Position numbers and translations under genes: made by a program. The notes beneath the pieces were generated by a model that was not told the DNA's origin, did no database searches, and worked only from the letters and a program-made list of their open reading frames with translations. Positions 1 through 64,000 of a stretch of 64,000 bases of DNA are shown one piece after another; positions within the stretch are counted from its first letter, which is position 1; each line of letters begins with the position of its first letter. Source of the DNA: a virus. Taxonomy: Duplodnaviria; Heunggongvirae; Uroviricota; Caudoviricetes. The stretch is from the IMG/VR virus record IMGVR_UViG_3300020721_000006. The stretch is one strand, 5' to 3'.

Positions 1-76
1 TTCTTACTTAGGTGGTTATAAAGAACCAATTGATATTGAAAAATAGGTAAATACACTATTAGTATTGGAACCTATA

Positions 77-208
77 ATGAAAATAAAAGAAATATTAAGT
101 GAAGCCCCGATTGTTGATTATGAACCATTGGGTAATTTAGAAAACATTTTGGAAATTATGTTTAGCGATGTATTAAATGCTTGTGTTGGCAAAATTTTTG
201 TAATGTAG
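77..208 (+). CDS. short ORF (43 aa) with CTS-like N-terminus MKIKEILSEAP; probable truncated paralog of the protein starting at 1512
   Basis: ATG at 77, TAG at 206-208; N-terminus nearly identical to MKIMEILSEAP of ORF 1512; below ORF-track size cutoff. Confidence 0.25.
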   Translation: MKIKEILSEAPIVDYEPLGNLENILEIMFSDVLNACVGKIFVM

Positions 209-216
209 GATTACCA

Positions 217-1515
217 ATGAAATTAAGAGAATTATTTGAAAGTTCAGTACTACTTGAATACGATAGAAACAAAACCGCATCCGTTTTTGGTAACAAATTA
301 GTTAATGCATTAATTAATGATAATGGTAGAAATAATAAAAATCTAATTGATTTACGTAATGAACTTACATCAGCAGAACAACTACAACCAAATGCGATAT
401 TAAAATCTGCTAATATTATATTAGCATTTATTGAAGATATTGATCCAACTACCCATAAAGAATATACTAGATGGTTATCTACTGTTTATGCCAATCAAGG
501 TATTAAATTTGAAGACCTTAACAGTAAAGGTAAAGATTGGTTGATAACATATACTAACTTAAAAAAGCATCGTATACTACCACCCGAATATAAAGACATT
601 GGAAGAATTACTTTTGATCAATTGGGTGATATTGCATTAAACAAAGAATTCCAAGAAAAGTTATCAGGTGCACAAACACCAACTGATAAAGGTAAATCTA
701 AAGAAATATATAATGATAAACAACTAACAATCATACAACCAGAAGATAAAACAAGTGCTTGTTATTATGGTCAAGGAACCAAATGGTGCACTGCTGCTAC
801 TAATAATAATATGTTTGATCAATATGCTGACGAGGGTCCATTATATATTATTATACCTAAACATCCACAATATGTTGGAGAGAAATACCAGTTACATTTC
901 GAAGCATCACAATTCATGGATGAACGTGATGAAGAAATTGATATTCAAGAATTGTTTTCTAGGTTCCCACAATTAAAAAAAGTGTTTAATCAATACAGAT
1001 ATATATTCAGTGTATATGACTGGTATGGGCACGAATTTATAGGTAAATATCAAAAAGAAAATCTTAGCAAATTTCAAGAAGCTATAAATGAAAAATATAA
1101 AGAACTTGGACAGAAATCAGTTGAAGAACTATTGAATATAACTCCAGAAGTGGTTGCACAAATACCCCATATCGAAACATATATTCATAGGTTATTGACA
1201 GAAGGGTTTTTAGCAAGAAAAATTTCAGCTATTGTTACTAACTTTTCGTTAGTGGCCGACAGCAACAACATGGAACATGCAGTTGATACAATGACACAAC
1301 GTGATGAAAAAATTGAACTTGGACATACCAATGATGATTATGAATTAGAAAAAAGTATATGGACTAACTTTAAAGATAATGTAGCTGCTATGTTATGGGA
1401 TCAATGGCAAGCAATGATTAAATTAAAGGTCCCATCAGTTAGTTTAAAAAATCATCAATTTTCAAAATTATTACTAAAAACAGCATTAGAAGCTATTGAA
1501 GGAATCAAGAAATGA
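217..1515 (+). CDS. hypothetical protein (~432 aa)
   Basis: long ORF; start taken at Met (MKLRELFESS) after upstream short ORF stop; stop overlaps next start as ATGA (1512-1515). Confidence 0.55.
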   Translation: MKLRELFESSVLLEYDRNKTASVFGNKLVNALINDNGRNNKNLIDLRNELTSAEQLQPNAILKSANIILAFIEDIDPTTHKEYTRWLSTVYANQGIKFEDLNSKGKDWLITYTNLKKHRILPPEYKDIGRITFDQLGDIALNKEFQEKLSGAQTPTDKGKSKEIYNDKQLTIIQPEDKTSACYYGQGTKWCTAATNNNMFDQYADEGPLYIIIPKHPQYVGEKYQLHFEASQFMDERDEEIDIQELFSRFPQLKKVFNQYRYIFSVYDWYGHEFIGKYQKENLSKFQEAINEKYKELGQKSVEELLNITPEVVAQIPHIETYIHRLLTEGFLARKISAIVTNFSLVADSNNMEHAVDTMTQRDEKIELGHTNDDYELEKSIWTNFKDNVAAMLWDQWQAMIKLKVPSVSLKNHQFSKLLLKTALEAIEGIKK

Positions 1516-3482
1516 AAATAATGGAAATATTAAGTGAAGCACCACTACCACCTGAATGGGATAAACAAGTTTATACACCAAATACTTCATATAAAAAACG
1601 TATAGAATACGCAGTAGCACGAGCTCAAAAACTTGGTAAAGGTAGCAGTAGAACTGTAGTTGAAATACCATATCAAGGAAGACAAACTGTTCTAAAAGTA
1701 GCACACAATGGTAAAGGCATGGCACAAAATGAAGCCGAAGCTGGAATACTAGATGATTGGTATGTGAAACAAAGTGGCTTAGTCATACCCATTATTGATT
1801 ATGATGAAGACCATTCCCAACCAGTATGGCTACATACCGAAAAAGCAGAAAAAGTAAATGCAAAACAATTGTGTCAACTATTAAGAACCAACGATCTATC
1901 TACACTAATTCGATATGCCAATATGATGGTTGGTAAAATTAGATATGAACAAACTTATATGGATAGAGTTATACAAACTATTACAGAACTATACGGTGAA
2001 GATGGTGCTGAGATATTTTCAGAATATGCTGGTAGTTTGGGTGACCTAGCAACAAATAATGATGTTGATCTTAGAGATTTTAATACACATAAAAATTGGG
2101 GTGTTTATAAAGGTGAGCCAGTTGTAATTGATATTGGTTTTACTAAAGACGTTGCAGCACAATATTATTCAGAAGAAATTGATGAAAGTGAACTAACAGA
2201 ATTATTTGATAATCCATTGCCATTTGAGTGGACAACTAAACTACCAAATGATAGATACGTAGCAAAATTTATGGTAGGGCATCATGAATATAGATTTTCT
2301 GCACATATGTTTCCATATGATGACTTGATGGGTGCTGAAATTGCATTCTGTATGATGGACAACGGTAAGTGTAGAACTGATAATACCGGAACAGGTAATG
2401 CCAACCAGATATATGCTACCGTAATTGAATTGATAAAACAAGTAGCAGATGCTGCAAATTTATCTAGAATAGCATATGATGCTGCTGATGATAAACGTAA
2501 GAGTATATACCCTACCTTAATTAAGAAAGCATTACCAGGATGGGAGTTATCAGAACACGAAGATGACTACTACTATTACGATAAACCAATTAAAGAAGAA
2601 CTTAATGAAGGTATAAGTTCAGTATTATACCATTATACTAGATTACATACTGCTGTTAAAATATTAAATGAAAATCGGTTTATATTGACTTCTAGTATTG
2701 GTAATAGATCTGAAGAAAAATTGATGCCAAAAGGTTACCCATATTACCTAAGCACTACAAGAACAAAAATGGGTGGATATCATCATACACCATATAATGG
2801 TGAGGTTATATTTAATTTAGATGGTGATTGGTATAACAAACGATATAAAGGTAATTCTGTTGATTATTGGGGTGATAGACATAATGACTACGGTAGAGTA
2901 AGTGAAGCTGAAGATAGAATTTTTAGTAAAACACCAACTATTCCAACAACTGGTATTACATCTATTCATGTATACTTAACACTAGATAAACAGTTACAGT
3001 TTTATACTGAAGACGTAAGACTATTATTCAGACTAGCAAAAACAAAAGGTATTCCAATATCATTATATAATGATCCTAAAGCATGGTTATTACAAGATCC
3101 AAAACGTGTTATTAGTATTTCTTCTATATTGTCATCATTAAAAACTAATGATAAAAAACCAAAACCTTATAGAGGTCAAAGTAGATTTCAACCAATGAAA
3201 GAAATACTAGAATTGATATATAAAAATTCTACTAGTCAATTAAGTAAAAATGCTGACAAATTAGTCTACAATCTACGATATTACAATGACACTATAAGTG
3301 GGTTAGAAACTGATATGTTTAATGCACGTAAACCATCGGATAGTGAACGTCCTTTTTTGGATAACTTAATCAAAGCTATGCGTGCTAATGGTTGGAATAC
3401 CACTGCTGATATGGGTAATGCATTAAAAGATAAATGGACAGAAATTCAGAAAAAAGAATATGAAATAAACAAGAAGGTATAA
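1512..3482 (+). CDS. large hypothetical protein (656 aa) with capsid-targeting-sequence-like N-terminus MKIMEILSEAP
   Basis: uninterrupted 1.97 kb ORF, ATGA coupling to upstream gene; no recognisable catalytic motif. Confidence 0.65.
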   Translation: MKIMEILSEAPLPPEWDKQVYTPNTSYKKRIEYAVARAQKLGKGSSRTVVEIPYQGRQTVLKVAHNGKGMAQNEAEAGILDDWYVKQSGLVIPIIDYDEDHSQPVWLHTEKAEKVNAKQLCQLLRTNDLSTLIRYANMMVGKIRYEQTYMDRVIQTITELYGEDGAEIFSEYAGSLGDLATNNDVDLRDFNTHKNWGVYKGEPVVIDIGFTKDVAAQYYSEEIDESELTELFDNPLPFEWTTKLPNDRYVAKFMVGHHEYRFSAHMFPYDDLMGAEIAFCMMDNGKCRTDNTGTGNANQIYATVIELIKQVADAANLSRIAYDAADDKRKSIYPTLIKKALPGWELSEHEDDYYYYDKPIKEELNEGISSVLYHYTRLHTAVKILNENRFILTSSIGNRSEEKLMPKGYPYYLSTTRTKMGGYHHTPYNGEVIFNLDGDWYNKRYKGNSVDYWGDRHNDYGRVSEAEDRIFSKTPTIPTTGITSIHVYLTLDKQLQFYTEDVRLLFRLAKTKGIPISLYNDPKAWLLQDPKRVISISSILSSLKTNDKKPKPYRGQSRFQPMKEILELIYKNSTSQLSKNADKLVYNLRYYNDTISGLETDMFNARKPSDSERPFLDNLIKAMRANGWNTTADMGNALKDKWTEIQKKEYEINKKV

Positions 3483-3503
3483 TGAATAAAATTGAAATCT
3501 ATT

Positions 3504-3560
3504 GATAAATAGATATAGGTCGCGGGATTGCAGTCCCCACCTATTCTAAAGCCTTGGAGG
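3504..3560 (+). promoter_or_regulatory. late-promoter-like GATAAATA box (3504-3511) plus conserved hairpin ATAGGT-CGCGGGATTGCAGTCCCC-ACCTAT (3515-3544) and GGAGG RBS (3556-3560) preceding GIY-YIG gene
   Basis: same architecture found upstream of the other four GIY-YIG genes, with compensatory stem changes. Confidence 0.45.
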
Positions 3561-3568
3561 TCATCAGC

Positions 3569-4237
3569 ATGAATATTTATCAACCTTATACGTATCTATT
3601 AAAATTTAAACCAACTGGGCAAGTTTATTATGGAGTTTCGTATATTAATCATTATAGAGGAAAAGCACATCCATCTCAATTATGGAATACCTACTTTTCA
3701 TCATCTAAATATGTTAAAGAATTAATAAAAATTTATGGACAGGAAATGTTTGATGTGCAAGTTAGAAAAGTATTTGTATGTAGAGAAGATGCAATTAAAT
3801 GGGAACATAAAGTTTTAAAAAATTTGATGCAAAAAACAATCCAATGTGGCTCAATAAAAGTAATGGTGGAAAACAATTTATATCTCAATTTGGTAGAATT
3901 GTCACAGATGAAACCCGAAAGAAAATAGGACTTGCAAATACCGGAAAACTAAACAAAAAGAAGGGAACAACACTTTCAGACGAAACTAGGAAAAAGATGT
4001 CAATAGCATCTACCGGAAGAAAACATTCAGATGAAACAAAGAGAAAGATATCTGAGTTCAATAAAGGAAAACATCAGGGTGATAAAAATCCATTTTATGG
4101 TAAAAAATCATACACCCGAATCAATTGCAAAAATGTCAGAATCTCACAAAGGACACATTCCATGGAATAAAGGAAAGCCTGCACCACTAATTTGTCGTGT
4201 TATAGATAAAAAAGAGATGTCTGTGTTAAAGGTGTAA
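3569..4237 (+). pseudogene. GIY-YIG / NUMOD3 homing endonuclease (Seg/I-TevI-like) split over three frames
   Basis: N-terminal IYQPYTY...YYG nuclease motif; C-terminal repeats of SDETRKKxSxAxTG and NPFYGKK (NUMOD3); needs -1 shift at A AAA AAT (3817-3823) and +1 shift in A6 run (4102-4107); true start ATG 3569 (ORF-track start 3554 is a TTG). Confidence 0.7.
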
Positions 4238-4331
4238 AAGACATCCAGAAAATTAAAAAAATGTCCTCATTGTAATTTTTCAAGTAGAGGGTTACGATGG
4301 GGAAATAACTGTGATAATTGTGTATATAAAA

Positions 4332-4859
4332 ATGGCGAAACTTATGAGTAAAATAGAAAATAGAATAGAAATATATGTAGATTTAGATGAAGTAGTAGCA
4401 AACTTTATGGGATATGCTCGCAAGTTCTTTGACAAACAACTTAAAGACGGTGATAAACTACTAGTGGATGAATGGAACAAATTAAGTAGTAATCCACACC
4501 TATTTAGAGATCTTGAAGTTAAAGATAACGCATACGAATTAATCGATTGGTTGAAAAAGTATCAACAAGAAACTGGATCAGAACTATATTTTCTAACTGC
4601 TATTCCATCAAAGAACACAGTGAAATTTGCTGCACAAGATAAAGTGTATTGGTGTAATAAATATTTTCCAGATATTCCAGTTATAATTGGTCCGTATAGC
4701 CATGATAAACATTTACAATGCAGTGGCAATCATTGTATACTGTTAGATGATAGATTAGATAACTGTACACAATGGCGCGAAGTCGGTGGCCGTGCTCATC
4801 AATATAAAACTTGGGAACAATGTAAAATTTGGTTAGAGCAAGAACTATTGAATAAATAG
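4332..4859 (+). CDS. 5'(3')-deoxyribonucleotidase-like HAD-family phosphatase
   Basis: motif I YVDLDEVVANF (DxDxV) near N-terminus and ILLDDR motif, as in NT5C-type nucleotidases; start could be 4311, 4332 or 4344. Confidence 0.55.
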   Translation: MAKLMSKIENRIEIYVDLDEVVANFMGYARKFFDKQLKDGDKLLVDEWNKLSSNPHLFRDLEVKDNAYELIDWLKKYQQETGSELYFLTAIPSKNTVKFAAQDKVYWCNKYFPDIPVIIGPYSHDKHLQCSGNHCILLDDRLDNCTQWREVGGRAHQYKTWEQCKIWLEQELLNK

Positions 4860-4867
4860 AATTTAAA

Positions 4868-4973
4868 ATTGCTTATTAATTAATTTATATGATAAATAAG
4901 TAATATTAAAGGAATAAAAAATTGCTTATTAATTAATTTATATGATAAATAAGTAATATTAAAGGAATAAAAA
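4868..4973 (+). repeat. perfect 2 x 53-bp tandem duplication carrying late-promoter-like GATAAATA box and AAAGGAATAAAAA RBS immediately upstream of the tail-fibre module
   Basis: copy 1 4868-4920, copy 2 4921-4973, identical; GATAAATA at 4891-4898 and 4944-4951; ATG at 4974. Confidence 0.9.
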
Positions 4974-5210
4974 ATGGCAACACAGATAGGAAATGGAAAC
5001 GTTCTTTTTGGTGATGGTAGTTCACAAACTTCGGCAACACCTACCGGAAATCCAGCAACTGGGCTTGGATTTGTCTATGAAAATTCACAATCTGTAACAC
5101 AAAATTACACAATGACTAGTGGTAAATCAGGTATGTCAACTGGTCCAATTACTTTTGGACCGGGAATAACAGTTACGATTCCTAGTGGCTCAAGATGGAT
5201 AGTATTATAA
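4974..5210 (+). CDS. small fibre-module protein (78 aa), Gly/Ser/Thr-rich
   Basis: ORF directly after late promoter/RBS; motif GNVLFGDGSSQTSATPTG typical of fibre N-termini. Confidence 0.45.
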   Translation: MATQIGNGNVLFGDGSSQTSATPTGNPATGLGFVYENSQSVTQNYTMTSGKSGMSTGPITFGPGITVTIPSGSRWIVL

Positions 5211-5220
5211 AGGATAACAT

Positions 5221-6489
5221 ATGGCAATTATAAACGCAAGTAATACTAGTGGATTAGTTCAAACTGGTGATGCTAGTGGAGTACTTGCCCTTCAAACTGG
5301 CGGAACTACTGCGGTCACTATAGATGCTTCAGGCAACGTGGGGATTGGGACGAGTAGTCCTACACAAAAGCTAGATGTCACAGGAAACATCAACACTTCA
5401 GGTTCATTAAATAGCATCAACACTTTTGGATTCAAAAACAGAATTATCAATGGTGGCATGGCTATAGACCAGCGTAATGCTGGGGCGCAGATAACAGCAG
5501 CTAACTTGGCTCCCAGCGCATACATGGTTGACCGTTGGTCATACTCTGCTTCACAGGCCGCAAAATTTACGGCGCAGCAAAATGCTGGGGCTGTAACAAC
5601 TCCAGTTGGGTTCCCAAATTATCTTGGCATGACAGTTGCTTCGGCATTTACCGTTGGCGCGGGTGATTGGTTTTGTATTGGTCAATCAGTAGAAGGGTTT
5701 AATTTTGCAGACTTGGCATGGGGGACGGCAAGCGCAAAAACCGTAACTCTTTCATTTGTTGTTTATAGCTCTTTAACAGGTACATTCGGGGGCGCACTTC
5801 GCAACAACGCAACGAACCGTTCATATCCATTTACATATTCAATACCGACAGCAAACACTTGGACCACAATATCGGTGACCATTGCTGGCGATACAAGCGG
5901 AACTTGGGTTGGGGCGACAAACGGACTTGGTGTTTCTCTCTTTTTCGGTCTTGGCGTAGGTACTACTTACAGTGGCACGGCAGGAGCTTGGGCGGCAACA
6001 AACTATATATCAGTTACTGGCGCAGTTTCCGTAGTCGGCACATCAGGTGCTACGTTCTACATCACAGGTGTTCAACTTGAGAAAGGATCAACCGCCACGA
6101 GCTTTGACTATAGGCCGTATGGGACTGAGTTGGCGTTGTGTCAGAGATATTTTGAAAAGTCTTTTAATGTAAGTGTAGCCCCCGCCAACGGTACAACGGC
6201 TACGACTTTAATTGATAATGCTGGTTGTTTTGCTAGCATGGCAATAAATGGCCAAGTTGATGGTGGGTTTATATCGTTTAAAGTATCAAAGAGGGCAGTC
6301 CCTACTTTAACTATTTATGGAAATAATAGTGGGTATTGGAACTATTATAGTGGTGGAGCATCTTTATGGGGGGCAAATGCGTATTCCCCTGGTACTTTGG
6401 GTGAAAATGGACATGCTTTTTCGCAACAAGTTGTAAATGCCATAGCTATTGCTGTTAGAGGGCATTGGACTGCTTCAGCGGAGCTATAA
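5221..6489 (+). CDS. tail fibre protein
   Basis: N-terminal [22 protein letters not shown] motif shared with ORFs 6858 and 9798; G/S/T/A-rich beta-rich composition. Confidence 0.7.
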   Translation: MAIINASNTSGLVQTGDASGVLALQTGGTTAVTIDASGNVGIGTSSPTQKLDVTGNINTSGSLNSINTFGFKNRIINGGMAIDQRNAGAQITAANLAPSAYMVDRWSYSASQAAKFTAQQNAGAVTTPVGFPNYLGMTVASAFTVGAGDWFCIGQSVEGFNFADLAWGTASAKTVTLSFVVYSSLTGTFGGALRNNATNRSYPFTYSIPTANTWTTISVTIAGDTSGTWVGATNGLGVSLFFGLGVGTTYSGTAGAWAATNYISVTGAVSVVGTSGATFYITGVQLEKGSTATSFDYRPYGTELALCQRYFEKSFNVSVAPANGTTATTLIDNAGCFASMAINGQVDGGFISFKVSKRAVPTLTIYGNNSGYWNYYSGGASLWGANAYSPGTLGENGHAFSQQVVNAIAIAVRGHWTASAEL

Positions 6490-6492
6490 AAA

Positions 6493-6861
6493 ATGTACAA
6501 ACTAACTAACAACACATCAATAATCCGCATAGAAGATAACGCTTGTATCCCAAACGATCCAACCAACACCGATTACCAAGCCTACCTAGCGTGGCTAGAA
6601 GAGGGCAACACACCCGAACCTGCTGATATACCACCTGTAGTTATACCCAACATCTCAATGCGACAAGCGAGATTAGCACTATTAGCTGATGGCTTACTTG
6701 ATGATATTGAAGCTGCTATGTCTACACCTGAGTATAAAATTTGGTGGGAATATTCAACGGTTGTTGAGCGTAATAATCCGCTTGTTGAGCAAGTGCTAGC
6801 AATCCTCGGCAAAAGTGATGCTGAGATAGATCAAATGTTTATAGGAGCATCACAGTTATGA
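6493..6861 (+). CDS. hypothetical protein in fibre module (122 aa)
   Basis: ORF tightly packed between fibre genes (overlaps next by 4 nt). Confidence 0.45.
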
Positions 6862-8471
6862 GTTCTATCGTAGTTGCTGGAGATACCAGCGGTTCAATCA
6901 CATTACAAGCGCCTGCAGTAGCAGGGAGTACGGTTTTAACTTTGCCCACAACTTCAGCAACTTTAATCACGGACAGCTCGGGAATATTGAACATAGGCTC
7001 AGGTCAAGTCTATAAAGATGCTTCAGGCAACGTGGGGATTGGGGTTATACCTAGCCCAGCCCAGGGAGGGTTATTACAATTAGGTAACACATCACAATAT
7101 GGTTTTCAAGGGCCAATAGGTTATTTAAACGCAAATATATACTTTGGAACTGGGGCTTTTAGGTACTCAATAACAGGCGCAGCTTCGTCATATCAACAAA
7201 ATTCAGGGTATCATATTTGGAGTTACGCGGCTTCAGGTACAGCCAATGCAGCGGTTTCTTTAACAGAAGCTATGCGCATCGACTCCTCCGGCAACGTGGG
7301 GATTGGGACGAGTAGTCCTAGCACTTACGCTGGAAAAGTAGTTTCTTACAATAATACAAATGGTTTAGCGTCATTTACAGCGTTGTCTGGTTTAGCGGCT
7401 ACCAGTGTTATAGAAATACAAGATGGTGCAGCAACTCCAAACAGATGGTGGTTATTATCTGGATTAGGAACAACAACAGATGGAACTTTTTCTATTTATG
7501 ATAAAAGGCAAAGTGTTTCAAGATTAGCCATCGACTCCAGCGGCAACGTGGGGATTGGGACTACACCATCAGGAACATACAAACTTGAAGTAACAGGAGC
7601 TATAGGTAGTTCAACCACCATAAATGCAACAACCGGATATAAGGTTGCAGGTGCAGCTACATCAGGACAATATCTACGAGGTAATGGCACTAACTTTGTA
7701 TCTTCTGCCATACAAGCAGCTGATGTACCCACACTTAATCAAAATACTACAGGCAATGCCGCCAATGTGACGGGAACTGTTGCCGTAGGTAACGGTGGAA
7801 CTGGGTCAACAACATTGCCCACTAATAACGTGCTACTAGGTAACGGCACATCAGCATTACAAGCGGTCGCCCCAAGTACATCGGGCAACGTATTAACATC
7901 AAATGGGACAACATGGCAATCAATCGCGCCAAGTGGTGGCGGTGGCGGTTTCACCAGTATGGTCGTCTTCACAGCATCAGGTACATGGACTATTCCTGCT
8001 GGCATTACTAAGGCGAAAGTGACTATCCAAGGGGCTGGCGGTGGTGGTGGTGGTGGTTTTGGTTATGAAAACGGCGGCGGCGGCGGTGCGACTATAAAAT
8101 ATGTAACTGGATTGACTCCAGGTGGAACTGTTGTTTGTACGATTGGCGCTGGTGGCTCTGGTGCCGTCGCTTGTGGTGCGAATGGTGGTGCGGGCGGGAC
8201 TACATCTTTTGGCGCTTATTGCTCTGTAACTGGCGGAGGAGCAGGGCTTTCGTCAGGAGTCACAGGGTCAGGAGGCGTAGGAACAGGCGGGAATTGGAAC
8301 CTTACTGGATCAGGTTTATTTTCAGGTTATTATATCAACACACCGCCCTCTTTATCCTATATTTCTGATGGCACTGTGGCACGAGGTAGTGGTGGCGTTG
8401 CTGGTAATTATTGTGGAGTACCTACACCAGCTACTGCTGGAATGTCAGGTTTTATCATGATTGAATATTAA
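6858..8471 (+). CDS. tail fibre protein with four SGNVGIGT repeats and glycine-rich C-terminal region
   Basis: repeats DASGNVGIG / DSSGNVGIG x4; poly-Gly tracts [17 protein letters not shown] near C-terminus. Confidence 0.7.
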
Positions 8472-8484
8472 GGAGAAAATATAA

Positions 8485-8736
8485 ATGAAAGCATTAATAA
8501 GCCCTATTGAACCTGTAAACAATTCTGACGGCACAACGGGCTATCGAGTTGCACAAGTTGAAGAAATAACTTTTGATGTAGCTGAACCATTATATTGGCT
8601 TGACTGCGATGCCAACGTGATAGCAGATATTTACTATTTTGATACTACATCTAATAATATATTAATTAAGCCTGTTATTGCTCATACTAATGTATCAAAC
8701 ACACAACCAATATCAACTGGAACACAAGCATTCTAA
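8485..8736 (+). CDS. hypothetical protein (83 aa)
   Basis: RBS AAGGAGAAAAT upstream; TAATG coupling to next gene. Confidence 0.45.
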   Translation: MKALISPIEPVNNSDGTTGYRVAQVEEITFDVAEPLYWLDCDANVIADIYYFDTTSNNILIKPVIAHTNVSNTQPISTGTQAF

Positions 8737-9020
8737 TGGATATTTTGATACTGCCCCCAGCGCATAGCCTAACTTATGACGGTGCAACACTAAACATTTA
8801 TCACGCCAACAAGGGTGAGGGATTGCCGCATCATGTTCACACGTTTAGTCACGCAACCATGTGTCATTCAGGGTCAATCATTGTCCGTAAGGAGGGCAAA
8901 GAAATGATAGTTACTAAAGAAACTCAACCTATAAATCTTACTGCTAATGAATGGCATGAAATTGAAGCATTAGAAGATAATACAGTGTTCTGTAATATGT
9001 TCTCTGAAGGAAAATATTAA
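8736..9020 (+). CDS. small cupin-fold protein
   Basis: His-rich metal-site-like motif GLPHHVHTFSHATMCHSGSII within a ~90 aa beta-rich protein. Confidence 0.4.
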   Translation: MDILILPPAHSLTYDGATLNIYHANKGEGLPHHVHTFSHATMCHSGSIIVRKEGKEMIVTKETQPINLTANEWHEIEALEDNTVFCNMFSEGKY

Positions 9021-9036
9021 GGGCATGGTGATGAGT

Positions 9037-9201
9037 ATGCTAGATAAACTTGAAGCTTCAGCTAGAGCCGCGTCATGTATTTCATATTTAACTAGCGTGG
9101 GGTTAGTGACTGGAAGTCTCTGGGAGTTTTTAAACACTAACGCCGCTGGCTTTGGTGCAGAAAAACTAAAAGAGTTACTTGCTCTTGTGAAGAGTAAATA
9201 A
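9037..9201 (+). CDS. small protein (~54 aa), one hydrophobic segment
   Basis: ORF below track cutoff; stop TAA 9199-9201 overlaps ATG of next gene. Confidence 0.3.
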   Translation: MLDKLEASARAASCISYLTSVGLVTGSLWEFLNTNAAGFGAEKLKELLALVKSK

Positions 9202-9614
9202 TGACTAACGAAAAAATGAAATTAGCTTTTGAGAGAATGGCTGGCATACCTGATGCTTGGACTAACCCAACACTTATGCAATCTCGTAATGGATTTTTTG
9301 CTACATCTGATAAAATATTTAAAGAAAATATTCAAAATATTAACAATGCATTAGAAATTGTTTCTAACATAGGTGGTAAAACATTTGATTGGACCGATGA
9401 CTATATTACCGAAAAAGGCGGTGTAGATGGTTATTTTGTTAATAAATCAGACTTTGGAGTAATAGCGCAAGATGTTCAATCAGTATTTCCACTAGCAGTA
9501 AGAACAAGAACTGATGGAACATTAGCAGTAGATTATATAAAGCTTTGTGCATTAGCATTTGCTGCAATTAGAGAATTAAAAAATGAAGTTGATAATTTAA
9601 GGAAAACAATATGA
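9201..9614 (+). CDS. stand-alone peptidase-S74-like intramolecular chaperone domain protein
   Basis: SDKIFKENIQNI ... GKTFDW ... GVIAQDVQSVFPLAV ... VDYIKL ... ELKNEVDNL pattern matching C-terminal auto-chaperone domain of fibre 9798. Confidence 0.5.
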   Translation: MTNEKMKLAFERMAGIPDAWTNPTLMQSRNGFFATSDKIFKENIQNINNALEIVSNIGGKTFDWTDDYITEKGGVDGYFVNKSDFGVIAQDVQSVFPLAVRTRTDGTLAVDYIKLCALAFAAIRELKNEVDNLRKTI

Positions 9615-9672
9615 TATTAAATGGATCTAATGGAATAAGTGGATTACCAGTCCCATTAGCACTTAGTCAAGG

Positions 9673-9798
9673 TGGAACAGGATGTTGACTATCACTGGTT
9701 GGAGCAAAACTGAAGCAAGATTAGTAAAAGCAATCCAAGAACTCAAAGCCATCATCGACACGCAAAACGCTCGTATAGAAGCACTGGAGGCTAAATAA
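9673..9798 (+). CDS. small coiled-coil protein (41 aa)
   Basis: ORF with TAATG overlap to fibre gene 9798; heptad-like KAIQELKAIIDTQNARIEALEAK. Confidence 0.3.
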   Translation, partial: WNRMLTITGWSKTEARLVKAIQELKAIIDTQNARIEALEAK

Positions 9799-10970
9799 TG
9801 GCTATCACGCTAAATGGAACAACTGGAATCACAACTCCAGGTTTATTAAATACAGGTACAGAAACTATTGTTGACCTTACAACATCGGGCAATACAATAC
9901 TAGGTGATGCTTCAACAGATACTCTCAATGTAGGTAATGGTGGTATTGTCAAAGATGCGTCAGGCAACGTGGGGATTGGGACGAGTTCGCCAACAACAAA
10001 ACTTACAGTCGCAGGTGCAATAACTATCACGGGTGGATTTGCGCTCAGAGGCTCATATAGTGCTGGTGCAATAAACTCAAACTTTGCGGCTGGAGATGGA
10101 GCTTTAACATCAAACACCACAGGCTACTCCAACACAGCTAGTGGGTTGGGCGCACTCCAGTACAACACCACAGGCTACTTCAACACAGCTAGTGGGGTGG
10201 GCGCACTCAACAACAACACCACAGGCATCTCCAACACAGCTAGTGGGTTGGGCGCACTCCAGTTCAACACCACGGGCAACTACAACACAGCTAGTGGGCA
10301 GAACGCACTCAACGCCAACACCACAGGCTACTCCAACACAGCTAGTGGGTTGGGCACACTCCAGTACAACACCACAGGCTACAACAACACAGCTAGTGGG
10401 CAGAACGCACTCTATACCAACACCACAGGCAGCTACAACACAGCCAGTGGGTGGAATGCGCTCCTATCAAACACCACAGGCAACTACAACACAGCTAGTG
10501 GGGCGGGCGCACTCAACAGCAACACCACGGGGTCAGGGAACTCAGCGTTTAATCCAATAAATTCAGCAGGTACTTATGCACCTGTGTTTAACCCAACCGT
10601 AGAAAACAATCGGTTCTGTATGGGTTCAACTGGGGTGACTAATGCCTATATTCAAGTCGCTTGGACAGTCGTATCTGACGCACGTGATAAAACGAATTTT
10701 GCTCCAGTCCCCCACGGCTTAGAGTTTGTTAATCAACTTAAACCTACTGCCTATCAGTTTAAGGAAAATAGAGAAACTGATATACCAACTGGTATTGTTA
10801 GATATGGTTTTAAGGCACAGGATATACTTGCTTTGGAAGGTGACACTCCTGTCATCATTGACAATGAGGATTTAGATAAACTTAGATTCAACTCTGATAG
10901 TCTTATCCCTGTATTGGTCAATGCAATCAAAGAACTCACTGCTCGTCTTGAGCTTTTGGAAGGAAAATAA
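9798..10970 (+). CDS. tail fibre protein with ~10 tandem NTTGxxNTASGxGAL repeats and C-terminal S74-type auto-chaperone domain
   Basis: N-terminal [17 protein letters not shown]; C-terminal SDARDKTNF ... VPHGLEFVNQLKP ... KAQDILALEG ... ELTARLELLE. Confidence 0.75.
   Translation: MAITLNGTTGITTPGLLNTGTETIVDLTTSGNTILGDASTDTLNVGNGGIVKDASGNVGIGTSSPTTKLTVAGAITITGGFALRGSYSAGAINSNFAAGDGALTSNTTGYSNTASGLGALQYNTTGYFNTASGVGALNNNTTGISNTASGLGALQFNTTGNYNTASGQNALNANTTGYSNTASGLGTLQYNTTGYNNTASGQNALYTNTTGSYNTASGWNALLSNTTGNYNTASGAGALNSNTTGSGNSAFNPINSAGTYAPVFNPTVENNRFCMGSTGVTNAYIQVAWTVVSDARDKTNFAPVPHGLEFVNQLKPTAYQFKENRETDIPTGIVRYGFKAQDILALEGDTPVIIDNEDLDKLRFNSDSLIPVLVNAIKELTARLELLEGK
10110..10535 (+). repeat. 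intragenic tandem repeats (~57-nt period, ~7-8 copies) inside fibre gene 9798
   Basis: repeated acaccacaggctac(t/a)(c/a)caacacagctagtggg...gcactc units visible directly. Confidence 0.7.
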
Positions 10971-10971
10971 A

Positions 10972-11172
10972 ATGAATGAAATCACACCAGCACAACAATA
11001 TACATCAACTATGGACTCAGTAAACCTAATTAATGGTGTTAAGCCTGCGATGATGACTGATGTGGAATGGGCAGATTGTATCAAAAGAAACAAAGAACAC
11101 ATTGAAATTATGTTAGCTAAAGATTTCTGGACAACTGAAGATTTAACTCCTTTCAAGGACGCTGTGAAATGA
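10972..11172 (+). CDS. hypothetical protein (66 aa)
   Basis: start at ATG 10972 just after fibre stop; ATGA overlap with next gene at 11169. Confidence 0.45.
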   Translation: MNEITPAQQYTSTMDSVNLINGVKPAMMTDVEWADCIKRNKEHIEIMLAKDFWTTEDLTPFKDAVK

Positions 11173-11498
11173 TTACAAACACTTGGAACATCACAGCACT
11201 AAATTGCAACCCTGATGTAAATGGTATGCTTGATTATGTTGTGACGGCTCATTGGACTCTCAGCGCAACTGATGGTACTTACACAGGCTCAGTTTACGGT
11301 ACAGCATCTTTTGAAGTTGATCCTGATAAGCCTGACTATACACCTTATGCTGACTTAACTTTAGATGAAGTTATTGCTTGGACCAAAGCAGCATTGGGTG
11401 AAGAACAAGTAGCATCATATGAAGCAAACGTAGCAAGTCAAATTGAATCTCAAATAAATCCAACAATCGTAACTCCACCATTACCTTGGACTGTATAA
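11169..11498 (+). CDS. hypothetical protein (109 aa)
   Basis: coupled ORF. Confidence 0.5.
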   Translation: MITNTWNITALNCNPDVNGMLDYVVTAHWTLSATDGTYTGSVYGTASFEVDPDKPDYTPYADLTLDEVIAWTKAALGEEQVASYEANVASQIESQINPTIVTPPLPWTV

Positions 11499-11653
11499 TG
11501 ATAAACTTAAATTTAACAGTACAAGAAATAAACTTAATCCTACAAGCACTAGGTCAAGCACCATATATTCAAGTAGCAGAGTTAGTGGAAAAAATAAAAG
11601 CACAAGCTGTGCCTCAAGTCAAGGCGTTGCCAAAAGAAGAAACTCCAGAATGA
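11498..11653 (+). CDS. small protein (51 aa)
   Basis: TAATG overlap upstream and ATGA overlap downstream; below track cutoff. Confidence 0.4.
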   Translation: MINLNLTVQEINLILQALGQAPYIQVAELVEKIKAQAVPQVKALPKEETPE

Positions 11654-11868
11654 AAATCGACTGGACTTCAGCATCAACTAAAGGTATAGATGAGACTGAG
11701 TCTGACGCTATTGACGGTTGGTGGGAAACACCTACTGGTGCTGAGTTTGGTGCAGAATATCCAGATTTTAGACTATACTTAGATGGGGTTGTTAAAAATG
11801 ATCAACAACAAATCCAAGATTATATCGATGCTTGTCTAGCAGTTAAAGCAAAATATCCAAAGACATAA
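11650..11868 (+). CDS. hypothetical acidic protein (72 aa)
   Basis: last gene of fibre operon, followed by terminator. Confidence 0.5.
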   Translation: MKIDWTSASTKGIDETESDAIDGWWETPTGAEFGAEYPDFRLYLDGVVKNDQQQIQDYIDACLAVKAKYPKT

Positions 11869-11870
11869 AT

Positions 11871-11911
11871 AAAAAACCCCTGAAGTAGATTAGGCTACTA
11901 TAGGGGTTTTA
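11871..11911. terminator. rho-independent terminator (bidirectional-looking)
   Basis: AAAAAACCCCT-loop-AGGGGTTTT hairpin with A-run upstream and T-run downstream, between convergent transcription units. Confidence 0.55.
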
Positions 11912-11913
11912 AT

Positions 11914-12036
11914 TTATAATACATTCCACCAAATCGGAACTGAACCAGTCCCAACTATCATGAAATAACATAATGTTACAAATAATGATAATCCAATAAA
12001 TGCAGTTAAATTTTCAAAGGTTATCAAATCTTTCAT
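11914..12036 (-). CDS. small hydrophobic peptide (40 aa)
   Basis: AAGGAGGA RBS 5 nt upstream of ATG; single predicted TM. Confidence 0.35.
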   Translation of the reverse strand: MKDLITFENLTAFIGLSLFVTLCYFMIVGTGSVPIWWNVL

Positions 12037-12048
12037 AGGCATCCTCCT

Positions 12049-12147
12049 TCAAATAATTGTAAATAAAAATATGGTTACTGATGATACAAATACTACACTA
12101 CAAATCGCTACAACTAAGGTGTTTACATCTATATGTGGATATTTCAT
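12049..12147 (-). CDS. small hydrophobic peptide (32 aa)
   Basis: GGGAGGA RBS; single TM. Confidence 0.3.
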   Translation of the reverse strand: MKYPHIDVNTLVVAICSVVFVSSVTIFLFTII

Positions 12148-12179
12148 TTTTTCCTCCCATACATATAATATATAGCTTT

Positions 12180-12208
12180 ATTATACACCAGTTTATACAA
12201 AAAATCAA
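12180..12208 (-). promoter_or_regulatory. sigma70-like promoter TTGATT-N17-TATAAT (minus strand)
   Basis: -35 at 12203-12208, -10 at 12180-12185. Confidence 0.45.
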
Positions 12209-12298
12209 TTAAAAACACATACTTATAAGGAAAAACACTATCAATAAATAGTAAACAATTATAGATATAATACTTCTATTGTAGTTTAATATAAAACA

Positions 12299-12327
12299 TT
12301 GACATATAATTTCAATAATGGTATAAT
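12299..12327 (+). promoter_or_regulatory. consensus sigma70-like promoter TTGACA-N17-TATAAT
   Basis: -35 12299-12304, -10 12322-12327, perfect consensus with 17-nt spacer. Confidence 0.6.
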
Positions 12328-12360
12328 AATATACATAATGTTATAACTGTGAGTGAATTA

Positions 12361-14181
12361 ATGAAAAAGAAGAAAAATAAAATAGCAAAACCAAAACAAA
12401 TTGATGCTAATCAATTAAGAAACACTGCTGTAGCAATGCATCAACAAAACAAATTAATAGAAGCAGAAAAATTATACAAACAGCTATTAACTATATTACC
12501 AAATGATACTACTTGTTGGACTAATTTAGGAACACTAGAATACCAACGTGGCAACTTTAAAAATGCAATTCAATTCATTGATAAATCATTAAAGATAGAT
12601 CCAAACCAACCATTTGCACATAACAATCGTGGCAACATTCTTAAAGATCTTAATCTAGTCAATGAAGCATTAGAAAGTTATAGCAATGGTATAGCAATCA
12701 ATGATAAACTTCCAGAACTCTTATACAACCGTGCTATTACATTACATGAATTAGGCAGAGTTGATGAAGCATTGGAATCATACACCAAAACTATAGAAAT
12801 TGATAATAATAATATCAAAGCATATATAAATCTTGGTAACATTCTTCATGAATTAAACAGATCACACGAAGCTATAGCAAACTATAATAAAGTAAAAGAA
12901 CTACAACCAGATTTTGCATTAGCTTATGCAAATTGTGGCATTGTTTACCAACATATCAATGATGACGAAAAAGCATTAGAGAACTATACCAAAGCTACCG
13001 CAATTGAACCTATGTCATCAGTATATTCTAATCGTGGTAATATCTATCAAAATCAACATAAACTATTAGAAGCAATAGAAGAATATGAAAAAGCAATCAA
13101 AATAGATCCAACATTTCATACTGCACACGGTAACAAAGCTAATGCCCTATTATCAGTAAGAAGACTAGAAGAAGCTGAGAAATCATATAATACAGCATTA
13201 ACTATTGAACCAGACTTTGCTGATGCACTTTGGAATAAATCTATACTTCTATTATTATATGGACAATATGAAGAAGGTTTCAAATTGTTTGAAAATAGAT
13301 GGCGTTCTGCACTTAAGAACTATTATCGTAGATATGATAAACCATTGTGGAACGGACAATCATTACAAGATAAAACTATTTACATATACCCAGAACAAGG
13401 ATTTGGTGACTTTATACAATTTTGTAGATACCTACCAATGTTTGATAACATGAATTGTAAAGTAATAGTAGAAGTTCCAATACTGCTTCGAGATCTAGTG
13501 AAAACAATAAAATGCAATGCAACATTTCTAGATTCTGAAACATTTGACAAAACTATACCATTTGATTATCATTGTCCTATAATGAGTCTACCAGGTGGAT
13601 TTAAAACCACATTAGATACTATACCAGCTGATATGCCATACTTATATCCAGTTGAATCTAAACAAAAGTACTGGGCAGATAAATTAGGACCAAAAACAAA
13701 AACAAGAGTGGGATTAGTATGGTCTGGTGGATTTAGACCAGAACAACCAGAAACCTGGGCAGCTAACAGTAGAAGAAATATTAAATTAGCAAATCTAGAA
13801 TGCTTTAAAGATATAGATGTAGAATTCTATAGTATTCAAAAGGGCGCAACACCTGAAAAAGAATTAACAGATTTGGTTGCACAGAATTGGGATGGTCCAG
13901 TTATTACTAGTTATACCGATGAATTAATAGACTTTGCTGATACCGCTGCTTTCATAAGCAACTTGGATTTAGTAATATCAGTTGACACATCTACTGCCCA
14001 TGTAGCAGCTGCTATCGGTAAACCAGTATGGATATTTAATAGATTTGATGCTTGTTGGCGATGGTTACTTAACAGAACTGATAGTCCATGGTATCCAACT
14101 GTTACCTTGTTCAATCAAAAAGTTACCAATGAATGGGATGAAGTTATACAAGAAATACACGAGAAACTTAAAACATTATGA
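12361..14181 (+). CDS. TPR-repeat protein fused to glycosyltransferase-family-9-like (heptosyltransferase-fold) C-terminal domain
   Basis: N-terminal half consists of ~34-aa TPR repeats; C-terminal VDTSTAHVAAAIGKPVWIF motif typical of GT9 transferases; start more likely ATG 12361 than GTG 12349. Confidence 0.75.
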   Translation: MKKKKNKIAKPKQIDANQLRNTAVAMHQQNKLIEAEKLYKQLLTILPNDTTCWTNLGTLEYQRGNFKNAIQFIDKSLKIDPNQPFAHNNRGNILKDLNLVNEALESYSNGIAINDKLPELLYNRAITLHELGRVDEALESYTKTIEIDNNNIKAYINLGNILHELNRSHEAIANYNKVKELQPDFALAYANCGIVYQHINDDEKALENYTKATAIEPMSSVYSNRGNIYQNQHKLLEAIEEYEKAIKIDPTFHTAHGNKANALLSVRRLEEAEKSYNTALTIEPDFADALWNKSILLLLYGQYEEGFKLFENRWRSALKNYYRRYDKPLWNGQSLQDKTIYIYPEQGFGDFIQFCRYLPMFDNMNCKVIVEVPILLRDLVKTIKCNATFLDSETFDKTIPFDYHCPIMSLPGGFKTTLDTIPADMPYLYPVESKQKYWADKLGPKTKTRVGLVWSGGFRPEQPETWAANSRRNIKLANLECFKDIDVEFYSIQKGATPEKELTDLVAQNWDGPVITSYTDELIDFADTAAFISNLDLVISVDTSTAHVAAAIGKPVWIFNRFDACWRWLLNRTDSPWYPTVTLFNQKVTNEWDEVIQEIHEKLKTL

Positions 14182-14426
14182 CACAGAATACATTACCAGA
14201 TTTATATAACATATCAGTTGAAGAACTTCCAGAAGACATTAAAGAAAAGTTATATGATATGCTATTTGATAATGAATATAACAATTATGAGGAATTCGAT
14301 GATTTAATAAAAAAGGAACTTGATGAATATTTGTATAGCTTTACGTCTGCTTTATATTTAGAAGGGTACCAATTAACATTTAAATCTGAAGCTCATTATA
14401 CCTTTTTCCTACTCAAATGGATGTAA
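14178..14426 (+). CDS. WF-family small protein (C-terminal YTFFLLKWM)
   Basis: member of expanded family with C-terminal FxxExxxxWFxLRWS signature. Confidence 0.5.
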   Translation: MTQNTLPDLYNISVEELPEDIKEKLYDMLFDNEYNNYEEFDDLIKKELDEYLYSFTSALYLEGYQLTFKSEAHYTFFLLKWM

Positions 14427-14427
14427 T

Positions 14428-14664
14428 ATGTATAAAGTAATGATACCAGAAACAAACAAAATTGGTTACGAATGGACTAAGTTACATTTAATGAAGGCGT
14501 GGTGCAAAGAAACATATGGATATGCTAAGGTAGATAACAAATATATATGGCGTAGTAGAATGGAATATCATGTTGATTGGGGGAAGAATTCGGTTGATAA
14601 AATTGCGTGCTTCTATTTCCAAAAAGAAGAACACGCTACATGGTTTGTTTTACGATGGACTTGA
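14428..14664 (+). CDS. WF-family small protein (AWCKETYG ... ATWFVLRWT)
   Basis: both family motifs present. Confidence 0.6.
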   Translation: MYKVMIPETNKIGYEWTKLHLMKAWCKETYGYAKVDNKYIWRSRMEYHVDWGKNSVDKIACFYFQKEEHATWFVLRWT

Positions 14665-14870
14665 ATACTGCCGTAGTTGATTTAGAAAAATATGATAAGT
14701 TTAGATATAGAGATATCAATTCATATAATGGATTTGCCAGATTAAATGCTACCTATATTTTTAAAAAGAAGTTCAAGATTACCGGTGAACGATTTGTAGC
14801 ATTTAATGAATTAGAACTAACATTTGAAACTGAACAAGCCAAAACTTGGTTCTTATTAAACTTGCATTAA
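14655..14870 (+). CDS. WF-family-like small protein (KTWFLLNLH)
   Basis: start moved to internal ATG 14655 overlapping previous stop. Confidence 0.4.
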   Translation: MDLNTAVVDLEKYDKFRYRDINSYNGFARLNATYIFKKKFKITGERFVAFNELELTFETEQAKTWFLLNLH

Positions 14871-15301
14871 TGTTTTGATACTTTATAAAAAGCAAGATTA
14901 CCAGTCACATCATGATGCATTTTCCAAGTTGGTAATAATATTTTGGCTAATCTGCTATATAACGATTGTCTATTTGAATCTTCGGCAGAAAAAATAACAC
15001 TGTTGACTTCATGTGTATTTAAAAAATCTTTCATTATAGATACAACAGTTGAGAATACAGATTTTTCACTACCAGTACCAGTTTTGCTATAAACCTTTTT
15101 ACCTTTTACTATTTGATAAAATGCAATCTTCCACGATTCACCATAATTAAATGCATCAAAACCATATTTAAGTTTCTTTGAAAAGAATCTGCCAGGTTGA
15201 ACTATTACAAATTCCGCTACTGCTGATTTATTATCATTAACAATCCATTTATATGGAACAGTTGAATCAAATGATTCACTTAGTATTTCAATTATCTTCA
15301 T
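14867..15301 (-). CDS. hypothetical protein with CTS-like N-terminus MKIIEILSES
   Basis: 144-aa ORF on opposite strand inside the rightward array; GGAG RBS. Confidence 0.55.
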   Translation of the reverse strand: MKIIEILSESFDSTVPYKWIVNDNKSAVAEFVIVQPGRFFSKKLKYGFDAFNYGESWKIAFYQIVKGKKVYSKTGTGSEKSVFSTVVSIMKDFLNTHEVNSVIFSAEDSNRQSLYSRLAKILLPTWKMHHDVTGNLAFYKVSKH

Positions 15302-15332
15302 TAATATTTCTCCGATAGTGTATTTATTGGTC

Positions 15333-15361
15333 TTGACAAATATTAGTAATTAACATATAAT
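15333..15361 (+). promoter_or_regulatory. consensus promoter TTGACA-N17-TATAAT
   Basis: -35 15333-15338, -10 15356-15361; ATG 15369 lies at predicted TSS (leaderless-type). Confidence 0.55.
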
Positions 15362-15368
15362 AAAGAAT

Positions 15369-15575
15369 ATGAATACTATAACATTAAACCAAAAACAAAC
15401 TAGAATTTTCTGGAGTGACATTGTTTTTAACAAACAAGTAACTATACACTCTATTGACAAATACATTTATGACACATATAATATCACTAAACGTAGATGG
15501 ACAACCCATAGAACGTTAGAACTAACTTTTGAAGATGAAAAATATATATCCCTCTTTCTTGTGAGGTGGTCATGA
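15369..15575 (+). CDS. WF-family small protein (ISLFLVRWS)
   Basis: family C-terminal motif. Confidence 0.55.
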   Translation: MNTITLNQKQTRIFWSDIVFNKQVTIHSIDKYIYDTYNITKRRWTTHRTLELTFEDEKYISLFLVRWS

Positions 15576-15778
15576 ACGAAAAAGAAAATACATTTAATAT
15601 ATTAGCTAATAAACCATTATTAATTACTAGTTCATTATGCTACGTTGGTATACATAGTTGGAGTAAATGGAACGACCCACACACACGAGCAGTTGCCGGA
15701 TATCAAACTATATTTGAGACAATTCAAGAAAAAACTTGTAGACATTGTAATTTAAGAAAATATAAGAAGTTTAAGTAG
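15566..15778 (+). CDS. hypothetical small protein (70 aa), Cys-containing
   Basis: ORF only. Confidence 0.4.
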   Translation: MVMNEKENTFNILANKPLLITSSLCYVGIHSWSKWNDPHTRAVAGYQTIFETIQEKTCRHCNLRKYKKFK

Positions 15779-15848
15779 AGGGTTTAATGAAAATAGTTCA
15801 AATTCTAGAAGAAGATGATATACTACACCAACTGATTATTGTAGACCA

Positions 15849-16229
15849 TTGATTTTAACTACATTTTCACCACAAAGTGATGTTTATTCATTTTATAATA
15901 CCTATTCTGGTACACCAGAGAACAATGCAAAATGGATAAGAGTAGACCAAAAGTTTGGTGACTTCTGGTTTGGTAAGCCGGTAAAAGAATTAGTTATGGT
16001 GAACCCATATGAATTTATTCGTGGTGAAATACCTAAAAGCCATTTCTATGGTAAAACACGTAAAGATATAGAAAACGAGTATGATGAATATTTAAGTTCT
16101 AATGCAATGCCATACGGAAAATACCAAGAATATACTTTTGCAGAAATAAAAGCGTATGATATATCTTATTTTTCATGGGCTACTGATAAAGAAATAATAA
16201 AGGTTATTGATTATGATAATAAAGACTAA
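15849..16229 (+). CDS. hypothetical protein (126 aa)
   Basis: ORF only. Confidence 0.45.
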   Translation: MILTTFSPQSDVYSFYNTYSGTPENNAKWIRVDQKFGDFWFGKPVKELVMVNPYEFIRGEIPKSHFYGKTRKDIENEYDEYLSSNAMPYGKYQEYTFAEIKAYDISYFSWATDKEIIKVIDYDNKD

Positions 16230-16452
16230 GGTTATTAATGGTTCATACTTCCCTTTCTTAGCAGAAATGCGTGAGATCGAAGATAACGATTATATTGTTA
16301 TCAGACAATGGTGTATAGACCAATTTGGAATACCATCTAAAGCTGGCAGAGGGTTAGATACAACTGCAAGATGGTTGGAACCAATTTTTAGTAATGGTTT
16401 TAGATTTAAGAACGAAGCAGACCGTGTTTGGTTTGTAATGAGGTGGACATGA
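16207..16452 (+). CDS. WF-family small protein (QWCIDQFG ... RVWFVMRWT)
   Basis: both motifs. Confidence 0.55.
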   Translation: MIMIIKTKVINGSYFPFLAEMREIEDNDYIVIRQWCIDQFGIPSKAGRGLDTTARWLEPIFSNGFRFKNEADRVWFVMRWT

Positions 16453-16673
16453 AAATAGAGAAACTTGATAACAATCCTTACCCATATATTATTAGATTTA
16501 GAACCAACTGTGCTCTGACACAATGGGAAGAAATGTATAATTGGTGCACAGAAACGTTTGGCACCGCATACGCAACAGAAGGTATCTGGATTAAACAATT
16601 GAATGGCATACGATTCAAACATAAAGAACATGCTACCTGGTTTGTTTTACGATGGTCTGGTAATGACATATAA
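16449..16673 (+). CDS. WF-family small protein (NWCTETFG ... ATWFVLRWS)
   Basis: start at ATG 16449 (ATGA overlap); ORF-track N-terminal extension MVCNEVD is overlap artefact. Confidence 0.6.
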   Translation: MKIEKLDNNPYPYIIRFRTNCALTQWEEMYNWCTETFGTAYATEGIWIKQLNGIRFKHKEHATWFVLRWSGNDI

Positions 16674-16869
16674 TATAATATTAAATTCAGAACAAACTAA
16701 AAAGTTTTGGAAAGAAGTCTGTGAGAAAGTAAATTGGGAAATGAGTGAGCTTGACCAGTACTTATATGACAAGTATACTATTGTAAAACGAACATGGCAA
16801 TCTAATCGAACTTTACGTCTAACATTAGAAGATGAGAAATATATAACTTGGTTTAGCTTATACTTATGA
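16663..16869 (+). CDS. WF-family-like small protein (ITWFSLYL)
   Basis: internal start chosen to avoid long overlap. Confidence 0.45.
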   Translation: MTYNIILNSEQTKKFWKEVCEKVNWEMSELDQYLYDKYTIVKRTWQSNRTLRLTLEDEKYITWFSLYL

Positions 16870-17138
16870 ATGATTGTGAATTATATTTAAATGAAGAAAT
16901 GTGGGAAAGATTAAGAACATATCTTAATTACCTTGATCCTACTGATGAAATTATGTATTCTAACGGAAATCATAGACAACAATGGAAACGAGAAATTAAG
17001 AAACATTTTAAAGGAAAATACTATGAACATACTAAGGCATCAAGTCGTAAATTTTGGGGTTATATAATGTTTGATAAACCAGAACATAAAACATGGTTTA
17101 TTATCAAAATATCAGCAGAGGAAATGTATGATCATTGA
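16866..17138 (+). CDS. WF-family variant (FDKPEHKTWFIIKIS)
   Basis: ATGA overlap with previous gene; same subtype as minus-strand member ending KPEHKTWFIFKWS. Confidence 0.5.
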   Translation: MNDCELYLNEEMWERLRTYLNYLDPTDEIMYSNGNHRQQWKREIKKHFKGKYYEHTKASSRKFWGYIMFDKPEHKTWFIIKISAEEMYDH

Positions 17139-17367
17139 AAAACCAGGATATGTATTTACTTATAGTATTCAATTTGATTGGTTGTATCCTCATTTAGGGG
17201 AAATTTATGAATGGTGTGAAGATACTTTTGGTGAAGCATTTAATAACTCAGTTCATCAAGCAGTACATAATCCAGCAAAATGGACTAAACAAAGGGGTGG
17301 TGTAAGGTTTACAAAATTAGAACACGCTGAATGGTTTGTGTTACGGTGGAGTGGTATTGACATATAA
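17128..17367 (+). CDS. WF-family small protein (EWCEDTFG ... AEWFVLRWS)
   Basis: both motifs. Confidence 0.55.
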   Translation: MIIEKPGYVFTYSIQFDWLYPHLGEIYEWCEDTFGEAFNNSVHQAVHNPAKWTKQRGGVRFTKLEHAEWFVLRWSGIDI

Positions 17368-17413
17368 TACAAAACACTGTATAATACAGAATAATTAAAA
17401 TATAAGGAATATT

Positions 17414-17923
17414 ATGAATAAAGAAAAATACGTATTTTTTTGGGGCGGAGTTTTCAGCCAATGGTACAAATCTAACTTTACTTTAGATGGAATTACATTT
17501 AATACTGCTGAGCAGTTCATGATGTATCAAAGGGCCATGCTTTTTGAAGATACCGACATTGCTAAACAAATTTTAAAATGCAATGATCCTAAGAAACAGA
17601 AAGAATTAGGAAGAAAAGTAAAGAACTTTGAAATGTCAAAATGGAATGAACATTGTCTTCAATATGTATTCCGTGGTAATCATGCCAAATTTGACCAAAA
17701 CAAACGATTATATGATATGCTAATGAATACTGCTCCTGCACTATTAGTTGAAGCATCACCATTTGATCGGGTATGGGGGATAGGATTAGATGAGAAAGCT
17801 GCCAGTAAAACACCTGAAAGTGAATGGCCAGGCACAAATTGGTTGGGTAAAACATTGACAAATCTTCGTGATCACTTTGAGCATGAGGAATTAATTGAAC
17901 AATGGGAAAAAACTAATGAATAA
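17414..17923 (+). CDS. NADAR-domain protein (YbiA-like, DUF1768)
   Basis: FSQWY ... FNTAEQFMMYQRAMLF ... KELGRKVKNF ... LLVEASPFDRVWGIGL pattern characteristic of NADAR family. Confidence 0.65.
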   Translation: MNKEKYVFFWGGVFSQWYKSNFTLDGITFNTAEQFMMYQRAMLFEDTDIAKQILKCNDPKKQKELGRKVKNFEMSKWNEHCLQYVFRGNHAKFDQNKRLYDMLMNTAPALLVEASPFDRVWGIGLDEKAASKTPESEWPGTNWLGKTLTNLRDHFEHEELIEQWEKTNE

Positions 17924-18167
17924 ACTAATGCTACCATGTGGTGGAACTGCATACTTTGATTATGATAGTGGGTGTAGTTATATATGTTCAACTTGTTATG
18001 CTACTATTGGTAGTATCGGTCAATCACAATCATGTAAAGATGCTGCTCAAATGTATGAGAATTGGCAAGCACTCGGTGGTGGTGGATGGGATTACAAGTT
18101 AGGTAAGCCAGAAAAATCATTAGATGGTGTTGAATATGATTTCAATCCAGATGATTATTTAAGTTGA
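17916..18167 (+). CDS. Cys-rich small protein (84 aa)
   Basis: CGG ... CSYICSTC motif; start at internal ATG overlapping NADAR stop. Confidence 0.4.
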   Translation: MNKLMLPCGGTAYFDYDSGCSYICSTCYATIGSIGQSQSCKDAAQMYENWQALGGGGWDYKLGKPEKSLDGVEYDFNPDDYLS

Positions 18168-18728
18168 TTAATAGAAATTTGGATTACCAATATATAAAAT
18201 CATAGGCATTAATGTATTCTGGTGTTCTTTTAAATAAGTTTCATTGGATTCCATAATAGTAATAGATGTTGGTCCAGCATGACCAGCATCGCTACTAGCA
18301 TATATCCATTCTGCTCTAATTTTGTCTATATCTGGATAATCTCCATTTTGATCCACCACAGTAAATCTTTTAGAATTACGTTGTAAAAATCGTAATAGCC
18401 ACTGTAATCCTTCACTGGTCAATTGCTCATTTGATGAAAATATTACTTTTTTACCTAATACCCCAGTAATAAATGCAATTAGTGCAGTAATTCCACCAAC
18501 TATATTAGCCCGATTACGCATTCCATGTAAAAAATCACCAGACATTAAAATGTAAACTGTGATTTTATCTCCTTTACTAAAGAAGTATAATGTAGCTTCA
18601 CCTGATATGAACTTGTGAACATCTTCACCATCAATGGTACCAATCTTTTTGCTATGTAATAGAATTTGGTCATCTGGCATGGTTAAATCTAATGCAGAAT
18701 GTGCGTAATCAATTTCAAAAATTTTCAT
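18168..18728 (-). CDS. hypothetical protein (186 aa) with CTS-like N-terminus MKIFEIDYAHS
   Basis: isolated minus-strand ORF. Confidence 0.55.
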   Translation of the reverse strand: MKIFEIDYAHSALDLTMPDDQILLHSKKIGTIDGEDVHKFISGEATLYFFSKGDKITVYILMSGDFLHGMRNRANIVGGITALIAFITGVLGKKVIFSSNEQLTSEGLQWLLRFLQRNSKRFTVVDQNGDYPDIDKIRAEWIYASSDAGHAGPTSITIMESNETYLKEHQNTLMPMILYIGNPNFY

Positions 18729-18743
18729 ATATGTATTTAGTAG

Positions 18744-18772
18744 TTGACAGTCTCAAAAAAATATACTATAAT
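18744..18772 (+). promoter_or_regulatory. consensus promoter TTGACA-N17-TATAAT
   Basis: -35 18744-18749, -10 18767-18772. Confidence 0.55.
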
Positions 18773-18803
18773 ATAATCTCAATAACAAACTTAGGAAATA
18801 TAA

Positions 18804-18932
18804 ATGGTTATCGGTGTAATTGATATAATTGGTGATGTAATTGGAACTTTGATATTAGCAGGAACTATTTGGTTCTTCTATCCAACGCTAAAAAATATGT
18901 TTAACGAAATTAGAAACTCATATAAGGATTAA
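18804..18932 (+). CDS. small membrane peptide (42 aa)
   Basis: AGGAAATATAA RBS; one TM (VIGTLILAGTIWFFY). Confidence 0.4.
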   Translation: MVIGVIDIIGDVIGTLILAGTIWFFYPTLKNMFNEIRNSYKD

Positions 18933-18934
18933 AA

Positions 18935-19201
18935 ATGAAAAGATATAATGGTGCACACGGATACCCAGATATGGTTGAGGCAAATGACGGACATTGGGTA
19001 ACGTATGAATCATATTCGTTAGCATTACTAGATGCTAATAAAAGTTCTGAAAGATATTGGGCATCAACTTGTACTAGTGATGATAAGATTAGGGCAGAAT
19101 ATGAAAATCAATTAGCAAAACAACAAACTATTATAACAGTATTATCTGCTATACTGTTTGTATTGGGTATGGGTGCTATATTTACATTTATAGGTGGTTA
19201 A
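18935..19201 (+). CDS. hypothetical protein with C-terminal TM anchor (88 aa)
   Basis: ORF; C-terminal IITVLSAILFVLGMGAIFTFIGG. Confidence 0.5.
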   Translation: MKRYNGAHGYPDMVEANDGHWVTYESYSLALLDANKSSERYWASTCTSDDKIRAEYENQLAKQQTIITVLSAILFVLGMGAIFTFIGG

Positions 19202-19372
19202 ATGAAAAAGTTATATGTTGGTATGTTTGATGTTGTATTAGCAGTAATGGTTATCTCATTCTTTGTATTTGTTGATTCAATTATAATTTTAATTGGATTT
19301 GCTGCTATTATGTACTTAGTTGTAGAACACTATTTAATTATGCGTAGTTGCTACTTATCTAGCAGCAAGTAG
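19202..19372 (+). CDS. small two-TM membrane peptide (56 aa)
   Basis: ATG one nt after previous stop; below track cutoff. Confidence 0.35.
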   Translation: MKKLYVGMFDVVLAVMVISFFVFVDSIIILIGFAAIMYLVVEHYLIMRSCYLSSSK

Positions 19373-19380
19373 GTAGTAAA

Positions 19381-19614
19381 ATGATAGAATATAAAGTAAA
19401 AGTTTGTGATGATAGAACGGAATGGTATTTAAATGACCAATTACATCGAGAAGATGGCCCTGCTACTGAATGGGCTAATGGTCGTAAAAGATGGTTTTTA
19501 AATGACAAAGAATATACCGAAGAAGAATTCCTCAAATCGACTCAACCAGCTAAAGAACTAACTATTGCTGAAATTGAAACATTACTTGGACATCGTGTTA
19601 AGGTAGTAAAATAA
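19381..19614 (+). CDS. MORN-variant-like repeat protein (W-LND-LHREDGPA repeats)
   Basis: repeat WYLNDQLHREDGPATEWANG... Confidence 0.55.
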   Translation: MIEYKVKVCDDRTEWYLNDQLHREDGPATEWANGRKRWFLNDKEYTEEEFLKSTQPAKELTIAEIETLLGHRVKVVK

Positions 19615-19973
19615 TGGATAAAGTATACCTAATAGAAACAGATAAACCATTTTCATGTATACCAGGAAACATTACTAGAACTATGTATTCTGTAGATGGC
19701 AAATACCACAGAGAAGATGGCCCTGCTATAGAATGGGTTTATGGTAATGGTGAATGGTATGGTGAAGAATGGTATTTAAATGGCCAAAAACATCGACTAG
19801 ATGGTCCAGCTATATTGTGGTATAATGGTGAAAAACAGTGGTGGGTAAATGGCGATTTACATCGAGAAGATGGACCTGCTATTATATGGGAAGATGGTTC
19901 TAAAGAATGGTGGTTAAATGATAAAGAATACACCGAAAAAAAGTTTAATAAAATAATAAATGCGAAAGTTTGA
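19614..19973 (+). CDS. MORN-variant-like repeat protein, four ~23-aa repeats
   Basis: repeats EWY(L)NG(Q/D)(K/L)HR(L/E)DGPAI(L/I)W. Confidence 0.6.
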   Translation: MDKVYLIETDKPFSCIPGNITRTMYSVDGKYHREDGPAIEWVYGNGEWYGEEWYLNGQKHRLDGPAILWYNGEKQWWVNGDLHREDGPAIIWEDGSKEWWLNDKEYTEKKFNKIINAKV

Positions 19974-19998
19974 CATTTGATAAAACCGATAGTATAAT
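19970..19998 (+). promoter_or_regulatory. consensus promoter TTGACA-N17-TATAAT
   Basis: -35 19970-19975, -10 19993-19998; shares ACCGATAGTATAATATACACATA with promoter at 26982. Confidence 0.6.
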
Positions 19999-20026
19999 AT
20001 ACACATACTAACAAAGAGGGTAGACA

Positions 20027-20356
20027 ATGAATACTAAAATATATTTTTTATGGGAATATGAGTGGCATTACGGAACACTTTTGAAAGAAAATGCAAAAAG
20101 TTATAAGATTTTCTTTCCAGGTAGCGGTATGCTTTCTGCACATGAAAGACATGTACCTAAAGAAAATTGTGCATTACCAGGTGAGAGTGTTTGTGTAGTA
20201 TGGCAAAAATGGACATCTGCTCGTGGTAGTTATCGGGTTGAACGTGAGTTATATCCACATCGTCGTATCTTAGCAGAGAACGTTGCTAGTGCTGGCCATT
20301 TTAGAGGCGAGCGTGGTCGTGTATGGGAAACCGCACATGGTGTCGAACAAGTTTAA
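20027..20356 (+). CDS. hypothetical protein (109 aa); 3' half noticeably more GC-rich than surroundings
   Basis: ORF with AAAGAGGGTAGACA RBS. Confidence 0.5.
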   Translation: MNTKIYFLWEYEWHYGTLLKENAKSYKIFFPGSGMLSAHERHVPKENCALPGESVCVVWQKWTSARGSYRVERELYPHRRILAENVASAGHFRGERGRVWETAHGVEQV

Positions 20357-20369
20357 CCATCTTATTAAA

Positions 20370-20423
20370 CAACTGAGGAATAAAACAATGACAAAACAAC
20401 TGAGGAATAAAACAATGACAAAA
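20370..20423 (+). repeat. 2 x 27-bp perfect tandem repeat (caactgaggaataaaacaatgacaaaa) duplicating an RBS+ATG+MTKQ start
   Basis: direct inspection. Confidence 0.8.
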
Positions 20424-20442
20424 CAATGGCCAACAAGCTACC

Positions 20443-20538
20443 GAAGAAGAATTTTTAGAAGCCACACAACCAGCCAAAGAACTAACCATAGCTGAAATAG
20501 AAGCATTGTTAGGGCATCGTGTAAAGGTAGTGAAATAA
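20443..20538 (+). pseudogene. start-less duplicated 3' fragment of MORN-like gene 19381 (EEEFLEATQPAKELTIAEIEALLGHRVKVVK*)
   Basis: ~80 percent nucleotide identity to 19518-19614; no in-frame start. Confidence 0.45.
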
Positions 20539-20541
20539 GAT

Positions 20542-20570
20542 TTGACAATTATTGAAACCATTGCTATAAT
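20542..20570 (+). promoter_or_regulatory. consensus promoter TTGACA-N17-TATAAT
   Basis: -35 20542-20547, -10 20565-20570. Confidence 0.6.
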
Positions 20571-20591
20571 CTAATCTTACTAAACGATAAT

Positions 20592-20843
20592 ATGAAACTT
20601 GAAGAAAGATATCCAGATTTAGATACTAGAATTACGAAAATATGTAAAATGCTTTTTGAAAATGGTTATACGGATTTTGCAAAAGTGATGTGGAGAATGT
20701 CTAGTGGAACTAGGAGTAAAGCATTTGATATTGCTAATCAAATGGTAGCTCGTTATGGGTATGAACCAATGTCAATAGAAGATTTTGACGATGCCTGTGC
20801 AGAAATTACAGGTGGTTGCGAAGTAGAATGGGATAACGAATGA
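20592..20843 (+). CDS. hypothetical protein (83 aa)
   Basis: ORF. Confidence 0.5.
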   Translation: MKLEERYPDLDTRITKICKMLFENGYTDFAKVMWRMSSGTRSKAFDIANQMVARYGYEPMSIEDFDDACAEITGGCEVEWDNE

Positions 20844-21016
20844 ACACACTATTAGATGATGAAACATATACAATTGAAGCACGTCTTGAGGCTGCTAAGA
20901 TATTATTGGAAATGAAAGATAAACAAATTAAACAACTTGAAGATATGTTAGCTGAAAACAGATCTACACAATCTTGGATTGATCAAGCCACTTATAACAC
21001 AACGAGTTTACTATGA
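20840..21016 (+). CDS. small helical protein (58 aa)
   Basis: ATGA overlaps on both sides; below cutoff. Confidence 0.4.
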   Translation: MNTLLDDETYTIEARLEAAKILLEMKDKQIKQLEDMLAENRSTQSWIDQATYNTTSLL

Positions 21017-21246
21017 ACGTAAAAATGATAAGAGAACTGGCATTTGATTGTTATACTGGTAAACATCATGAATTTGATGAGATACTATTTGCCGAGATGA
21101 TTGTTAAAGAATTCATTACAATTTGTAAATCAACAGTAAACGATGAGCAAGACTATGAAGATATGGATGAGTATGAAAAGGGTTGGGCTGATTCTGCTGA
21201 TCGTATTATTGAGCTATCAATAAAACATTTTGGAGTCGAAGAATGA
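21013..21246 (+). CDS. FAEL-HFGV family small protein
   Basis: LFAEMIVKEFITICK ... KHFGVEE. Confidence 0.5.
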   Translation: MNVKMIRELAFDCYTGKHHEFDEILFAEMIVKEFITICKSTVNDEQDYEDMDEYEKGWADSADRIIELSIKHFGVEE

Positions 21247-21509
21247 ACGAGAAAATTAGAGAACTTGCTGAACAGTCTGGTTTCTTTCCAGTTCCTGATG
21301 AAATGGAATGGGATTGGGACTATAGAGCAGAAAATGCTCGTTATGAAAGGTTTGCCGAGATGATTGTAAAACAATGTATGAAAATTTGTGAGGATCAAGC
21401 TAGTCTACAATATGATGCATATAGGTTTGATTTTGTAGAACATGATACAAGTGAAACTGCAAGTCAGTGTGCAACACAGATTAAAGAACACTTTGGAGTA
21501 AACGAATGA
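21243..21509 (+). CDS. FAEL-HFGV family small protein
   Basis: MNEKIRELAEQSG ... FAEMIVKQCMKIC ... EHFGVNE. Confidence 0.55.
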   Translation: MNEKIRELAEQSGFFPVPDEMEWDWDYRAENARYERFAEMIVKQCMKICEDQASLQYDAYRFDFVEHDTSETASQCATQIKEHFGVNE

Positions 21510-21736
21510 ATGAAAGAATTAAAGAAATTGCATTAGAATCTTGGGCATATGTATCCTATAATGATGCTCCTAAAGGTATATTAAAAAGAGATTGGTATGA
21601 CCAGAAATTTGCTGAGTTGATTGTAAATGAATGTGTAGCAGAAGCAAAAGATGATTGTGCTGGTTGGTCAGAACGCGACCAGTGTCTTGTGATGCAGGTC
21701 ATGGACAGGATTAAACAACATTTTGGAATAAGATAA
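21506..21736 (+). CDS. FAEL-HFGV family small protein
   Basis: MNERIKEIALES ... FAELIVNECVAEA ... QHFGIR. Confidence 0.55.
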   Translation: MNERIKEIALESWAYVSYNDAPKGILKRDWYDQKFAELIVNECVAEAKDDCAGWSERDQCLVMQVMDRIKQHFGIR

Positions 21737-21927
21737 TGGTAAAAGTAATTTCAACAGAACCACATCCTAGTGTTGTTAAACAAACAGTTTGTAAAAATTG
21801 TGGAGCTATGTTAGAATACGTTCCAGCAGATATACAAACGCGAAAAGAAAGCGACTATACTGGTGGCGTAGATACTATAAGATTTATTAGTTGTCCTCCT
21901 TGTGGTCATAAAAATACAGTAAAATAG
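21736..21927 (+). CDS. zinc-ribbon small protein
   Basis: CKNC ... CPPCGH pairs. Confidence 0.45.
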   Translation: MVKVISTEPHPSVVKQTVCKNCGAMLEYVPADIQTRKESDYTGGVDTIRFISCPPCGHKNTVK

Positions 21928-21934
21928 GATTAAA

Positions 21935-22135
21935 ATGATTAATAAAATGTGTGCATGTCTGGGTCCGATGTATAACGAACCATATTGTCCATGTAAAATG
22001 GTAGATCAAAATTTAGAACGAAGTGATGAATATAAAGAATACATGCTACCTGAAAATGTAGAAAAACGTAATGCAGAATTAAAAATTCAACTTGAAAACT
22101 GCATGGAGATAATGAAAAATTCACGAAAAGATTAA
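21935..22135 (+). CDS. Cys-containing small protein (66 aa)
   Basis: CAC ... CPC motif. Confidence 0.4.
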   Translation: MINKMCACLGPMYNEPYCPCKMVDQNLERSDEYKEYMLPENVEKRNAELKIQLENCMEIMKNSRKD

Positions 22136-22159
22136 AGAAAATCTGAAAAATGACTATAA

Positions 22160-22345
22160 TTGAACAACATAACGAAAACGATAATGATTAAAATTTTACA
22201 ATTCTTATGGCACGGATGCTGGCACAACTGGGAACTCAGTAGCACTGGCGCAAAATCTATTGATGGTAGACCTAACGGATTATACTATATTTATAAATGC
22301 TCTAAATGTAGTAGAATAGAAGAACGCGGAAAAAACAGTTGGTGA
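22160..22345 (+). CDS. small protein with C-terminal CSKCS zinc-finger-like motif
   Basis: ORF. Confidence 0.4.
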   Translation: MNNITKTIMIKILQFLWHGCWHNWELSSTGAKSIDGRPNGLYYIYKCSKCSRIEERGKNSW

Positions 22346-22346
22346 T

Positions 22347-22685
22347 ATGAATCTTAAACAACTTTATGATATTATAGAACGGCAGATGATTCTTTGTGAG
22401 CAAAGACATCAAGATCCAGCTGAAATTAGAGTTTGCATTCCAATTCAAACGGCAAAAGCAATCGGTGGTACACCATGTGCAAATGTCAAACAAGCTAATA
22501 AAGGGTTTGATTGGGATGATAATAAATTTATGTTATATCCAGAAATAGATTTGAGCTTGACAGATCACGATTATCTTGCTATAATGCGTAAAGAAGCTGA
22601 AGAAATCGGCTGGACATCATACGAAGTCGGCAATCTTAAACGTGAAGTTAAACGGTTAACGAAACTATTGGAGGATAAAGAATGA
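22347..22685 (+). CDS. hypothetical protein (112 aa)
   Basis: ORF. Confidence 0.5.
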   Translation: MNLKQLYDIIERQMILCEQRHQDPAEIRVCIPIQTAKAIGGTPCANVKQANKGFDWDDNKFMLYPEIDLSLTDHDYLAIMRKEAEEIGWTSYEVGNLKREVKRLTKLLEDKE

Positions 22686-22906
22686 AAAAAGCAGAACAAA
22701 CAGAAATCATAAAGACAATTAGAGATAGAGATATCGTTCTTGCAATCGAAAATGCATTAAACTACGGTCCTCCACACGATACCTTATTTTTAGCAGCTTT
22801 AACTGAAATAACAGAGTTGCGTCAACAGATTATTGAATTGGGTGGGACATTACCAATGGCACAAACATTGGATGGACGTCCAAATTATCAGAAATTATAT
22901 TTATGA
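22682..22906 (+). CDS. hypothetical protein (74 aa)
   Basis: ORF, ATGA overlap. Confidence 0.45.
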   Translation: MKKAEQTEIIKTIRDRDIVLAIENALNYGPPHDTLFLAALTEITELRQQIIELGGTLPMAQTLDGRPNYQKLYL

Positions 22907-22948
22907 ACAATTTTTTATTATTAAGTAAACCAACAAGAGGAAACTAAT

Positions 22949-23112
22949 ATGACGATTTATTAGTAATTGGTACATTTTTGGTTGGAGTTTTTATTGGTGG
23001 ATTTTTATTCCATATGTTAATAATACGTACTTATGAACTTGAACGAAAATTTGTTATAGAGGTATATGATAAAGCTACTGGACAACTTACTATGGATGAA
23101 CATCCAATTTAG
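22949..23112 (+). pseudogene. frameshifted paralog of the N-terminal TM region of ORF 39045-39392
   Basis: good RBS AAGAGGAAA before ATG 22949; after inserting one T in TTTATT run (about 22958-22963) reads MTIYLVIGTFLVGVFIGGFLFHMLIIRTYELERKF..., cf. MMILLVIGAFLFGMFIGGFLWNKIIMRAYARD. Confidence 0.45.
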
Positions 23113-23150
23113 ATTTATGATAATAGTTAAAAATTATTAAAGGATAAAGA

Positions 23151-23357
23151 ATGACTAAAACAAGAATAGATAATAATGTTAATCATGGGTATAAAAATAC
23201 TCCAAATGAAGTTAGCAGATTAAGTTCAAACAATCCAATTTTAGAAAATAATAAAGAAATTACAGAAGAAACTATGCAATCATTGATTGATAGATGTACT
23301 GCACTGACTGAAAAAACAATGCAATATTTTGCTGATAGTAAGTATGAAAATAAGTGA
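23151..23357 (+). CDS. hypothetical protein (68 aa)
   Basis: ORF. Confidence 0.4.
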   Translation: MTKTRIDNNVNHGYKNTPNEVSRLSSNNPILENNKEITEETMQSLIDRCTALTEKTMQYFADSKYENK

Positions 23358-23631
23358 AGTAGTAATACATCAACATAAAAAAACTTGGGAGATTTTGAAG
23401 AACGAACAATTAGTTAATCAAATGTATGAACTGTATGAAATATTTTTGCATAATACTAAAAATTTTTCAATACAAGCAACTGAAATCTTTGATGAATATA
23501 AAATAACTGATCTCATAATTGACTATAACAGTTATAAAAAAGAATTATTAGAAATATTTACTACAAAAGACCAAGTAATTAAACTTATTGATAGAATAAT
23601 TAGCTATTTGGAATATAATGAATTAAATTAA
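23344..23631 (+). CDS. hypothetical protein; paralog of 33382-33669
   Basis: shared C-terminal ITDLIIDY ... DQVIKLIDRIISYLEYNEL. Confidence 0.5.
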   Translation: MKISEVVIHQHKKTWEILKNEQLVNQMYELYEIFLHNTKNFSIQATEIFDEYKITDLIIDYNSYKKELLEIFTTKDQVIKLIDRIISYLEYNELN

Positions 23632-23660
23632 AGAAACTATTAGAGAATAGAGAATAAAGA

Positions 23661-23831
23661 ATGAATAAAGAATTAGTTTTACTAGTGAGTGGTATTGTTT
23701 TAATTGTGTTTGGAAGCGTGTTCGGTGCAATTGTATATCATAATCATACAAAATATGAATGTGTTAAATTCGCCATAGAAAAAAATATTTCATCAACAGA
23801 AGCCAAATCGTTGTGTGATATAATAAGATGA
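23661..23831 (+). CDS. small membrane protein (56 aa)
   Basis: N-terminal TM; below cutoff. Confidence 0.35.
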   Translation: MNKELVLLVSGIVLIVFGSVFGAIVYHNHTKYECVKFAIEKNISSTEAKSLCDIIR

Positions 23832-23977
23832 TCGATATGACACCAATCTACTTTACAATGCTAGATTATAGTAATAATCCAGAAAATCATTTATCAGGTC
23901 AATTGATATTTATTTTTGGTCTAGTACTAGTCGTAGGAATTTTATGGATGATGAAAATAATAAAAGATCTAAAATGA
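23828..23977 (+). CDS. small membrane protein (49 aa)
   Basis: ATGA overlap; C-terminal TM. Confidence 0.35.
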   Translation: MIDMTPIYFTMLDYSNNPENHLSGQLIFIFGLVLVVGILWMMKIIKDLK

Positions 23978-24029
23978 AATGAAAAAATACCTAAACATAT
24001 TTAGTTTACGAAAATAAAGAAGGATGAAG

Positions 24030-24185
24030 ATGAATGAGTATAAAGCGTATTATATAGCATACGAAAACCGTATAGTTGCTGGGCCGTTTCAGTCAGTTGA
24101 AGCTGCTGTCGATGGTAAGAAAAAACTTAATCCTAATCCTGCGTTAATAGTAGTAAAATCAACAATATTGTGTGAGGAAGTATGA
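24030..24185 (+). CDS. small protein (51 aa)
   Basis: AAGAAGGA RBS; TGA overlaps ATG of 24182. Confidence 0.35.
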   Translation: MNEYKAYYIAYENRIVAGPFQSVEAAVDGKKKLNPNPALIVVKSTILCEEV

Positions 24186-24409
24186 ACGAAAACATTGAAA
24201 ACTTGAAGAAACAATGTTATATTAGTATTGTTGACAGAGATGGCGATATGGAATATAATATGCAAAAATTTGCTGAGTTGATTGTAAAAGAATGTTATCA
24301 AATCTGTAAGGATAATCTTATAGCTGGTGATGACTATGGCGAATTAAATTATAATGATGGTGTTATGGATTGTGGTATTATGATTATGCATCATTTTGGA
24401 GTCAAATAA
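24182..24409 (+). CDS. FAEL-HFGV family small protein
   Basis: FAELIVKECYQICKD ... HHFGVK. Confidence 0.55.
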   Translation: MNENIENLKKQCYISIVDRDGDMEYNMQKFAELIVKECYQICKDNLIAGDDYGELNYNDGVMDCGIMIMHHFGVK

Positions 24410-24606
24410 TGAGCAACATGATTGGTAATTTGTTATATGTGGCGATTTGTGTGCTATTTCTATATTCAATAGTAATATTAATGCTTCAAATGTCACCATT
24501 TATTTCAATTAAAACATTTGTTAGTTATGAATCAATTATTTTTGGAATACTTAAGGTATTGTTAACTATAGTTGGAATGTTGAGTTTATTGTGGGTATGG
24601 AAATAG
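24409..24606 (+). CDS. two-TM membrane protein (65 aa)
   Basis: TAATG start; hydrophobic. Confidence 0.45.
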   Translation: MSNMIGNLLYVAICVLFLYSIVILMLQMSPFISIKTFVSYESIIFGILKVLLTIVGMLSLLWVWK

Positions 24607-24614
24607 GAGCCAAA

Positions 24615-24896
24615 ATGCCGGAAGATAATTCATCAGAATACTATAATAAAAGAGTTCCAGAGTTAGACAAATTAATAAAGAAAATACAACGTGAGATAAA
24701 GAATAAAACAGCAGGTGTTAACAGACCATCGATACAGTATTGGGCAACAATTGATCCAAAAACAAGATTACCTATTATAAATTTTAAGGGTGAGATTGAT
24801 ACAACATTGCCAAATAGTAGCATTGATGAATTAACGATTTTACATGATTTGATATTAAAATACGGAAAGGATATAACACGTGAACGAACTAATTAA
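24615..24896 (+). CDS. hypothetical protein
   Basis: TAGGAG RBS before ATG 24615. Confidence 0.45.
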   Translation: MPEDNSSEYYNKRVPELDKLIKKIQREIKNKTAGVNRPSIQYWATIDPKTRLPIINFKGEIDTTLPNSSIDELTILHDLILKYGKDITRERTN

Positions 24897-25161
24897 CGAT
24901 ATAATGCAACAAGCTAAAATGTATCATGCCGATAGCAATGGCAATTTAGATGTTGTATATGAACATATTATAAGAGCAACCATCAAAAAATGTATTCATG
25001 AAGTATCACAATATAATTCTTTTTCCTTACACGATGGCATCACACCTGACCTAACAGTAGAACAACGTGAGGAAATTGCTTATATAAAAGGAATAGATCA
25101 AGGGTACAATGATGCTGTTCAACAAATTGCAGATGGACTTAGAAACATAATTGGTGTATAA
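24880..25161 (+). CDS. hypothetical protein (distant FAEL-family-like)
   Basis: ORF. Confidence 0.45.
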   Translation: MNELINDIMQQAKMYHADSNGNLDVVYEHIIRATIKKCIHEVSQYNSFSLHDGITPDLTVEQREEIAYIKGIDQGYNDAVQQIADGLRNIIGV

Positions 25162-25355
25162 TGAACAACCAAGATTTAGAATTTATACAAGCAGTTTCTG
25201 ACTGGCGTCTTAATAAACCAAAAAAAGAAATAGCTGCCTGGTGGTGGGAAGAACTTACCAGTGATGGATGGGTTGAATGTGCTGATACAGATAAACCACC
25301 AGAAAATGAATATAGAAGAAATATAACTCCATTAATTAAATTGATAAAAGAATAA
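25161..25355 (+). CDS. hypothetical protein (64 aa)
   Basis: ORF. Confidence 0.45.
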   Translation: MNNQDLEFIQAVSDWRLNKPKKEIAAWWWEELTSDGWVECADTDKPPENEYRRNITPLIKLIKE

Positions 25356-25359
25356 CAAA

Positions 25360-25677
25360 ATGAATGATATTATTATAGAACGACCAACACAATTGGTACA
25401 AGAACCGGTTGCTTGGATGTATGATTGGGATGATGAACATGGCCGAACCCGTATTAATCTATTAACTACAGATCCAGAGCATAGTCATTTACAAACGGCT
25501 TTTAATATTACACCACTCTATTCATCACCACAAACACCAAAACAAGAGCCTTTGAGTGATCGTGAAATTCTTAAAAATACGCCACATTTGGCAAATTTTG
25601 AAAGAACTGGTGTATATGGCTGTTTAATGTTCGAATATGGAGTTAGATTTGCTGAAAAACATCACGATATTAAATGA
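25360..25677 (+). CDS. hypothetical protein (105 aa)
   Basis: ORF. Confidence 0.5.
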   Translation: MNDIIIERPTQLVQEPVAWMYDWDDEHGRTRINLLTTDPEHSHLQTAFNITPLYSSPQTPKQEPLSDREILKNTPHLANFERTGVYGCLMFEYGVRFAEKHHDIK

Positions 25678-25678
25678 G

Positions 25679-25921
25679 ATGAGTGCAGAACGAGAACTAT
25701 TAAGAAAAATTATGGATTCAGGTTTGTTAAATATGGATTTAAGCATAGAAGTAGAAAAACTACTTGACCAACCTGAACCAGAACCTGTTGTTAGAGTTCA
25801 TAGCATACACGCGGACGGTGAAACATTACCTGTATATATTCTGGGTGAGGTATTATCTAATGAACCTAATATTTGGGATTTACCTATAAAATATGATGAT
25901 CTTCTCTACTTAAAAGGATAA
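25679..25921 (+). CDS. hypothetical acidic protein
   Basis: internal ATG 25679 just after previous stop. Confidence 0.45.
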   Translation: MSAERELLRKIMDSGLLNMDLSIEVEKLLDQPEPEPVVRVHSIHADGETLPVYILGEVLSNEPNIWDLPIKYDDLLYLKG

Positions 25922-25924
25922 CAC

Positions 25925-26326
25925 ATGAAAATTAAAAGAAATTCACTGATATATAAAATTGCAGAATTTGGAGATCCATCTGTTGGAATGTACGGAAATA
26001 CATGTGATTTTATAAACAGCCTTATTACTGGAATTGCAAGTTTTAGTATTATGTCCTTTGCTGTAGGGTGTATGATATTTTCAATTTATCATACAATTTG
26101 CTATTTTATAGATCCATCTATTGGATTTCGACCATCAACAGACATATCTAGTGTGATTATGGTTATGGGTTTGTTATTTAATGGAATTGTTCTATTATTT
26201 GGATCTTTTGGATTGTATATGGAGTATAGATGGAACCATCGGGCACTAACAAAATCACCATCTAAGATTACTTTACTTTGGCGTTCATTTCGTGATAAGA
26301 TATGCGTAAAAATTGAATATGAATAA
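25925..26326 (+). CDS. multi-pass membrane protein (133 aa)
   Basis: three hydrophobic segments. Confidence 0.5.
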   Translation: MKIKRNSLIYKIAEFGDPSVGMYGNTCDFINSLITGIASFSIMSFAVGCMIFSIYHTICYFIDPSIGFRPSTDISSVIMVMGLLFNGIVLLFGSFGLYMEYRWNHRALTKSPSKITLLWRSFRDKICVKIEYE

Positions 26327-26359
26327 CCAAACTCATTTTTAAGAAATTTAGGAATTAAT

Positions 26360-26593
26360 ATGACAACATCATTATGTAATTGGTTTTTCTTATTTGTAAT
26401 GTTTATTGGTCCAGTATTATGTATTGTTGCAATGCTTATAATTGGACTAATTGATTCGTTTAAACGCAAAGATACTGAAAACATAGAACAACGTTCAGTA
26501 AAACAATGGCGTGAAAATAATTTAAGAGCTCAACACGAAATGAGAAAAGATTCTGGATGGTATGTATACGATGACAAACAAAGAAAAAGATGA
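26360..26593 (+). CDS. N-terminal TM protein (77 aa)
   Basis: ORF. Confidence 0.45.
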   Translation: MTTSLCNWFFLFVMFIGPVLCIVAMLIIGLIDSFKRKDTENIEQRSVKQWRENNLRAQHEMRKDSGWYVYDDKQRKR

Positions 26594-26759
26594 AAGAATT
26601 GAAGAACTAGAAGATTGGAAAATGAGATTTAATTGGAACCTACACGGTGAAGTTGAATCATGGGGAGATTGGGAAACAGCATATCCTATTGATGCTGCTG
26701 AATTAGAAGAATTAAAAAGGTTGACAAACCGAAATAATGGTAGTATACTACACACATAA
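26571..26759 (+). CDS. hypothetical acidic protein
   Basis: ORF, start uncertain (26562 or 26571). Confidence 0.4.
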   Translation: MTNKEKDERIEELEDWKMRFNWNLHGEVESWGDWETAYPIDAAELEELKRLTNRNNGSILHT

Positions 26760-26782
26760 ACTAAACTATTGAGGAATTTAAA

Positions 26783-26977
26783 ATGTATATGAGAGAATAT
26801 TACCTTGTTGTAACACCGGACGAACAATACGCCCACTTAGAATATGTTGAAGGACCAATGTCTAAAGAACTTGCCATGGAAAAGGCTTTTAATAAAAACA
26901 CATATGATCGTTACGAGGGTGGGAGATATGATGTTGTTGTAAAAATTATTCAAGGGCTTGAATATATCGAAGAATAA
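26783..26977 (+). CDS. hypothetical protein (64 aa)
   Basis: GAGGAATTTAAA RBS. Confidence 0.45.
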   Translation: MYMREYYLVVTPDEQYAHLEYVEGPMSKELAMEKAFNKNTYDRYEGGRYDVVVKIIQGLEYIEE

Positions 26978-26981
26978 GGGG

Positions 26982-27010
26982 TTGACAAAAGGTAAGACCG
27001 ATAGTATAAT
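26982..27010 (+). promoter_or_regulatory. consensus promoter TTGACA-N17-TATAAT
   Basis: -35 26982-26987, -10 27005-27010. Confidence 0.6.
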
Positions 27011-27044
27011 ATACACATAATTTAAAACAACTAGGAGCAACTCA

Positions 27045-27299
27045 ATGAGTTCACATAAAATAGAATATGTCAAATATATTAAAATTTCATATACTATTCC
27101 TTTACATTCAAGTAAAGGAAATTTTATAGCTGATGTAACCGATTCAAAAGAATTCAAAACTGCACATCACGCCGCAAGATGGTATGCCCAAAAATGGTCA
27201 AATAAGAGATGGAGACATTTGCCATATAATCCCGATGATGGTAAACAAGCTGTTGTCGAACGCAGAGTTAAAAAGATTTTTAAAAAATACTTACCATAG
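27045..27299 (+). CDS. hypothetical basic protein (84 aa)
   Basis: AGGAGCAACTCA RBS. Confidence 0.5.
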   Translation: MSSHKIEYVKYIKISYTIPLHSSKGNFIADVTDSKEFKTAHHAARWYAQKWSNKRWRHLPYNPDDGKQAVVERRVKKIFKKYLP

Positions 27300-27310
27300 G
27301 AAATATCATA

Positions 27311-27703
27311 ATGACTTATACAACAACACCATTAGCATCTTATGATACTCTTAATAACCATGTCGGGTTTTATGTTACAATAGGTGTAGCTTTTGTGATA
27401 TTAGCGGTATATAGAAAAGATGATTTCGCATGGATTTCAATAAGTATTTGGGTTATAATTACTGCTATAGTTAGTTGGAATTCTGGTGAAATTAGAGTAT
27501 ATAAAAACAATCCAGTTATTGGGCATTTGGTTAGATTTGAACCAGAAGTATGGGATGAAGAACACCATGGACCAAAAAATCAGGTGTCTCATACTACTGA
27601 AAGAAAAATGTATGTGGTATACCAAGTAGATGGCAATGAAGTAATATTCGATGCCAATAAAGGTGAACCATATCCACAAACAGCAACACTTTATCAAAAT
27701 TAA
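27311..27703 (+). CDS. two-TM membrane protein with soluble C-terminal domain
   Basis: ORF. Confidence 0.5.
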   Translation: MTYTTTPLASYDTLNNHVGFYVTIGVAFVILAVYRKDDFAWISISIWVIITAIVSWNSGEIRVYKNNPVIGHLVRFEPEVWDEEHHGPKNQVSHTTERKMYVVYQVDGNEVIFDANKGEPYPQTATLYQN

Positions 27704-27718
27704 ACAATAGAGATTAAA

Positions 27719-28783
27719 ATGACATATTATATTAAGCAAGGCGACATCTTTAAACCTAGTTCAGAAGCATCTTTAGACATTCGTAATGAATTACCAGTTG
27801 GTAATTATACAATTGGTAAAGATATGTATGATAACTTCTTTTTTCAAACAGTTGATTCATTTACATTACCTAATAAACGCTATGGTGATAATACCAAATA
27901 TAGTGAACGTATCTTTAATACTTTCGTAAAAAGAGAAAATGCAACTGGTGTTCTATTAACTGGTGAAAAAGGATCTGGTAAAAGTCTATTAGCTAAATGC
28001 CTTTCTAGCAAAGCAGCTGAGAATAATATTCCAACTATTATTATCAATGCACCTTGGCATGGTGATGGATTTAATAACCTAATTCAAAGCATCCAACAAC
28101 CATGTGTTATATTGTTTGATGAGTTTGAAAAAGTATATGATTCACAACAACAAGAAGCAGTTCTTACACTATTAGATGGTACATTCCCATCTAAGAAATT
28201 GTTTGTGCTAACTTGTAATGATCAGTGGCGTATTGATAGCAATATGCGTAATCGTCCAGGTCGTATTTTTTATTCTATTGAATTTAAAGGTCTATCTGTG
28301 GAATTCATTAAAGAATACTGTGAAGATAAGTTAGAGAATAAAACACATATCGAAACTTTATGTAAAGTATCAACACTTTACGAGCAATTTAACTTTGATA
28401 TGCTTCAAGGAATTGTGGAAGATATGAATCGATATGATGAAAGTCCACAAGAGGCATTGCAATTATTAAATGCTAAACCAGAGTACAGTAATAAAATGTC
28501 ATTTACTTGTGCTATGTCATTAAATGGTAGATGGTTGGAACAAAAAGAATTCTACTCTAATGGCTGGCAGGGCAATCCATTGTCTTCTCGTAAAAGCATT
28601 GAATATCTTAGAGTTGACGAAGATGGTGATGAATTCTGGGATAATTATGAACAGTTTGAACATAATGATTTAATTAATGTTGATGCAACCGCTGGTACTT
28701 TTACATTTAAAAATAACAACGGTAATGTTTTAATCTTGACTAAAAAAACTTATGCGAAACATAATTTCTTTGATGCATTCTAA
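27719..28783 (+). CDS. AAA+ ATPase (classical AAA domain)
   Basis: Walker A GEKGSGKS, Walker B ILFDEFEK, sensor-1 TCND, arginine-finger/sensor-2-like NMRNRPGRIF. Confidence 0.65.
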   Translation: MTYYIKQGDIFKPSSEASLDIRNELPVGNYTIGKDMYDNFFFQTVDSFTLPNKRYGDNTKYSERIFNTFVKRENATGVLLTGEKGSGKSLLAKCLSSKAAENNIPTIIINAPWHGDGFNNLIQSIQQPCVILFDEFEKVYDSQQQEAVLTLLDGTFPSKKLFVLTCNDQWRIDSNMRNRPGRIFYSIEFKGLSVEFIKEYCEDKLENKTHIETLCKVSTLYEQFNFDMLQGIVEDMNRYDESPQEALQLLNAKPEYSNKMSFTCAMSLNGRWLEQKEFYSNGWQGNPLSSRKSIEYLRVDEDGDEFWDNYEQFEHNDLINVDATAGTFTFKNNNGNVLILTKKTYAKHNFFDAF

Positions 28784-29021
28784 GTTAATGAACAACGATA
28801 ATTCTTGGGGATGGTTAGTTGTATTACTACTAGTATTTACTGGCCATCCATTAGCATTGGTGATATTATGACCGCATTATTTATGTTTAGATGTTTTTAT
28901 ACTTAATATTTGGAATGATATTACATGATATTGACTTAAAACTATTTCTTGCTGCACTTGGAATCCTTATGCTAATTTCAGTTGTAACATATGTTGAAGG
29001 ATATATTGAAGGGTATAGCTC

Positions 29022-29468
29022 ATGAAAATATTTGAAATAATTGCAGACAAACTCTCAAAGTCATATATTTTTGAAATGGCATTTGATAGGAAAGATGTTG
29101 AAGCGAGGATTACATCAATTGCTGATCCAATTGTTGAACACTTAGTTAAAGCTTTAAAATGGGAGGATCCAGTTAATTATGAAAAACATTTAGGTGATAT
29201 AAACAATTGGTTATTTCAAATTCAACGATTGAAAATGAAAAACAATAAAAAACCAACTCAACATGATTATTATACTTGGATGTTTACTGATGTAGCACAA
29301 GACGAATTAACAATTAGTAGATTTGTCAAAGGATTACATAGATATCACCATCTACCAATAATTAAAACTGATGATGAAGTTTTTAATATAATTAAGAATA
29401 TTTTATACCAATTAAGTTATGATTTGGCATTGAATAAATTTGATGATATAAATCATTATTTGAAATAG
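29022..29468 (+). CDS. hypothetical protein with CTS-like N-terminus MKIFEIIADK (possibly DUF29-like)
   Basis: ORF; HLVKALKWEDP motif. Confidence 0.5.
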   Translation: MKIFEIIADKLSKSYIFEMAFDRKDVEARITSIADPIVEHLVKALKWEDPVNYEKHLGDINNWLFQIQRLKMKNNKKPTQHDYYTWMFTDVAQDELTISRFVKGLHRYHHLPIIKTDDEVFNIIKNILYQLSYDLALNKFDDINHYLK

Positions 29469-29476
29469 AAAACAAA

Positions 29477-29662
29477 ATGAAAATTTGTAAACGAAATGAA
29501 AAATGGAAATCCTTCAGCGACTACATCTACAAAACTGTTGCATGGAGTGATGATGAATTACCATATTGTCCGATATGTGGAATGTGTTCATATGATTCAG
29601 ATTATAGTAAAACACACGATTATTTTAAATTAAATGAAGGAATTGAAAAATATGAATTTTAA
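29477..29662 (+). CDS. zinc-finger-like small protein
   Basis: CPICGMC motif. Confidence 0.4.
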   Translation: MKICKRNEKWKSFSDYIYKTVAWSDDELPYCPICGMCSYDSDYSKTHDYFKLNEGIEKYEF

Positions 29663-29816
29663 TATATACACAGTACTAAGACTAATTTTATGTGGTGCCT
29701 TTGGGTTCCTAAGTGGATTTTGGTTAACATTACCACATGCAATAATTTTAATTTTGTTGGCAATAGTGATTTCTGCAATAGCAATGTATGAAGGGGAAGC
29801 AAGTGTCAGAAGGTAA
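29652..29816 (+). CDS. small two-TM membrane protein
   Basis: hydrophobic ORF. Confidence 0.35.
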   Translation: MNFNIYTVLRLILCGAFGFLSGFWLTLPHAIILILLAIVISAIAMYEGEASVRR

Positions 29817-29817
29817 T

Positions 29818-29982
29818 ATGTCTACAATTACAATAGATTTACCAGATGAAATACTATTTCAACTAATGTTGTTAGCTCACGAACGTGATATCACATTGAA
29901 TAAATTAATAGAAAGCATTCTGCGTGAATATATTGATAGAATAGAACCATCTGAAGCAGATAATCAATTGACAGGTTGTTAA
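29818..29982 (+). CDS. ribbon-helix-helix (CopG/Arc-like) DNA-binding protein
   Basis: MSTITIDLPDEILFQLMLLAHERDITLNKLIESILREY = beta-strand + two helices typical of RHH. Confidence 0.5.
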   Translation: MSTITIDLPDEILFQLMLLAHERDITLNKLIESILREYIDRIEPSEADNQLTGC

Positions 29983-29996
29983 CAACCTGTTATAAT
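29968..29996 (+). promoter_or_regulatory. consensus promoter whose spacer is a perfect 20-bp palindrome ACAGGTTGTTAACAACCTGT (candidate operator)
   Basis: -35 29968-29973, -10 29991-29996, palindrome 29971-29990. Confidence 0.6.
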
Positions 29997-30024
29997 AGAA
30001 TTTTTAATTTAAACAGAGAATAAT

Positions 30025-30303
30025 ATGAAAATCAAAACTAGAGTTAAATTTTCGGACAAAGGCCATTTATTAGTTGATGTACCATATAAACATGGTAATG
30101 TAACTTGGGCATTGAACTTCCATAGAAATCATTTTGACTGGATCCTTTTTAATAAACCAGACAAGTATAGTCCAACTAGAGTTACATTGGATCATCACAG
30201 TATTTTGAATGGTAAGAAATTACGTTCACAAATGATTTCAAAGGCAGCTGCCTCTCATCAATATGGTGTTTTAGACAAAATCAAGGCTACCATTAAGGGG
30301 TAA
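30025..30303 (+). CDS. hypothetical protein (92 aa)
   Basis: ORF. Confidence 0.5.
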   Translation: MKIKTRVKFSDKGHLLVDVPYKHGNVTWALNFHRNHFDWILFNKPDKYSPTRVTLDHHSILNGKKLRSQMISKAAASHQYGVLDKIKATIKG

Positions 30304-30305
30304 CT

Positions 30306-30428
30306 ATGAAAAAAATAAAAGATACAATCATTGCCATTACATTGGTAGTGGTTGGATTGACCTTTGCATTTTTAATAGGTATCGGTGCATATGAAACCCT
30401 TACCAAAATAAGATTATTATTACAATGA
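30306..30428 (+). CDS. small membrane peptide (40 aa)
   Basis: one TM; followed by another 31-aa TM peptide 30426-30521. Confidence 0.3.
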   Translation: MKKIKDTIIAITLVVVGLTFAFLIGIGAYETLTKIRLLLQ

Positions 30429-30548
30429 ACATAATATTATATACCATTTTAACGTGCTTGGCTGCTGCAATAATTCATTACGATTTGTATGTAGTATTTG
30501 CAATGCCAATAATATTATAAAAGTTATATCATTTTAAACGGAGAGAAG

Positions 30549-30770
30549 ATGAAAGAGAAAATTAAGGAAATAGCTCAACAAGCTGGATTAGTAGCAGATA
30601 ACAATATATTTAGATTAGAACACTTTGCTGAATTAATTGCAATGGATGTTATATCCATTATCACAAGTCAGCAAAGTGATACCGAATTCTTAGATGATTG
30701 GGATTATGGATATGATGCAGCCTTGGATAAAACTGAAAATGACTTAAGAAAATATTTTGGAGTTGATTAA
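30549..30770 (+). CDS. FAEL-HFGV family small protein
   Basis: MKEKIKEIAQQAG ... FAELIAMDV ... KYFGVD. Confidence 0.5.
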   Translation: MKEKIKEIAQQAGLVADNNIFRLEHFAELIAMDVISIITSQQSDTEFLDDWDYGYDAALDKTENDLRKYFGVD

Positions 30771-30822
30771 TGCGAAAACCTAACAGTAATTATAATTACT
30801 GTTAGGGAATTATATAAGTTTA

Positions 30823-31410
30823 TTATAATTTTAATTTTTTAAGATTAAATGGGAGGCGTCCTGGAACACATTCTTCTGGACAGGATGAGCTTAAGAAAGA
30901 ACGTTGTCCATTATTATACCATTTATAATTTTCTCGTGACTTAGTTCTTTGGGCAATTGCATCAGCCGGTTGTTGTTTTCCACGTTTTACTGCTGCATTA
31001 TTTTCTTTATGTTCCGCAGTTTGTGGTCCATAACGTTGCCCTTTCTTAACAGATGCCATATGCTGTTTGTATTCTGCAGTGCGAACTTTTCCAGAATTAG
31101 CAATTGATAATTTTTTAATAGTTTCAATAGAATGCTTACCACTATGACCAGCTTCTTCTTTAAGATTAGCCCATTCAGTGCTTTCAACTACATTCCATAA
31201 ATTACTATAATATAAACCCCATTCTTCAATTTCGCTCATGCTTTGACATTCTTTGAGAATTATTGTTTCAACATCATATCCATGTTTTTTGATGTGTAAT
31301 TTCCATTTAACTCCAGAACCTTTATAATTGTATGGGTCTGGTTTAGTTGTCATTCCTAAATATTTAAGGCCGGTTTTTCTATGTGTTTTTTGGTATAGAT
31401 AAATAATCAT
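30823..31410 (-). CDS. GIY-YIG homing endonuclease with NUMOD3 repeats
   Basis: IYLYQKTH ... KYLGMT nuclease motif; HSIETIKKLS and KHSxE-type repeats. Confidence 0.8.
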   Translation of the reverse strand: MIIYLYQKTHRKTGLKYLGMTTKPDPYNYKGSGVKWKLHIKKHGYDVETIILKECQSMSEIEEWGLYYSNLWNVVESTEWANLKEEAGHSGKHSIETIKKLSIANSGKVRTAEYKQHMASVKKGQRYGPQTAEHKENNAAVKRGKQQPADAIAQRTKSRENYKWYNNGQRSFLSSSCPEECVPGRLPFNLKKLKL

Positions 31411-31475
31411 GTTGATACTCCATATAGTATTAAAGTAGATGGGAAGTCCAATTCCGCGATCTACACTTATTTATC
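31411..31475 (-). promoter_or_regulatory. HEG leader module: GATAAATAAG late-type box + hairpin GTAGAT-CGCGGAATTGGACTTCCC-ATCTAC + GGAG RBS
   Basis: conserved with 3504-3560, 35563-35665, 47809-47876, 49943-50010. Confidence 0.5.
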
Positions 31476-31484
31476 ATTTTCTTC

Positions 31485-31513
31485 TTGACATTTATACTTC
31501 ATTATAATATAAT
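31485..31513 (+). promoter_or_regulatory. consensus promoter TTGACA-N17-TATAAT
   Basis: -35 31485-31490, -10 31508-31513. Confidence 0.55.
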
Positions 31514-31544
31514 ATACTCTTATAAACTATAAAATATTAAAAAT

Positions 31545-32048
31545 ATGAATGATAAACCATTATGCATAATGCTTGTAGGTATTCCAGGTAGTGGAAAATC
31601 CTATTTTAACCAATATTCATTATATGAAATGTTCCCGCAATTATCACATGATAATACTGTATTTGTGAGCACAGACAAGTATATTGAACAATACGCAACT
31701 CAACACAATAAAACTTATAATGAGGTGTTTCAAGAACAAATTAAACCAGCCACTAAAAATATGTATGACATGGTAGAAGATGCAGTTAATAATAATAAAA
31801 ACATATCATGGGACCAAACAAATACCAGTGTTAAAACAAGATCATTTAAAATTAAAGCAGTTCCTGATACCTATGAGAAAATTGCTGTCATGTTTATGAC
31901 ACCAGAAGATAAAGAACACGCTAGACGATTAGCATCACGACCTGGTAAGAATATACCAGATGAAATAATGGCTAATATGAAAGCACAATTAGAAATTCCA
32001 ACCGAAAAGGAAGGATTTGATAATATTATTTTTGTAGATAACAAATAG
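31545..32048 (+). CDS. P-loop kinase (AAA_33-like; polynucleotide/nucleotide kinase candidate)
   Basis: Walker A MLVGIPGSGKSY at N-terminus, 167 aa. Confidence 0.5.
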   Translation: MNDKPLCIMLVGIPGSGKSYFNQYSLYEMFPQLSHDNTVFVSTDKYIEQYATQHNKTYNEVFQEQIKPATKNMYDMVEDAVNNNKNISWDQTNTSVKTRSFKIKAVPDTYEKIAVMFMTPEDKEHARRLASRPGKNIPDEIMANMKAQLEIPTEKEGFDNIIFVDNK

Positions 32049-32059
32049 AAGGAATAAAA

Positions 32060-32290
32060 ATGCCAAAGAAAATCGAAGCGTTAACAGTACCAACTTTTGC
32101 TGATGTGGAAAAAGATGGGGATTGGTATCATATACTAATACCAGATCATGAAGTGTGTGAAGCACAACTTATAAGATGGGATTTTAATTATGATCTATGG
32201 CAATCGTTAATAATCCCAAATGATAGCAGAGATGAGGCATTTTGTTATTTTATGTATGAAGATGGTATAAGATTTTCTGATACATTTTAA
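32060..32290 (+). CDS. hypothetical protein
   Basis: AGGAATAAAA RBS. Confidence 0.45.
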   Translation: MPKKIEALTVPTFADVEKDGDWYHILIPDHEVCEAQLIRWDFNYDLWQSLIIPNDSRDEAFCYFMYEDGIRFSDTF

Positions 32291-32298
32291 GGAATATA

Positions 32299-32562
32299 AT
32301 GAGCAATCATATTTATTGGGTTGAAGTCCTTGAAAGAGAACCAGGTACCTTAGATAGCAAACAAGTTTTAAATGAATATCCATTCCCAGAGGTACCATTT
32401 GAACCATTTGGGTTTGACTTGGAACTGTTCAAAGAACAACTTAACAAAATTGAAAATAGGCACCAACGGCTTGCTTCACAGAACAGATTTAACTTTATTA
32501 CTGAACGATGGCATCCAAATAATTTTCTTAGAGTTGTAAGAAAACCTTGGAAATATGCTTGA
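32299..32562 (+). CDS. hypothetical protein
   Basis: ORF. Confidence 0.45.
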   Translation: MSNHIYWVEVLEREPGTLDSKQVLNEYPFPEVPFEPFGFDLELFKEQLNKIENRHQRLASQNRFNFITERWHPNNFLRVVRKPWKYA

Positions 32563-32587
32563 CAAACTATACAATAACCAGTATAAT
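32559..32587 (+). promoter_or_regulatory. consensus promoter TTGACA-N17-TATAAT inside 3' end of previous gene
   Basis: -35 32559-32564, -10 32582-32587. Confidence 0.5.
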
Positions 32588-32614
32588 ATAATCTTTAATT
32601 ACACAGGAACATGC

Positions 32615-32806
32615 ATGAGCACATTTTATAAAATAGTTTTATCAATAGTTGTAATTTTTATACAACTATTCTTTATAGCACCTTGGTTGGTTTCACAACC
32701 ATCTGATACTACTGTAATAACTGGTTTTGTTGATTTAATTTTATTGATTCCACAAGGATGGCTATTGGGTAAATGGATTGGTTTAACATTCGATAAGGAA
32801 CAATAA
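32615..32806 (+). CDS. two-TM membrane protein
   Basis: start placed downstream of promoter. Confidence 0.4.
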   Translation: MSTFYKIVLSIVVIFIQLFFIAPWLVSQPSDTTVITGFVDLILLIPQGWLLGKWIGLTFDKEQ

Positions 32807-33186
32807 TGGACTTTACGATAGAACAATATTTAGACACCATTGATTACAAAATTGGTGATGGATCTAAATTTATGTGGTCTTGTTTTGGACCAAAAGCATA
32901 TCAATATACATATGCCGCAATAAACTTTACAAGCTATGTCTTCGAATTAAATATGATTTTTGATACAGAAACTAGAATTGTATATGTAGTTGAGTTTTGT
33001 GTTGTTGAAGGCGATAAAGTATACAAATGTTTCAATCCAGAATTTAAAGAAGCATACGATACAGAAGAAAAAATCAAGAATGAAAGCCTTGGGTTTGAGC
33101 CTATTGAATATGAAGATTATACTGATAGAACACATGAGTTTAAAAATTTAGTAAACAGTTATTTTAACAAAATAGAGATTGTGTAA
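32806..33186 (+). CDS. hypothetical protein (126 aa)
   Basis: ORF. Confidence 0.5.
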   Translation: MDFTIEQYLDTIDYKIGDGSKFMWSCFGPKAYQYTYAAINFTSYVFELNMIFDTETRIVYVVEFCVVEGDKVYKCFNPEFKEAYDTEEKIKNESLGFEPIEYEDYTDRTHEFKNLVNSYFNKIEIV

Positions 33187-33407
33187 TGTGTACACCCAAA
33201 GAAAAAGCAGAAATTGACAAAGAAGTCCACGAATGGTGGTCTAGAAATCAAGATGTTGTAGAAAAAATCAATAATTCAATGAACATGGTTGAAATCAATT
33301 CTGATATAACAATTGACAATTTTTCAGACACTATAGATAAGTTAATTCAAAAATCAGAGAGATACCATAAGGAATTTTTAGATGAAATTAAAGGAAATAA
33401 TACTTAA
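33186..33407 (+). CDS. hypothetical protein (73 aa)
   Basis: ORF. Confidence 0.45.
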   Translation: MCTPKEKAEIDKEVHEWWSRNQDVVEKINNSMNMVEINSDITIDNFSDTIDKLIQKSERYHKEFLDEIKGNNT

Positions 33408-33669
33408 GCCAGAATTAATAAATTGGGACATATTGAAGAACCCAGAAATTGCAAAACCGGTATATAAATTATTTAAATATTACAAAGATATTTCTCATAA
33501 GTTTTCAATTCCATCTACCGATTTATATAACAACTATCAAATAACAGATATAATAATTGATTTACATAAAATTAAACATGATGCATTATTTATATTTTCA
33601 AATACAGATCAAATTATTAAAGTGATAGATAGACTAATTAGTTATTTTGAATATAATGAATTATCATAA
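33382..33669 (+). CDS. hypothetical protein; paralog of 23344-23631
   Basis: shared C-terminal motif. Confidence 0.5.
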   Translation: MKLKEIILKPELINWDILKNPEIAKPVYKLFKYYKDISHKFSIPSTDLYNNYQITDIIIDLHKIKHDALFIFSNTDQIIKVIDRLISYFEYNELS

Positions 33670-33694
33670 TTTTTAACAAAACAGAGAGTAAAAC

Positions 33695-34549
33695 ATGAAG
33701 AAAATTTTAGCAGTATTAGCATTTGCATTTTTAATAACCGGTTGCAGTGATGTTCCGTCTGGATACGTTGGTATTAAGGTAAATCTTCTTGGTTCTGAAA
33801 AAGGGGTAGATCTACAAGAGTTAGGGACCGGTCGATATTGGATTGGTATTAATGAAAAATTATATACATTTCCGGTATTTTCACAGAACCAAGTTTGGAC
33901 AAAAGATAGTAATGAAGGAAGTCCAAACGATGACAGTGTGACCTTTAATACTGAAGAAGGGCTTTCTGTTAACACCGACATTGGTATATCTTATAGTATA
34001 GATCCAAAGCGGGTATCTCTAATCTTTCAAAAATATAGAAAAGGTATAGATGAAATTACTTCTATATACATGAGAAGCATGGTGCGTGATGCATTAGTAG
34101 CAGAAGCATCTTCTAGGTCAATGGAAAGTATTTATGGTAGAGGAAAAACTGATTTTATAGCTGCTGTCCAACACCGGGTTATATCACAAACAGAACCACT
34201 TGGTATAATTGTAGAGAAGATTTATTTAATTGGTGAGTTAAGATTGCCACAAAGTGTTATTTCTTCGATAAATGCAAAAATTGAAGCCACACAGAAGACA
34301 GCACAAAGAGAAAATGAGGTTGCCCAGTCGAAAGCAGAGGCCGATAAATTAGAGCAAACCGCTAGAGGGGAAGCAAATTCAAAATTGCTTTTAGCAGAAG
34401 CGGAAGCCAAAGCTATTAAAATAAAAGGTGATGCTCTATCAGCTAATCCAAAATTGGTAGAATTATCAGCAGTAGAAAAATGGAACGGGGTTTTACCACA
34501 ATATATGATGGGTTCGACAACACCATTTATAAATATGTCTTCAAAATAG
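33695..34549 (+). CDS. SPFH/band-7 (stomatin/HflC-like) lipoprotein
   Basis: signal peptide + lipobox LITGC; SPFH core followed by Ala/Glu/Lys-rich coiled coil. Confidence 0.7.
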   Translation: MKKILAVLAFAFLITGCSDVPSGYVGIKVNLLGSEKGVDLQELGTGRYWIGINEKLYTFPVFSQNQVWTKDSNEGSPNDDSVTFNTEEGLSVNTDIGISYSIDPKRVSLIFQKYRKGIDEITSIYMRSMVRDALVAEASSRSMESIYGRGKTDFIAAVQHRVISQTEPLGIIVEKIYLIGELRLPQSVISSINAKIEATQKTAQRENEVAQSKAEADKLEQTARGEANSKLLLAEAEAKAIKIKGDALSANPKLVELSAVEKWNGVLPQYMMGSTTPFINMSSK

Positions 34550-34557
34550 GTTTAACT

Positions 34558-34584
34558 ACATCCAGACGGTTACCGTCTGGATGT
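34558..34584. terminator. 12-bp perfect hairpin ACATCCAGACGG-tta-CCGTCTGGATGT between convergent genes
   Basis: strong stem, weak U-tract. Confidence 0.45.
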
Positions 34585-34596
34585 ACTATCAAAAAA

Positions 34597-35562
34597 TTAT
34601 TTTGGATGATTGCGATTATAAGTTTCTTTATATTTTAATCTTGACTGCAGTTTTTGTTCGGCGGTCCTACCACTTTTTGTTTGTTTTTCTTTCCGTTTTC
34701 GTTCATTCTCCTGTTCAGGAGTTCTAGCAGCATGAGAATTTTTTAGTTTTAGTGTTATTACTAATTTTTCTTCTGGTGTTTTAGCATCAAATGTAGCTTT
34801 GCGCTTTGCTATAATATCTAATTTTTCTTCTAACGGTTTTGCCTCGATGGTTGCTTTAAGTGTTGTTTTTTGTTTTTCTATTTGAGTTTGTTTTTCTTCA
34901 GGTGACCTAGCATTCTTTGTTTTCCATTCTTTTTGTTTAGTTTCCAATTTTTCTTCTGATGTTCTATTAATTTTAGCTAATCTTTGTTTTTCTTTCGTTG
35001 CTAATTTTTCCTCTGGAGATTTTGCATCTTCTGTAGCTTTTTTCTTTGCATTGACCAATAATCTTTCTGCTGGGGTTCTTGAAGTTTTTGCTAGTCGTTG
35101 CTTTTCTTTAATTGTATAGTTTTCTTCTGCACTTCTAGCTGCTTCTGTAGCTTTTTTCTTTTCTGCAATTAATGTTTTTTCATACAAACATTTAGCCTTT
35201 CTAGTTATTGCAGTTTTTGCAATAGAATCTTCAGTAGCATGAAATTTATTACCACCGTTATTTTTATTAAGCCAATATGGACTTTTCGCTGCATTAATTC
35301 TTGTTAAGAACTTATGTTCCCAAGCGACTGTATCTTTTCTAGTTTTAAATATTTTTCGTATTTGAACAGAAAATAATTCCTTGCCATGTAGAGCAATTAG
35401 ATTTTTTATTTCTTTTGATGATGTAAAATATGTCACCCAAAACTCAGTTGGATTTGCCACATTTTTTCTACTATTTGCATACCTACATCCGTAATAACGT
35501 TGGCCGGTTATTAGAAATGTTATGCAATATGTATACGGGACATAAATAAGTTTGTTGGTCAT
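34597..35562 (-). CDS. GIY-YIG-like endonuclease N-domain fused to long array of ~25-aa RTPEEKL/KEKQRLAK repeats
   Basis: N-terminus homologous to ORF 3569 (PYTY ... TGQ.YYG ... WEHK ... WLNKNNGG). Confidence 0.65.
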   Translation of the reverse strand: MTNKLIYVPYTYCITFLITGQRYYGCRYANSRKNVANPTEFWVTYFTSSKEIKNLIALHGKELFSVQIRKIFKTRKDTVAWEHKFLTRINAAKSPYWLNKNNGGNKFHATEDSIAKTAITRKAKCLYEKTLIAEKKKATEAARSAEENYTIKEKQRLAKTSRTPAERLLVNAKKKATEDAKSPEEKLATKEKQRLAKINRTSEEKLETKQKEWKTKNARSPEEKQTQIEKQKTTLKATIEAKPLEEKLDIIAKRKATFDAKTPEEKLVITLKLKNSHAARTPEQENERKRKEKQTKSGRTAEQKLQSRLKYKETYNRNHPK

Positions 35563-35665
35563 AATTGTTTCCTTAAATAATTGTTAGAATGATTAATGCT
35601 TATGGGAATTTGCCGTTCCGCGATAAGCAACCGATTTTCTCAATCGATGTATTTATTTATATAAA
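35563..35665 (-). promoter_or_regulatory. HEG leader module: TATAAATAAATA late box + hairpin GCTTAT-CGCGGAACGGCAAATTCCC-ATAAGC
   Basis: same architecture as other HEG leaders. Confidence 0.45.
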
Positions 35666-35689
35666 AAACTAATTTACGTCGTTTCTTTC

Positions 35690-35718
35690 TTGTAATAGCA
35701 CAAAAAATGTGTTATAAT
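35690..35718 (+). promoter_or_regulatory. near-consensus promoter TTGTAA-N17-TATAAT
   Basis: -35 35690-35695, -10 35713-35718. Confidence 0.5.
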
Positions 35719-35742
35719 ATTTCAAATAATTTAATTTTTATA

Positions 35743-35763
35743 CCCTCTTCGGAGGGCTTTTCT
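35743..35763 (+). promoter_or_regulatory. leader hairpin CCCTC-TTCG-GAGGG followed by CUUUUCU (attenuator/stabiliser candidate)
   Basis: tetraloop hairpin 17 nt downstream of predicted TSS. Confidence 0.4.
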
Positions 35764-35776
35764 GCGTGGTGAAGAA

Positions 35777-36083
35777 ATGATAGACATAAATGAATACGTA
35801 ATACATACAAAAAAAATCTATATTTGGTAATAACCAAGCAGTCTTCAAATTCCCAAATGGATACGGCGCATCATTAATCCAAGGACCAACAACATATGGT
35901 GGTGATGAAGGATTATTTGAACTAGGTGTGTTGATATTTAGTGATGCCGGATGGGAGTTATGCTATACCACATCAATAGCAGATGATGTTATTGGTAATT
36001 TAAATGAAGATGATGTAGTAGAAATATTAAATAAGATTTATAAATTAAACAAGAGAATAACAAATGAAAATATCCAGGACTGA
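35777..36083 (+). pseudogene. hypothetical protein interrupted by frameshift in A8 run (35809-35816)
   Basis: ATG 35777 reads 17 codons then stops; removing one A joins a clean 100-aa ORF ending at 36081-36083. Confidence 0.45.
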
Positions 36084-36255
36084 ATTAAACAAGATACAAG
36101 AAACATTAAACAAATTTCCAGATGTACAGGAATTTAAAATTATTAAAGAAGGTAGTAGTGGTATTGGGAACATATTAAGTATTATGTTTAACCAAGAAGT
36201 AAACGGTGTAATGGCAGCAGTGCAAATAGAAATATCTGGTGTGGAGGATTGGTAG
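36064..36255 (+). CDS. hypothetical protein (63 aa)
   Basis: ORF; followed in frame, after TAG, by ORF 36256-36438. Confidence 0.4.
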   Translation: MKISRTELNKIQETLNKFPDVQEFKIIKEGSSGIGNILSIMFNQEVNGVMAAVQIEISGVEDW

Positions 36256-36438
36256 TTGTTTATATTGATCTTGATTACCTCACTTAAAGCACAGTTCCAT
36301 CATCAGATTGAATTACACACTATACAAGGCTTGAAAACTGAAAACCAATGCCAGACCATAGGTAAGAAATTATCAGACGAATTTAAGCATTTAAATGCCG
36401 ATATGGATGTAAAAATAATGTGTGAAGAAGGTAAATAG
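36256..36438 (+). CDS. hypothetical small protein (TTG start) or continuation of 36064 past in-frame TAG
   Basis: same frame as 36064. Confidence 0.3.
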   Translation: MFILILITSLKAQFHHQIELHTIQGLKTENQCQTIGKKLSDEFKHLNADMDVKIMCEEGK

Positions 36439-36445
36439 CCAGACA

Positions 36446-36476
36446 AAAGAAAGCCCGCATTTAGCGGGCTTTTTAT
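36446..36476. terminator. bidirectional rho-independent terminator AAAGCCCGC-attta-GCGGGCTTTTT
   Basis: perfect 8-bp GC stem flanked by A-run and T-run; ends both the rightward cluster and the leftward array. Confidence 0.7.
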
Positions 36477-36487
36477 TGCTTAAAATA

Positions 36488-36781
36488 TTAATTCATCTCA
36501 ATTGACAACAATGCCATTGAAAGTAAAGCTTCATTCTTAACACAGATCCAATAAATTCTTTTAGAGTAATGACCTTTACTCTCTACAGTTTCCCATTTAC
36601 CGGCATATTTAATATGACTAGCCATGCACCAAATATACCTAGTAGGACGTGGGTACCGTTCTTCTAAATAATTTTTAATGTTCATGTAATTAGAAATTCC
36701 TTCACCTGCACCAAATCTTACAGCGTGGGTAAATCCATGCTTAAATGCCCTATTTCTTCTATCTAACTTTACTATCTTCAT
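36488..36781 (-). CDS. hypothetical protein (97 aa), last gene of leftward array
   Basis: ATGA overlap with upstream gene. Confidence 0.5.
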   Translation of the reverse strand: MKIVKLDRRNRAFKHGFTHAVRFGAGEGISNYMNIKNYLEERYPRPTRYIWCMASHIKYAGKWETVESKGHYSKRIYWICVKNEALLSMALLSIEMN

Positions 36782-36954
36782 TTACTCCACCTCATTAAGA
36801 ACCAATTACGATCTTCTTCATTTTCAAACCAAAATACGCCAGATTTGTGTGTCCAACGTGTACCACGATTACCAAATGATGATTTCATCCACGCTGCTTG
36901 TTCTTTGACAATAGACGACAAACAGCAATGTTTAATCCAATAATTATACTTCAT
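36778..36954 (-). CDS. WF-family small protein (RNWFLMRWSK)
   Basis: start at second Met (ATGA overlap). Confidence 0.55.
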   Translation of the reverse strand: MKYNYWIKHCCLSSIVKEQAAWMKSSFGNRGTRWTHKSGVFWFENEEDRNWFLMRWSK

Positions 36955-37208
36955 CCCCATCTCAATAAAAACCAATTCATATCTTCTCTATTTTTAAAAT
37001 GAAAATGAGTTCCTGCTACGAGCACACGGTCTCTTCCAAAATTATGACACCAGTCATGAATTGGTGGCAAATAGGTTTCATGCCAACCAGAACCTGGTTG
37101 ATATAAATCATACCAATTAATGCTATAGATATCACACAATGAAAAAATAAGCCCATATTCATACTCTCTATCTAAAAAAGAAAATCTGTGAAACGTATAT
37201 TCTTTCAT
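36951..37208 (-). CDS. WF-family small protein (MNWFLLRWG)
   Basis: start corrected to MKEYTF. Confidence 0.55.
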   Translation of the reverse strand: MKEYTFHRFSFLDREYEYGLIFSLCDIYSINWYDLYQPGSGWHETYLPPIHDWCHNFGRDRVLVAGTHFHFKNREDMNWFLLRWG

Positions 37209-37432
37209 GACCACCTCAATACAAACCAATTATAATGCGCTTCACTTTCAAATGTAAGATATGTTTTTTCTAATGTTGCGTGAAATGGTTCTAACTCTTT
37301 ATTGATATTATCAATTCTAGCAATTCTATCAACATGTAATAATCCAACTAAACTCTTACTCTTAAGAACAGTCTCTTGGTAAAAGTTCAACCACCCTGGA
37401 ACAGTTATATAATTCTTTCTAATCTTTTTCAT
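37205..37432 (-). CDS. WF-family small protein (YNWFVLRWS)
   Basis: family motif. Confidence 0.55.
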   Translation of the reverse strand: MKKIRKNYITVPGWLNFYQETVLKSKSLVGLLHVDRIARIDNINKELEPFHATLEKTYLTFESEAHYNWFVLRWS

Positions 37433-37637
37433 GTCCCCACCTTAAAATAAACCAAGTATAATCTGCATCACTTAATGAATATTGATATGTCCCAGGCACC
37501 CATTTTGCCGACTTGTATCCAATACTATGTAAAAACATCTCGCCACCTTCTCTGGATGTATTTCCAATTCTACTAGAGAAGTGATTACTAAATAATTTTC
37601 GAAGTTCTGGATATGAAACTATTCGTATTGTTTTCAT
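37419..37637 (-). CDS. WF-family small protein (YTWFILRWG)
   Basis: start corrected to MKTIRI. Confidence 0.55.
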   Translation of the reverse strand: MKTIRIVSYPELRKLFSNHFSSRIGNTSREGGEMFLHSIGYKSAKWVPGTYQYSLSDADYTWFILRWGHEKD

Positions 37638-37852
37638 GAAAACCTCAATATAAACCAATTACGGTCTGCTTCATTTTTAAATTTAAATACATTACCGTAA
37701 TTGGTGCTAGTATAAATCCAACTACTGGATTTATTCAAGTTTTGTGGTTTACCCCATTGTTCTTCACACCATTTATACATTTCTTTACGTTTCTTAAAAT
37801 CTTCATCCGTTAAGACAATATGAAATGTATATAATTCTTCATCAATATACAT
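37634..37852 (-). CDS. WF-family small protein (KWCEEQWG ... RNWFILRFS)
   Basis: both motifs. Confidence 0.55.
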   Translation of the reverse strand: MYIDEELYTFHIVLTDEDFKKRKEMYKWCEEQWGKPQNLNKSSSWIYTSTNYGNVFKFKNEADRNWFILRFS

Positions 37853-37857
37853 TATGA

Positions 37858-38127
37858 TTATTTCCTATAAATATTATTACCATTCATGAATTGGACCATA
37901 ACAAATTCTTCTTCTGTATATTGTTTGCCATTTAAAAACCATGCTTTATACCCATTTGGGTATTCAACAGCAGGGCCATCCAGTCTATGTCTTTTGCCAT
38001 TTAACCACCATTCTTTATGACCAGTTATACCTTCATATGCTGGACCATCTTCTCGGTGTAATCGGCCATTTAATCGCCATGATTTAGTACCGTCTGGATA
38101 TTCATATTGTTTTGGTTGTGTTTTCAT
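37858..38127 (-). CDS. MORN-variant-like repeat protein (W-LNG-LHREDGPA x3)
   Basis: same repeat type as 19381/19614 but on opposite strand; start corrected to MKTQPK. Confidence 0.55.
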   Translation of the reverse strand: MKTQPKQYEYPDGTKSWRLNGRLHREDGPAYEGITGHKEWWLNGKRHRLDGPAVEYPNGYKAWFLNGKQYTEEEFVMVQFMNGNNIYRK

Positions 38128-38372
38128 GACCACCTCAATAAAAACCAATTTGCATATGCTTCGTTTCTAAATTTAACTTGAATTGTGCCAATAGTTGTTA
38201 GATAGAATGCCCATTCCTGGTCTTTAAGATAATAAGAATATCCACCGTTCTCTAAACCACCAAAACTTTCAACCAGCCAGTTGTATACCTGATTGGCATT
38301 TGATGGAACTTTTATTTCAATACAATAAAGTTTTTGACCAAGTAAGTCTGTGCTGCATCTAATATTGTTCAT
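38124..38372 (-). CDS. WF-family small protein (NWLVESFG ... ANWFLLRWS)
   Basis: both motifs. Confidence 0.55.
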   Translation of the reverse strand: MNNIRCSTDLLGQKLYCIEIKVPSNANQVYNWLVESFGGLENGGYSYYLKDQEWAFYLTTIGTIQVKFRNEAYANWFLLRWS

Positions 38373-38577
38373 TTGACCACCTTAACATAAACCAATTACG
38401 ATCTTCCTCCGTTAAAAATCTAATGCTAGGATAATCAAATTCTGTATTTACTACATGCCATTTTATTCCATGTTCACCAAATGTATCAGTACACCAATCA
38501 ATATATTCACTTAATAAGAAACGTTCGTTATTTTCTAAATCTATAAGATATATAAAAACTTCATTAAATGCTTTCAC
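38359..38577 (-). CDS. WF-family small protein (DWCTDTFG ... RNWFMLRWS), probable GTG start
   Basis: GTGA overlap analogous to ATGA overlaps elsewhere. Confidence 0.45.
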   Translation of the reverse strand: MKAFNEVFIYLIDLENNERFLLSEYIDWCTDTFGEHGIKWHVVNTEFDYPSIRFLTEEDRNWFMLRWSNEQY

Positions 38578-38816
38578 GACCACCTCAATACAAACCAATT
38601 ACGATCTTCTTCACGTAAGAAACAAAACAAATCACAATCATAGGATTCACGATAATCATGAACCCATCGTTCATATTGTTCACCAAAAGTTTCTTCACAC
38701 CATTCCCATAATGCTTCTGCCCAATCTACATTTTCTTGCAATGTAGATTCTATTTTCAATCTATCATCATAGTATAAATTAACCTGCCAGACAAATTCTT
38801 CTTTATAAAGTTCCAT
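38574..38816 (-). CDS. WF-family small protein (EWCEETFG ... RNWFVLRWS)
   Basis: start at MELYKEEF one nt after upstream stop. Confidence 0.55.
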   Translation of the reverse strand: MELYKEEFVWQVNLYYDDRLKIESTLQENVDWAEALWEWCEETFGEQYERWVHDYRESYDCDLFCFLREEDRNWFVLRWS

Positions 38817-38817
38817 T

Positions 38818-39045
38818 TTAACTCCACTTAAAAATAAACCAGGTCTTGTGTTCTGGTTTTTTAAATGTAATTTTAAATCCATCATACAAATTACCACCAA
38901 TAGTTGCATTAAATTCTGAATTTAACATAGTATCTAACTCTACACTATTGACAATTTTATAATGTTTAACATAATGTTTAATAAAATTTATCCAATATAA
39001 CGGACACCTGTGTAGTTCGCCTGGTAATTGAATTACATTATCCAT
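38818..39045 (-). CDS. WF-family variant (FKKPEHKTWFIFKWS)
   Basis: family motif. Confidence 0.5.
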   Translation of the reverse strand: MDNVIQLPGELHRCPLYWINFIKHYVKHYKIVNSVELDTMLNSEFNATIGGNLYDGFKITFKKPEHKTWFIFKWS

Positions 39046-39392
39046 TATGCTACCGTATATTCAATATCATCTGGTAATTCAAAATGAAAATTAAACTTTG
39101 GAAAACGTTCATGTGCAACCTCTAATGCTTCGTCTACTGATTCACCTTGTGATACAAATGTCCCACATTCTTTAAACCACATCATAATTTGATTACCATG
39201 TTTCTCAACTTCTAATTCTACATACTCATATCCCTCATCACTTTCAACAGTATATGATCTAGTAGCGTTGTCAAATAACTCTATAACTGATTTTGGATCT
39301 CGTGCATAAGCACGCATTATTATTTTATTCCATAAAAATCCACCAATAAACATGCCAAACAAAAATGCACCAATTACTAATAAAATCATCAT
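39045..39392 (-). CDS. N-terminal TM protein (115 aa); paralog of frameshifted 22949
   Basis: ORF. Confidence 0.5.
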   Translation of the reverse strand: MMILLVIGAFLFGMFIGGFLWNKIIMRAYARDPKSVIELFDNATRSYTVESDEGYEYVELEVEKHGNQIMMWFKECGTFVSQGESVDEALEVAHERFPKFNFHFELPDDIEYTVA

Positions 39393-39393
39393 A

Positions 39394-39843
39394 TTATTTT
39401 CCTCTTGTTAGTTTACTTAATAATAAAAAATTGTCATAACTTTGTTGTAAAGCTGGGTTCTCTAATATTTCTTCAGCTTCTTTAATCATTTCTGAAACAC
39501 CAGCTCTCACAGCTTCCATTATAGTAGAAGTTTTCAATCTACACAAGTCTTCCCCATAGACTTCTCTCATACGGTCCCATGCTTCTTTTTGTTCTTGTGT
39601 ATATGGTGGTATTTCTGGAGTATAAGTCAACTTATCTACAATAATAGCAGCAATGCGGTCTTCTGCATAACTTCCAGCAGCAATCATTGGTGCAAATGCT
39701 GGTTCAATGTTATATCGTCTAGATCTAGACCCTGGTTTGCATACTGTTAGATGAGTGCCTTCTGGCCAAGAATCGTTAAATTCATTGTCATATTCACGTG
39801 CAGGAATATATTTTCTGCCTTTTTTGATAAAATAAGTAGTCAT
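39394..39843 (-). CDS. hypothetical protein (149 aa)
   Basis: ORF. Confidence 0.5.
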   Translation of the reverse strand: MTTYFIKKGRKYIPAREYDNEFNDSWPEGTHLTVCKPGSRSRRYNIEPAFAPMIAAGSYAEDRIAAIIVDKLTYTPEIPPYTQEQKEAWDRMREVYGEDLCRLKTSTIMEAVRAGVSEMIKEAEEILENPALQQSYDNFLLLSKLTRGK

Positions 39844-39896
39844 TGATGGTTCCTGTAATCGTTAAAGTTCTATTATAACAATTACAGGAATAGATG

Positions 39897-40160
39897 TCAA
39901 GTAGAAAACTTGATTGTGTAGAATGTGTAATCTGATGGTTTAATATAAGCTGTTATATAATATTCGTATCCAAGGGTATATGGATGGTAATGTTTAACTA
40001 CCTCTATATGTATACAATGATTACTAACCCATTGTCCTTCTTCAGAATTTAGCCAAATATCTAATATTTCATTCTGTGTCGGTGATGTCATATATATTAC
40101 CACTCTATGAAATATTTTTCTTTCATACACGGAGTCGTTAAATATCTTAAAATTATCCAT
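39897..40160 (-). CDS. degenerate WF-family-like protein (YTFYTIKFST)
   Basis: ORF. Confidence 0.4.
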   Translation of the reverse strand: MDNFKIFNDSVYERKIFHRVVIYMTSPTQNEILDIWLNSEEGQWVSNHCIHIEVVKHYHPYTLGYEYYITAYIKPSDYTFYTIKFST

Positions 40161-40163
40161 GTA

Positions 40164-40349
40164 TTATCCCCACTTTAACAAATACCAAGTAAAATCTGAT
40201 TCATTTCTAAAGTAGATATAGTTTTGAAACTGAAACCATCGGTTGGTATCAACTTTAAATTGTTCAGTACACCAGGTAACTTGGTCCCATCGTGTACTAT
40301 TACAACTAGATAGCAGTACACCATAATAATCGTGTAATTCTTCAGACAT
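40164..40349 (-). CDS. WF-family small protein (FTWYLLKWG)
   Basis: family motif. Confidence 0.5.
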   Translation of the reverse strand: MSEELHDYYGVLLSSCNSTRWDQVTWCTEQFKVDTNRWFQFQNYIYFRNESDFTWYLLKWG

Positions 40350-40623
40350 TTTTATAATTGGTACTAGTTTCTTCTTTGTCCCACTTTAAAACAGCCCATG
40401 TATATTTTGCTTTTGCTTCTTCTTCATTGTCATATTTCCAACCAAACTTATTGATTCTATTTTGACTATTCAATATAGAATCATATTCTGTCATCTTATC
40501 TGCCGCTGTCCAAAACCGGTGTCTTAAATTTAAATCTATTTGATAATATTTTTGTTTTCTTACAGAATGTTCAGATAGCGAAAATTTATCAGATTTGTTT
40601 AATAATTTATGGCTATTTCTCAT
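40342..40623 (-). CDS. WF-family-like protein (YTWAVLKWD + tail)
   Basis: family motif with C-terminal extension. Confidence 0.45.
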   Translation of the reverse strand: MRNSHKLLNKSDKFSLSEHSVRKQKYYQIDLNLRHRFWTAADKMTEYDSILNSQNRINKFGWKYDNEEEAKAKYTWAVLKWDKEETSTNYKNV

Positions 40624-40630
40624 TATTCTC

Positions 40631-40861
40631 TTATTTTTCTTCTTTTTTAGGAACTCTTTCAGACCATCTTAATAAAAAGAAATCACGATGGCCTTCATTT
40701 TTAAATGACCATAACCTATCAGTCATAAAAATTCCACAATTAGAGCTTTCACTCCAATCAATCATTTCATCGCGTAAATCATCATTCATTTCATCACGGT
40801 CAAATGATAGACCTGGTAGTTTGAACATTCCCACGGATACGTGCTTCATATAACTCTCCAC
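40631..40861 (-). CDS. WF-family small protein (RDFFLLRWS + basic tail)
   Basis: family motif. Confidence 0.5.
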   Translation of the reverse strand: MESYMKHVSVGMFKLPGLSFDRDEMNDDLRDEMIDWSESSNCGIFMTDRLWSFKNEGHRDFFLLRWSERVPKKEEK

Positions 40862-40878
40862 ATAAAATTAAAAATAAT

Positions 40879-40907
40879 ATTGTATAATAAAACTGGTTAA
40901 ATGTCAA
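40879..40907 (-). promoter_or_regulatory. internal promoter TTGACA-N17-TACAAT (minus strand)
   Basis: -35 40902-40907, -10 40879-40884. Confidence 0.4.
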
Positions 40908-41218
40908 CTCAAAAATTCACTATACTTTAATAAGAAAAAAGTTCTCTTTGGCTCACTATAAAAATCTAAGTGTATCATATTGGAATAATACCCTCTAGAT
41001 GGTTGAATCATATAAGTTTCATCTACAATTTTATTAGCATATTGTTTCATGAATTCATCGTACATTGGATTTTCTATCCATGTACGATGCGACCTTGATG
41101 TAAATCCCAAAACTTTCTTAGTTTTTTCTCTTATGGCTAGAACACTTTTTGGATAATCTTTATACATTTCTATTAATAAATTATGCCATTGCATCTCTGA
41201 TATTATTACTGGTTTCAT
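40904..41218 (-). CDS. WF-family-like protein (RTFFLLKYS)
   Basis: start corrected to MKPVII. Confidence 0.45.
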   Translation of the reverse strand: MKPVIISEMQWHNLLIEMYKDYPKSVLAIREKTKKVLGFTSRSHRTWIENPMYDEFMKQYANKIVDETYMIQPSRGYYSNMIHLDFYSEPKRTFFLLKYSEFLS

Positions 41219-41427
41219 TGCCACCTCATTAAGAACCATTGATAATGCGCTGTACTTTCAAATGTGAGAACACGATCTTGATATATTGCATTAAATTTTT
41301 GTAATTCAGCATTACGAATTTCCAACCACAGTTCTTCATCATTCCCAGACATGCTATCACAATGATCACGAAGATTCAATATTACGGTGTCTGGCATATA
41401 ACTGATACTTATTTTTACTTCATCCAT
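41215..41427 (-). CDS. WF-family small protein (YQWFLMRWQ)
   Basis: family motif. Confidence 0.5.
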   Translation of the reverse strand: MDEVKISISYMPDTVILNLRDHCDSMSGNDEELWLEIRNAELQKFNAIYQDRVLTFESTAHYQWFLMRWQ

Positions 41428-41678
41428 TTTAATCTAAACCATGTCATTTGGGCACGTTTTAATTTCCTAGCATCAAATTCTACATACCATTCTGTCTCAC
41501 GACCGTAATCATTCCAGTGATACCGTTTAATCATTGCCCAACCTTTGCCAGTTATATAGTCGGTAGACCAAAATTTGTGGTCATCTATTGGTCCAAAATG
41601 TTTTATTAACCATTCTTGAAGTTCTGTGTATTCAGGACTATCATATTCTATTAAATCTTTAACTTGTTTTCTAAGCAC
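41415..41678 (-). CDS. WF-family small protein (EWLIKHFG ... MTWFRLKWMK)
   Basis: both motifs. Confidence 0.5.
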   Translation of the reverse strand: MLRKQVKDLIEYDSPEYTELQEWLIKHFGPIDDHKFWSTDYITGKGWAMIKRYHWNDYGRETEWYVEFDARKLKRAQMTWFRLKWMK

Positions 41679-42015
41679 TGTGTTTTATCAAATAAAATGT
41701 TAAATATTCATTATCCAAAATAGCCATATCAGTTGGATATCTATTGTGTTCGCCTTTGTACCATGTATTGGTATTCGCATTTAAGATTTGTATCTTAACC
41801 ATCTTTGGATTGAGTTTTATAACTTTTGCTACTTCTAATCTATTATAGACACTAACAGCTACAAAATCACCAACTTTGATCTTACGACCGATTATATCAA
41901 AATGAACTAGTTCCTTTTTAGGGGTTCTCTTCTTCTCTGTCATATACTTCCCATGTATTATTTTCATAGTCCCAATGTCTTGTATCATAAACTGTATATT
42001 CCAGAGTATAACCAA
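41671..42015 (-). CDS. hypothetical protein (start uncertain)
   Basis: ORF. Confidence 0.4.
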   Translation of the reverse strand: MVILWNIQFMIQDIGTMKIIHGKYMTEKKRTPKKELVHFDIIGRKIKVGDFVAVSVYNRLEVAKVIKLNPKMVKIQILNANTNTWYKGEHNRYPTDMAILDNEYLTFYLIKHSA

Positions 42016-42208
42016 ACAACCCTAATTTAGTATTCAACCCTGCGTGGTCACAGTTAATACTTAAACAAAACTCGATATTAATAATTTGATCTGTGCGATA
42101 TAGATTAAGTTCCCATGCTTTATGGGTTGTAAGTAACCCATTTGTCCCCCAAATCAAATTCCAAGTATTAGACCAAGGATTTGAAATTAAAAAATTAAAA
42201 GTTATCAT
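41918..42208 (-). CDS. hypothetical protein (96 aa)
   Basis: ORF. Confidence 0.45.
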   Translation of the reverse strand: MITFNFLISNPWSNTWNLIWGTNGLLTTHKAWELNLYRTDQIINIEFCLSINCDHAGLNTKLGLFGYTLEYTVYDTRHWDYENNTWEVYDREEENP

Positions 42209-42565
42209 TTATATCACCAAACAAAATGCAAGATAGCCAATATAACACAAATGATGAAAAAGCTGGTCAAGACCGATATGACACCAAAATTGTTTATCAT
42301 TCATATCACGATTACCATAATTCATTTTAATCCAATCGATATGGTAATGTAAAATTATATCAATTATACCAATAAATAATGCTTGGTTGAATGGAACTAT
42401 GAATAAGAAAATAGCATAAGTTAAAAGACCATGTTTAACACTATGCCCTACACCAATCATATTACCATATATGCCTTTTGTCTGAACTTCATCTTGCGAT
42501 TGATTCATGAAATCCACATGGTAATGTTTTAATTGTAAAAATACAAGGACTAATAATATGTCCAT
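42209..42565 (-). CDS. small polytopic membrane protein with His-rich motifs (HYHIDW ... LFHHLCY)
   Basis: three hydrophobic segments, paired His boxes. Confidence 0.45.
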   Translation of the reverse strand: MDILLVLVFLQLKHYHVDFMNQSQDEVQTKGIYGNMIGVGHSVKHGLLTYAIFLFIVPFNQALFIGIIDIILHYHIDWIKMNYGNRDMNDKQFWCHIGLDQLFHHLCYIGYLAFCLVI

Positions 42566-42601
42566 AAAAATCTCCGAATTTAAATTATTAGTATACTACA
42601 G

Positions 42602-42937
42602 TTATTTGTTATTGTCAAGGTTTTCTTCAGCTTGACATATTTGTTTAACCATATTGTAATTGTTCTTGGCATTTAATAATGCTGGATACTTTTCAAGTAT
42701 ATCCTTTTCATTCATCTCTTCTATCATCTTTTGTTTAGCCCATTCTAATATTTGTACTGCTTCAAATGATAAATCTACCGCAGCATCTCCTTGTAATTCG
42801 TACCACGCGGTACCAGAATTATATTCTACTCTACCATTTTTATACCTCATTTGACCACATTCTGCTAATGGGTCTAAATTGGATGAGTTAAAATTATAAG
42901 ATGTTAGATATCGCCCTGTTGTTATTTTATTGATCAT
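42602..42937 (-). CDS. hypothetical protein (111 aa)
   Basis: ORF. Confidence 0.45.
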   Translation of the reverse strand: MINKITTGRYLTSYNFNSSNLDPLAECGQMRYKNGRVEYNSGTAWYELQGDAAVDLSFEAVQILEWAKQKMIEEMNEKDILEKYPALLNAKNNYNMVKQICQAEENLDNNK

Positions 42938-43110
42938 AGTTCTTTCACGTTAAATTTTAATAGTAAAAATGTTAAATCTGAATCATTTGTCAGTCTAAGA
43001 TCCACTAAATTTTTTAAATCCCACCGAGTGCCATAGCCACCCCAATTATTATTGATATACCAAATTACTTCCATTGGGTCTTCAAATTTCCAAATTGGTA
43101 TTGATATCAT
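42934..43110 (-). CDS. WF-family-like small protein (58 aa; TFLLLKFNVKEL)
   Basis: below track cutoff; ATGA overlap with downstream gene. Confidence 0.4.
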   Translation of the reverse strand: MISIPIWKFEDPMEVIWYINNNWGGYGTRWDLKNLVDLRLTNDSDLTFLLLKFNVKEL

Positions 43111-43328
43111 ATTCCAAACTTAATCCTAAATAACATATACTTTTGTTCATTTACAATTATGTAGTTTGCAGTAATATACCCATCTATTGTTATAGATATT
43201 CCATATGTTTTTTCAATATATTCAGACAAATCTGCAAATTTCTTATGACATTCTGTAGATGCAATAGTTCTAATTATTTGATAAAACTTATCACGTTTTA
43301 TACGTTCTTCGGCTAATTTTGGATCCAT
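43107..43328 (-). CDS. degenerate WF-family-like protein (YMLFRIKFGI)
   Basis: start corrected to MDPKLA. Confidence 0.4.
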   Translation of the reverse strand: MDPKLAEERIKRDKFYQIIRTIASTECHKKFADLSEYIEKTYGISITIDGYITANYIIVNEQKYMLFRIKFGI

Positions 43329-43561
43329 TATTTCCACCTTAATATAAACCAAGTGTACACATCTTCTCTAAGATCATAGCAATTTTCTTCCTGCCAATAA
43401 TCCTTAAATCTACGGTTTGCAGTATACCGCCATCCATCTGATTGGTTAATAATCCAATCGTTTATCTCTGGTCTATTAGATCTAATCGTATACCATTTTT
43501 CATTTAAATCTTGGACAACCCGAACATTTTCATATGGTTTTGTAAATGCAGATGGAACCAA
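43328..43561 (-). CDS. WF-family small protein (YTWFILRWK)
   Basis: family motif. Confidence 0.5.
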   Translation of the reverse strand: MVPSAFTKPYENVRVVQDLNEKWYTIRSNRPEINDWIINQSDGWRYTANRRFKDYWQEENCYDLREDVYTWFILRWK

Positions 43562-43597
43562 AATATGATTAAAAAAAGATTTCAGAACACAAATTTT

Positions 43598-43798
43598 TCA
43601 TTCTGAACACCATCTTAATGCAAACATTGTTGAATCAATATCACGATATAACGTTAAAACACCACCTTGCATATTAAATTTCATTTTACGTTCTCGAAGC
43701 CATTCTGCTACATTATTCCATTCTACTGTTGTTAGACCTTTTTCGTTATTACTTAATAAAAAGCTATTATTTTCAAATGGCATTTTACGTATTCTCAT
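43598..43798 (-). CDS. WF-family-like small protein (TMFALRWCSE)
   Basis: start corrected to MRIRKM. Confidence 0.45.
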   Translation of the reverse strand: MRIRKMPFENNSFLLSNNEKGLTTVEWNNVAEWLRERKMKFNMQGGVLTLYRDIDSTMFALRWCSE

Positions 43799-44076
43799 CC
43801 CCACCTCAATGCAAACCAATTACGGTCTGCTTCATCCTTTATTAAAATTCTTTCAGATCCAAGCCAACACCATTTAGGATTTACTTCACCCATACATGCT
43901 ATTTCCTCATATTCATAGTATTCACAACTTGGTCCAAACTGTTCCCAACACCATTGGCGGATATCACGTACTCTAGCCATATTTTCTGATTTATTATAAT
44001 GATACATTAACGCCATATAGGTAAAATATGAATTACCATTGTGTCTACCATCCATCTTTTGTATTTTTATTTTCAT
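43795..44076 (-). CDS. WF-family protein (QWCWEQFG ... RNWFALRWG), first gene of leftward array
   Basis: both motifs. Confidence 0.55.
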   Translation of the reverse strand: MKIKIQKMDGRHNGNSYFTYMALMYHYNKSENMARVRDIRQWCWEQFGPSCEYYEYEEIACMGEVNPKWCWLGSERILIKDEADRNWFALRWG

Positions 44077-44103
44077 AATTTAATCTAAATTTAGTAAATG
44101 TCC

Positions 44104-44132
44104 ATTATATTACAAATGATGTTGAATGTCAA
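44104..44132 (-). promoter_or_regulatory. consensus promoter TTGACA-N17-TATAAT (minus strand) driving the leftward small-gene array
   Basis: -35 44127-44132, -10 44104-44109. Confidence 0.6.
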
Positions 44133-44139
44133 TAAATAA

Positions 44140-44958
44140 ATGATGAGAATACTAGTTACCGGCGCCAACGGGTTCATTGGACGAAATATGCTTGAATGGT
44201 TAGCACAAGAAGAATTCTGGGATGTTGAAATCTGGAACTGGGATCCAAATAACTATCCTGATGTACGACGATATAAATGGGTTATCCACTTAGGAGCGGT
44301 TACCGATACTAGTGATAAAGATGTTGATACCATTATACACAAAAACTATGAGTTTAGTCAATGGCTTTTTCAAGAATGCAATAAAAATAAAGTTCATTTG
44401 CAATATGCGAGTACACATGATGTATATGGAACTAATAAGAATTTTAGTGAATTTGCACCTTGTCATCCACATACCCCATATGCTTGGTCAAAATACTTAT
44501 TTGATAGATGGGTTTTTCAACAAGAACACAGTGTTTATGTCCAAGGATTCAGGTACTTCAATGTATATGGAAAATATATGTATACCAAGGGAAGTCGTGC
44601 AGATATTATGTATAAATGGAGAGAAGAAGCAAAGTCAACTGGAACTATAAAAGTATGGAATAATGCAGAACACATAAAACGCGATTGGGTATGGGTTGGT
44701 GATGTTTGTAGATTACATATTGATTTTATTAAACAAGTCAATGGATCTGGAATCTGGAATGTTGGGACTGGGTTATCACACTCGTATTTTGACATCGCTA
44801 CTGAAATAGCAGAACAAGAAGATGCTGTTATAGAATTTGTAGAAGCTGGTACTACAGAAAGATATGATGTAAAGGCAGATTTGAAACATCTTAAAGCAAC
44901 TATTGGAAAACGTAAATGGTTGAATATATATGAATGGATTGATAGACGAAATGGATAA
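44140..44958 (+). CDS. NAD-dependent epimerase/dehydratase (SDR family; ADP-heptose 6-epimerase-like)
   Basis: N-terminal TGANGFIGRN Rossmann motif, YAWSK (YxxxK) catalytic motif. Confidence 0.75.
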   Translation: MMRILVTGANGFIGRNMLEWLAQEEFWDVEIWNWDPNNYPDVRRYKWVIHLGAVTDTSDKDVDTIIHKNYEFSQWLFQECNKNKVHLQYASTHDVYGTNKNFSEFAPCHPHTPYAWSKYLFDRWVFQQEHSVYVQGFRYFNVYGKYMYTKGSRADIMYKWREEAKSTGTIKVWNNAEHIKRDWVWVGDVCRLHIDFIKQVNGSGIWNVGTGLSHSYFDIATEIAEQEDAVIEFVEAGTTERYDVKADLKHLKATIGKRKWLNIYEWIDRRNG

Positions 44959-44982
44959 ATATATGATTAGAAGGATTAAATC

Positions 44983-45336
44983 ATGAGAGCAAATGAATTT
45001 TTAAAAGAAGCAAAACTTGGTGTAGAAGCTAAACGAGCAATGCGTGAGGGAAGTCGTCCAGGACGTGGGCACAAACCGGAAGCATGTTATAATATGGATG
45101 AAGAATTTGAATTGGATGAAGCTGGAAAAACACCAAAATCAGTTTGCTTAAGTAAAAAAACTGACAAAGAATTAGGTGCTAGTCAACTTTCATCTTGTAA
45201 AGCACAAGGTTTAAGAAAACGTGATACAAAACGTAAGTTTAAAACTGGTGGAAGTGATGTACCAAAAAGTATTAAAGGGAAGAAAGTACGTAGCTCAGAT
45301 TATGGTGGCCCGTTGCCAAAATGGAAAGGTAACTAA
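44983..45336 (+). CDS. highly basic small protein (internal-protein-like), N-terminus MRANEFLKEA
   Basis: Lys/Arg-rich 117 aa; CTS-like start. Confidence 0.5.
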   Translation: MRANEFLKEAKLGVEAKRAMREGSRPGRGHKPEACYNMDEEFELDEAGKTPKSVCLSKKTDKELGASQLSSCKAQGLRKRDTKRKFKTGGSDVPKSIKGKKVRSSDYGGPLPKWKGN

Positions 45337-45914
45337 TGAGATTCCAAGAATTCAAGGTATTAAAAGAATTAGCAAGTCCACTGAGTATTATATCACAGGC
45401 TGCTGATCTCGCTACTAAATATTCAAACCCATTTTCTGCATTAGGGATTAGTAGTGGAAATGATACTAGTGGTAATACTGCTAGTAATCTTCCAGGTGAC
45501 CAAAATATTAAAATTGGGTCAGGTGGTACAGGGTCTATAAATAAAAATGAAGTATCATCATATTTAAAATCAAAAATGGATGATAACCATAGATTAGGTA
45601 TTTTAGCCAATATAGAAGGTGAGTCACATTTTCAACCAGGAGTATTAGGTGATAAAAATACAAGTGGTGGATTATTTCAACATCATAATGAGAGATTTAC
45701 TAATATGGTAAATTACGTTGGAAGTGATTGGGCTACTGATTGGAAAAATCAAATTGATTTTGCATTATCAGAACCAGAAGGTAAACAATATTTGGCAACT
45801 AGATTTAGGACACCAGAACAGGCAACTGAATGGTGGGTTAGAAATTTTGAAAGACCAAAATATGCAACATCTGATACAAATAAACGTATTGGTTATTTAA
45901 AAAATTTTGGATAA
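45336..45914 (+). CDS. putative virion-associated lysozyme-like (tail/ejection lysozyme-type) protein, N-terminus MRFQEFKVLKE
   Basis: C-terminal block ILANIEGESHFQPGVLGD ... SGGLFQHHNERF ... WKNQIDFALSE ... WWVRNFERP resembles phage tail-lysozyme domain. Confidence 0.45.
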   Translation: MRFQEFKVLKELASPLSIISQAADLATKYSNPFSALGISSGNDTSGNTASNLPGDQNIKIGSGGTGSINKNEVSSYLKSKMDDNHRLGILANIEGESHFQPGVLGDKNTSGGLFQHHNERFTNMVNYVGSDWATDWKNQIDFALSEPEGKQYLATRFRTPEQATEWWVRNFERPKYATSDTNKRIGYLKNFG

Positions 45915-45937
45915 CATTATACTAAGTTAAATACCTA

Positions 45938-46507
45938 ATGAATTTAGGTAATATAGTAGGTAATTTAATAATAGCACCACCATCAGTCAAAGGCAACTTT
46001 TGGTATAAAACAGTTATAATGATAGTTGAACATTATAATTATGGAAGTATAGGTCTAGTCCTTAATAAACGTAGTAATCTAACTATTAATGAGTTGGGTG
46101 AAAAAGTAGGACTAGACTTTGATATACCAGGATTTGTTTATAATGGTGGACCAATTAGTCCCAATAGTCTTTCATTGATACATTCAAATGAATGGGAGTG
46201 TAAAAATACATTAAGAATCAATGATAACTTTTCATTAAGTTCATCAGATAAGATTCTGCCAAGACTTGCCAATGGTGACTTTCCAAATAAATGGAGATTG
46301 ATGTTTGGGATGTGTGGATGGGCCAATGACCAACTGCGCTCAGAAATATCGGGAACTCCACCGTATAATCATACCAATAGTTGGTGTACAGCTTCAAGCG
46401 ACATTGATTTGGTATTTGACCAAGATCAAAAAACACAATGGCAAAATGCGTTAGAAAAATCCGCAGAAGATTTTGCAAAATCAATTGAATTTAAAAGTAA
46501 AATATAA
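45938..46507 (+). CDS. AlgH/YqgE-family protein (UPF0301, DUF179)
   Basis: N-terminal LIIAPPSVKGNFWYKTVIMIVEHYNYGSIGLVLNKRSNL closely parallels E. coli YqgE. Confidence 0.7.
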   Translation: MNLGNIVGNLIIAPPSVKGNFWYKTVIMIVEHYNYGSIGLVLNKRSNLTINELGEKVGLDFDIPGFVYNGGPISPNSLSLIHSNEWECKNTLRINDNFSLSSSDKILPRLANGDFPNKWRLMFGMCGWANDQLRSEISGTPPYNHTNSWCTASSDIDLVFDQDQKTQWQNALEKSAEDFAKSIEFKSKI

Positions 46508-46518
46508 GATTACAGATT

Positions 46519-47031
46519 ATGGATTGTTTATTACTAAATGCATCAGGAATGCCTGTTAGTATAATGCCACTCAGCACTATATCATGGCAGGATTCAATAA
46601 AATATATGGTTTTAGAAAAAGCCGATGTTGTGCTGTGGCACGACAATTGGACCATTCGCTCTGCAAATTGGAAAACTAATGTCCCAGCTGTTCTAATGCT
46701 CCGTGAATATTTAAAACCAAAAACTACAGTAAAATTTAGTCGGGCAAGTTTACTGGTAAGAGATGATGGAATATGTCAATACTGCGGAACTACACTTAAT
46801 TTAAAAACTGCTACAATAGATCACGTTATCCCATCATCAAAAGGTGGAAGAACTAGTTGGAATAATTGTGCACTGTCATGTTCAAAATGTAATTCGGAAA
46901 AGGGAAATTCCTATCCATGGAAGAGCCCATATAATACTCCTTATAAACCTGATTATTTTGAATTAGTAAACAAACGTAAGAAATTTGGTTTTGAAGTTAA
47001 ACATAAGGAATGGTTACATTATATTTTTTAA
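46519..47031 (+). CDS. HNH endonuclease
   Basis: CQYCG ... IDHVIP ... [17 protein letters not shown]. Confidence 0.75.
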
Positions 47032-47808
47032 CGTATCTGATACAGTTTCTGGTGTCCTAAGCCAGAAAGTATATCCAGCAAACTTTCCTTTTTGTATAAT
47101 TTCCCCATCATACTTGTTAATAAGACAATAAATATTTCGTGCTTTAGCACCTATATTTGATGCAAAATCTGGTAGTGATATAAAAACATTAATATTTCCT
47201 TTTGGATCTTTTACAATTAATTTTTTACATTGTTCTCTAGTTTTTTCGTTTCCAATTTTACCGTGTAGTGCCAATTTATTTCTTTCATCGGAATTTAAAA
47301 ACCGTTTGGATTGTGCATTAGAGCAAGTAGCTTTATATATATCCGACATAAATTTTCCTTTATTTTTTGATGGTCTTCCTTTCATAGCTAATGATAATTT
47401 TAGATTTTTTCTGCCTGTATTAGCAAGTCTTGTTTTTTCCACTGCTTCTCTAGGCATTATTCTTCCTGTACATATTTTGGACATATGTATTTTATATTCT
47501 TCGGTATGTTTATATCCATGAGCACCTTCACCACCATCAGTTAGATTTCTTAAAATACCAGTTCCATTATTTTTCCTACCATACCATCGAATTACTCTAC
47601 GTTCAATTGCAAATGCTCCAATACTACTTAAATTTGATTCAATAATAACTATTCGTTTTTTATCAGTTGGGACTTTTACAGTATGGTCATTTGAGAAAGC
47701 TCGATAACCAGTTCCCTTGCCAATATAGTAAGGGGTTCCATCTTTTTTACGAAGATATGCGTATACATAAAATCTAAAAATAGGATCGTTGTTTGTATAA
47801 ATATTCAT
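47014..47808 (-). CDS. GIY-YIG homing endonuclease with NUMOD3 repeats
   Basis: FRFYVYAY ... PYYIGKGTG; [11 protein letters not shown] etc. Confidence 0.8.
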
Positions 47809-47876
47809 GTTGATACTCCTTCAAAGTATTAAAGTAGTTAGATGTTGACGCATCGTGAACTACATCTTTATTTATT
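47809..47876 (-). promoter_or_regulatory. HEG leader module: AATAAATAAAG late box + hairpin GTAGTT ... AACTAC + GAAGGAG RBS
   Basis: conserved architecture. Confidence 0.5.
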
Positions 47877-47891
47877 AAAATTATTAAAATT

Positions 47892-48302
47892 ATGAAAAAT
47901 ATACTTTGGAAAATAGCAGGATTTATCTTACTAGGATTGGCATATATCGGAGTAATCACCCCAGGGGTCCCCTTTAGCATTTTTATCGTGGGTGCTGCAT
48001 ATTGCTTTTCTAAAAGCAGTCCTAATATGCATAATTGGATTTATAATCATAAATTATTTGGTCCATTTATTACTAATTGGACACATTATAAGGTATTTCC
48101 AATCAAAGCAAAATACCTCATGGTAGGAATGATGGCTAGTAGTCTAATAATAATGTGGTTTACTACACATAATGAAAAAGCAGTGTTATATGCTGGCATT
48201 ACAATGTTTCTAGTCGTGATATGGGGATGGCGATATCCAGGAAGTATAAAAGAATATGATAATAGAATAGAATTACACAAAAAGATAGGGTGGTTTGTTT
48301 AA
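47892..48302 (+). CDS. YbaN-family inner-membrane protein (DUF454)
   Basis: PGVPFSIFIVGAAYCFSKSSP ... HNWIYNHKLFGPFITNW pattern parallels E. coli YbaN. Confidence 0.7.
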   Translation: MKNILWKIAGFILLGLAYIGVITPGVPFSIFIVGAAYCFSKSSPNMHNWIYNHKLFGPFITNWTHYKVFPIKAKYLMVGMMASSLIIMWFTTHNEKAVLYAGITMFLVVIWGWRYPGSIKEYDNRIELHKKIGWFV

Positions 48303-48337
48303 ATAACATAAATATTCAATAACCTCAAAGGATTTTT

Positions 48338-49051
48338 ATGAAATATATTTTATTACTATTACTAATGGTAGTTGCACCAGTACACGCTGGGGTAATCAAT
48401 GACCAATGTCCACAACTAACTGTAAATGGAACACCATTATATCAACCACATCCAGGTGACCAAGAAATTTGTCATTTGAACTATGCAGTGATTCATAGAT
48501 GTGATGTCAAAGCACCAGTAGCAGTGTTCGAACATCTATCTATGGATGATATGACAGGTCCAGCTAAAAGGAAAGACAACTTCCATCCAGATCCATCTGT
48601 TGCGCCACAATGTTCTGCAACATTAGCTGATTATGCTACTGTTGGTAACAAGTATGATCGAGGACATATGTCCCCAGCTAAGAATAATACACAAAATGAT
48701 GCTGTTATGAGTGAAAGTTTTAATTTGTCTAATATGGTTCCACAAGTTGCCAATAATAATAGAGGAATTTGGAAATCACTTGAAACTATTGAACGGCAAT
48801 GGGCTATGACACCAGGTACTGATTTTTATATTATATCAGGTGGAATTTATGACCCAGGACATTTTGTAACTGGGAATGGATTAGGAATTCCAACTCGATT
48901 ATATAAGATCATAGTTGAAAAGAATAGTAGAACAGTTAAAGCATATTTAATGCCAAATGCGCCATTACCAGTAGCAGATTTACCAAAATACGAAGTACCA
49001 ATGGCTGCAGTTGAAGAAGCAACTCAAATGAAATTTGAGTTGGGTCAGTAA
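48338..49051 (+). CDS. secreted DNA/RNA non-specific endonuclease (NucA/Serratia nuclease family)
   Basis: signal peptide MKYILLLLLMVVAPVHA; catalytic DRGHMSPA and NMVPQ motifs. Confidence 0.8.
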   Translation: MKYILLLLLMVVAPVHAGVINDQCPQLTVNGTPLYQPHPGDQEICHLNYAVIHRCDVKAPVAVFEHLSMDDMTGPAKRKDNFHPDPSVAPQCSATLADYATVGNKYDRGHMSPAKNNTQNDAVMSESFNLSNMVPQVANNNRGIWKSLETIERQWAMTPGTDFYIISGGIYDPGHFVTGNGLGIPTRLYKIIVEKNSRTVKAYLMPNAPLPVADLPKYEVPMAAVEEATQMKFELGQ

Positions 49052-49086
49052 CTCTGATAAATATTAGATATTCCAGGAGAATTAAA

Positions 49087-49455
49087 ATGAAAAGAATGTT
49101 AGTGTTAGTAGCAGTGATATCATTAGTAGGTTGTGCGTATATTCCAAGCAAATGGGATGGAAATGAAGCAAAAGCTATAATTGATATTGAAATGTCAGCA
49201 AAGTATTTTGATTGTGCTAATGTAAAAAGCCAAATCAATGACTTAAATAAACAAGTTGAATGGTTTAATACCTATTCAGTATCACGTGGTTCAAATGATA
49301 TAGTAGCATTATTTGAAGAACTACACAAGACAGTTGCAGAATTTAAAGAACGTAGTGACCGTGGTAAGGTTAGTCCTATGTATTGCTCTTTAAAAAAGAA
49401 AATTATAGAGCAACAAAGCGACATCATTGCCCGCGCAGTGCAAAAAAGATTTTAA
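49087..49455 (+). CDS. lipoprotein (122 aa); candidate partner/inhibitor of adjacent nuclease
   Basis: signal peptide + lipobox LVGC. Confidence 0.55.
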   Translation: MKRMLVLVAVISLVGCAYIPSKWDGNEAKAIIDIEMSAKYFDCANVKSQINDLNKQVEWFNTYSVSRGSNDIVALFEELHKTVAEFKERSDRGKVSPMYCSLKKKIIEQQSDIIARAVQKRF

Positions 49456-49465
49456 GGAGAATAAA

Positions 49466-49699
49466 ATGAGTTTATTAAGTGATATAATTAATAGTGGTCA
49501 ACAATGGGCCATCGATAGAGCTAATTATGCCGTCCAAGTTTCAGAAGCAGTTGCATCTGGTCAATTGAGTGCTGAAGAAGGAAAAGAAATTTTAGCAGAT
49601 CTAATTAGCACAGAAAAACTAGAAGAATCAGCTAATAATGCTCAACTTAGAGCAGCATTGGTAGAATTAGTTACAATCGCCGCTAAAGCTATGGCTTAA
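49466..49699 (+). CDS. hypothetical helical protein
   Basis: GGAGAATAAA RBS before ATG 49466. Confidence 0.4.
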   Translation: MSLLSDIINSGQQWAIDRANYAVQVSEAVASGQLSAEEGKEILADLISTEKLEESANNAQLRAALVELVTIAAKAMA

Positions 49700-49942
49700 T
49701 ACTGCAGTTAACGCATTTATTAAGTCTTCAATCAGTAATTCTTTATCAGTGAACGGATCAGATACCCATATAGTTTCTATAAATTCTTTGCCATGTTTTT
49801 TATAGTGTTTCTTCCAATATGTGCCGGACCCTAGATACTTATAAGGATCAGATTCTGTAGTTTTACCAAAATATTTAAGACCTGTTATTGAATGTTTTTT
49901 AATATAAAGATATGTTGGTGGTATTTCTGTATAAATACACAT
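49667..49942 (-). CDS. short free-standing GIY-YIG nuclease domain (no DNA-binding tail)
   Basis: CIYTEIPP ... LYIKKH ... KYFGKTT motif; real ATG at 49942, ORF-track start is TTG. Confidence 0.55.
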   Translation of the reverse strand: MCIYTEIPPTYLYIKKHSITGLKYFGKTTESDPYKYLGSGTYWKKHYKKHGKEFIETIWVSDPFTDKELLIEDLINALTAVLSHSFSGDCN

Positions 49943-50010
49943 GCTGATGTCCTCCATAGACGTTAGAGTAGTTGGGAACGTCAATTCCGTGAACTACATC
50001 TTTATTTATC
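49943..50010 (-). promoter_or_regulatory. HEG leader module: GATAAATAAAG late box (overlapping hemA stop codon) + hairpin GTAGTT-CACGGAATTGACGTTCCC-AACTAC + GGAGG RBS
   Basis: conserved architecture. Confidence 0.5.
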
Positions 50011-51214
50011 TCGAATACCTTTTCATTACGATAGTCAACGTTTCAACAAGATCGGAAATCATACCATCGGTGTGGTTCGGAGTAGGGGCGAACCTCAATC
50101 GTTCAGTACCAACTTCAACTGTAGGAAAATTTATGGCTTGAACGTAAATGTTATAATCATTTAACAAAATATCACTTATCTCTTTGGCTTTCTTTGCATC
50201 ACCAATTATTACTGGAACAATGTGGGTTTTTCCATCCATCACTGGTATATTGTATTCTCTCATAAGAAATCTTAATTTATTCGCACGTTCTTTAATTTTC
50301 TCTCTTATTTCATTATGATCTTTTAAATATTTCACAGCAGCCAATGCACCAGCACATATTACTGGACTTAGTGATGTTGAGAATATAAACCCAGCCGCAA
50401 TACTTCTGATTGCATCTACTACGATGGCATCAGCAGCAATATATCCACCCTGAACTCCATATGCCTTACCTAATGTTCCATTAACAATATCAACTCGATC
50501 TTGTAATCCAAGTTCTTCTAATAATCCAGCACCAGTTGGACCTATTACGCCTATGGAGTGGACTTCATCAAGATATGTTATGGCATTATACATATCAGCT
50601 AAATCACAAATTTCTTTAATATGGCTAATATCACCATCCATACTGTATACACTTTCAAACACTATACAAGGAGTATTCCCATTTTCAACTGCTTTCTTTA
50701 AACAACTTTCTAAATCTTCTAAATCATTATGTCTGAATATTTGTTTTGGTGCTCTACTATAACTCATACCAACAATTAGACTATTATGATTTTTGCTATC
50801 ACTAATAAATTCAATATTGTTAATGATCTTAGATAATGAAATCAATGATGACTCATTTGCCACATATGCTGAAGTAAATAACAATGCTTTTTCTTTCTTA
50901 TGTAATGATGCCAATTCATGTTCAAGTGCAACGTGGTAATGGCTAGTACCAGATATATTTCTAGTACCACCAGACCCAGCACCAGTCATATCTAATGCTG
51001 TTCTCATTGCATCTAATACTACTTTAGACTGACCCATGCCCAAATAATCATTTGAACACCAATTGACAATGTTCTTAATAGCATATGGGCCATACCATAT
51101 TGCATTAGGAAATTTACCTTGTTCTCGCAGTATGTCATTGAAAACACGATACTTTCCATTATCTTTTAAATTTTGTATTAAATTGTTGAAAGGAGTTTTA
51201 TTAATCATTTCCAT
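50006..51214 (-). CDS. hemA: 5-aminolevulinate synthase (alpha-oxoamine synthase family, PLP-dependent)
   Basis: ALAS-specific blocks: NDYLGMGQ, TGAGSGGTRNISGT, FESVYSMDGD (PLP lysine context), NGTLGKAYGVQGGYIAA, GFIFSTSL, YVQAINFPTV; 402 aa. Confidence 0.9.
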   Translation of the reverse strand: MEMINKTPFNNLIQNLKDNGKYRVFNDILREQGKFPNAIWYGPYAIKNIVNWCSNDYLGMGQSKVVLDAMRTALDMTGAGSGGTRNISGTSHYHVALEHELASLHKKEKALLFTSAYVANESSLISLSKIINNIEFISDSKNHNSLIVGMSYSRAPKQIFRHNDLEDLESCLKKAVENGNTPCIVFESVYSMDGDISHIKEICDLADMYNAITYLDEVHSIGVIGPTGAGLLEELGLQDRVDIVNGTLGKAYGVQGGYIAADAIVVDAIRSIAAGFIFSTSLSPVICAGALAAVKYLKDHNEIREKIKERANKLRFLMREYNIPVMDGKTHIVPVIIGDAKKAKEISDILLNDYNIYVQAINFPTVEVGTERLRFAPTPNHTDGMISDLVETLTIVMKRYSR

Positions 51215-51246
51215 ATTTACCTAAATAGATAATAGAGGAAAAATTT

Positions 51247-51504
51247 ATGGCAGCCAACGGAATTTCAACATTATCTACCAAACAAGCTAAGCAAGAACAA
51301 AAACTTGCAATTGCTGAAGCAAAGCGTCAAGGCAAAACTGTAGCAGTTGATGGAACTATTACAGGTAGTTTAGACAATACTAAAAACTATTACAGACCAT
51401 TACATACATTGGCAATAAACAATTTACCAACAAAGTATAGTGGCAACAATGTAGTAGACAACCCAAATGTTGGTGGGTTAGTTCAAGGCCGTCCCTGGAT
51501 ATAG
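51247..51504 (+). CDS. hypothetical protein (85 aa)
   Basis: AGAGGAAAAA RBS. Confidence 0.45.
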   Translation: MAANGISTLSTKQAKQEQKLAIAEAKRQGKTVAVDGTITGSLDNTKNYYRPLHTLAINNLPTKYSGNNVVDNPNVGGLVQGRPWI

Positions 51505-51514
51505 GAATTAAAAA

Positions 51515-51835
51515 ATGAAAATGAGTGATATTTTACATAGCATAGCAGATATGCTAGATCAAAAAGATGGTGGTTTAGAAGCACCGGAAAATACAGAAAA
51601 ATCAGCAGATGATTTTCAACATGATGTCGATGACGGTGCGGAAAGTGGTGATAAAGATGCCAATATTGGTAATTTTATCCCACCATTACAAACAAAGCTT
51701 GAAATTCTTAAAAAATCTGCTGGAATGGATAACGCATTTAATCAAGATGATGAATTAAATGATATTAAAAAACTTTCAGGTGTTAAACCTATTGCAATTC
51801 AATTTGCAAGTGAAGATAATGATATTGTAGGATAA
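51515..51835 (+). CDS. highly acidic hypothetical protein (106 aa)
   Basis: ORF. Confidence 0.45.
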   Translation: MKMSDILHSIADMLDQKDGGLEAPENTEKSADDFQHDVDDGAESGDKDANIGNFIPPLQTKLEILKKSAGMDNAFNQDDELNDIKKLSGVKPIAIQFASEDNDIVG

Positions 51836-51839
51836 CATA

Positions 51840-54524
51840 ATGTCAATAAGAAAAATTAGAGCAGGACGTATTCCAACTATTTCAGCAAATGAATATATTG
51901 GTGAACGTGGAACTATATTTTGGAATGAAGATACTGGTGAACTACGCTTAAGTGATGGCATTACACCAGGTGGAAATACAGTTATTGTTGGATTTGCGTC
52001 CGAGCAAATAGCAGGAAGTGTAAAACCAGGTGGTGGATTTACTGTTTCAGCCGATGCAACACTTAGTTTGAATGTTGGATCAATGTTTGAATTAGATATA
52101 AACAATGTATTTCAGCTTAAACCTGCCACTTCTTCACAATTGGGTGGCATTAAAGCAGGTCCTGGTATCGAAATTGCATCCGATGGCACGTTACTTATTG
52201 ATAGCGCTGGTCTAAGTTTTAGTTTTGGTGATTTTTATGCATCAGGAAATAATTTTTCAACTGTTAATTTAAATGAAGATGTGAACATCGTATCAAATGG
52301 TACTGGAACTGTTAACATAGTTGGTAATTTTTCAGTTTATAAAACAGACGATACGGTAGCAGGTGCTGAAGCGGTAAGTCCGATTTTTCATATTAGTGGA
52401 GATGGACAAATACAAATGTTAGTTCCATCTGCAGACCAAAATACTGGTGCATTAGAAATAGTTGGTTCATTAGATGGTGTCTATCAAATTCCAGTTAATA
52501 CAGGTGTAATGCTACATATAACAGGTATACCACCCCAAGGAGGAATAGCTACACCGAGTCGTTTATATAACGATGCCCAAGGTTCATATGCATTATATGC
52601 TGGAAGAAGATATAATGGAACAGCGGTGTCACCATTGCCTGTATTAGCAAATGAACCACTTGTAAGATATGCTGGGGTTGGCTATGCTAGTGGTGGTTGG
52701 CCAGGATTTGGGCCAGCTAGAATGGAAATTAATGCTGGTGAAAATTTAACTAATACTAATCAAGGTGGATATTTAACATTCTATGCTACACCAAATGGTC
52801 AAATTGCAAGTACAAATAATACTAAATTAGTTGCTAGAATGGATACTACCAGCGGTATTGTATCATCTAAATTAAATGTTGTAAATTATACCGTTATCAA
52901 TGGGCATTTAAATGCAGTTCCTCTGGTTATTAACGTATCTGGTGCAAGTGGAACAGCAGGAACTGCTACATTAACTTTTTCAACACAACCATTCCCACCA
53001 TTCTTGGTAGGTGGAAAAATTACTGTTTCTAGTATGAATCCAGCAGGATACAATGCGAATTCGGTGACAGTTACTGCATGTACAACGACATCAGTAAGCT
53101 ATAGTAATGCCACTACCGCAACATTTGTTGCTGGGGGAATTATAACTGGATTGGATACTATTGTTCTTAATTCTGGATTGGTTGGTGCAATTGATAATAT
53201 TAACATCGGAACATCAACTCCTGGCACTGGTGCTTTTTCTGCATTATCTGCATCAAATGTCTCATCATCTACTGGAGTAGTTTCACTAGGAACATTTGCT
53301 GGCTCATTCACCGATGGCGTAATCATCGATTATGCAAATAGCATAGGTCGTATTAGTGTAGGAGACAATGATGGAATTACATTTTATAAAAGTGCAAATA
53401 CAACTAGAGCAGCATTACTAGCAATAAATTCAAATGGAAATTTAACATTATCTGGAAATACATTAACTATATCAAATGCAACATGCTATATAGTTAATAC
53501 AACTGCAACAACTGTTAATTTTGCTGGTGCAGCTACCACATTGAACATTGGAAATTCTAGTGGCACTACTACAATATCTGGTAATTTATCTGTTTCTAAT
53601 ACCATATCTGGTAGTGTTAGTGGCAACGCTGGAACTGCGACTAAACTGGCAACAACAACTAACATAAATGGAGTTAGTTTTGATGGATCGTTGTCTTCAT
53701 ACACATTAACAGCTGCAGCAGGAACCTTAACAGGAACTACCTTAAATTCAACCATAGTAAATAGTAGTTTAACAAGTGTTGGAGCATTAACTAGTGGTAG
53801 TATAGGTTCTGGATTTACTGCAATACCTAACTCAGCGTTAGCACATAATAGTACAACTATAGGTACTACTGCGATTAGTTTAGGTAGTTCAAGTACAACA
53901 TTAAGTGGTATGTCTAGTATAACATTTGCTGGTGCAACTAGCGGAACTTCATTATTACAATCTCAAGCAATCGCTGCAACAACAACATTTACTTTACCAT
54001 CAACTACCGGTACATTAATAGGTACAGGCGATACTGGCACAGTATCTAATTCTATGCTATCACATAGCACAATTTCTGGAGTTGCTTTAGGTAATAACTT
54101 AAATTCTTTAACAACAGGATTTGGATTACAATTATCTTCAGGAACAACATATAATGGTAGTTCATCTCTTACATTAAATAAATATTACACAATAACTGGA
54201 CCAGTATCTATAGTATCTAATGCTTATGCGTTAGACTTAGGAACAGCAAATGGTGTTGTTATTTTAGATAACGCTGGTGCTGCATTTACTATTACTATTT
54301 CTAATCCGCTAGCAGGTAGAAATATTCGTGTATTAGTTACATCATTAAAAGGAAATCCAGTAATTACTATTAGTGGATTATCTGCGTCAAATAGTAGTAA
54401 TGGAACACTTACATTCACTTCAAATTATGGTCCAGGTACTACTACATTTGCATTAATTGAATTCATTTGTACCTCTAGTGCTCTGTCTGGGGTTTATATG
54501 AATATATCTGGTGGGGCTAAATAA
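51840..54524 (+). CDS. large fibre-like structural protein (894 aa)
   Basis: N-terminal IRKIRAGR ... GERGTIFWNEDTGELRLSDG domain homologous to N-terminus of fibre ORF 62664; long S/T/G/N-rich beta-rich body. Confidence 0.65.
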   Translation: MSIRKIRAGRIPTISANEYIGERGTIFWNEDTGELRLSDGITPGGNTVIVGFASEQIAGSVKPGGGFTVSADATLSLNVGSMFELDINNVFQLKPATSSQLGGIKAGPGIEIASDGTLLIDSAGLSFSFGDFYASGNNFSTVNLNEDVNIVSNGTGTVNIVGNFSVYKTDDTVAGAEAVSPIFHISGDGQIQMLVPSADQNTGALEIVGSLDGVYQIPVNTGVMLHITGIPPQGGIATPSRLYNDAQGSYALYAGRRYNGTAVSPLPVLANEPLVRYAGVGYASGGWPGFGPARMEINAGENLTNTNQGGYLTFYATPNGQIASTNNTKLVARMDTTSGIVSSKLNVVNYTVINGHLNAVPLVINVSGASGTAGTATLTFSTQPFPPFLVGGKITVSSMNPAGYNANSVTVTACTTTSVSYSNATTATFVAGGIITGLDTIVLNSGLVGAIDNINIGTSTPGTGAFSALSASNVSSSTGVVSLGTFAGSFTDGVIIDYANSIGRISVGDNDGITFYKSANTTRAALLAINSNGNLTLSGNTLTISNATCYIVNTTATTVNFAGAATTLNIGNSSGTTTISGNLSVSNTISGSVSGNAGTATKLATTTNINGVSFDGSLSSYTLTAAAGTLTGTTLNSTIVNSSLTSVGALTSGSIGSGFTAIPNSALAHNSTTIGTTAISLGSSSTTLSGMSSITFAGATSGTSLLQSQAIAATTTFTLPSTTGTLIGTGDTGTVSNSMLSHSTISGVALGNNLNSLTTGFGLQLSSGTTYNGSSSLTLNKYYTITGPVSIVSNAYALDLGTANGVVILDNAGAAFTITISNPLAGRNIRVLVTSLKGNPVITISGLSASNSSNGTLTFTSNYGPGTTTFALIEFICTSSALSGVYMNISGGAK

Positions 54525-54931
54525 TGAAAATAAGAGAAATAATTAACGAAGGGTTAGCGCAAGATAAAGCAAATTTAATAATTAAAAAATTTATACAGTT
54601 TGCACAAGACCATTTAGAGTTAGCTGAATTACCTTCTATTTCTCTAAACACTAATTCACACATAAGTATTGAACATAAATCATTTGGTGGATATAGTCCA
54701 TCTGATAAAAGTATTAATGTTATGATGTCTAATAGACATATACAAGACGTGCTTCGTACAATTGCACATGAACTTACGCATTATAAACAAGATCTAAATG
54801 GTGAATTAAATGCGGATAGTGGCAAAGATGGTAGCCCACAAGAAAATTCTGCAAATTCTACTGCAGCTATAATCCTTAGAAAGTGGGGTAAATTACACCC
54901 AGAATTATTTGGATATGAGGCTATAGAATGA
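54524..54931 (+). CDS. HExxH motif protein (metallopeptidase-like) with CTS-like N-terminus MKIREIINEG
   Basis: IAHELTHYKQ zinc-binding-like motif; TAATG coupling to fibre gene. Confidence 0.45.
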   Translation: MKIREIINEGLAQDKANLIIKKFIQFAQDHLELAELPSISLNTNSHISIEHKSFGGYSPSDKSINVMMSNRHIQDVLRTIAHELTHYKQDLNGELNADSGKDGSPQENSANSTAAIILRKWGKLHPELFGYEAIE

Positions 54932-54957
54932 AAAAAGGCCCGTTAAGGGCCTTTTAC

Positions 54958-55206
54958 TTATTTCTTACCTACAAATTCATTCATGCTATTTGCAATATCA
55001 AGAACTTTTTCAATGGTTGGAAAATCTGGTCTGTCTGGTGGAATAGTAAATCTATCTAGTTGTTCTAGCATCAAATATAGTTCATACTCTCTAAATCGTG
55101 CATTAAAATCACTTATTGCTAAATCTTTAGACATTGCTAGTATATCAGTTCTGATATCATAACCCGTTTTACCACTTGTTTTTACTTCCCTGCTTTGTAA
55201 TGACAT
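54958..55206 (-). CDS. hypothetical protein (82 aa)
   Basis: ORF, AAGGAGAATATT RBS. Confidence 0.4.
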   Translation of the reverse strand: MSLQSREVKTSGKTGYDIRTDILAMSKDLAISDFNARFREYELYLMLEQLDRFTIPPDRPDFPTIEKVLDIANSMNEFVGKK

Positions 55207-55281
55207 AATATTCTCCTTGTGTTCTTTAATTAAATAGTAAAAATGATATTATAGTATATTTTGTTATGGTTGTCAAGTCTC

Positions 55282-55289
55282 TATAAATA
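55282..55289 (+). promoter_or_regulatory. TATAAATA late-promoter box 6 nt upstream of tnpB ATG
   Basis: exact T4-type late -10 consensus. Confidence 0.4.
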
Positions 55290-55295
55290 ATTTAA

Positions 55296-56576
55296 ATGAA
55301 AACAATAATTAAATCAAGTCAACATAATATCAAATTTGCTAATATTGGTAAACAACTGATATTAAAAGAATTCATTACCGAATATGATCGGGTATTGTGG
55401 TGGTTTGTTGATTATTTATGGAATAATAAAATCATTTGGGGCAATAATAGAACTTTAGATATCAAAAATAATAAATTAGATGTTCCAAGTTTTATTTCTA
55501 CCACTGATATCGATTTAATTACCGATCTTTCAGCAAGGGCAATTAAATTAGCGTCAGGGGAAGCTCTGGCAATTATCAAAAGTAGAACAGAAAAACGAAG
55601 AAAACAATTATTTGTTCTCGCTAAACAAATGCGTGCTGGTGATAAATCTATTTCAAAATTACAATCAAAAATTGATAGTAATCCATTATCAAAACCAACA
55701 CGAAATAGCAATAATTTAGTAGCAAATTTGGATAGTAATTGCTGTAAATATATCCCAGATACCACTGGTATCTTTGATGGATGGCTGAAATTATCATCAC
55801 TTGGTAAAAGGTATGGACATATTTATATACCAATTAAAACAACAAGGCATTCAAATCAATTAGCCAAGAAAGGTTATAAAATGATTACTAGTTGGCAGAT
55901 TTCTACTAACACTTTATATTCCAGATGGGAAACTACACGAGAGAAATCAACTGGTAGTAAAATCATTGGTGCAGACCAAGGATATGTTACTTGCTTATCA
56001 TTAAGTGATGGACAAACAACTAGTGCTGATATGCATGGTCATGATTTACATAGTATAATCAATAAGTTATCATATAAAAAGAAAGGCAGTAATGGCTTTA
56101 AACGAGTACAGGAACACCGAACAAATTATATCAATTGGTCCATAAATCAATTGGATTTATCAAATATAAAAGAACTCAGATTAGAAAAGTTATTTCAAAT
56201 GAGAAAAGGTTCTAATATGGGAAGAAATTTAAGTCATTGGACTTATACACAAATCAATGCACAGATAATGAAGCGATGTGAAGAACTGGGTGTCCCAGTA
56301 ATCGAGCAATCGGCTAGTTATAGAAGTCAAAGATGTAGTGATTGTGGATGGACCCAAAAATCAAATAGGAAGGGAAAGGAGTTTATATGCAATCAATGTG
56401 GCGTATGCCATGATGCCGATATAAATGGCGCCCTAAATCATGAAGCCGACTTATATCGGCTCCCTGTTGGTTTTTGGCAGAACAAATTTAATATCAAGGG
56501 GTTCTATTGGACTTCTAGAATGGTATTAGATTTATCTGGTGCGGAGCTTATAGTCCCGCATGTACAAAATGTATGA
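55296..56576 (+). CDS. tnpB: TnpB (IS200/IS605 OrfB-type RuvC-like RNA-guided nuclease homologue), no adjacent tnpA
   Basis: RuvC-I IGADQGYVTC, Zn finger CSDCGW ... CNQCGVC, RuvC-III DADINGALN; 426 aa. Confidence 0.8.
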   Translation: MKTIIKSSQHNIKFANIGKQLILKEFITEYDRVLWWFVDYLWNNKIIWGNNRTLDIKNNKLDVPSFISTTDIDLITDLSARAIKLASGEALAIIKSRTEKRRKQLFVLAKQMRAGDKSISKLQSKIDSNPLSKPTRNSNNLVANLDSNCCKYIPDTTGIFDGWLKLSSLGKRYGHIYIPIKTTRHSNQLAKKGYKMITSWQISTNTLYSRWETTREKSTGSKIIGADQGYVTCLSLSDGQTTSADMHGHDLHSIINKLSYKKKGSNGFKRVQEHRTNYINWSINQLDLSNIKELRLEKLFQMRKGSNMGRNLSHWTYTQINAQIMKRCEELGVPVIEQSASYRSQRCSDCGWTQKSNRKGKEFICNQCGVCHDADINGALNHEADLYRLPVGFWQNKFNIKGFYWTSRMVLDLSGAELIVPHVQNV

Positions 56577-56677
56577 TTTATACAAACTGTATGTCTGTGA
56601 ATATATATTATACTAAATTATATAAAAATAGTCAAGATAATTTAATAATAAAATAAATACAGTATAAGGAACATCGG

Positions 56678-56932
56678 ATGAAAAAATCAACTCGCTCCAT
56701 ACTACAAGAATTAAGTGAAATTGGATTAAGTAGAGATACTAATCTAATAATAGAAAGTCGTGCTTCTAATATAATACAAAGTGCGATAAATCTAATTGAA
56801 CTAATTAAAGAAAACTACGATCCAGAAATCTCTGATGATTTAGAACGTAGATTCATCAATAGTATTAAATCAGGTGATACAACTAAATTCAAAAGGGGCC
56901 TTAAAAAACTACAAGAAAGTAAGAAAATTTAA
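56678..56932 (+). CDS. hypothetical protein (84 aa)
   Basis: AAGGAACATCGG RBS. Confidence 0.45.
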   Translation: MKKSTRSILQELSEIGLSRDTNLIIESRASNIIQSAINLIELIKENYDPEISDDLERRFINSIKSGDTTKFKRGLKKLQESKKI

Positions 56933-56939
56933 CTTTTTT

Positions 56940-56947
56940 GATAAATA
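56940..56947 (+). promoter_or_regulatory. GATAAATA late-promoter-like box
   Basis: 50 nt upstream of ATG 56998. Confidence 0.4.
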
Positions 56948-56997
56948 ATATTATAAACCTACAGAGTGTGGGTTGAAAAGCATATAGGAGAAAGATT

Positions 56998-57450
56998 ATG
57001 CCATCATTATTAGGAACAACAGGCATCGACGGAACAGTGAACACTGGCGTTGCTGCTAATTATTTAAAAACAAAACCAACTACACAACTTGGTACTCGTG
57101 CATTAGTATTTTTAAACATCACTTTGAGTGGTTCAGGTGCACCAGACTTAACTAAACAATCTGGTTCATCAGGTACTTATACTGACCCACAAAGTTATTT
57201 AACTACTCTAGTGCGTACAGTTCAGGGTTATGCTGAAATTTATGCAATCGGTACACCAACTGCAACTGATATTACTATTGCTATCGCTAGCAACACTGCT
57301 AATGATTCAGCTGATGGTAGTAACGTTTCTGATAGTTCTTGGGGTGATATCGAAGTAGCAGTATGGACTGCACTAGGTTCTTGGAATTCACCAATAGGAA
57401 CTAACGTTGTAGCTTCAGCTAAAAGCTTATCAGGTGCTACATTGGTTTAA
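56998..57450 (+). CDS. small S/T/G/A-rich protein (150 aa), probably abundant structural protein
   Basis: late box + strong RBS ATAGGAGAAAG + strong terminator directly downstream. Confidence 0.5.
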   Translation: MPSLLGTTGIDGTVNTGVAANYLKTKPTTQLGTRALVFLNITLSGSGAPDLTKQSGSSGTYTDPQSYLTTLVRTVQGYAEIYAIGTPTATDITIAIASNTANDSADGSNVSDSSWGDIEVAVWTALGSWNSPIGTNVVASAKSLSGATLV

Positions 57451-57470
57451 TAACTAGTTTAAATTAGATT

Positions 57471-57502
57471 AAAAAGCCTCGATTTATTCGGGGCTTTTTT
57501 TT
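57471..57502 (+). terminator. rho-independent terminator AGCCTCG-atttatt-CGGGGCT + T8
   Basis: 7-bp stem (one G.U) followed by eight T. Confidence 0.75.
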
Positions 57503-57518
57503 GTCTGCTAAATATAAG

Positions 57519-57935
57519 ATGATTTATAATTTATATACACTTGTAGATATCACACATACTGGACAATACCGTGCTGAACCTGGTAAGGAAGCTGCTCGAT
57601 GGAAAGAACAAAACTTCAATACCATCATCCAAACATTGGGTATTCGTTCTAATGTTTTCTATAGTATCAACCCAACTCTAGTAGAAGTAAAAGGAAAAGT
57701 TGTTGGGTTTAATACCAATGATATTATAAGAGTATGGAGATTTGATTTTGAATCTGAACGTGATTTTGTTTATGAAAAAGACGGTGATCCTGTTGGATTT
57801 CTTAAAGATGACTTTAATTTAGTTCCATATATCAATGGGTTAGATGAACTAATGGAACAAAAGTATGCAGTATTTGTGACTGAAGGTAAAGGTAAGAATA
57901 TAGTTTTTAACCATTTTCCGATAAATACACTATAA
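57519..57935 (+). CDS. hypothetical protein (138 aa)
   Basis: start at first ATG after terminator (ORF-track start is TTG). Confidence 0.5.
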   Translation: MIYNLYTLVDITHTGQYRAEPGKEAARWKEQNFNTIIQTLGIRSNVFYSINPTLVEVKGKVVGFNTNDIIRVWRFDFESERDFVYEKDGDPVGFLKDDFNLVPYINGLDELMEQKYAVFVTEGKGKNIVFNHFPINTL

Positions 57936-57953
57936 CCTCATTTGGGAGTCACA

Positions 57954-58202
57954 ATGGAGAACGGAATGTCACTAAAACCAACTGATATTGAAAAAGAAAA
58001 CTTAGAGAGTCACGTAGAATTATGTGCATTACGTTATCAAAATTTAGAATCAAGATTACATACAATTGAAACTAAAGTAGAAGTATTAGCTGAAAAAATA
58101 GAAGAAAGTAAAGGCAGTATGAGCAAAGTCATCATAGGTGCAACTGCTACTATTATAGCTGGTATTCTCTCAACTATTGTTACTATATTAATAAAATTCT
58201 AA
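57954..58202 (+). CDS. coiled-coil protein with C-terminal TM anchor (holin/spanin-like topology)
   Basis: GATAAATA box 57920-57927, GGGAG RBS; C-terminal IIGATATIIAGILSTIVTILIKF. Confidence 0.45.
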   Translation: MENGMSLKPTDIEKENLESHVELCALRYQNLESRLHTIETKVEVLAEKIEESKGSMSKVIIGATATIIAGILSTIVTILIKF

Positions 58203-58203
58203 T

Positions 58204-59403
58204 ATGTCAATTTCAGAAGCACCAGTTGCAGCATTTACAGTAAACAATACATTAAACCCAATTCTATGGGATAATGATGAATTACGTTTAGATATTAGAT
58301 ACAAATTGCTATCTATTGCTAAACACTTTGCAGATACTTTAAAAGTTAAACATCTTAACTTAACTGATGTAACAATCAGTGGTTCAAATGCTAGTTTTGG
58401 TTATTCTGAATATTCTGATGTTGATTTACATTTAGTAGTTGATATGCCAAATGATGAAGAATTAGAAGATTACTATAATGCAAAAAAGAATGAGTTTAAT
58501 AACAAATATGATATTAAATTAAAGAGCATACCAGTAGAAGTATATGTACAAAATAGTACACAACCACATCACTCGGCTGGTATATACAGTGTCCTAGATA
58601 ATAAATGGATACATAAACCATCTAAAGTAGTTCCAAAAGCAACTCCACAAGAAGTTAAAAATAAAGCACGAAATTATTCATCAAAAATTAATCAAGCACT
58701 TAGATCAAAAGATTTAGATGAAGCAAAAGCAGCCATGGATGATCTTAAAAGATTAAGACAAGCTGGATTAGAAATGGGGTGTGAAGAATCTGTAGAAAAC
58801 TTAGCGTTCAAGCTATTAAGATCTCGTGGAAAAATAGATAAGCTAAGAAATCACATAGACAAATTACAAAGTGCTGAACTCAGCCTTGGAGAACAAATGA
58901 AAATCAACGATATAGTAAAAGAAGATGGAACACATGCTGTTGTAACTAATTACCAACCAGGTAAATTAGTTTCGGTAACAATGCCAGATGGTACCCAAAT
59001 TCAAAAAGATTTAACAAAAGACCCTACTGCAATTGGTAAAGATGCGCAAGGTAATCCTGTATTTAACTTAACAGGTCAGCAAGGTTCTGCCGGTGCTATG
59101 CAAACAACTGAAAAACCAATTACAACTGGTTCACAGATTAGTATCAATACAAATCCATCACAAATGATGGGAATGGGTGAAACTAGTGAAGAAGAATTAG
59201 AAGATGACGATTTAGTTGATTCTAATAATGAAATTGGTGGTGATCCAACTGATAACTTTATAGATGGTATAATAGATAAAAGATTTGAAAGAGGTGCTCG
59301 TGGTAGCATGAGTAGTAAACAAACTGGTTCATTTGGGCCAGTATCTGGTTTAAAAGAGTCCGACGAACTTTATAAATGGTTAACCATTGCTGGTATAAAA
59401 TGA
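58204..59403 (+). CDS. nucleotidyltransferase-fold (Pol-beta-like) protein with long low-complexity acidic C-terminal region
   Basis: ISGSNASFGYSEYSDVDLHLVVD = GS-x9-13-DxD NTase signature. Confidence 0.55.
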   Translation: MSISEAPVAAFTVNNTLNPILWDNDELRLDIRYKLLSIAKHFADTLKVKHLNLTDVTISGSNASFGYSEYSDVDLHLVVDMPNDEELEDYYNAKKNEFNNKYDIKLKSIPVEVYVQNSTQPHHSAGIYSVLDNKWIHKPSKVVPKATPQEVKNKARNYSSKINQALRSKDLDEAKAAMDDLKRLRQAGLEMGCEESVENLAFKLLRSRGKIDKLRNHIDKLQSAELSLGEQMKINDIVKEDGTHAVVTNYQPGKLVSVTMPDGTQIQKDLTKDPTAIGKDAQGNPVFNLTGQQGSAGAMQTTEKPITTGSQISINTNPSQMMGMGETSEEELEDDDLVDSNNEIGGDPTDNFIDGIIDKRFERGARGSMSSKQTGSFGPVSGLKESDELYKWLTIAGIK

Positions 59404-59615
59404 AAATCGAAGAATTATTAGAAAATATGGAAATCTGGACAACTAATGAAGAAGCCAAGATTTTAAAAAAACTTAAATCGCCAGTAAAATTAAATACACT
59501 TAATGAACACGATAAAGTTAAAGTAGAATATATGATTAGAAAAGGTCTAGTTGAAAAAACTGGGTTTACTGACCCAACAGTGGTAGCAAATGAAAAATTC
59601 AAAAAAGACAATTAG
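59400..59615 (+). CDS. small protein with CTS-like N-terminus MKIEELLENM
   Basis: ATGA overlap with NTase gene. Confidence 0.45.
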   Translation: MKIEELLENMEIWTTNEEAKILKKLKSPVKLNTLNEHDKVKVEYMIRKGLVEKTGFTDPTVVANEKFKKDN

Positions 59616-60027
59616 AGAACTAGCTCAATATTTTGATCAAGAACTACAAACAAAATTACCAATATCAATTTTGCCTAATGGTATGTTGATATATAAAGAT
59701 TATCTGGTTAAACAACTTCCTAATAATAAATGGGGAGTGTTTAATATAAACAGTAAAGATTTAAAAGATCAGTTTCATTTGAAAAGTTGTGCCCTTATAG
59801 CTGCCAAAGCATATAATCACAGATACTTTTACAAATGTAATGAAATTAAGGACTTGGATAACAGTTATTGGGCAAATTATAGCGATGTTATAGTATATAA
59901 AAGTATTATCAACAAAGTCACAGATGACCAGTATCCAATACTATTAACTAGATTAGAAGAAAGTGATTACAGAGCCAACAAAGTTAAGAATAAGATTTCT
60001 AAGTTGTTTAAACACACTTTTGTATAA
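59590..60027 (+). CDS. hypothetical protein (145 aa)
   Basis: ORF. Confidence 0.4.
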   Translation: MKNSKKTIRELAQYFDQELQTKLPISILPNGMLIYKDYLVKQLPNNKWGVFNINSKDLKDQFHLKSCALIAAKAYNHRYFYKCNEIKDLDNSYWANYSDVIVYKSIINKVTDDQYPILLTRLEESDYRANKVKNKISKLFKHTFV

Positions 60028-60030
60028 ATA
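60023..60030 (+). promoter_or_regulatory. TATAAATA late-promoter box
   Basis: 30 nt upstream of ATG 60061 with AAGGAA RBS. Confidence 0.45.
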
Positions 60031-60060
60031 CATTATAAATTATGTTTAAGGAATATTAAC

Positions 60061-61008
60061 ATGCAACTAAAAGAATTATCACAACCAGTAACTAGCAAAC
60101 AATTGAACGAAAGTTTAGCTAAAACCTTTGGTTACAAATTAAAATTAGAACAATTTAATGACGTTCAATTGGGTGATGTGAGGAATAAATTACGTACTGA
60201 ACTTAGCCAAATGGAATTATCAGAAAGCTATGACAACATCTTAGAAAATGCAAAGTATCAAAAAACCAAAGCATTACTAGATGTAGTAAATCAAGCACTT
60301 TCTGAAAGAGCAGAAGAAGCTGAGTTAGCTGAAAATACTGTATCAACTAGACAAGTAAGTCAAGAAGCTATGATTTCTGCAATTCGTCATCGTGCTGAAA
60401 AAATGTCAGTACCAGAAAGCTGGATTAAAACTGCTATCAAAAGAATTCAATTAGGTGAATCTGATAGACAAGAATTGGCTGCTGAATTAACTTTACGTTA
60501 TGATTTATCTGAATCACAAGCAAGCTGGATGTTATTAGAAGGCGAAGAACAAAAGGCAGAAAATATTTTATCAACTAAAGATATGGTTAGTAAAGTTACT
60601 AACTGGATCGAAGATACTGCTGCAATGAAGGCTGATCAATTATTAGAATTACTTGACTCTATAAGAGCAGAACAAGGCAGTGACGTAGCAGGGCAATTTA
60701 ATGAAGTGGTTCAATCAGCATTAGATGGATTATATACAGCATTGGTATCAAGCCGTGAAGGATTGTCTAAAGGATTGGCAATTGTTTCTGGCGAACAAAT
60801 TGAAACAATGGGTGGTGCACCAGGTTCTGATGTAACAGCTGGAATGGGCGGTATGGAAGTACCAGAAATGCCAGGAGCTGAGGGTGGTGTCCCAGGTGAA
60901 GAAGGTGGTGAATTACCTCCTCCAGCATCAGAAGCAGACCGTATGAAACGTGAAAGCGTTGAATATAGTCGTCGTCTAGGAATGTTGCTTACCTCAAAAA
61001 AAAAGTAA
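60061..61008 (+). CDS. alpha-helical, highly charged protein with Gly/Glu-rich C-terminus (prohead scaffold-like)
   Basis: composition and late promoter; no catalytic motif. Confidence 0.45.
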   Translation: MQLKELSQPVTSKQLNESLAKTFGYKLKLEQFNDVQLGDVRNKLRTELSQMELSESYDNILENAKYQKTKALLDVVNQALSERAEEAELAENTVSTRQVSQEAMISAIRHRAEKMSVPESWIKTAIKRIQLGESDRQELAAELTLRYDLSESQASWMLLEGEEQKAENILSTKDMVSKVTNWIEDTAAMKADQLLELLDSIRAEQGSDVAGQFNEVVQSALDGLYTALVSSREGLSKGLAIVSGEQIETMGGAPGSDVTAGMGGMEVPEMPGAEGGVPGEEGGELPPPASEADRMKRESVEYSRRLGMLLTSKKK

Positions 61009-61013
61009 ATCTT

Positions 61014-61370
61014 TTGCGTGAGTTTGCTGATCCATTAGTAGATACTCTATCAAACTATCAAGCACAGGCAGATCATTCTGGACAAACTATAACCATACCG
61101 TGGGAAGCTATTAATAAAGTTATCACACGGTATGGATCACCAGCAATCGATGAAAAATCATTTAGTAAACAATACAATAGCGAACAAGAACAAGGTCTCT
61201 CTGTATTAAATAATATTGTTGATGGGAACAAAGACAGTTTTGACCAATATGGAATTAGATTAGTTCCAACTAATCAACCAGCAGACCAAGTAAATAATCA
61301 ACAAGTAATAGATCAATCACATAGCACAGTTAGTTCAACTGCAATGAGCCAACTTAAAAGGCAAAAATAA
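61014..61370 (+). CDS. hypothetical protein (118 aa)
   Basis: ORF. Confidence 0.45.
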   Translation: MREFADPLVDTLSNYQAQADHSGQTITIPWEAINKVITRYGSPAIDEKSFSKQYNSEQEQGLSVLNNIVDGNKDSFDQYGIRLVPTNQPADQVNNQQVIDQSHSTVSSTAMSQLKRQK

Positions 61371-61373
61371 AAC

Positions 61374-61424
61374 TTTACAAAGTCCTATTAAAGTGGTATA
61401 ATACTATTTTAATAGGACTATTTT
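61374..61424 (+). promoter_or_regulatory. TTTACA-N17-TATAAT promoter embedded in a 12-bp inverted repeat AGTCCTATTAAA / TTTAATAGGACT followed by ATTTTAT
   Basis: -35 61374-61379, -10 61397-61402; stem 61381-61392 / 61408-61419. Confidence 0.45.
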
Positions 61425-61446
61425 ATAATAGGCAACGGATAGGCAA

Positions 61447-62184
61447 ATGACATTATTAACAAATACACCACTAACTCCCCCACCATTCATTGAACGTTTT
61501 CAATATAAAAATTGTAAACAGACCAATGACCCAATATCCAAAAAACGTGTTTATCAAACACCTGATGGAGAATTATTACCAAGTGTAACAACTATTCTAA
61601 GTGCGACCAAGGATATGACTCATTTGAACGAGTGGAGATCCAGAGTTGATCATGATAAAGCACAACAAATCACAACCGAAGCAGCTGGAATTGGAACTTG
61701 TCTTCATACTAATTTAGAAAAGTTCATTTGTGGCTTACCACGACAACCTGGAAACAATCTCATCCATGTTAAAGCACACAAAATGGCTAATATTATTATT
61801 AAAGAAGGTCTTAAGAAAATAGATGAAGTATGGGCTATGGAACAGAGTCTGTATTTTCCAGGATTGTATTCCGGCACCACCGACTTAGTTGCCGTATATA
61901 ATGGAAAACCTAGTATTTGTGATTACAAACAATCAAATCGTTTAAAAAAATTAGAGCATATAGAAGATTATTTTTTACAGTTGCTGTTTTACATAACAGC
62001 ACACAATAAAGTATATGGAACTGATATTAAAGAAGGGCATATTTTTATGTGCACAAGGGGTGATGATCCATATAAAGTCGGTGGAGAAATGTACCAACAA
62101 TTTGATTTAGATAGTTCAAATTGGAATGAATACGAAGATAAAATGTGGACTAAATTAGAGAAGTATTATTTATCTGATAAATAA
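61447..62184 (+). CDS. PD-(D/E)xK-family nuclease (YqaJ/lambda-exonuclease-like)
   Basis: GTTDLV ... ICDYKQS (D ... D-x-K) core, conserved YQTPDG ... LPSVTTIL N-terminal block. Confidence 0.5.
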   Translation: MTLLTNTPLTPPPFIERFQYKNCKQTNDPISKKRVYQTPDGELLPSVTTILSATKDMTHLNEWRSRVDHDKAQQITTEAAGIGTCLHTNLEKFICGLPRQPGNNLIHVKAHKMANIIIKEGLKKIDEVWAMEQSLYFPGLYSGTTDLVAVYNGKPSICDYKQSNRLKKLEHIEDYFLQLLFYITAHNKVYGTDIKEGHIFMCTRGDDPYKVGGEMYQQFDLDSSNWNEYEDKMWTKLEKYYLSDK

Positions 62185-62202
62185 AAGAAATGGAGAGTTA
62201 AG

Positions 62203-62589
62203 ATGACACTTACAGTAACAAGAATAAATGGTTCAAAAACCTTAATTAATACAGTTTACAATAATAACTGCAATTTATATAAAATCATAGTTCAGGACGC
62301 AACACCAACTGTTGTTAATTTACAAAATGAAACAAGTGATTTAAAAATCAATGGTGCAATAGAAGCAATTGTTGATGAAATAAATCCATTAGCATATTAT
62401 GTCCCAAATGCAACCGCTGGTATTATACATGTTGTTATGGATAAATCTATTAATGATTATGCTGAACTTCAACTTAGAATTCAACGTCTAGGAACATTGA
62501 AAACTACAATAATCTCATCAGGTGCAACAGAAAATGTTACTATAAGTGGCACAACTGTTACACTAGCAACATCATTTGTAGTAGCTTAA
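62203..62589 (+). CDS. hypothetical protein (128 aa)
   Basis: GGAGAGTTAAG RBS. Confidence 0.45.
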   Translation: MTLTVTRINGSKTLINTVYNNNCNLYKIIVQDATPTVVNLQNETSDLKINGAIEAIVDEINPLAYYVPNATAGIIHVVMDKSINDYAELQLRIQRLGTLKTTIISSGATENVTISGTTVTLATSFVVA

Positions 62590-62596
62590 TCACAAT

Positions 62597-62622
62597 AAGC
62601 CCTAGTAACATAGGGCTTTTCC
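62597..62622 (+). terminator. rho-independent terminator AGCCCTA-gtaaca-TAGGGCT + TTTT
   Basis: 7-bp stem + U-tract. Confidence 0.6.
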
Positions 62623-62634
62623 TACCCACTTTTG

Positions 62635-62642
62635 CATAAATA
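62635..62642 (+). promoter_or_regulatory. CATAAATA late-promoter-like box
   Basis: 22 nt upstream of ATG 62664, AAGAGGA RBS. Confidence 0.4.
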
Positions 62643-62663
62643 AGACTATAAGAGGATTTATTT

Positions 62664-64000
62664 ATGGCAGTAGTAAGCATCAGTCGAATACAACAACGTC
62701 GCGGAAAAGCGAATAGCGGCACCGGATTACCACAATTAGCAAGTGGTGAGTTTGGTTGGGCAGTTGATACACAAGAACTTTACATTGGTAATGGTTCTGT
62801 ATCAGAAGGGGCCCCAGCAGTTGGAAATACACGAATTTTAACACAACTTGATATAGATAAAATAACTTCTCCATCTAGTATCTTTGGTCAATTAGCGTAT
62901 GTCTATAAATCAAGTGGTGCAATTAGCAATTATTCTTATTTAGAAGGTAGTGGATATACTGATAACGTATATGCAGATATCCCATTAAATTGGATATCTG
63001 GTGGTAATCAACCAATTGCAAACCCAATAGCAAATATAACTGTCACTAATGGTGTTGTTACATCTGTTGTATTATTATTTTCTGGAATCGGAACATCAAT
63101 CAATGCAATATTTGATGATAATGGTGTATTAGGACCTGGATCAGGATTTCAATTACGTGTAACAAGTGTAATTAATAGCACTGGAACATTGATAACACAA
63201 GCAGTAAAAAGAACTATTCAATCTAGATTAGATGACCAGGTTAATTCTAAAGATTTTGGAACAGTTGGTGATGGAGCAGTTGATGATACACAATTTCTTC
63301 AAAATTCTATAAATCAATTATTTTATAATTCTCCACAATCAGCAACATCATCAATAACTGGTATATTATCTATTAATAACAACGTGGTTTTATGTGCGGC
63401 AACTACCGATATGGTAGGTGCAGTAGTAACTGGAACGGGTATACCATATGGAACTTCAATAGTTAGTGTTAATGTTGGAATTAGTTTTACAATGACTGAT
63501 GTCGCGTCTGCAAATGGTTCACAAACATTAACCCTTGCATTGATCCCATCACATAATGTTGATTATAATACCGCTGATAGAGTTATATTAGAGATTCCAC
63601 CAGGAACATATCGTATTACTAATACTCTGTATATTCCAAGTTATGCTACAATAGTAGGTGCGGGAAATTCTAGCACTATATTATATTTTGATCCTAATCT
63701 GGCCGTTACTGCAACTATTACATCTGGCTCATTCATTCTTAATACTATTGCTGCTGATATTTCAATGTCTGGCGCATCAGTCACAGGACCAGGAATCCCA
63801 TTGAATACTACAGTAGTATCAGTTAACCCTGGATATTCAGTTACATTATCTGCAGCTGCAACTGCTGACGAAATTTTGCAAGTGTTTCAAATAATTTTAT
63901 CAGCATCTACCCCTGTTATTCAATATATCAATGATATATCATCAATTGGGGCACCAGGAAATATTGAACAAACTACTTATATAAACCAACCAAGATTTAT
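62664..64000 (+). CDS. tail fibre / tailspike protein with pectate-lyase-like beta-helix domain (partial, runs off window end)
   Basis: N-terminal RIQQRRG ... LPQLASGEFGWAVDTQELYIGNG motif shared with ORF 51840; DFGTVGDGAVDDTQFLQNSINQL pectate-lyase-superfamily signature. Confidence 0.7.
   Translation, partial: MAVVSISRIQQRRGKANSGTGLPQLASGEFGWAVDTQELYIGNGSVSEGAPAVGNTRILTQLDIDKITSPSSIFGQLAYVYKSSGAISNYSYLEGSGYTDNVYADIPLNWISGGNQPIANPIANITVTNGVVTSVVLLFSGIGTSINAIFDDNGVLGPGSGFQLRVTSVINSTGTLITQAVKRTIQSRLDDQVNSKDFGTVGDGAVDDTQFLQNSINQLFYNSPQSATSSITGILSINNNVVLCAATTDMVGAVVTGTGIPYGTSIVSVNVGISFTMTDVASANGSQTLTLALIPSHNVDYNTADRVILEIPPGTYRITNTLYIPSYATIVGAGNSSTILYFDPNLAVTATITSGSFILNTIAADISMSGASVTGPGIPLNTTVVSVNPGYSVTLSAAATADEILQVFQIILSASTPVIQYINDISSIGAPGNIEQTTYINQPRF

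Follow-up and report, generated by a model that had tools for sequence, protein, structure and literature searches.

The question raised by this locus is whether a bacteriophage carries a working gene for 5-aminolevulinate (ALA) synthase (ALAS), and what such a gene would do for the phage and tell us about its host. The window, that is, the whole stretch of 64,000 nucleotides analysed (IMG/VR record IMGVR_UViG_3300020721_000006), holds an ALAS gene, here called valaS and its product vAlaS. It is very likely that this gene encodes a functional vAlaS and that its carrier is a large aquatic phage, a probable jumbo myovirus with a genome of about 334 kb. Genuine as it is, the find has precedents: active phage genes of the same kind were published in 2024 (Wegner et al., Nat Commun 15:8783, PMC11480375).

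Identity of the gene and its product

50006..51214, minus strand: valaS, open reading frame (ORF) of a viral ALAS, 402 aa counted from the first ATG

The preliminary description had read this ORF as a full-length minus-strand ALAS, and this was borne out by family models, structures and catalytic residues. The NCBIfam model of ALAS (EC 2.3.1.37), TIGR01821, has a curated cutoff of 338.55 bits and matches the window protein with 560.3 bits (E = 2.3e-168), far past chance level. Among solved structures the best is the R. capsulatus ALAS 2bwn with 424 bits, while Kbl structures reach about 210 in the same PDB ranking. The pyridoxal phosphate (PLP) residues Lys250 (Schiff base), His143, Asp216 and His219 are the counterparts of K248, H142, D214 and H217 in R. 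capsulatus ALAS and do not vary among 87 viral and 75 bacterial sequences. In addition, R. capsulatus R21, N54, T83, N85, S137, K156, T365 and R374, which we take to be the residues binding glycine and succinyl-CoA (2BWN structure), are all kept in the window as Arg23, Asn55, Thr84, Asn86, Ser138, Lys157, Thr365 and Arg374. The two enzymes are 52% identical across the full length (2BWN/2BWO/2BWP) with the same catalytic and substrate-binding residues.

One different reading is that the protein does not produce ALA, being another α-oxoamine synthase (Kbl, BioF or SPT) or a cyclising ALAS that supplies the C5N unit of an antibiotic. There is one shared fold, all the family models match the window protein at E < 1e-50, and a cyclising ALAS would likewise match TIGR01821. 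However, the sister models stay under their own cutoffs (Kbl 328 vs 460, BioF 316 vs 426, SPT 230 vs 640) and only the ALAS model exceeds its own. Against this reading also stand the kept R. capsulatus binding residues, the absence of an acyl-CoA ligase or amide synthase partner from the window and the behaviour of a member of the viral clade, CB_2 vAlaS, which makes ALA in vivo and in lysate and is inactivated by the change K250A (PMC11480375), so a product other than ALA is very improbable. Lys250 of the window protein is at the same position as that change, and an E. coli ALA auxotroph was complemented with viral alaS by Wegner et al. (PMC11480375). By analogy with the CB_2 homolog, the window allele of ALAS would be an active enzyme.

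The gene is under purifying selection, since dN/dS against the related loci L001-L005, computed with our own Nei-Gojobori code, is 0.08-0.12. Its GC content is 0.337, close to the 0.331 of the window, and the median of bacterial ALAS genes is 0.644. Unlike R. capsulatus ALAS, the window protein (gene GC 34%) has Lys342 in place of His342 and lacks the C-terminal Cys, that is, it is missing the residues His342 and Cys400 named as haem-regulatory (feedback) residues (PMC11480375). Their absence is without virus specificity, because only 10 of 75 bacterial ALAS have the His at this site. As for the N-terminus, in relatives a conserved upstream element stops 5-7 nt ahead of the start, and the position in the window that fits this spacing is the second ATG at 51208; translation may begin there and give a protein of 400 aa with the N-terminus MINKTP.

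Viral clade and earlier reports

The writer of the preliminary description did not recall ALAS as a phage auxiliary metabolic gene, but the literature contradicts this: ALAS in large freshwater phages was listed first by Chen et al. 2020 (bioRxiv 10.1101/2020.02.13.942896), and the paper of Wegner et al. 2024 is devoted to valaS, with freshwater phage genomes of 318-374 kb in its Supplementary Dataset 1 (PMC11480375). The vAlaS proteins of that paper and that of the window are alike in family, viral clade, kind of carrier, the K250 position and the lack of His342 and Cys400.

The phylogenetic check that had been proposed places the window ALAS with phage-encoded ALAS and apart from bacterial ALAS. 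In a neighbour-joining (NJ) tree of 165 sequences, whose bacterial members were picked by scanning for peptide patterns and contain no Pelagibacterales, viral ALAS, including the published marine Ga0098058, split from 75 alphaproteobacterial sequences and R. capsulatus ALAS in 50/50 bootstraps. Within this set the window protein shares 67-86% identity with viral ALAS and 47-55% with bacterial ALAS. The closest true bacterial ALAS reaches at most 56% identity, so there is no recent donor to indicate. The window protein is about 84-86% identical (over 153 residues) to the vAlaS of GROS21-1_SAMEA9560823_UViG_0011, a phage genome of 331,679 bp from the humic freshwater lake Grosse Fuchskuhle, and 61% identical to marine pelagiphage-type vAlaS.

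There are also differences from the published genomes. The exact window ALAS sequence is absent from the supplementary alignment of Wegner et al., and the window is more AT-rich than their lake genomes (33% vs 38-42% GC). Furthermore, hemO and pcyA are both present somewhere in all their genomes of about 330 kb, while neither is in the 64-kb window, and the available parts of the paper make no mention of a 3'-end endonuclease cassette or a conserved upstream palindrome, both of which the window valaS has. Among GenBank phages no near-identical DNA to the window was found, PHROGs have no family for this ALAS, and tblastn against 50,697 phage records gave only Kbl/BioF-type matches of at most 36% identity, mostly host contamination; the gene is in no isolated phage of that collection.

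The carrier phage and the valaS slot

The carrier is a phage, and a jumbo myovirus of the size given above is probable. Phage genes in the window include tail-fibre, virion, tail lysozyme and homing endonuclease genes, and two marker proteins point to the Rak2-like, CBB and Atu_ph07 jumbo phages. The exact window ALAS protein is found on at least 21 contigs, the longest being 334,027 bp among the matches listed, and at least 397 IMG/VR contigs encode ALAS relatives. The immediate neighbours of valaS are as follows.

51247..51504, plus strand: divergent neighbour, 85 aa, function not assigned; adjoins ALAS in 50 loci
49466..49699, plus strand: convergent neighbour, 77 aa, function not assigned; touches the ALAS 3' end in endonuclease-free relatives

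ALAS holds a conserved syntenic slot in most of 87 related loci, and its gene order is repeated across dozens of viral contigs that come independently from numerous samples, some of these contigs being at least 350 kb long; in L016-L029, for example, the order is ALAS, the homolog of 49466..49699 and then the homolog of the gene at 49087. ALAS is an old, fixed gene of this phage lineage, oriented against its neighbours. That it lies between structural genes, as first described, is only partly shown: on one flank are the 85-aa ORF, a 106-aa ORF and an 894-aa Gly/Ser/Thr-rich ORF without family match, and on the other are a secreted non-specific endonuclease, a DUF454 protein, an HNH protein and an AlgH-like protein.

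In some cases valaS belongs to hemO-pcyX/pcyA tetrapyrrole cassettes (PMC11480375). Such cassettes, found in cyanophages, pelagiphages and Bradyrhizobium sp. ORS278, have the theme of tetrapyrrole genes in common with the window, but here valaS stands alone, and its conserved neighbours are an endonuclease, DUF454, HNH, AlgH-like and uncharacterised ORFs. In the 64-kb window, about 70 ORFs with a length of 100 aa or more were searched for hemO, pcyA/X, cobS and other tetrapyrrole genes, and none was found; at this scale the arrangement is that of an "individual valaS".

A homing-endonuclease cassette at the 3' end

The preliminary description also placed a GIY-YIG cassette immediately 3' of the gene, with a late box overlapping the stop codon, and took the locus to be mobile or recently rearranged. 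The features concerned are the following.

49667..49942, minus strand: truncated remnant of a Seg-like GIY-YIG homing endonuclease, 91 aa, recognised by a PHROG 314 match and identity to L001
49727..50110, minus strand: tract near-identical to L001, comprising the last ~33 valaS codons, the spacer and the first 72 endonuclease codons
49968..49997, minus strand: inverted repeat (GTAGTT...GGAA TTGAC GTTCC...AACTAC) in the cassette leader, followed by the Shine-Dalgarno sequence GGAGG at 49951..49955
50003..50010, minus strand: box GATAAATA, one mismatch from TATAAATA, overlapping the valaS TAA stop at the 5' edge of the endonuclease cassette

The neighbouring cassette is real, but it is a remnant. 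The 91-aa ORF matches PHROG 314 "homing endonuclease" with E = 6.7e-6, and its Pfam PF01541 match (E = 0.031, 15 bits) is below the cutoff of 22.6. Over residues 1-72 its sequence agrees completely (100% identity) with the N-terminal end of the full-length endonuclease in L001, and its last 19 codons are antisense read-through of the 3' end of the gene 49466..49699. The full-length endonucleases of L001 (~267 aa) and L002 (~264 aa) have NUMOD3-type repeats, and these and a Cys/His motif are missing from the window ORF, which breaks off at 49727.

The tract 49727..50110 differs from L001 at 3 of 384 nt, whereas the rest of ALAS is about 20% diverged and identity drops to 29% beyond 49727. We read this tract as an imported cassette with its co-converted flank. 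The locus L003 represents the empty site, and the displaced ALAS 3' end was located in L002. The C-terminal ~33 residues of the window ALAS, including Arg374, come from another lineage, and a 1-nt deletion adds the four residues RYSR, so the protein is a chimera, intact in sequence. Mobility thus belongs to the cassette, which overwrote the ALAS 3' end, and not to ALAS itself, which sits in its conserved slot.

Regarding the box at the stop codon, an overlap does exist, but it is with the one-mismatch variant GATAAATA and not with the exact T4 late consensus. The exact consensus TATAAATA occurs 11 times in the window vs 16.7 expected and is not enriched, and the reading as an exact T4 late box was given up for that of a variant box. 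The variant box with a conserved leader precedes four endonuclease-like ORFs of the window, including those at 3569, 30823 and 47808, but not the SegE-like ORF 34597..35562. A fold with two hairpins is predicted for these cassette leaders, clearly in three of the four; differing sequences keep the outer stem, and the z-scores are weak (-1.0 to -1.3).

The cassette resembles T4-like Seg-type GIY-YIG endonucleases in its sporadic occurrence, either between conserved genes or at their ends, in the tract of near-identity over the endonuclease and part of the neighbour that is expected from co-conversion, and in the late-promoter-like box and structured leader ahead of the gene. Unlike them, the window copy ends after 72 codons without the DNA-binding part, and its Pfam GIY-YIG score is below the cutoff.

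A mobile element that flanks the gene and has co-converted part of its 3' end might suggest that ALAS is passive cargo, either bacterial DNA that was mis-assembled or mis-binned or a decaying hitch-hiker that persists only through the selfish endonuclease next to it, and related contigs are in fact deposited within bacterial metagenome-assembled genomes (MAGs). However, the endonuclease is found in 4 of 87 loci and ALAS in all 87, its gene order recurs in the independent viral contigs described above, its GC is fully ameliorated to the phage composition and its dN/dS is low. We consider passive carriage highly unlikely and valaS a constrained gene of the phage.

The upstream palindrome

51215..51227, no strand: palindrome TATTTAGGTAAAT, located in the spacer of 32 nt that separates valaS from 51247..51504

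Of the 83 viral loci that could be tested, 73 have this palindrome at a distance of at most 45 nt on the upstream side of ALAS. Elsewhere in the 1.27 Mb of those loci it occurs 22 times, and it occurs in none of 75 bacterial ALAS loci. We read it as a back-to-back pair of promoter-like TAAATA boxes; an operator is another possibility. The spacer is shared by the divergent gene 51247..51504, whose ATG follows a box at a distance of 19 nt, with the Shine-Dalgarno sequence GAGGAAA after the box. In the window, 10 of 111 crude gene calls have the TAAATA core at a distance of 17-33 nt ahead of the ATG; shuffled sequences give 4.5 +/- 2.1, and the count of 10 is reached in 13 of 1000 shuffles. A generic scan for sigma-70 promoters and terminators around valaS gave sites no commoner than in shuffles.

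Tentatively, and at somewhat less than even likelihood, valaS may be the homing target of the Seg-like cassette and, separately, the palindrome may be a dedicated operator, e.g., an iron- or haem-responsive one; alternatively, the palindrome might simply be a divergent promoter pair. As a homing target, valaS may receive from the cassette a replacement of its own last ~100 nt, with the cassette spreading between phage lineages that are about 20% diverged, and this spread may make chimeric valaS alleles.

Proposed role and its meaning

An auxiliary metabolic role in tetrapyrrole supply, as suggested from the outset, is the best reading of an intact ALAS on a phage genome. The vAlaS would act as a PLP-dependent homodimer that converts glycine and succinyl-CoA to ALA, CoA and CO2, so that the infected cell would gain in one step the committed precursor of haem, cobalamin and other tetrapyrroles. 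The enzyme would bypass the ALA-forming enzymes of the host and their regulation, and we propose that respiration and tetrapyrrole-dependent enzymes would therefore keep running during phage production; this would be the physiological benefit. As to the history of the locus, a lineage-specific palindromic promoter-like element precedes an old, fixed valaS in its conserved slot, where a GIY-YIG homing-endonuclease cassette landed at the 3' end, replaced the last ~33 codons in the window genome and afterwards lost its own 3' two-thirds through deletion.

A phage ALAS means that viruses act at the committed step of tetrapyrrole synthesis, which has already been published and experimentally tested. 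The modest additions made here are that valaS is fixed, syntenic and strongly constrained in a lineage of very large aquatic phages that is widespread, that it has a conserved upstream palindrome and that it can be remodelled by a homing-endonuclease cassette. If the homing-target reading is true, the way in which an auxiliary metabolic gene evolves and spreads is shaped by a selfish element.

The host

The preliminary description took ALAS to imply an alphaproteobacterial host and the AT-rich genome to fit a marine SAR11-like one, and neither claim is supported. The corresponding reading, that the phage infects a SAR11-type alphaproteobacterium and the gene merely boosts the Shemin pathway of the host, draws on the near bacterial relatives of the window ALAS, which are all alphaproteobacterial, on the ~33% GC of the window and on the identity of about 55% between vAlaS and Pelagibacteraceae ALAS and the placement of marine valaS contigs with pelagimyophages (PMC11480375). 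However, the window protein is much nearer to the vAlaS of the humic-lake phage than to the marine pelagiphage type, and the valaS phage TP6_1 was assigned to a gammaproteobacterial methanotroph (PMC11480375). Because no bacterial ALAS is closer than 56%, the gene is uninformative on the present host.

Moreover, the marker proteins point to Rak2-like, CBB and Atu_ph07 phages, and the Klebsiella phage RaK2 has 32.2% GC over a 40.7-kb stretch, so low GC goes with such jumbo phages irrespective of host; the GC of the RaK2 host is about 57%. MAG bins with related contigs cover Bacteroidota, Marinimicrobiota, Vibrio and Alphaproteobacteria, but these contigs share the phage synteny and the bin labels are therefore without host information. 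A SAR11-type host is accordingly regarded as unlikely, and the presence of ALAS and low GC are unsuitable for inferring an alphaproteobacterial or SAR11 host. Several public "bacterial" MAGs contain mis-binned contigs of these phages.

Other host clues were also considered. A tRNA scan of the window found none and so gives no clue, and a TnpB-like insertion was set aside as uninformative, because its relatives are on contigs of 250-335 kb and none on chromosome-sized ones. A Bacteroidota host, suggested by two MAG labels, was judged unlikely, since the labelled contigs are syntenic phage contigs; a Shine-Dalgarno-like motif at 54% of window starts vs 14% in the control is a weak argument in the same direction.

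Identity of the ALAS Protein

The full-length phage 5-aminolevulinate synthase (ALAS) claimed in the preliminary description is borne out, and the following ORF encodes ALAS by all sequence tests applied.

50006–51214 (minus strand): ALAS gene, 402 aa

The protein scores 560.3 bits with NCBIfam TIGR01821 (curated cutoff 338.55), and the glycine C-acetyltransferase, BioF and serine palmitoyltransferase models each remain well under their own cutoffs. Among solved structures, R. capsulatus ALAS (2bwn) ranks first with 424 bits, followed by bacterial ALAS 7x98, human ALAS2 and yeast ALAS, and then by Kbl at about 210 bits. A placement with KBL, BioF or SPT, named in the preliminary description as what would refute the claim, is not seen. 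Alignment of 165 sequences shows that the window protein keeps the Schiff-base lysine (its K250), His143, Asp216 and His219 for PLP binding, and Arg23, Asn55, Thr84, Asn86, Ser138, Lys157, Thr365 and Arg374 for substrate binding. Wegner et al. name residues for haem feedback that the window protein lacks: it has Lys342 in place of His342 and no C-terminal Cys. Because an equivalent of His342 is found in just 10 of 75 bacterial ALAS, this loss by itself is no mark of viral adaptation.

Judged from its sequence, the gene is a real, intact and constrained phage ALAS belonging to a published, experimentally validated class. It is therefore not an undescribed auxiliary metabolic gene, as had been supposed: ALAS was already among the listed genes of large freshwater phages in Chen et al. 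2020 (bioRxiv 10.1101/2020.02.13.942896), and Wegner et al. (PMC11480375) name the gene valaS and describe it on phage contigs from both marine and fresh waters, either by itself or accompanied by hemO and pcyA/X. Supplementary Dataset 1 of that paper includes phage genomes of 318–374 kb from Lake Grosse Fuchskuhle. Its alignment contains no sequence identical to the window protein, and GROS21-1_SAMEA9560823_UViG_0011 (331,679 bp) is about 84–86% identical over 153 residues by hand count. The remaining interest lies in a cassette which rewrites the 3' end of valaS and in a conserved palindrome upstream.

Distribution and Age of the Gene

At least 397 IMG/VR contigs carry ALAS relatives of 72–85% identity, and a search of one representative genome per bacterial species gave homologs of 67–69% on five MAG contigs labelled Crocinitomicaceae, Flavobacteriales, Neomarinimicrobiota, Vibrio and an uncultured alphaproteobacterium; on true alphaproteobacterial chromosomes, identity to the window protein is at most 56%. 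Four of the five MAG contigs have the phage gene order around ALAS, sharing with the phage lineage the neighbours DUF454, HNH, AlgH-like and the homolog of the window gene at 44983, and they look like mis-binned jumbo-phage contigs. The four, all GTDB genome contigs, are the following.

L083: JBDNIA010000195.1, Crocinitomicaceae
L085: PBPT01000016.1, Neomarinimicrobiota (335,231 bp)
L086: PAND01000020.1, Flavobacteriales
L087: NZ_JAYQDQ010000168.1, Vibrio

A neighbour-joining tree places all viral ALAS, together with the published marine vAlaS Ga0098058_1000146, apart from R. capsulatus ALAS and 75 alphaproteobacterial ALAS, a set drawn by peptide-pattern scan in which Pelagibacterales are absent; the split recurs in all 50 bootstraps. 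Identity of the window protein to the viral sequences is 67–86%, compared with 61% to the marine type and 47–55% to the bacterial sequences.

Most of the 87 related loci have one gene order: epimerase, 44983 homolog, AlgH-like, HNH, DUF454, non-specific endonuclease and the homologs of 49087 and 49427. ALAS follows on the other strand, and beyond it lie the 51247, 51515, 894-aa and 54524 homologs onward to the exonuclease. The GC content of the ALAS gene is 0.337 and that of the window 0.331, against a median of 0.644 in sampled bacterial ALAS genes. dN/dS is 0.08–0.12 against the four nearest relatives; for more distant ones, synonymous sites are saturated. ALAS is an old constrained gene of the lineage and no recent arrival.

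Other cell-like genes occur in the window, and the last three listed are conserved beside ALAS across the lineage.

12349–14181 (plus strand): 610-aa TPR-repeat protein, weak glycosyltransferase-9 match at the C-terminus
17414–17923 (plus strand): NADAR-domain protein
33695–34549 (plus strand): SPFH/Band-7 lipoprotein
45938–46507 (plus strand): AlgH-like DUF179 protein
47892–48302 (plus strand): DUF454 membrane protein
48338–49051 (plus strand): DNA/RNA non-specific endonuclease, N-terminus hydrophobic and signal-peptide-like by eye

Carrier Phage and Host

The carrier is a phage. Besides tail-fibre and virion proteins and a tail lysozyme, the window encodes several homing endonucleases, an AAA ATPase and a PD-(D/E)XK exonuclease; a tRNA scan across its 64 kb gave none. 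At least 21 assembled contigs, up to 334,027 bp long, carry the identical ALAS protein. The best isolate matches of the ATPase and exonuclease (37–50% aa) are mainly Rak2-like, CBB, 121Q-like and Atu_ph07 jumbo myoviruses (345–490 kb), and another conserved protein leads to T4-like cyanophages and a 635-kb uncultured phage. Because of these matches the carrier is probably a jumbo myovirus within the wider T4-related assemblage, with no finer placement.

A SAR11-like or other alphaproteobacterial host, proposed earlier, finds no support, since bacterial ALAS of at most 56% identity leave no recent donor; AT-richness is likewise no sign of SAR11, because phages of this kind are low in GC (32.2% in a 40.7-kb region of RaK2). 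A humic freshwater lake is the source of the closest published relatives, and the host predictions published for valaS phages (PMC11480375) include a gammaproteobacterium. Nor does the TnpB-like gene listed below point to such a host, its relatives lying only on contigs of jumbo-phage size. Shine-Dalgarno use in the window is 54% versus 14% in the control, which speaks weakly against a Bacteroidota host.

Two further regions of the window were observed.

5221–10970 (plus strand): tail-fibre, tail-spike and fibre-chaperone block (PHROG tail fibre, Peptidase_S74 chaperone)
55296–56576 (plus strand): TnpB-like ORF, 426 aa (Pfam Cas12f1-like TNB domain, PHROG "transposase")

Local GC in the former is 0.40–0.44 against about 0.31 elsewhere, which suggests a module of other origin or under other constraint. 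The latter is present, among the 87 loci, only in the two contigs of this phage; its database relatives (50–85% identity) are on contigs of up to 250–335 kb, none chromosome-sized, and this TnpB family appears to move between jumbo phages.

GIY-YIG Cassette at the 3' End of valaS

The following ORF adjoins the 3' end of valaS.

49667–49942 (minus strand): stump of a Seg-like GIY-YIG homing endonuclease

The related locus L001 encodes a full-length endonuclease of about 267 aa that has NUMOD3-type repeats and whose C-terminus bears a Cys/His motif. In L002 a 73% homolog stands in tandem with a second, I-TevI-like endonuclease gene, and L003, a close relative of L002, has no endonuclease. ALAS nucleotide identity between the window and L001 is 68–85% as far as a switch point at 50110/50111, past which only 3 differences are found in 384 nt, a tract spanning the last approximately 33 ALAS codons, the spacer and 72 endonuclease codons. 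Identity then drops to 29% at 49727, and the remainder of the endonuclease is lost from the window. One of the three differences, a 1-nt deletion in the window, abolishes the TAG stop of L001 and adds RYSR, so that ALAS has 402 aa in the window versus 398 aa.

The cassette would import its own replacement ALAS 3' end and push the resident one aside. A displaced second 3' end is expected if this is so, and one lies at 12017–12114 of L002 between the two tandem GIY-YIG genes; this copy is 89% identical to the ALAS 3' end of L003, the one in use only 74%. Thus the mobility suggested earlier for the locus belongs to the cassette, which has remodelled the ALAS end, whereas the ALAS locus itself, with its conserved gene order, is stable.

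The cassette was also said to have a late box overlapping the ALAS stop. This is essentially right as to a box of its own: GATAAATA, followed by a shared leader, overlaps the stop. Exact TATAAATA does not occur there, nor is it enriched across the window. The leader runs from the box through a conserved inverted repeat (GTAG..CGGAATTG.AC.TTCCC..CTAC) and GGAG to ATG, and precedes four endonuclease-like ORFs starting at 3569, 31410, 47808 and 49942; it does not precede the SegE-like ORF at 34597–35562. Folding predictions give the leaders a common shape, clear in three of four, the outer stem being kept despite differing sequences, and each fold is only weakly better than shuffles. A single TAAATA lies 17–33 nt ahead of ATG in 10 of 111 crude gene calls versus 4.5 ± 2.1 in shuffles. 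The GATAAATA box may be a late promoter. Homing-endonuclease genes are numerous in the window, as the following list shows.

3554–4170 (plus strand): split SegE-type GIY-YIG ORF and NUMOD3 ORF, apparently frameshifted
30823–31410 (minus strand): 195-aa ORF, no family match, with the leader of the other endonuclease-like ORFs
34597–35562 (minus strand): SegE-type ORF, 321 aa
46519–47031 (plus strand): HNH gene, conserved across the lineage
47014–47808 (minus strand): GIY-like ORF, 264 aa, elsewhere placed in L002

Palindrome Upstream of valaS

Of 83 testable viral loci, 73 carry the palindrome TATTTA-N(1-6)-TAAAT no more than 45 nt from the start of ALAS. Those loci contain only 22 further occurrences in 1.27 Mb, and none of the 75 bacterial ALAS loci has it. 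It is located in the short spacer dividing ALAS from a divergent gene. On the side of the divergent gene the box is 19 nt from ATG with a Shine-Dalgarno sequence after it, the usual geometry for the genome; on the ALAS side it ends 5–7 nt ahead of ATG, with no space for a Shine-Dalgarno sequence, and in the window the spacing agrees with the second ATG (51208) as the ALAS start. The favoured reading is a pair of putative promoter boxes placed back to back, from which ALAS would be transcribed with a short leader or none; the palindrome may instead be a dedicated operator, which is ranked below the paired promoters.

Tetrapyrrole Genes and a Small-ORF Array

Among about 70 window ORFs of at least 100 aa, no haem oxygenase, bilin reductase, cobaltochelatase or similar gene was found, and at the 64-kb scale valaS stands alone without a companion tetrapyrrole gene. 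Published relatives of about 330 kb have, according to PMC11480375, both hemO and a bilin reductase at other places in the genome.

The window also contains at least about 11–13 small ORFs (70–111 aa) sharing the C-terminal motif F-x-N/S-E-A/E-D/H-x-N/T-W-F-x-L-R-W.

36951–44076 (minus strand) and 14178–14664 (plus strand): small motif ORFs

The members tested gave no Pfam match, and pairwise BLASTP between them gives E-values as low as 6e-11. Many are arranged head to tail, the motif overlapping the ribosome-binding site of the next ORF (TGGTT..T.AGGTGG).

Follow-up and report, generated by a model that had tools for sequence, protein, structure and literature searches.

The tnpB Gene and Its Product

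Phage genes encoding TnpB are usually annotated simply as "transposase". The 64-kb stretch of phage DNA analysed here (the window) contains an element of 1,368 bp that spans positions 55221/55223 to 56588/56590 and carries such a gene.

55296-56576, + strand: tnpB, encoding a 426-aa putative RNA-guided nuclease (basis: ORF, domain profiles, alignment, and fold)
55974-55976, 56184-56186, and 56418-56420, + strand: codons of the RuvC residues D227, E297, and D375, respectively, located in a 40-sequence alignment

The encoded protein matches Pfam PF07282 (Cas12f1-like TNB) with an E-value of 1.3e-14 and 54.6 bits against a cut-off of 26.3, and it also matches the PHROG transposase families 12300 and 506. 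With NCBIfam guided_TnpB it scores 66.8 bits over residues 109-381 (273 residues), which is under the curated cut-off of 100, and with NF038281 IS200_TnpB 33 bits (cut-off 425). In the alignment of 40 family members the RuvC triad, consisting of D227 (GADQG), E297 (RLEKL), and D375 (DADINGALN), is invariant or nearly so, as are the zinc-finger ligands C347, C350, C365, and C368, located between RuvC-II and RuvC-III. A preliminary description of this DNA had recognized a TnpB with RuvC-I, -II, and -III motifs and a CxxC...CxxC zinc finger, and the conserved triad, the four cysteines, and the Pfam match bear this out. Substituted RuvC residues, which it had named as evidence against a working nuclease, were not seen in the 40-sequence alignment, where the triad is intact.

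An AlphaFold model of the protein has a pLDDT of 89.6. Foldseek aligned it to AsCas12f (8J12; E 4.7e-16), to the IS607 TnpB of ISFba1 (8IAZ; E 1.4e-12, TM 0.51/0.55), and to Fanzor2 (9B0L; E 7.8e-10). The structural matches to Cas12f/TnpB span the full length, and the best PDB matches, by sequence as well as by fold, are Cas12f proteins. Judged from sequence and model, the ORF encodes a genuine and intact TnpB with a predicted WED-REC-RuvC-TNB fold, confidently of the Cas12f/TnpB type. The protein is a divergent member of the TnpB group, whose membership is backed by fold and motifs despite the sub-threshold guided_TnpB score. The dN/dS of tnpB relative to its relatives is 0.15-0.20, indicating purifying selection, although these values are mainly a record of family history and not of selection at the window locus. 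At least 23 contigs carry the exact protein at this same locus, and contigs of 0.2-1 Mb with the exact protein exist.

Element Ends and Insertion Site

55219-55222, + strand: target-side tetramer GTGT, a candidate TAM that ends in the GT core (55221-55222)
55223-55295, + strand: left end (LE), 73 nt, matching the left end of L003 and joined straight to tnpB
56584-56590, + strand: right-end terminal motif AAACTGT, where the homology to L003 stops; the core GT is 56589-56590

The ends were delimited by comparison with the closest relative that has flanking DNA (L003/L004). Window positions 55218-55277 align with the L003 left end at 9345-9404 (78%, E 2e-7), and the alignment picks up again at window 55284, corresponding to L003 9989. 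Right ends in the family mostly finish with AACTGT or AACTCT. Both junctions of the window element have the GT core dinucleotide in common; elsewhere in the family the left junction displays GT, CT, or CC, matching the right end, and the GTGT or GTCT found before the left ends agrees with right ends terminating in CTGT or CTCT. The L047/L055 pair, with GT to the left and AT to the right, breaks the rule. Strand exchange over 2 bp by a serine recombinase predicts the same dinucleotide at both ends (PMC6188088).

Several relatives with the same gene order (L067, L069, L070-72, and L075) have only about 107 nt between the two flanking genes, and their empty site reads ...CTCCTGTGT|ATGTCTGTG... 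Blastn alignments to these relatives break at window 55222 and resume at 56588. L067, L069, and L070 already have the tetramer GTGT at their empty sites, and GT is the sole sequence shared between these sites and the element junctions, with no target-site duplication. The element has thus been inserted at GT, in intergenic DNA ahead of a virion-protein gene and 15 nt before the start codon of a small phage gene on the minus strand. The preliminary description had proposed synteny as a check on mobility, and the related phages with the same gene order do have the empty site. It had also seen no obvious terminal IS hairpins; no terminal inverted repeats were found at the element ends and no subterminal hairpins outside the RNA scaffold, but both IS ends are present, the left at 55223-55295 and the right reaching 56590.

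The target is part of the neighbouring gene's 5' leader, which is conserved. Such conserved leaders are a typical setting of homing sites. No near-identical phage was found among the GenBank phages in a megablast search with 12 kb, and protein-level matches there are at most 33% identical. The same window holds several genes for protein homing endonucleases.

Loss of tnpA and Affiliation with IS607

A serine-recombinase tnpA is present in L003/L004, and in P0002, a relative with 80% identity, tnpB is preceded by an overlapping resolvase gene of 194 aa. Of 47 non-redundant viral loci in which the upstream flank could be read, 24 have a tnpA of this kind directly upstream of tnpB and 23 have tnpB alone (6 further loci could not be scored). 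The window copy is solo: tblastn with the relatives' serine recombinase gave no homologue in the 64 kb, and the precomputed Pfam lists for 45.5-64 kb contain neither a Y1 nor a resolvase gene, so the earlier observation that no transposase is adjacent holds. Its assignment to IS200/IS605 does not, since the relatives pair tnpB with a serine recombinase, and by sequence the window element is of the IS607 type. Given this affiliation, the missing HUH TnpA and hairpins are uninformative. Intact IS605 ends together with a nearby tnpA had been suggested to indicate an ordinary IS insertion; both ends, of IS607 type, are there, but tnpA is absent from the window.

Since both ends are kept and exactly 585 bp with tnpA are gone compared to L003, the window copy is a tnpA-deleted IS607 derivative. 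The ancestral element would have had the order left end, tnpA, tnpB, right end, and a deletion between two 7-bp TAAATAA repeats would have taken out tnpA and placed tnpB right behind the element's own TATAAATA box.

The family comprises 58 loci in IMG/VR versus 5 MAG contigs among 185,579 species genomes, and the lineage is thus found almost only in phage contigs. Bacterial genomes were considered as a source of the element, but the five weak MAG-contig matches gave no host clue. One phage contig of 289 kb has four solo copies with 84-90% identity, and two copies with tnpA (L011 and L042) sit together in another contig.

Predicted Omega-RNA and Guide

56397-56590, + strand: predicted omega-RNA scaffold, formed by the final ~190 nt of the element, which include the 3' end of tnpB
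56397-56400/56414-56417, 56444-56449/56456-56461, 56478-56493/56524-56538, and 56539-56546/56555-56561, + strand: scaffold helices
56539-56561, + strand: terminal stem-loop (GCGG...CCGC hairpin), a covarying helix of the scaffold
56591-56610, + strand: predicted guide from flanking phage DNA, ATGTCTGTGAATATATATTA, equal to the right half of the empty site

The scaffold region has a fold z-score of -3.77, and the helices are intact in the window copy. Compensatory changes are seen in 10 of the 32 scaffold pairs, and 95% of the cells are paired. The covariation score is 0.378 against 0.186 in shuffles (0/500 reach 0.378), and it drops to 0.02-0.08 with slid partners. In the terminal stem-loop five of the six pairs covary among 39 family sequences, one of them occurring as AU:19, CG:10, GC:6, and UA:3. 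With GCGG at 56541-56544 and CCGC at 56556-56559, the hairpin noticed earlier is real and covarying, but lies slightly to the left (56541-56559) of the 56544-56563 first given. The covariation shows that the element's 3' end forms a conserved, predicted structured RNA that stops at the right end. A guide RNA match in Rfam was not obtained at E-values up to 5 in 54900-57000, where only chance matches outside the element appeared; the RAGATH-18 and IS605-orfB omega-RNA types were rejected, as neither matches within the element.

An omega-RNA at the 3' end had been proposed to extend to about 56680. The conserved structure does overlap the 3' end of tnpB, but since it ends at the right end, the guide is predicted to be 56591 to ~56610, with the length of 20 nt assumed from published TnpB systems (PMC8612924, PMC11061315). 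Its sequence would be ATGTCTGTGAATATATAT, and an insertion-free (naive) allele would read ...CTCCTTGTGTATGTCTGTGAATATATATTA... The search for a target proposed in the preliminary description recovered the empty sites at the same locus and GTGT as the candidate TAM, but the guide agrees with the known empty sites over its first 8-11 nt only. Neither IMG/VR, where one unrelated chance match came up, nor two scans of JGI metagenome contigs yielded a perfectly matching naive allele, and the window has no second copy of the guide or of the right-end hairpin motif. No present homing target is documented, and the element looks fixed in its phage lineage. Of the last four bases, just one distinguishes the candidate TAM (GTGT) from the right-end terminus (CTGT), so any rule for distinguishing self from non-self is a guess.

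The TATAAATA Box and Expression of tnpB

55282-55289, + strand: TATAAATA box, 6 nt ahead of the tnpB ATG and a candidate promoter of a leaderless mRNA

The sequence [GCT]ATAAATA followed by 5 nt and the first ATG is found ahead of tnpA in seven relatives (L003, L009, L011, L014, L015, L016, and L042). By this comparison the TATAAATA box is the element's own conserved box, derived from the tnpA leader and not from the phage, and its conservation at a fixed spacing supports a putative leaderless transcript. In the window the octamer is no more frequent than expected (11 seen, 16.7 expected), nor is ATAAATAC alone enriched; only the longer ATAAATACAnTAT motif stands out as a candidate promoter word. 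This motif precedes the neighbouring structural genes and has the ATAAATA core in common with the tnpB box, which does not have the extension. The late-type promoter described earlier therefore stands as a box 6 nt before the ATG, but late expression of tnpB is unsupported because the box stems from the element's tnpA leader and is without the ATAAATACAnTAT extension. A scan of 27 window ORFs against PHROGs revealed no gp55-like late sigma factor. There is no Shine-Dalgarno sequence before the tnpB ATG, so translation would depend on the putative leaderless start.

Comparison with Known Systems

The closest parallel is the IS607 family, represented by IS607 of H. pylori and ISFba1 (8IAZ). As in that family, tnpA in the relatives of the window element encodes a serine recombinase and overlaps the beginning of tnpB, and the element itself has no terminal inverted repeats, no target duplication, and the same dinucleotide at both junctions (PMC6188088). 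The canonical D-E-D TnpB with the glutamate about 50 residues before the zinc finger and a guide RNA encoded at the 3' end (PMC11061315) are further likenesses. There are also differences. Known IS607 elements terminate in and insert at GG (PMC6188088, PMC13565253), whereas the core is GT in the window and CT or CC in some relatives. A RAGATH-18-type reRNA is located downstream of tnpB in IS607 systems such as ISFba1 (PMC11061315), while the window scaffold is embedded almost entirely in the ORF and has no match to RAGATH-18. In place of AGGAG or GAGGG the candidate TAM is ...GTGT, the window copy is without tnpA, and the lineage occurs almost only in phage contigs. By sequence, the element is new in its GT core, its scaffold without an Rfam match, and its nearly phage-only distribution.

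The TnpB proteins of IS200/IS605 elements (ISDra2; 8EXA, 8H1J) belong to the same protein superfamily. In these elements the right end and the flank supply the omega-RNA, and TnpB cuts the vacant site (PMC8612924, PMC10055086). Unlike these elements, the one in the window has no Y1/HUH TnpA or subterminal hairpins, and the partner in its relatives is a serine recombinase.

Cutting of the vacant site by TnpB drives element retention (PMC10055086, PMC10690162). For IS605, a TnpA-independent gene drive by TnpB has been found to spread the element among the copies of a multicopy plasmid (PMC11870625), and IStrons without tnpA keep TnpB (PMC10690162). The window element resembles these cases in that TnpB is kept without, or would act independently of, TnpA, with an insertion-free homologous copy as the predicted substrate; it differs in being an IS607-type element in a large phage of lytic type, known from its sequence. 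The free-standing homing endonucleases of T4-like phages (Seg, Mob, and I-Tev) are likewise selfish nuclease genes between conserved phage genes, and here too the nuclease is predicted to attack the corresponding allele in a co-infecting relative, which may lead to marker exclusion (PMC13565253). In contrast to these enzymes, the window TnpB would recognize its target by an RNA guide and a short TAM, and self-protection would be provided by the insertion itself, which splits the target. Spread of TnpB among co-infecting phages has been put forward as a theoretical proposal (PMC13565253).

Homing as the Probable Function

The element probably represents a non-autonomous, IS607-like sequence that lives in phages, where RNA-guided cleavage of naive alleles during co-infection keeps it in place or spreads it. 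Expression, RNA processing, TAM recognition, cleavage, and homing would then proceed as follows. A single transcript from the TATAAATA box would yield TnpB, which would process the 3' part of the same transcript to an omega-RNA of ~190 nt, the last ~16-20 nt being copied from the phage flank starting at 56591. The TnpB-RNA complex would cut DNA in which ...GTGT precedes ATGTCTGTGAATAT..., a sequence present at this phage locus when the insertion is missing, while the occupied locus would be spared as its target is preceded by ...ACTGT instead of ...GTGT. Vacant copies might arise in co-infections with close relatives or by excision through TnpA acting in trans. Repair of the break from the element-bearing genome would copy or retain the element, and the naive genome would be disadvantaged.

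A more far-reaching version of homing can be offered only tentatively. It sees a phage-restricted IS607-like lineage adapted to large lytic phages, in which a T4-late-like box in the LE drives a leaderless late transcript, the core is non-GG, the omega-RNA is new, spread is transposase-less, as an RNA-guided homing endonuclease or gene drive between co-infecting phages, and an outward promoter repairs the disrupted gene.

It is unlikely that the locus is an inert relic, i.e., a transposase-less IS607-type insertion passively carried, with tnpB and its RNA undecayed yet idle. The loss of tnpA, the ATG without a Shine-Dalgarno sequence, the lack of a naive target in IMG/VR and JGI metagenome contigs, and the single fixed locus in all contigs with the exact protein would be expected of such a relic. 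However, no catalytic residue or zinc ligand has been lost from the full-length ORF, the RNA helices are intact, and the deletion put tnpB exactly behind a conserved box. Moreover, about every second non-redundant viral locus that could be scored holds a solo copy, and some phages have several full-length ones, which is unexpected for dead elements.

The preliminary description favoured a domesticated nuclease, expressed late and retained by the phage for use against competing phages or in genome processing. The nuclease is intact by sequence, its box has the ATAAATA core of the structural genes' motif, and the homing-endonuclease genes in the window make such competition plausible. Still, this seems rather improbable: both IS ends are kept, the insertion is absent from syntenic relatives, the family is mobile and multi-copy in other phages, and the box was inherited from the element and not from the phage. 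The guide equals plain flank, has no second match in the window, and is matched over only 8-11 nt by known relatives. Since it is flanking DNA, only this locus in its insertion-free form can be predicted as a target, which fits homing or exclusion of close relatives and not a new role in genome processing; exclusion would be a side effect of homing and no separate function.

There is a small chance that the element is still transposing in trans, its ends being recognized by a TnpA from another copy in the >200-kb phage genome or from the host, with TnpB only restoring the element after excision. The intact LE and RE with their common GT core are in keeping with this, as are the contigs with several copies (L011 and L042 with tnpA, four solo copies elsewhere), but no tnpA homologue lies within the 64-kb window. 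Transposition in trans is compatible with homing and differs from it only in what makes the vacant site. A nuclease-dead RNA-guided regulator of the TldR kind, or a Cas12f-type CRISPR effector, is very improbable in spite of the best PDB matches being Cas12f proteins and of known phage-encoded TnpB-derived regulators (PMC10705468), because the RuvC triad is intact, unlike in TldR, and the window has no CRISPR or other tandem array.

With an empty site, both ends, an exact tnpA deletion, a predicted guide, and a candidate TAM, the window locus is a fully delimited natural example of such an element. Transposase-independent homing by TnpB has so far been shown only in plasmids and been treated only in theory for phages, and with this locus it would become open to direct testing in a phage. 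A further contribution of the family is a clade of IS607-type TnpB proteins of ~420-430 aa, and the non-G-rich core and candidate TAM, together with a guide scaffold largely embedded in the ORF, may be of interest for genome editing. Relatives with serine recombinases and empty sites should be looked for before a solo TnpB is termed "domesticated".

Promoter Sequences for the 82-aa Gene

55248-55276, - strand: outward sigma-70 consensus promoter inside the LE (TTGACA-17-TATAAT, 12/12), pointing at the 82-aa gene at 54958-55206
56607-56635, - strand: original promoter of the 82-aa gene (TTGACT-17-TATAAT, 11/12 consensus)

The insertion shifted the original promoter of the 82-aa gene 1.37 kb away; L067, L069, and L070, which have the empty site, show equivalent -35 and -10 boxes in their intergenic DNA. 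The L003 counterpart of the outward promoter in the LE is weaker (TTGCAA-17-TAAAAT). The displaced promoter (56635-56607) now points antisense into the right end, and, being strong by sequence, it may give rise to an antisense RNA across this end of the element.

TnpB and Its Family

The open reading frame at 55296-56576 (+) encodes a protein of 426 aa that matches PF07282 (Cas12f1-like TNB zinc-ribbon domain) with an E-value of 1.3e-14. NCBIfam guided_TnpB aligns to residues 109-381 with 66.8 bits, below the curated cut-off of 100, and the protein is thus a divergent member. Alignment of 40 homologues shows little or no variation at the RuvC residues D227 (GADQG), E297 (RLEKL), and D375 (DADINGALN) and at the four cysteines of the zinc finger. 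E297 is found 50 residues ahead of the zinc finger, which is the layout of prokaryotic TnpB and not that of Fanzor (PMC13565253). The AlphaFold model (pLDDT 89.6) matches Cas12f and TnpB structures over the full length, including the IS607 TnpB ISFba1 (8IAZ); mimivirus Fanzor2 is also among the structures matched, and a profile search against PDB sequences agrees. The domain match, the conserved D-E-D and cysteine residues, and the predicted fold all bear out the TnpB with RuvC and zinc finger of the preliminary description. The dN/dS relative to homologous genes is 0.15-0.20.

The gene had been assigned to IS200/IS605, but this proved wrong, as its relatives pair with a serine-recombinase tnpA. 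The gene for P0002, a TnpB 80% identical to that of the window, has a 194-aa resolvase-domain gene directly ahead of it and overlapping it. Among non-redundant viral loci, 47 have an upstream flank that can be read, and in 24 of these tblastn with the resolvase found a homologue that ends exactly where tnpB starts; tnpB is solo in the other 23, and six further loci were not scorable. Judged by these sequences, the window element is IS607-type. The lack of an adjacent transposase was correctly noted, since tblastn with the relatives' resolvase detected no tnpA homologue in the 64-kb window.

Nearly all of the 714 TnpB homologues found originate from metagenomes. IMG/VR contains 58 loci of the family, several phage contigs carrying 2-4 copies, while one genome each from 185,579 bacterial and archaeal species gave only five weak matches, all in MAG contigs. 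The lineage is thus essentially phage-borne.

Element Ends and Insertion Site

No obvious IS terminal hairpins had been reported; comparison with L003, a locus of the closest relative with flanking DNA, reveals both a left end (LE) and a right end (RE). Blastn aligns window 55218-55277 with L003 9345-9404, the LE upstream of tnpA (78%, E 2e-7), and window 55284-56591 with L003 9989-11296 (81%); the 585 bp of L003 carrying tnpA are absent from the window copy. TAAATAA is found twice in L003, directly ahead of the tnpA ATG and at the tnpA 3' end, and a deletion between these repeats would yield the window sequence ...TATAAATAATTTAAATG. At the RE the homology ends 14 nt past the tnpB stop codon, at ...ACAAACTGT, and AACTGT or AACTCT forms the RE terminus in most family members. 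By these alignments, the copy in the window has lost tnpA by deletion and kept both LE and RE.

Six syntenic phage loci (L067, L069, L070-72, and L075) share the gene order 135-aa gene, 82-aa gene (-), 84-aa virion protein, and 150-aa gene, but the 82-aa and 84-aa genes are only about 107 nt apart and have no tnpB between them. When the window is aligned to L069 and L067 by blastn, both matches break at window position 55222; the L069 match resumes at window position 56588, and that of L067 only at 56650. The empty site reads CTCCTGTGT followed by ATGTCTGTG (in L070, CTCCAGTGT followed by ATGTCTGTT), while the occupied site in the window is CTCCTTGT-GT-[TCTTTAATT...CAAACT]-GT-ATGTCTGTG. Comparison of these junctions gives an element of 1,368 bp, and indicates that it is an insertion in the phage genome. 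With both ends kept and the insertion absent from six syntenic loci, the suggested domestication is unsupported.

One GT is common to both junctions, the target is not duplicated, and the element ends have no inverted repeats. Such a pattern is what a serine recombinase exchanging strands over a 2-bp core should leave (PMC6188088). By inspection, the left-junction tetramer GT-NN agrees with the right-end CT-NN across relatives; about 12 loci have GT as NN, about five have CT, and one has CC, with 2-3 cases unclear. Canonical IS607 uses GG (PMC6188088, PMC13565253), whereas the core of the window element is GT. Two solo copies in one 126-kb contig (L047 and L055; 91% identical) have GT at the left and AT at the right, which breaks the shared-dinucleotide rule found elsewhere in the family.

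Mosaicism is seen beside the insertion site (window 54518-55222 vs. L069 4995-5708). The 135-aa gene product is 99% identical to that of L069, that of the neighbouring 82-aa gene only 59%, and the DNA to the right of the latter is 70-75% identical throughout. The recombination breakpoint is close to a bidirectional terminator at 54933-54955.

Mobility of Copies Lacking tnpA

Four solo copies of a related TnpB element, 84-90% identical, are found in one 289-kb phage contig (L032, L035, L037, and L039; IMG/VR). Each has an LE of about 125 nt, a left flank ...ATGT, and an RE finishing in GACTGT. The tnpB genes of L013 and L014 are 92% identical, while only L014 has tnpA. These sequences indicate that copies without transposase arise repeatedly and continue to multiply. 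In L045/L059, a large degenerate internal-repeat block (750-3300; 65-80% identical, stagger in multiples of about 69 nt) is situated directly upstream of the IS607-type element.

Predicted Guide RNA

Shuffled sequences fold far less well than 56380-56612 (z = -3.77). The GCGG/CCGC hairpin of the preliminary description is present, its arms being 56541-56544 and 56556-56559 rather than within about 56544-56563. Compensatory changes are found in five of the six pairs of the terminal hairpin (39 family sequences). Among nine closer relatives the 32 consensus pairs are 95% paired, with double changes in 10. The covariation score is 0.378; shuffles give 0.186, none of 500 attaining the observed value, and slid partners give 0.02-0.08. 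The covarying changes fall within codons, e.g., GCG/CCGCAT vs. CAG/CCTGAC, and the RNA structure thus constrains the TnpB protein sequence.

The predicted scaffold terminates at the RE, and in established TnpB logic the guide follows the RE-bounded scaffold (PMC8612924, PMC10278001), so that the predicted guide would be 56591-~56610, ATGTCTGTGAATATATATTA. The proposed 3' omega-RNA region thus holds a conserved structure, but the predicted guide ends at about 56610, not at 56680. No Rfam family, RAGATH-18 included, matches the region, and the scaffold is undescribed. IMG/VR and JGI metagenome contigs contain no perfect match to the predicted guide in a naive allele; the known empty sites agree with it only over the first 8-11 nt.

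The Box Upstream of tnpB

The TATAAATA box claimed as a late-type promoter is present at 55282-55289. The octamer shows no enrichment, with 11 copies in the window vs. 16.7 expected. A longer motif, ATAAATACAnTAT, is found 14-30 nt ahead of the ATG of neighbouring structural genes, with four exact copies, and eight at one mismatch or less vs. 3.5 expected:

56653-56665 (+), ATAAATACAnTAT upstream of a gene start
57921-57933 (+), ATAAATACAnTAT upstream of a gene start
60024-60036 (+), ATAAATACAnTAT upstream of a gene start
15315-15327 (-), ATAAATACAnTAT upstream of a gene start

The copy upstream of the 84-aa virion gene is conserved in five related phages, and the motif is a candidate late promoter in this phage group. 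The tnpB box has no such extension. [GCT]ATAAATA followed by 5 nt and ATG, without Shine-Dalgarno, is found in all seven tnpA-first relatives examined, and the box is thus a conserved part of the element. Its spacing fits a transcript beginning at the ATG, and the leaderless transcript proposed earlier is supported by this conservation. The resemblance of the box to the T4 late consensus suggests possible late timing.

Possible Effect on the 82-aa Gene

The insertion is 15 nt upstream of the start codon of the 82-aa gene, immediately past AGGAG, and parts the gene from the first of two promoter-like sites:

56635-56607 (-), TTGACT-17-TATAAT, putative original promoter of the 82-aa gene, conserved in empty-site relatives
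55276-55248 (-), perfect sigma-70 consensus TTGACA-17-TATAAT, within the LE, outward toward the 82-aa gene

The LE promoter may stand in for the displaced one. It may also be a compensatory change, since its counterpart in L003 matches less well (TTGCAA-17-TAAAAT). The displaced predicted promoter is now directed antisense into the RE, the guide-RNA region, and tnpB, and such transcription could damp TnpB early in infection.

Probable Mode of Action

In kind, the window element is ordinary: a TnpB element of the IS607 family. Its form is well resolved and somewhat unusual, as it is carried by a phage, has no transposase, uses GT as its core, and combines an undescribed guide scaffold with a box of leaderless type that is conserved. 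For this element we infer expression, RNA processing, a TAM, cleavage, and homing. It most likely acts by RNA-guided homing or retention, and any exclusion of close relatives would then be a by-product.

The Host Phage

The window has a GC content of 33% and carries tail-fibre, virion, and DNA-metabolism genes; the composition of the element does not contrast with the surrounding DNA. No close relative was found among GenBank phages. The identical TnpB protein, invariably with the same neighbouring genes, is encoded in no fewer than 23 assembled contigs, of which some measure 0.2-1 Mb, and the host replicon is therefore a large, uncultured phage, probably a jumbo phage. Besides TnpB, it carries several protein-based selfish nucleases:

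30823-31410 (-), PHROG homing-endonuclease family 314 or HNH
34597-35562 (-), as above
47014-47808 (-), as above
46519-47031 (+), as above

PHROG 314 is matched by three of these; one is an HNH gene. Two 5' regions, 47794-47875 and 49928-50009, share 75% identity. The tail-spike-like gene (9798-10970) contains about eight repeats of a 51-nt unit at 10113-10528, and a perfect 53-nt tandem duplication is found at 4865-4975 in an intergenic region.
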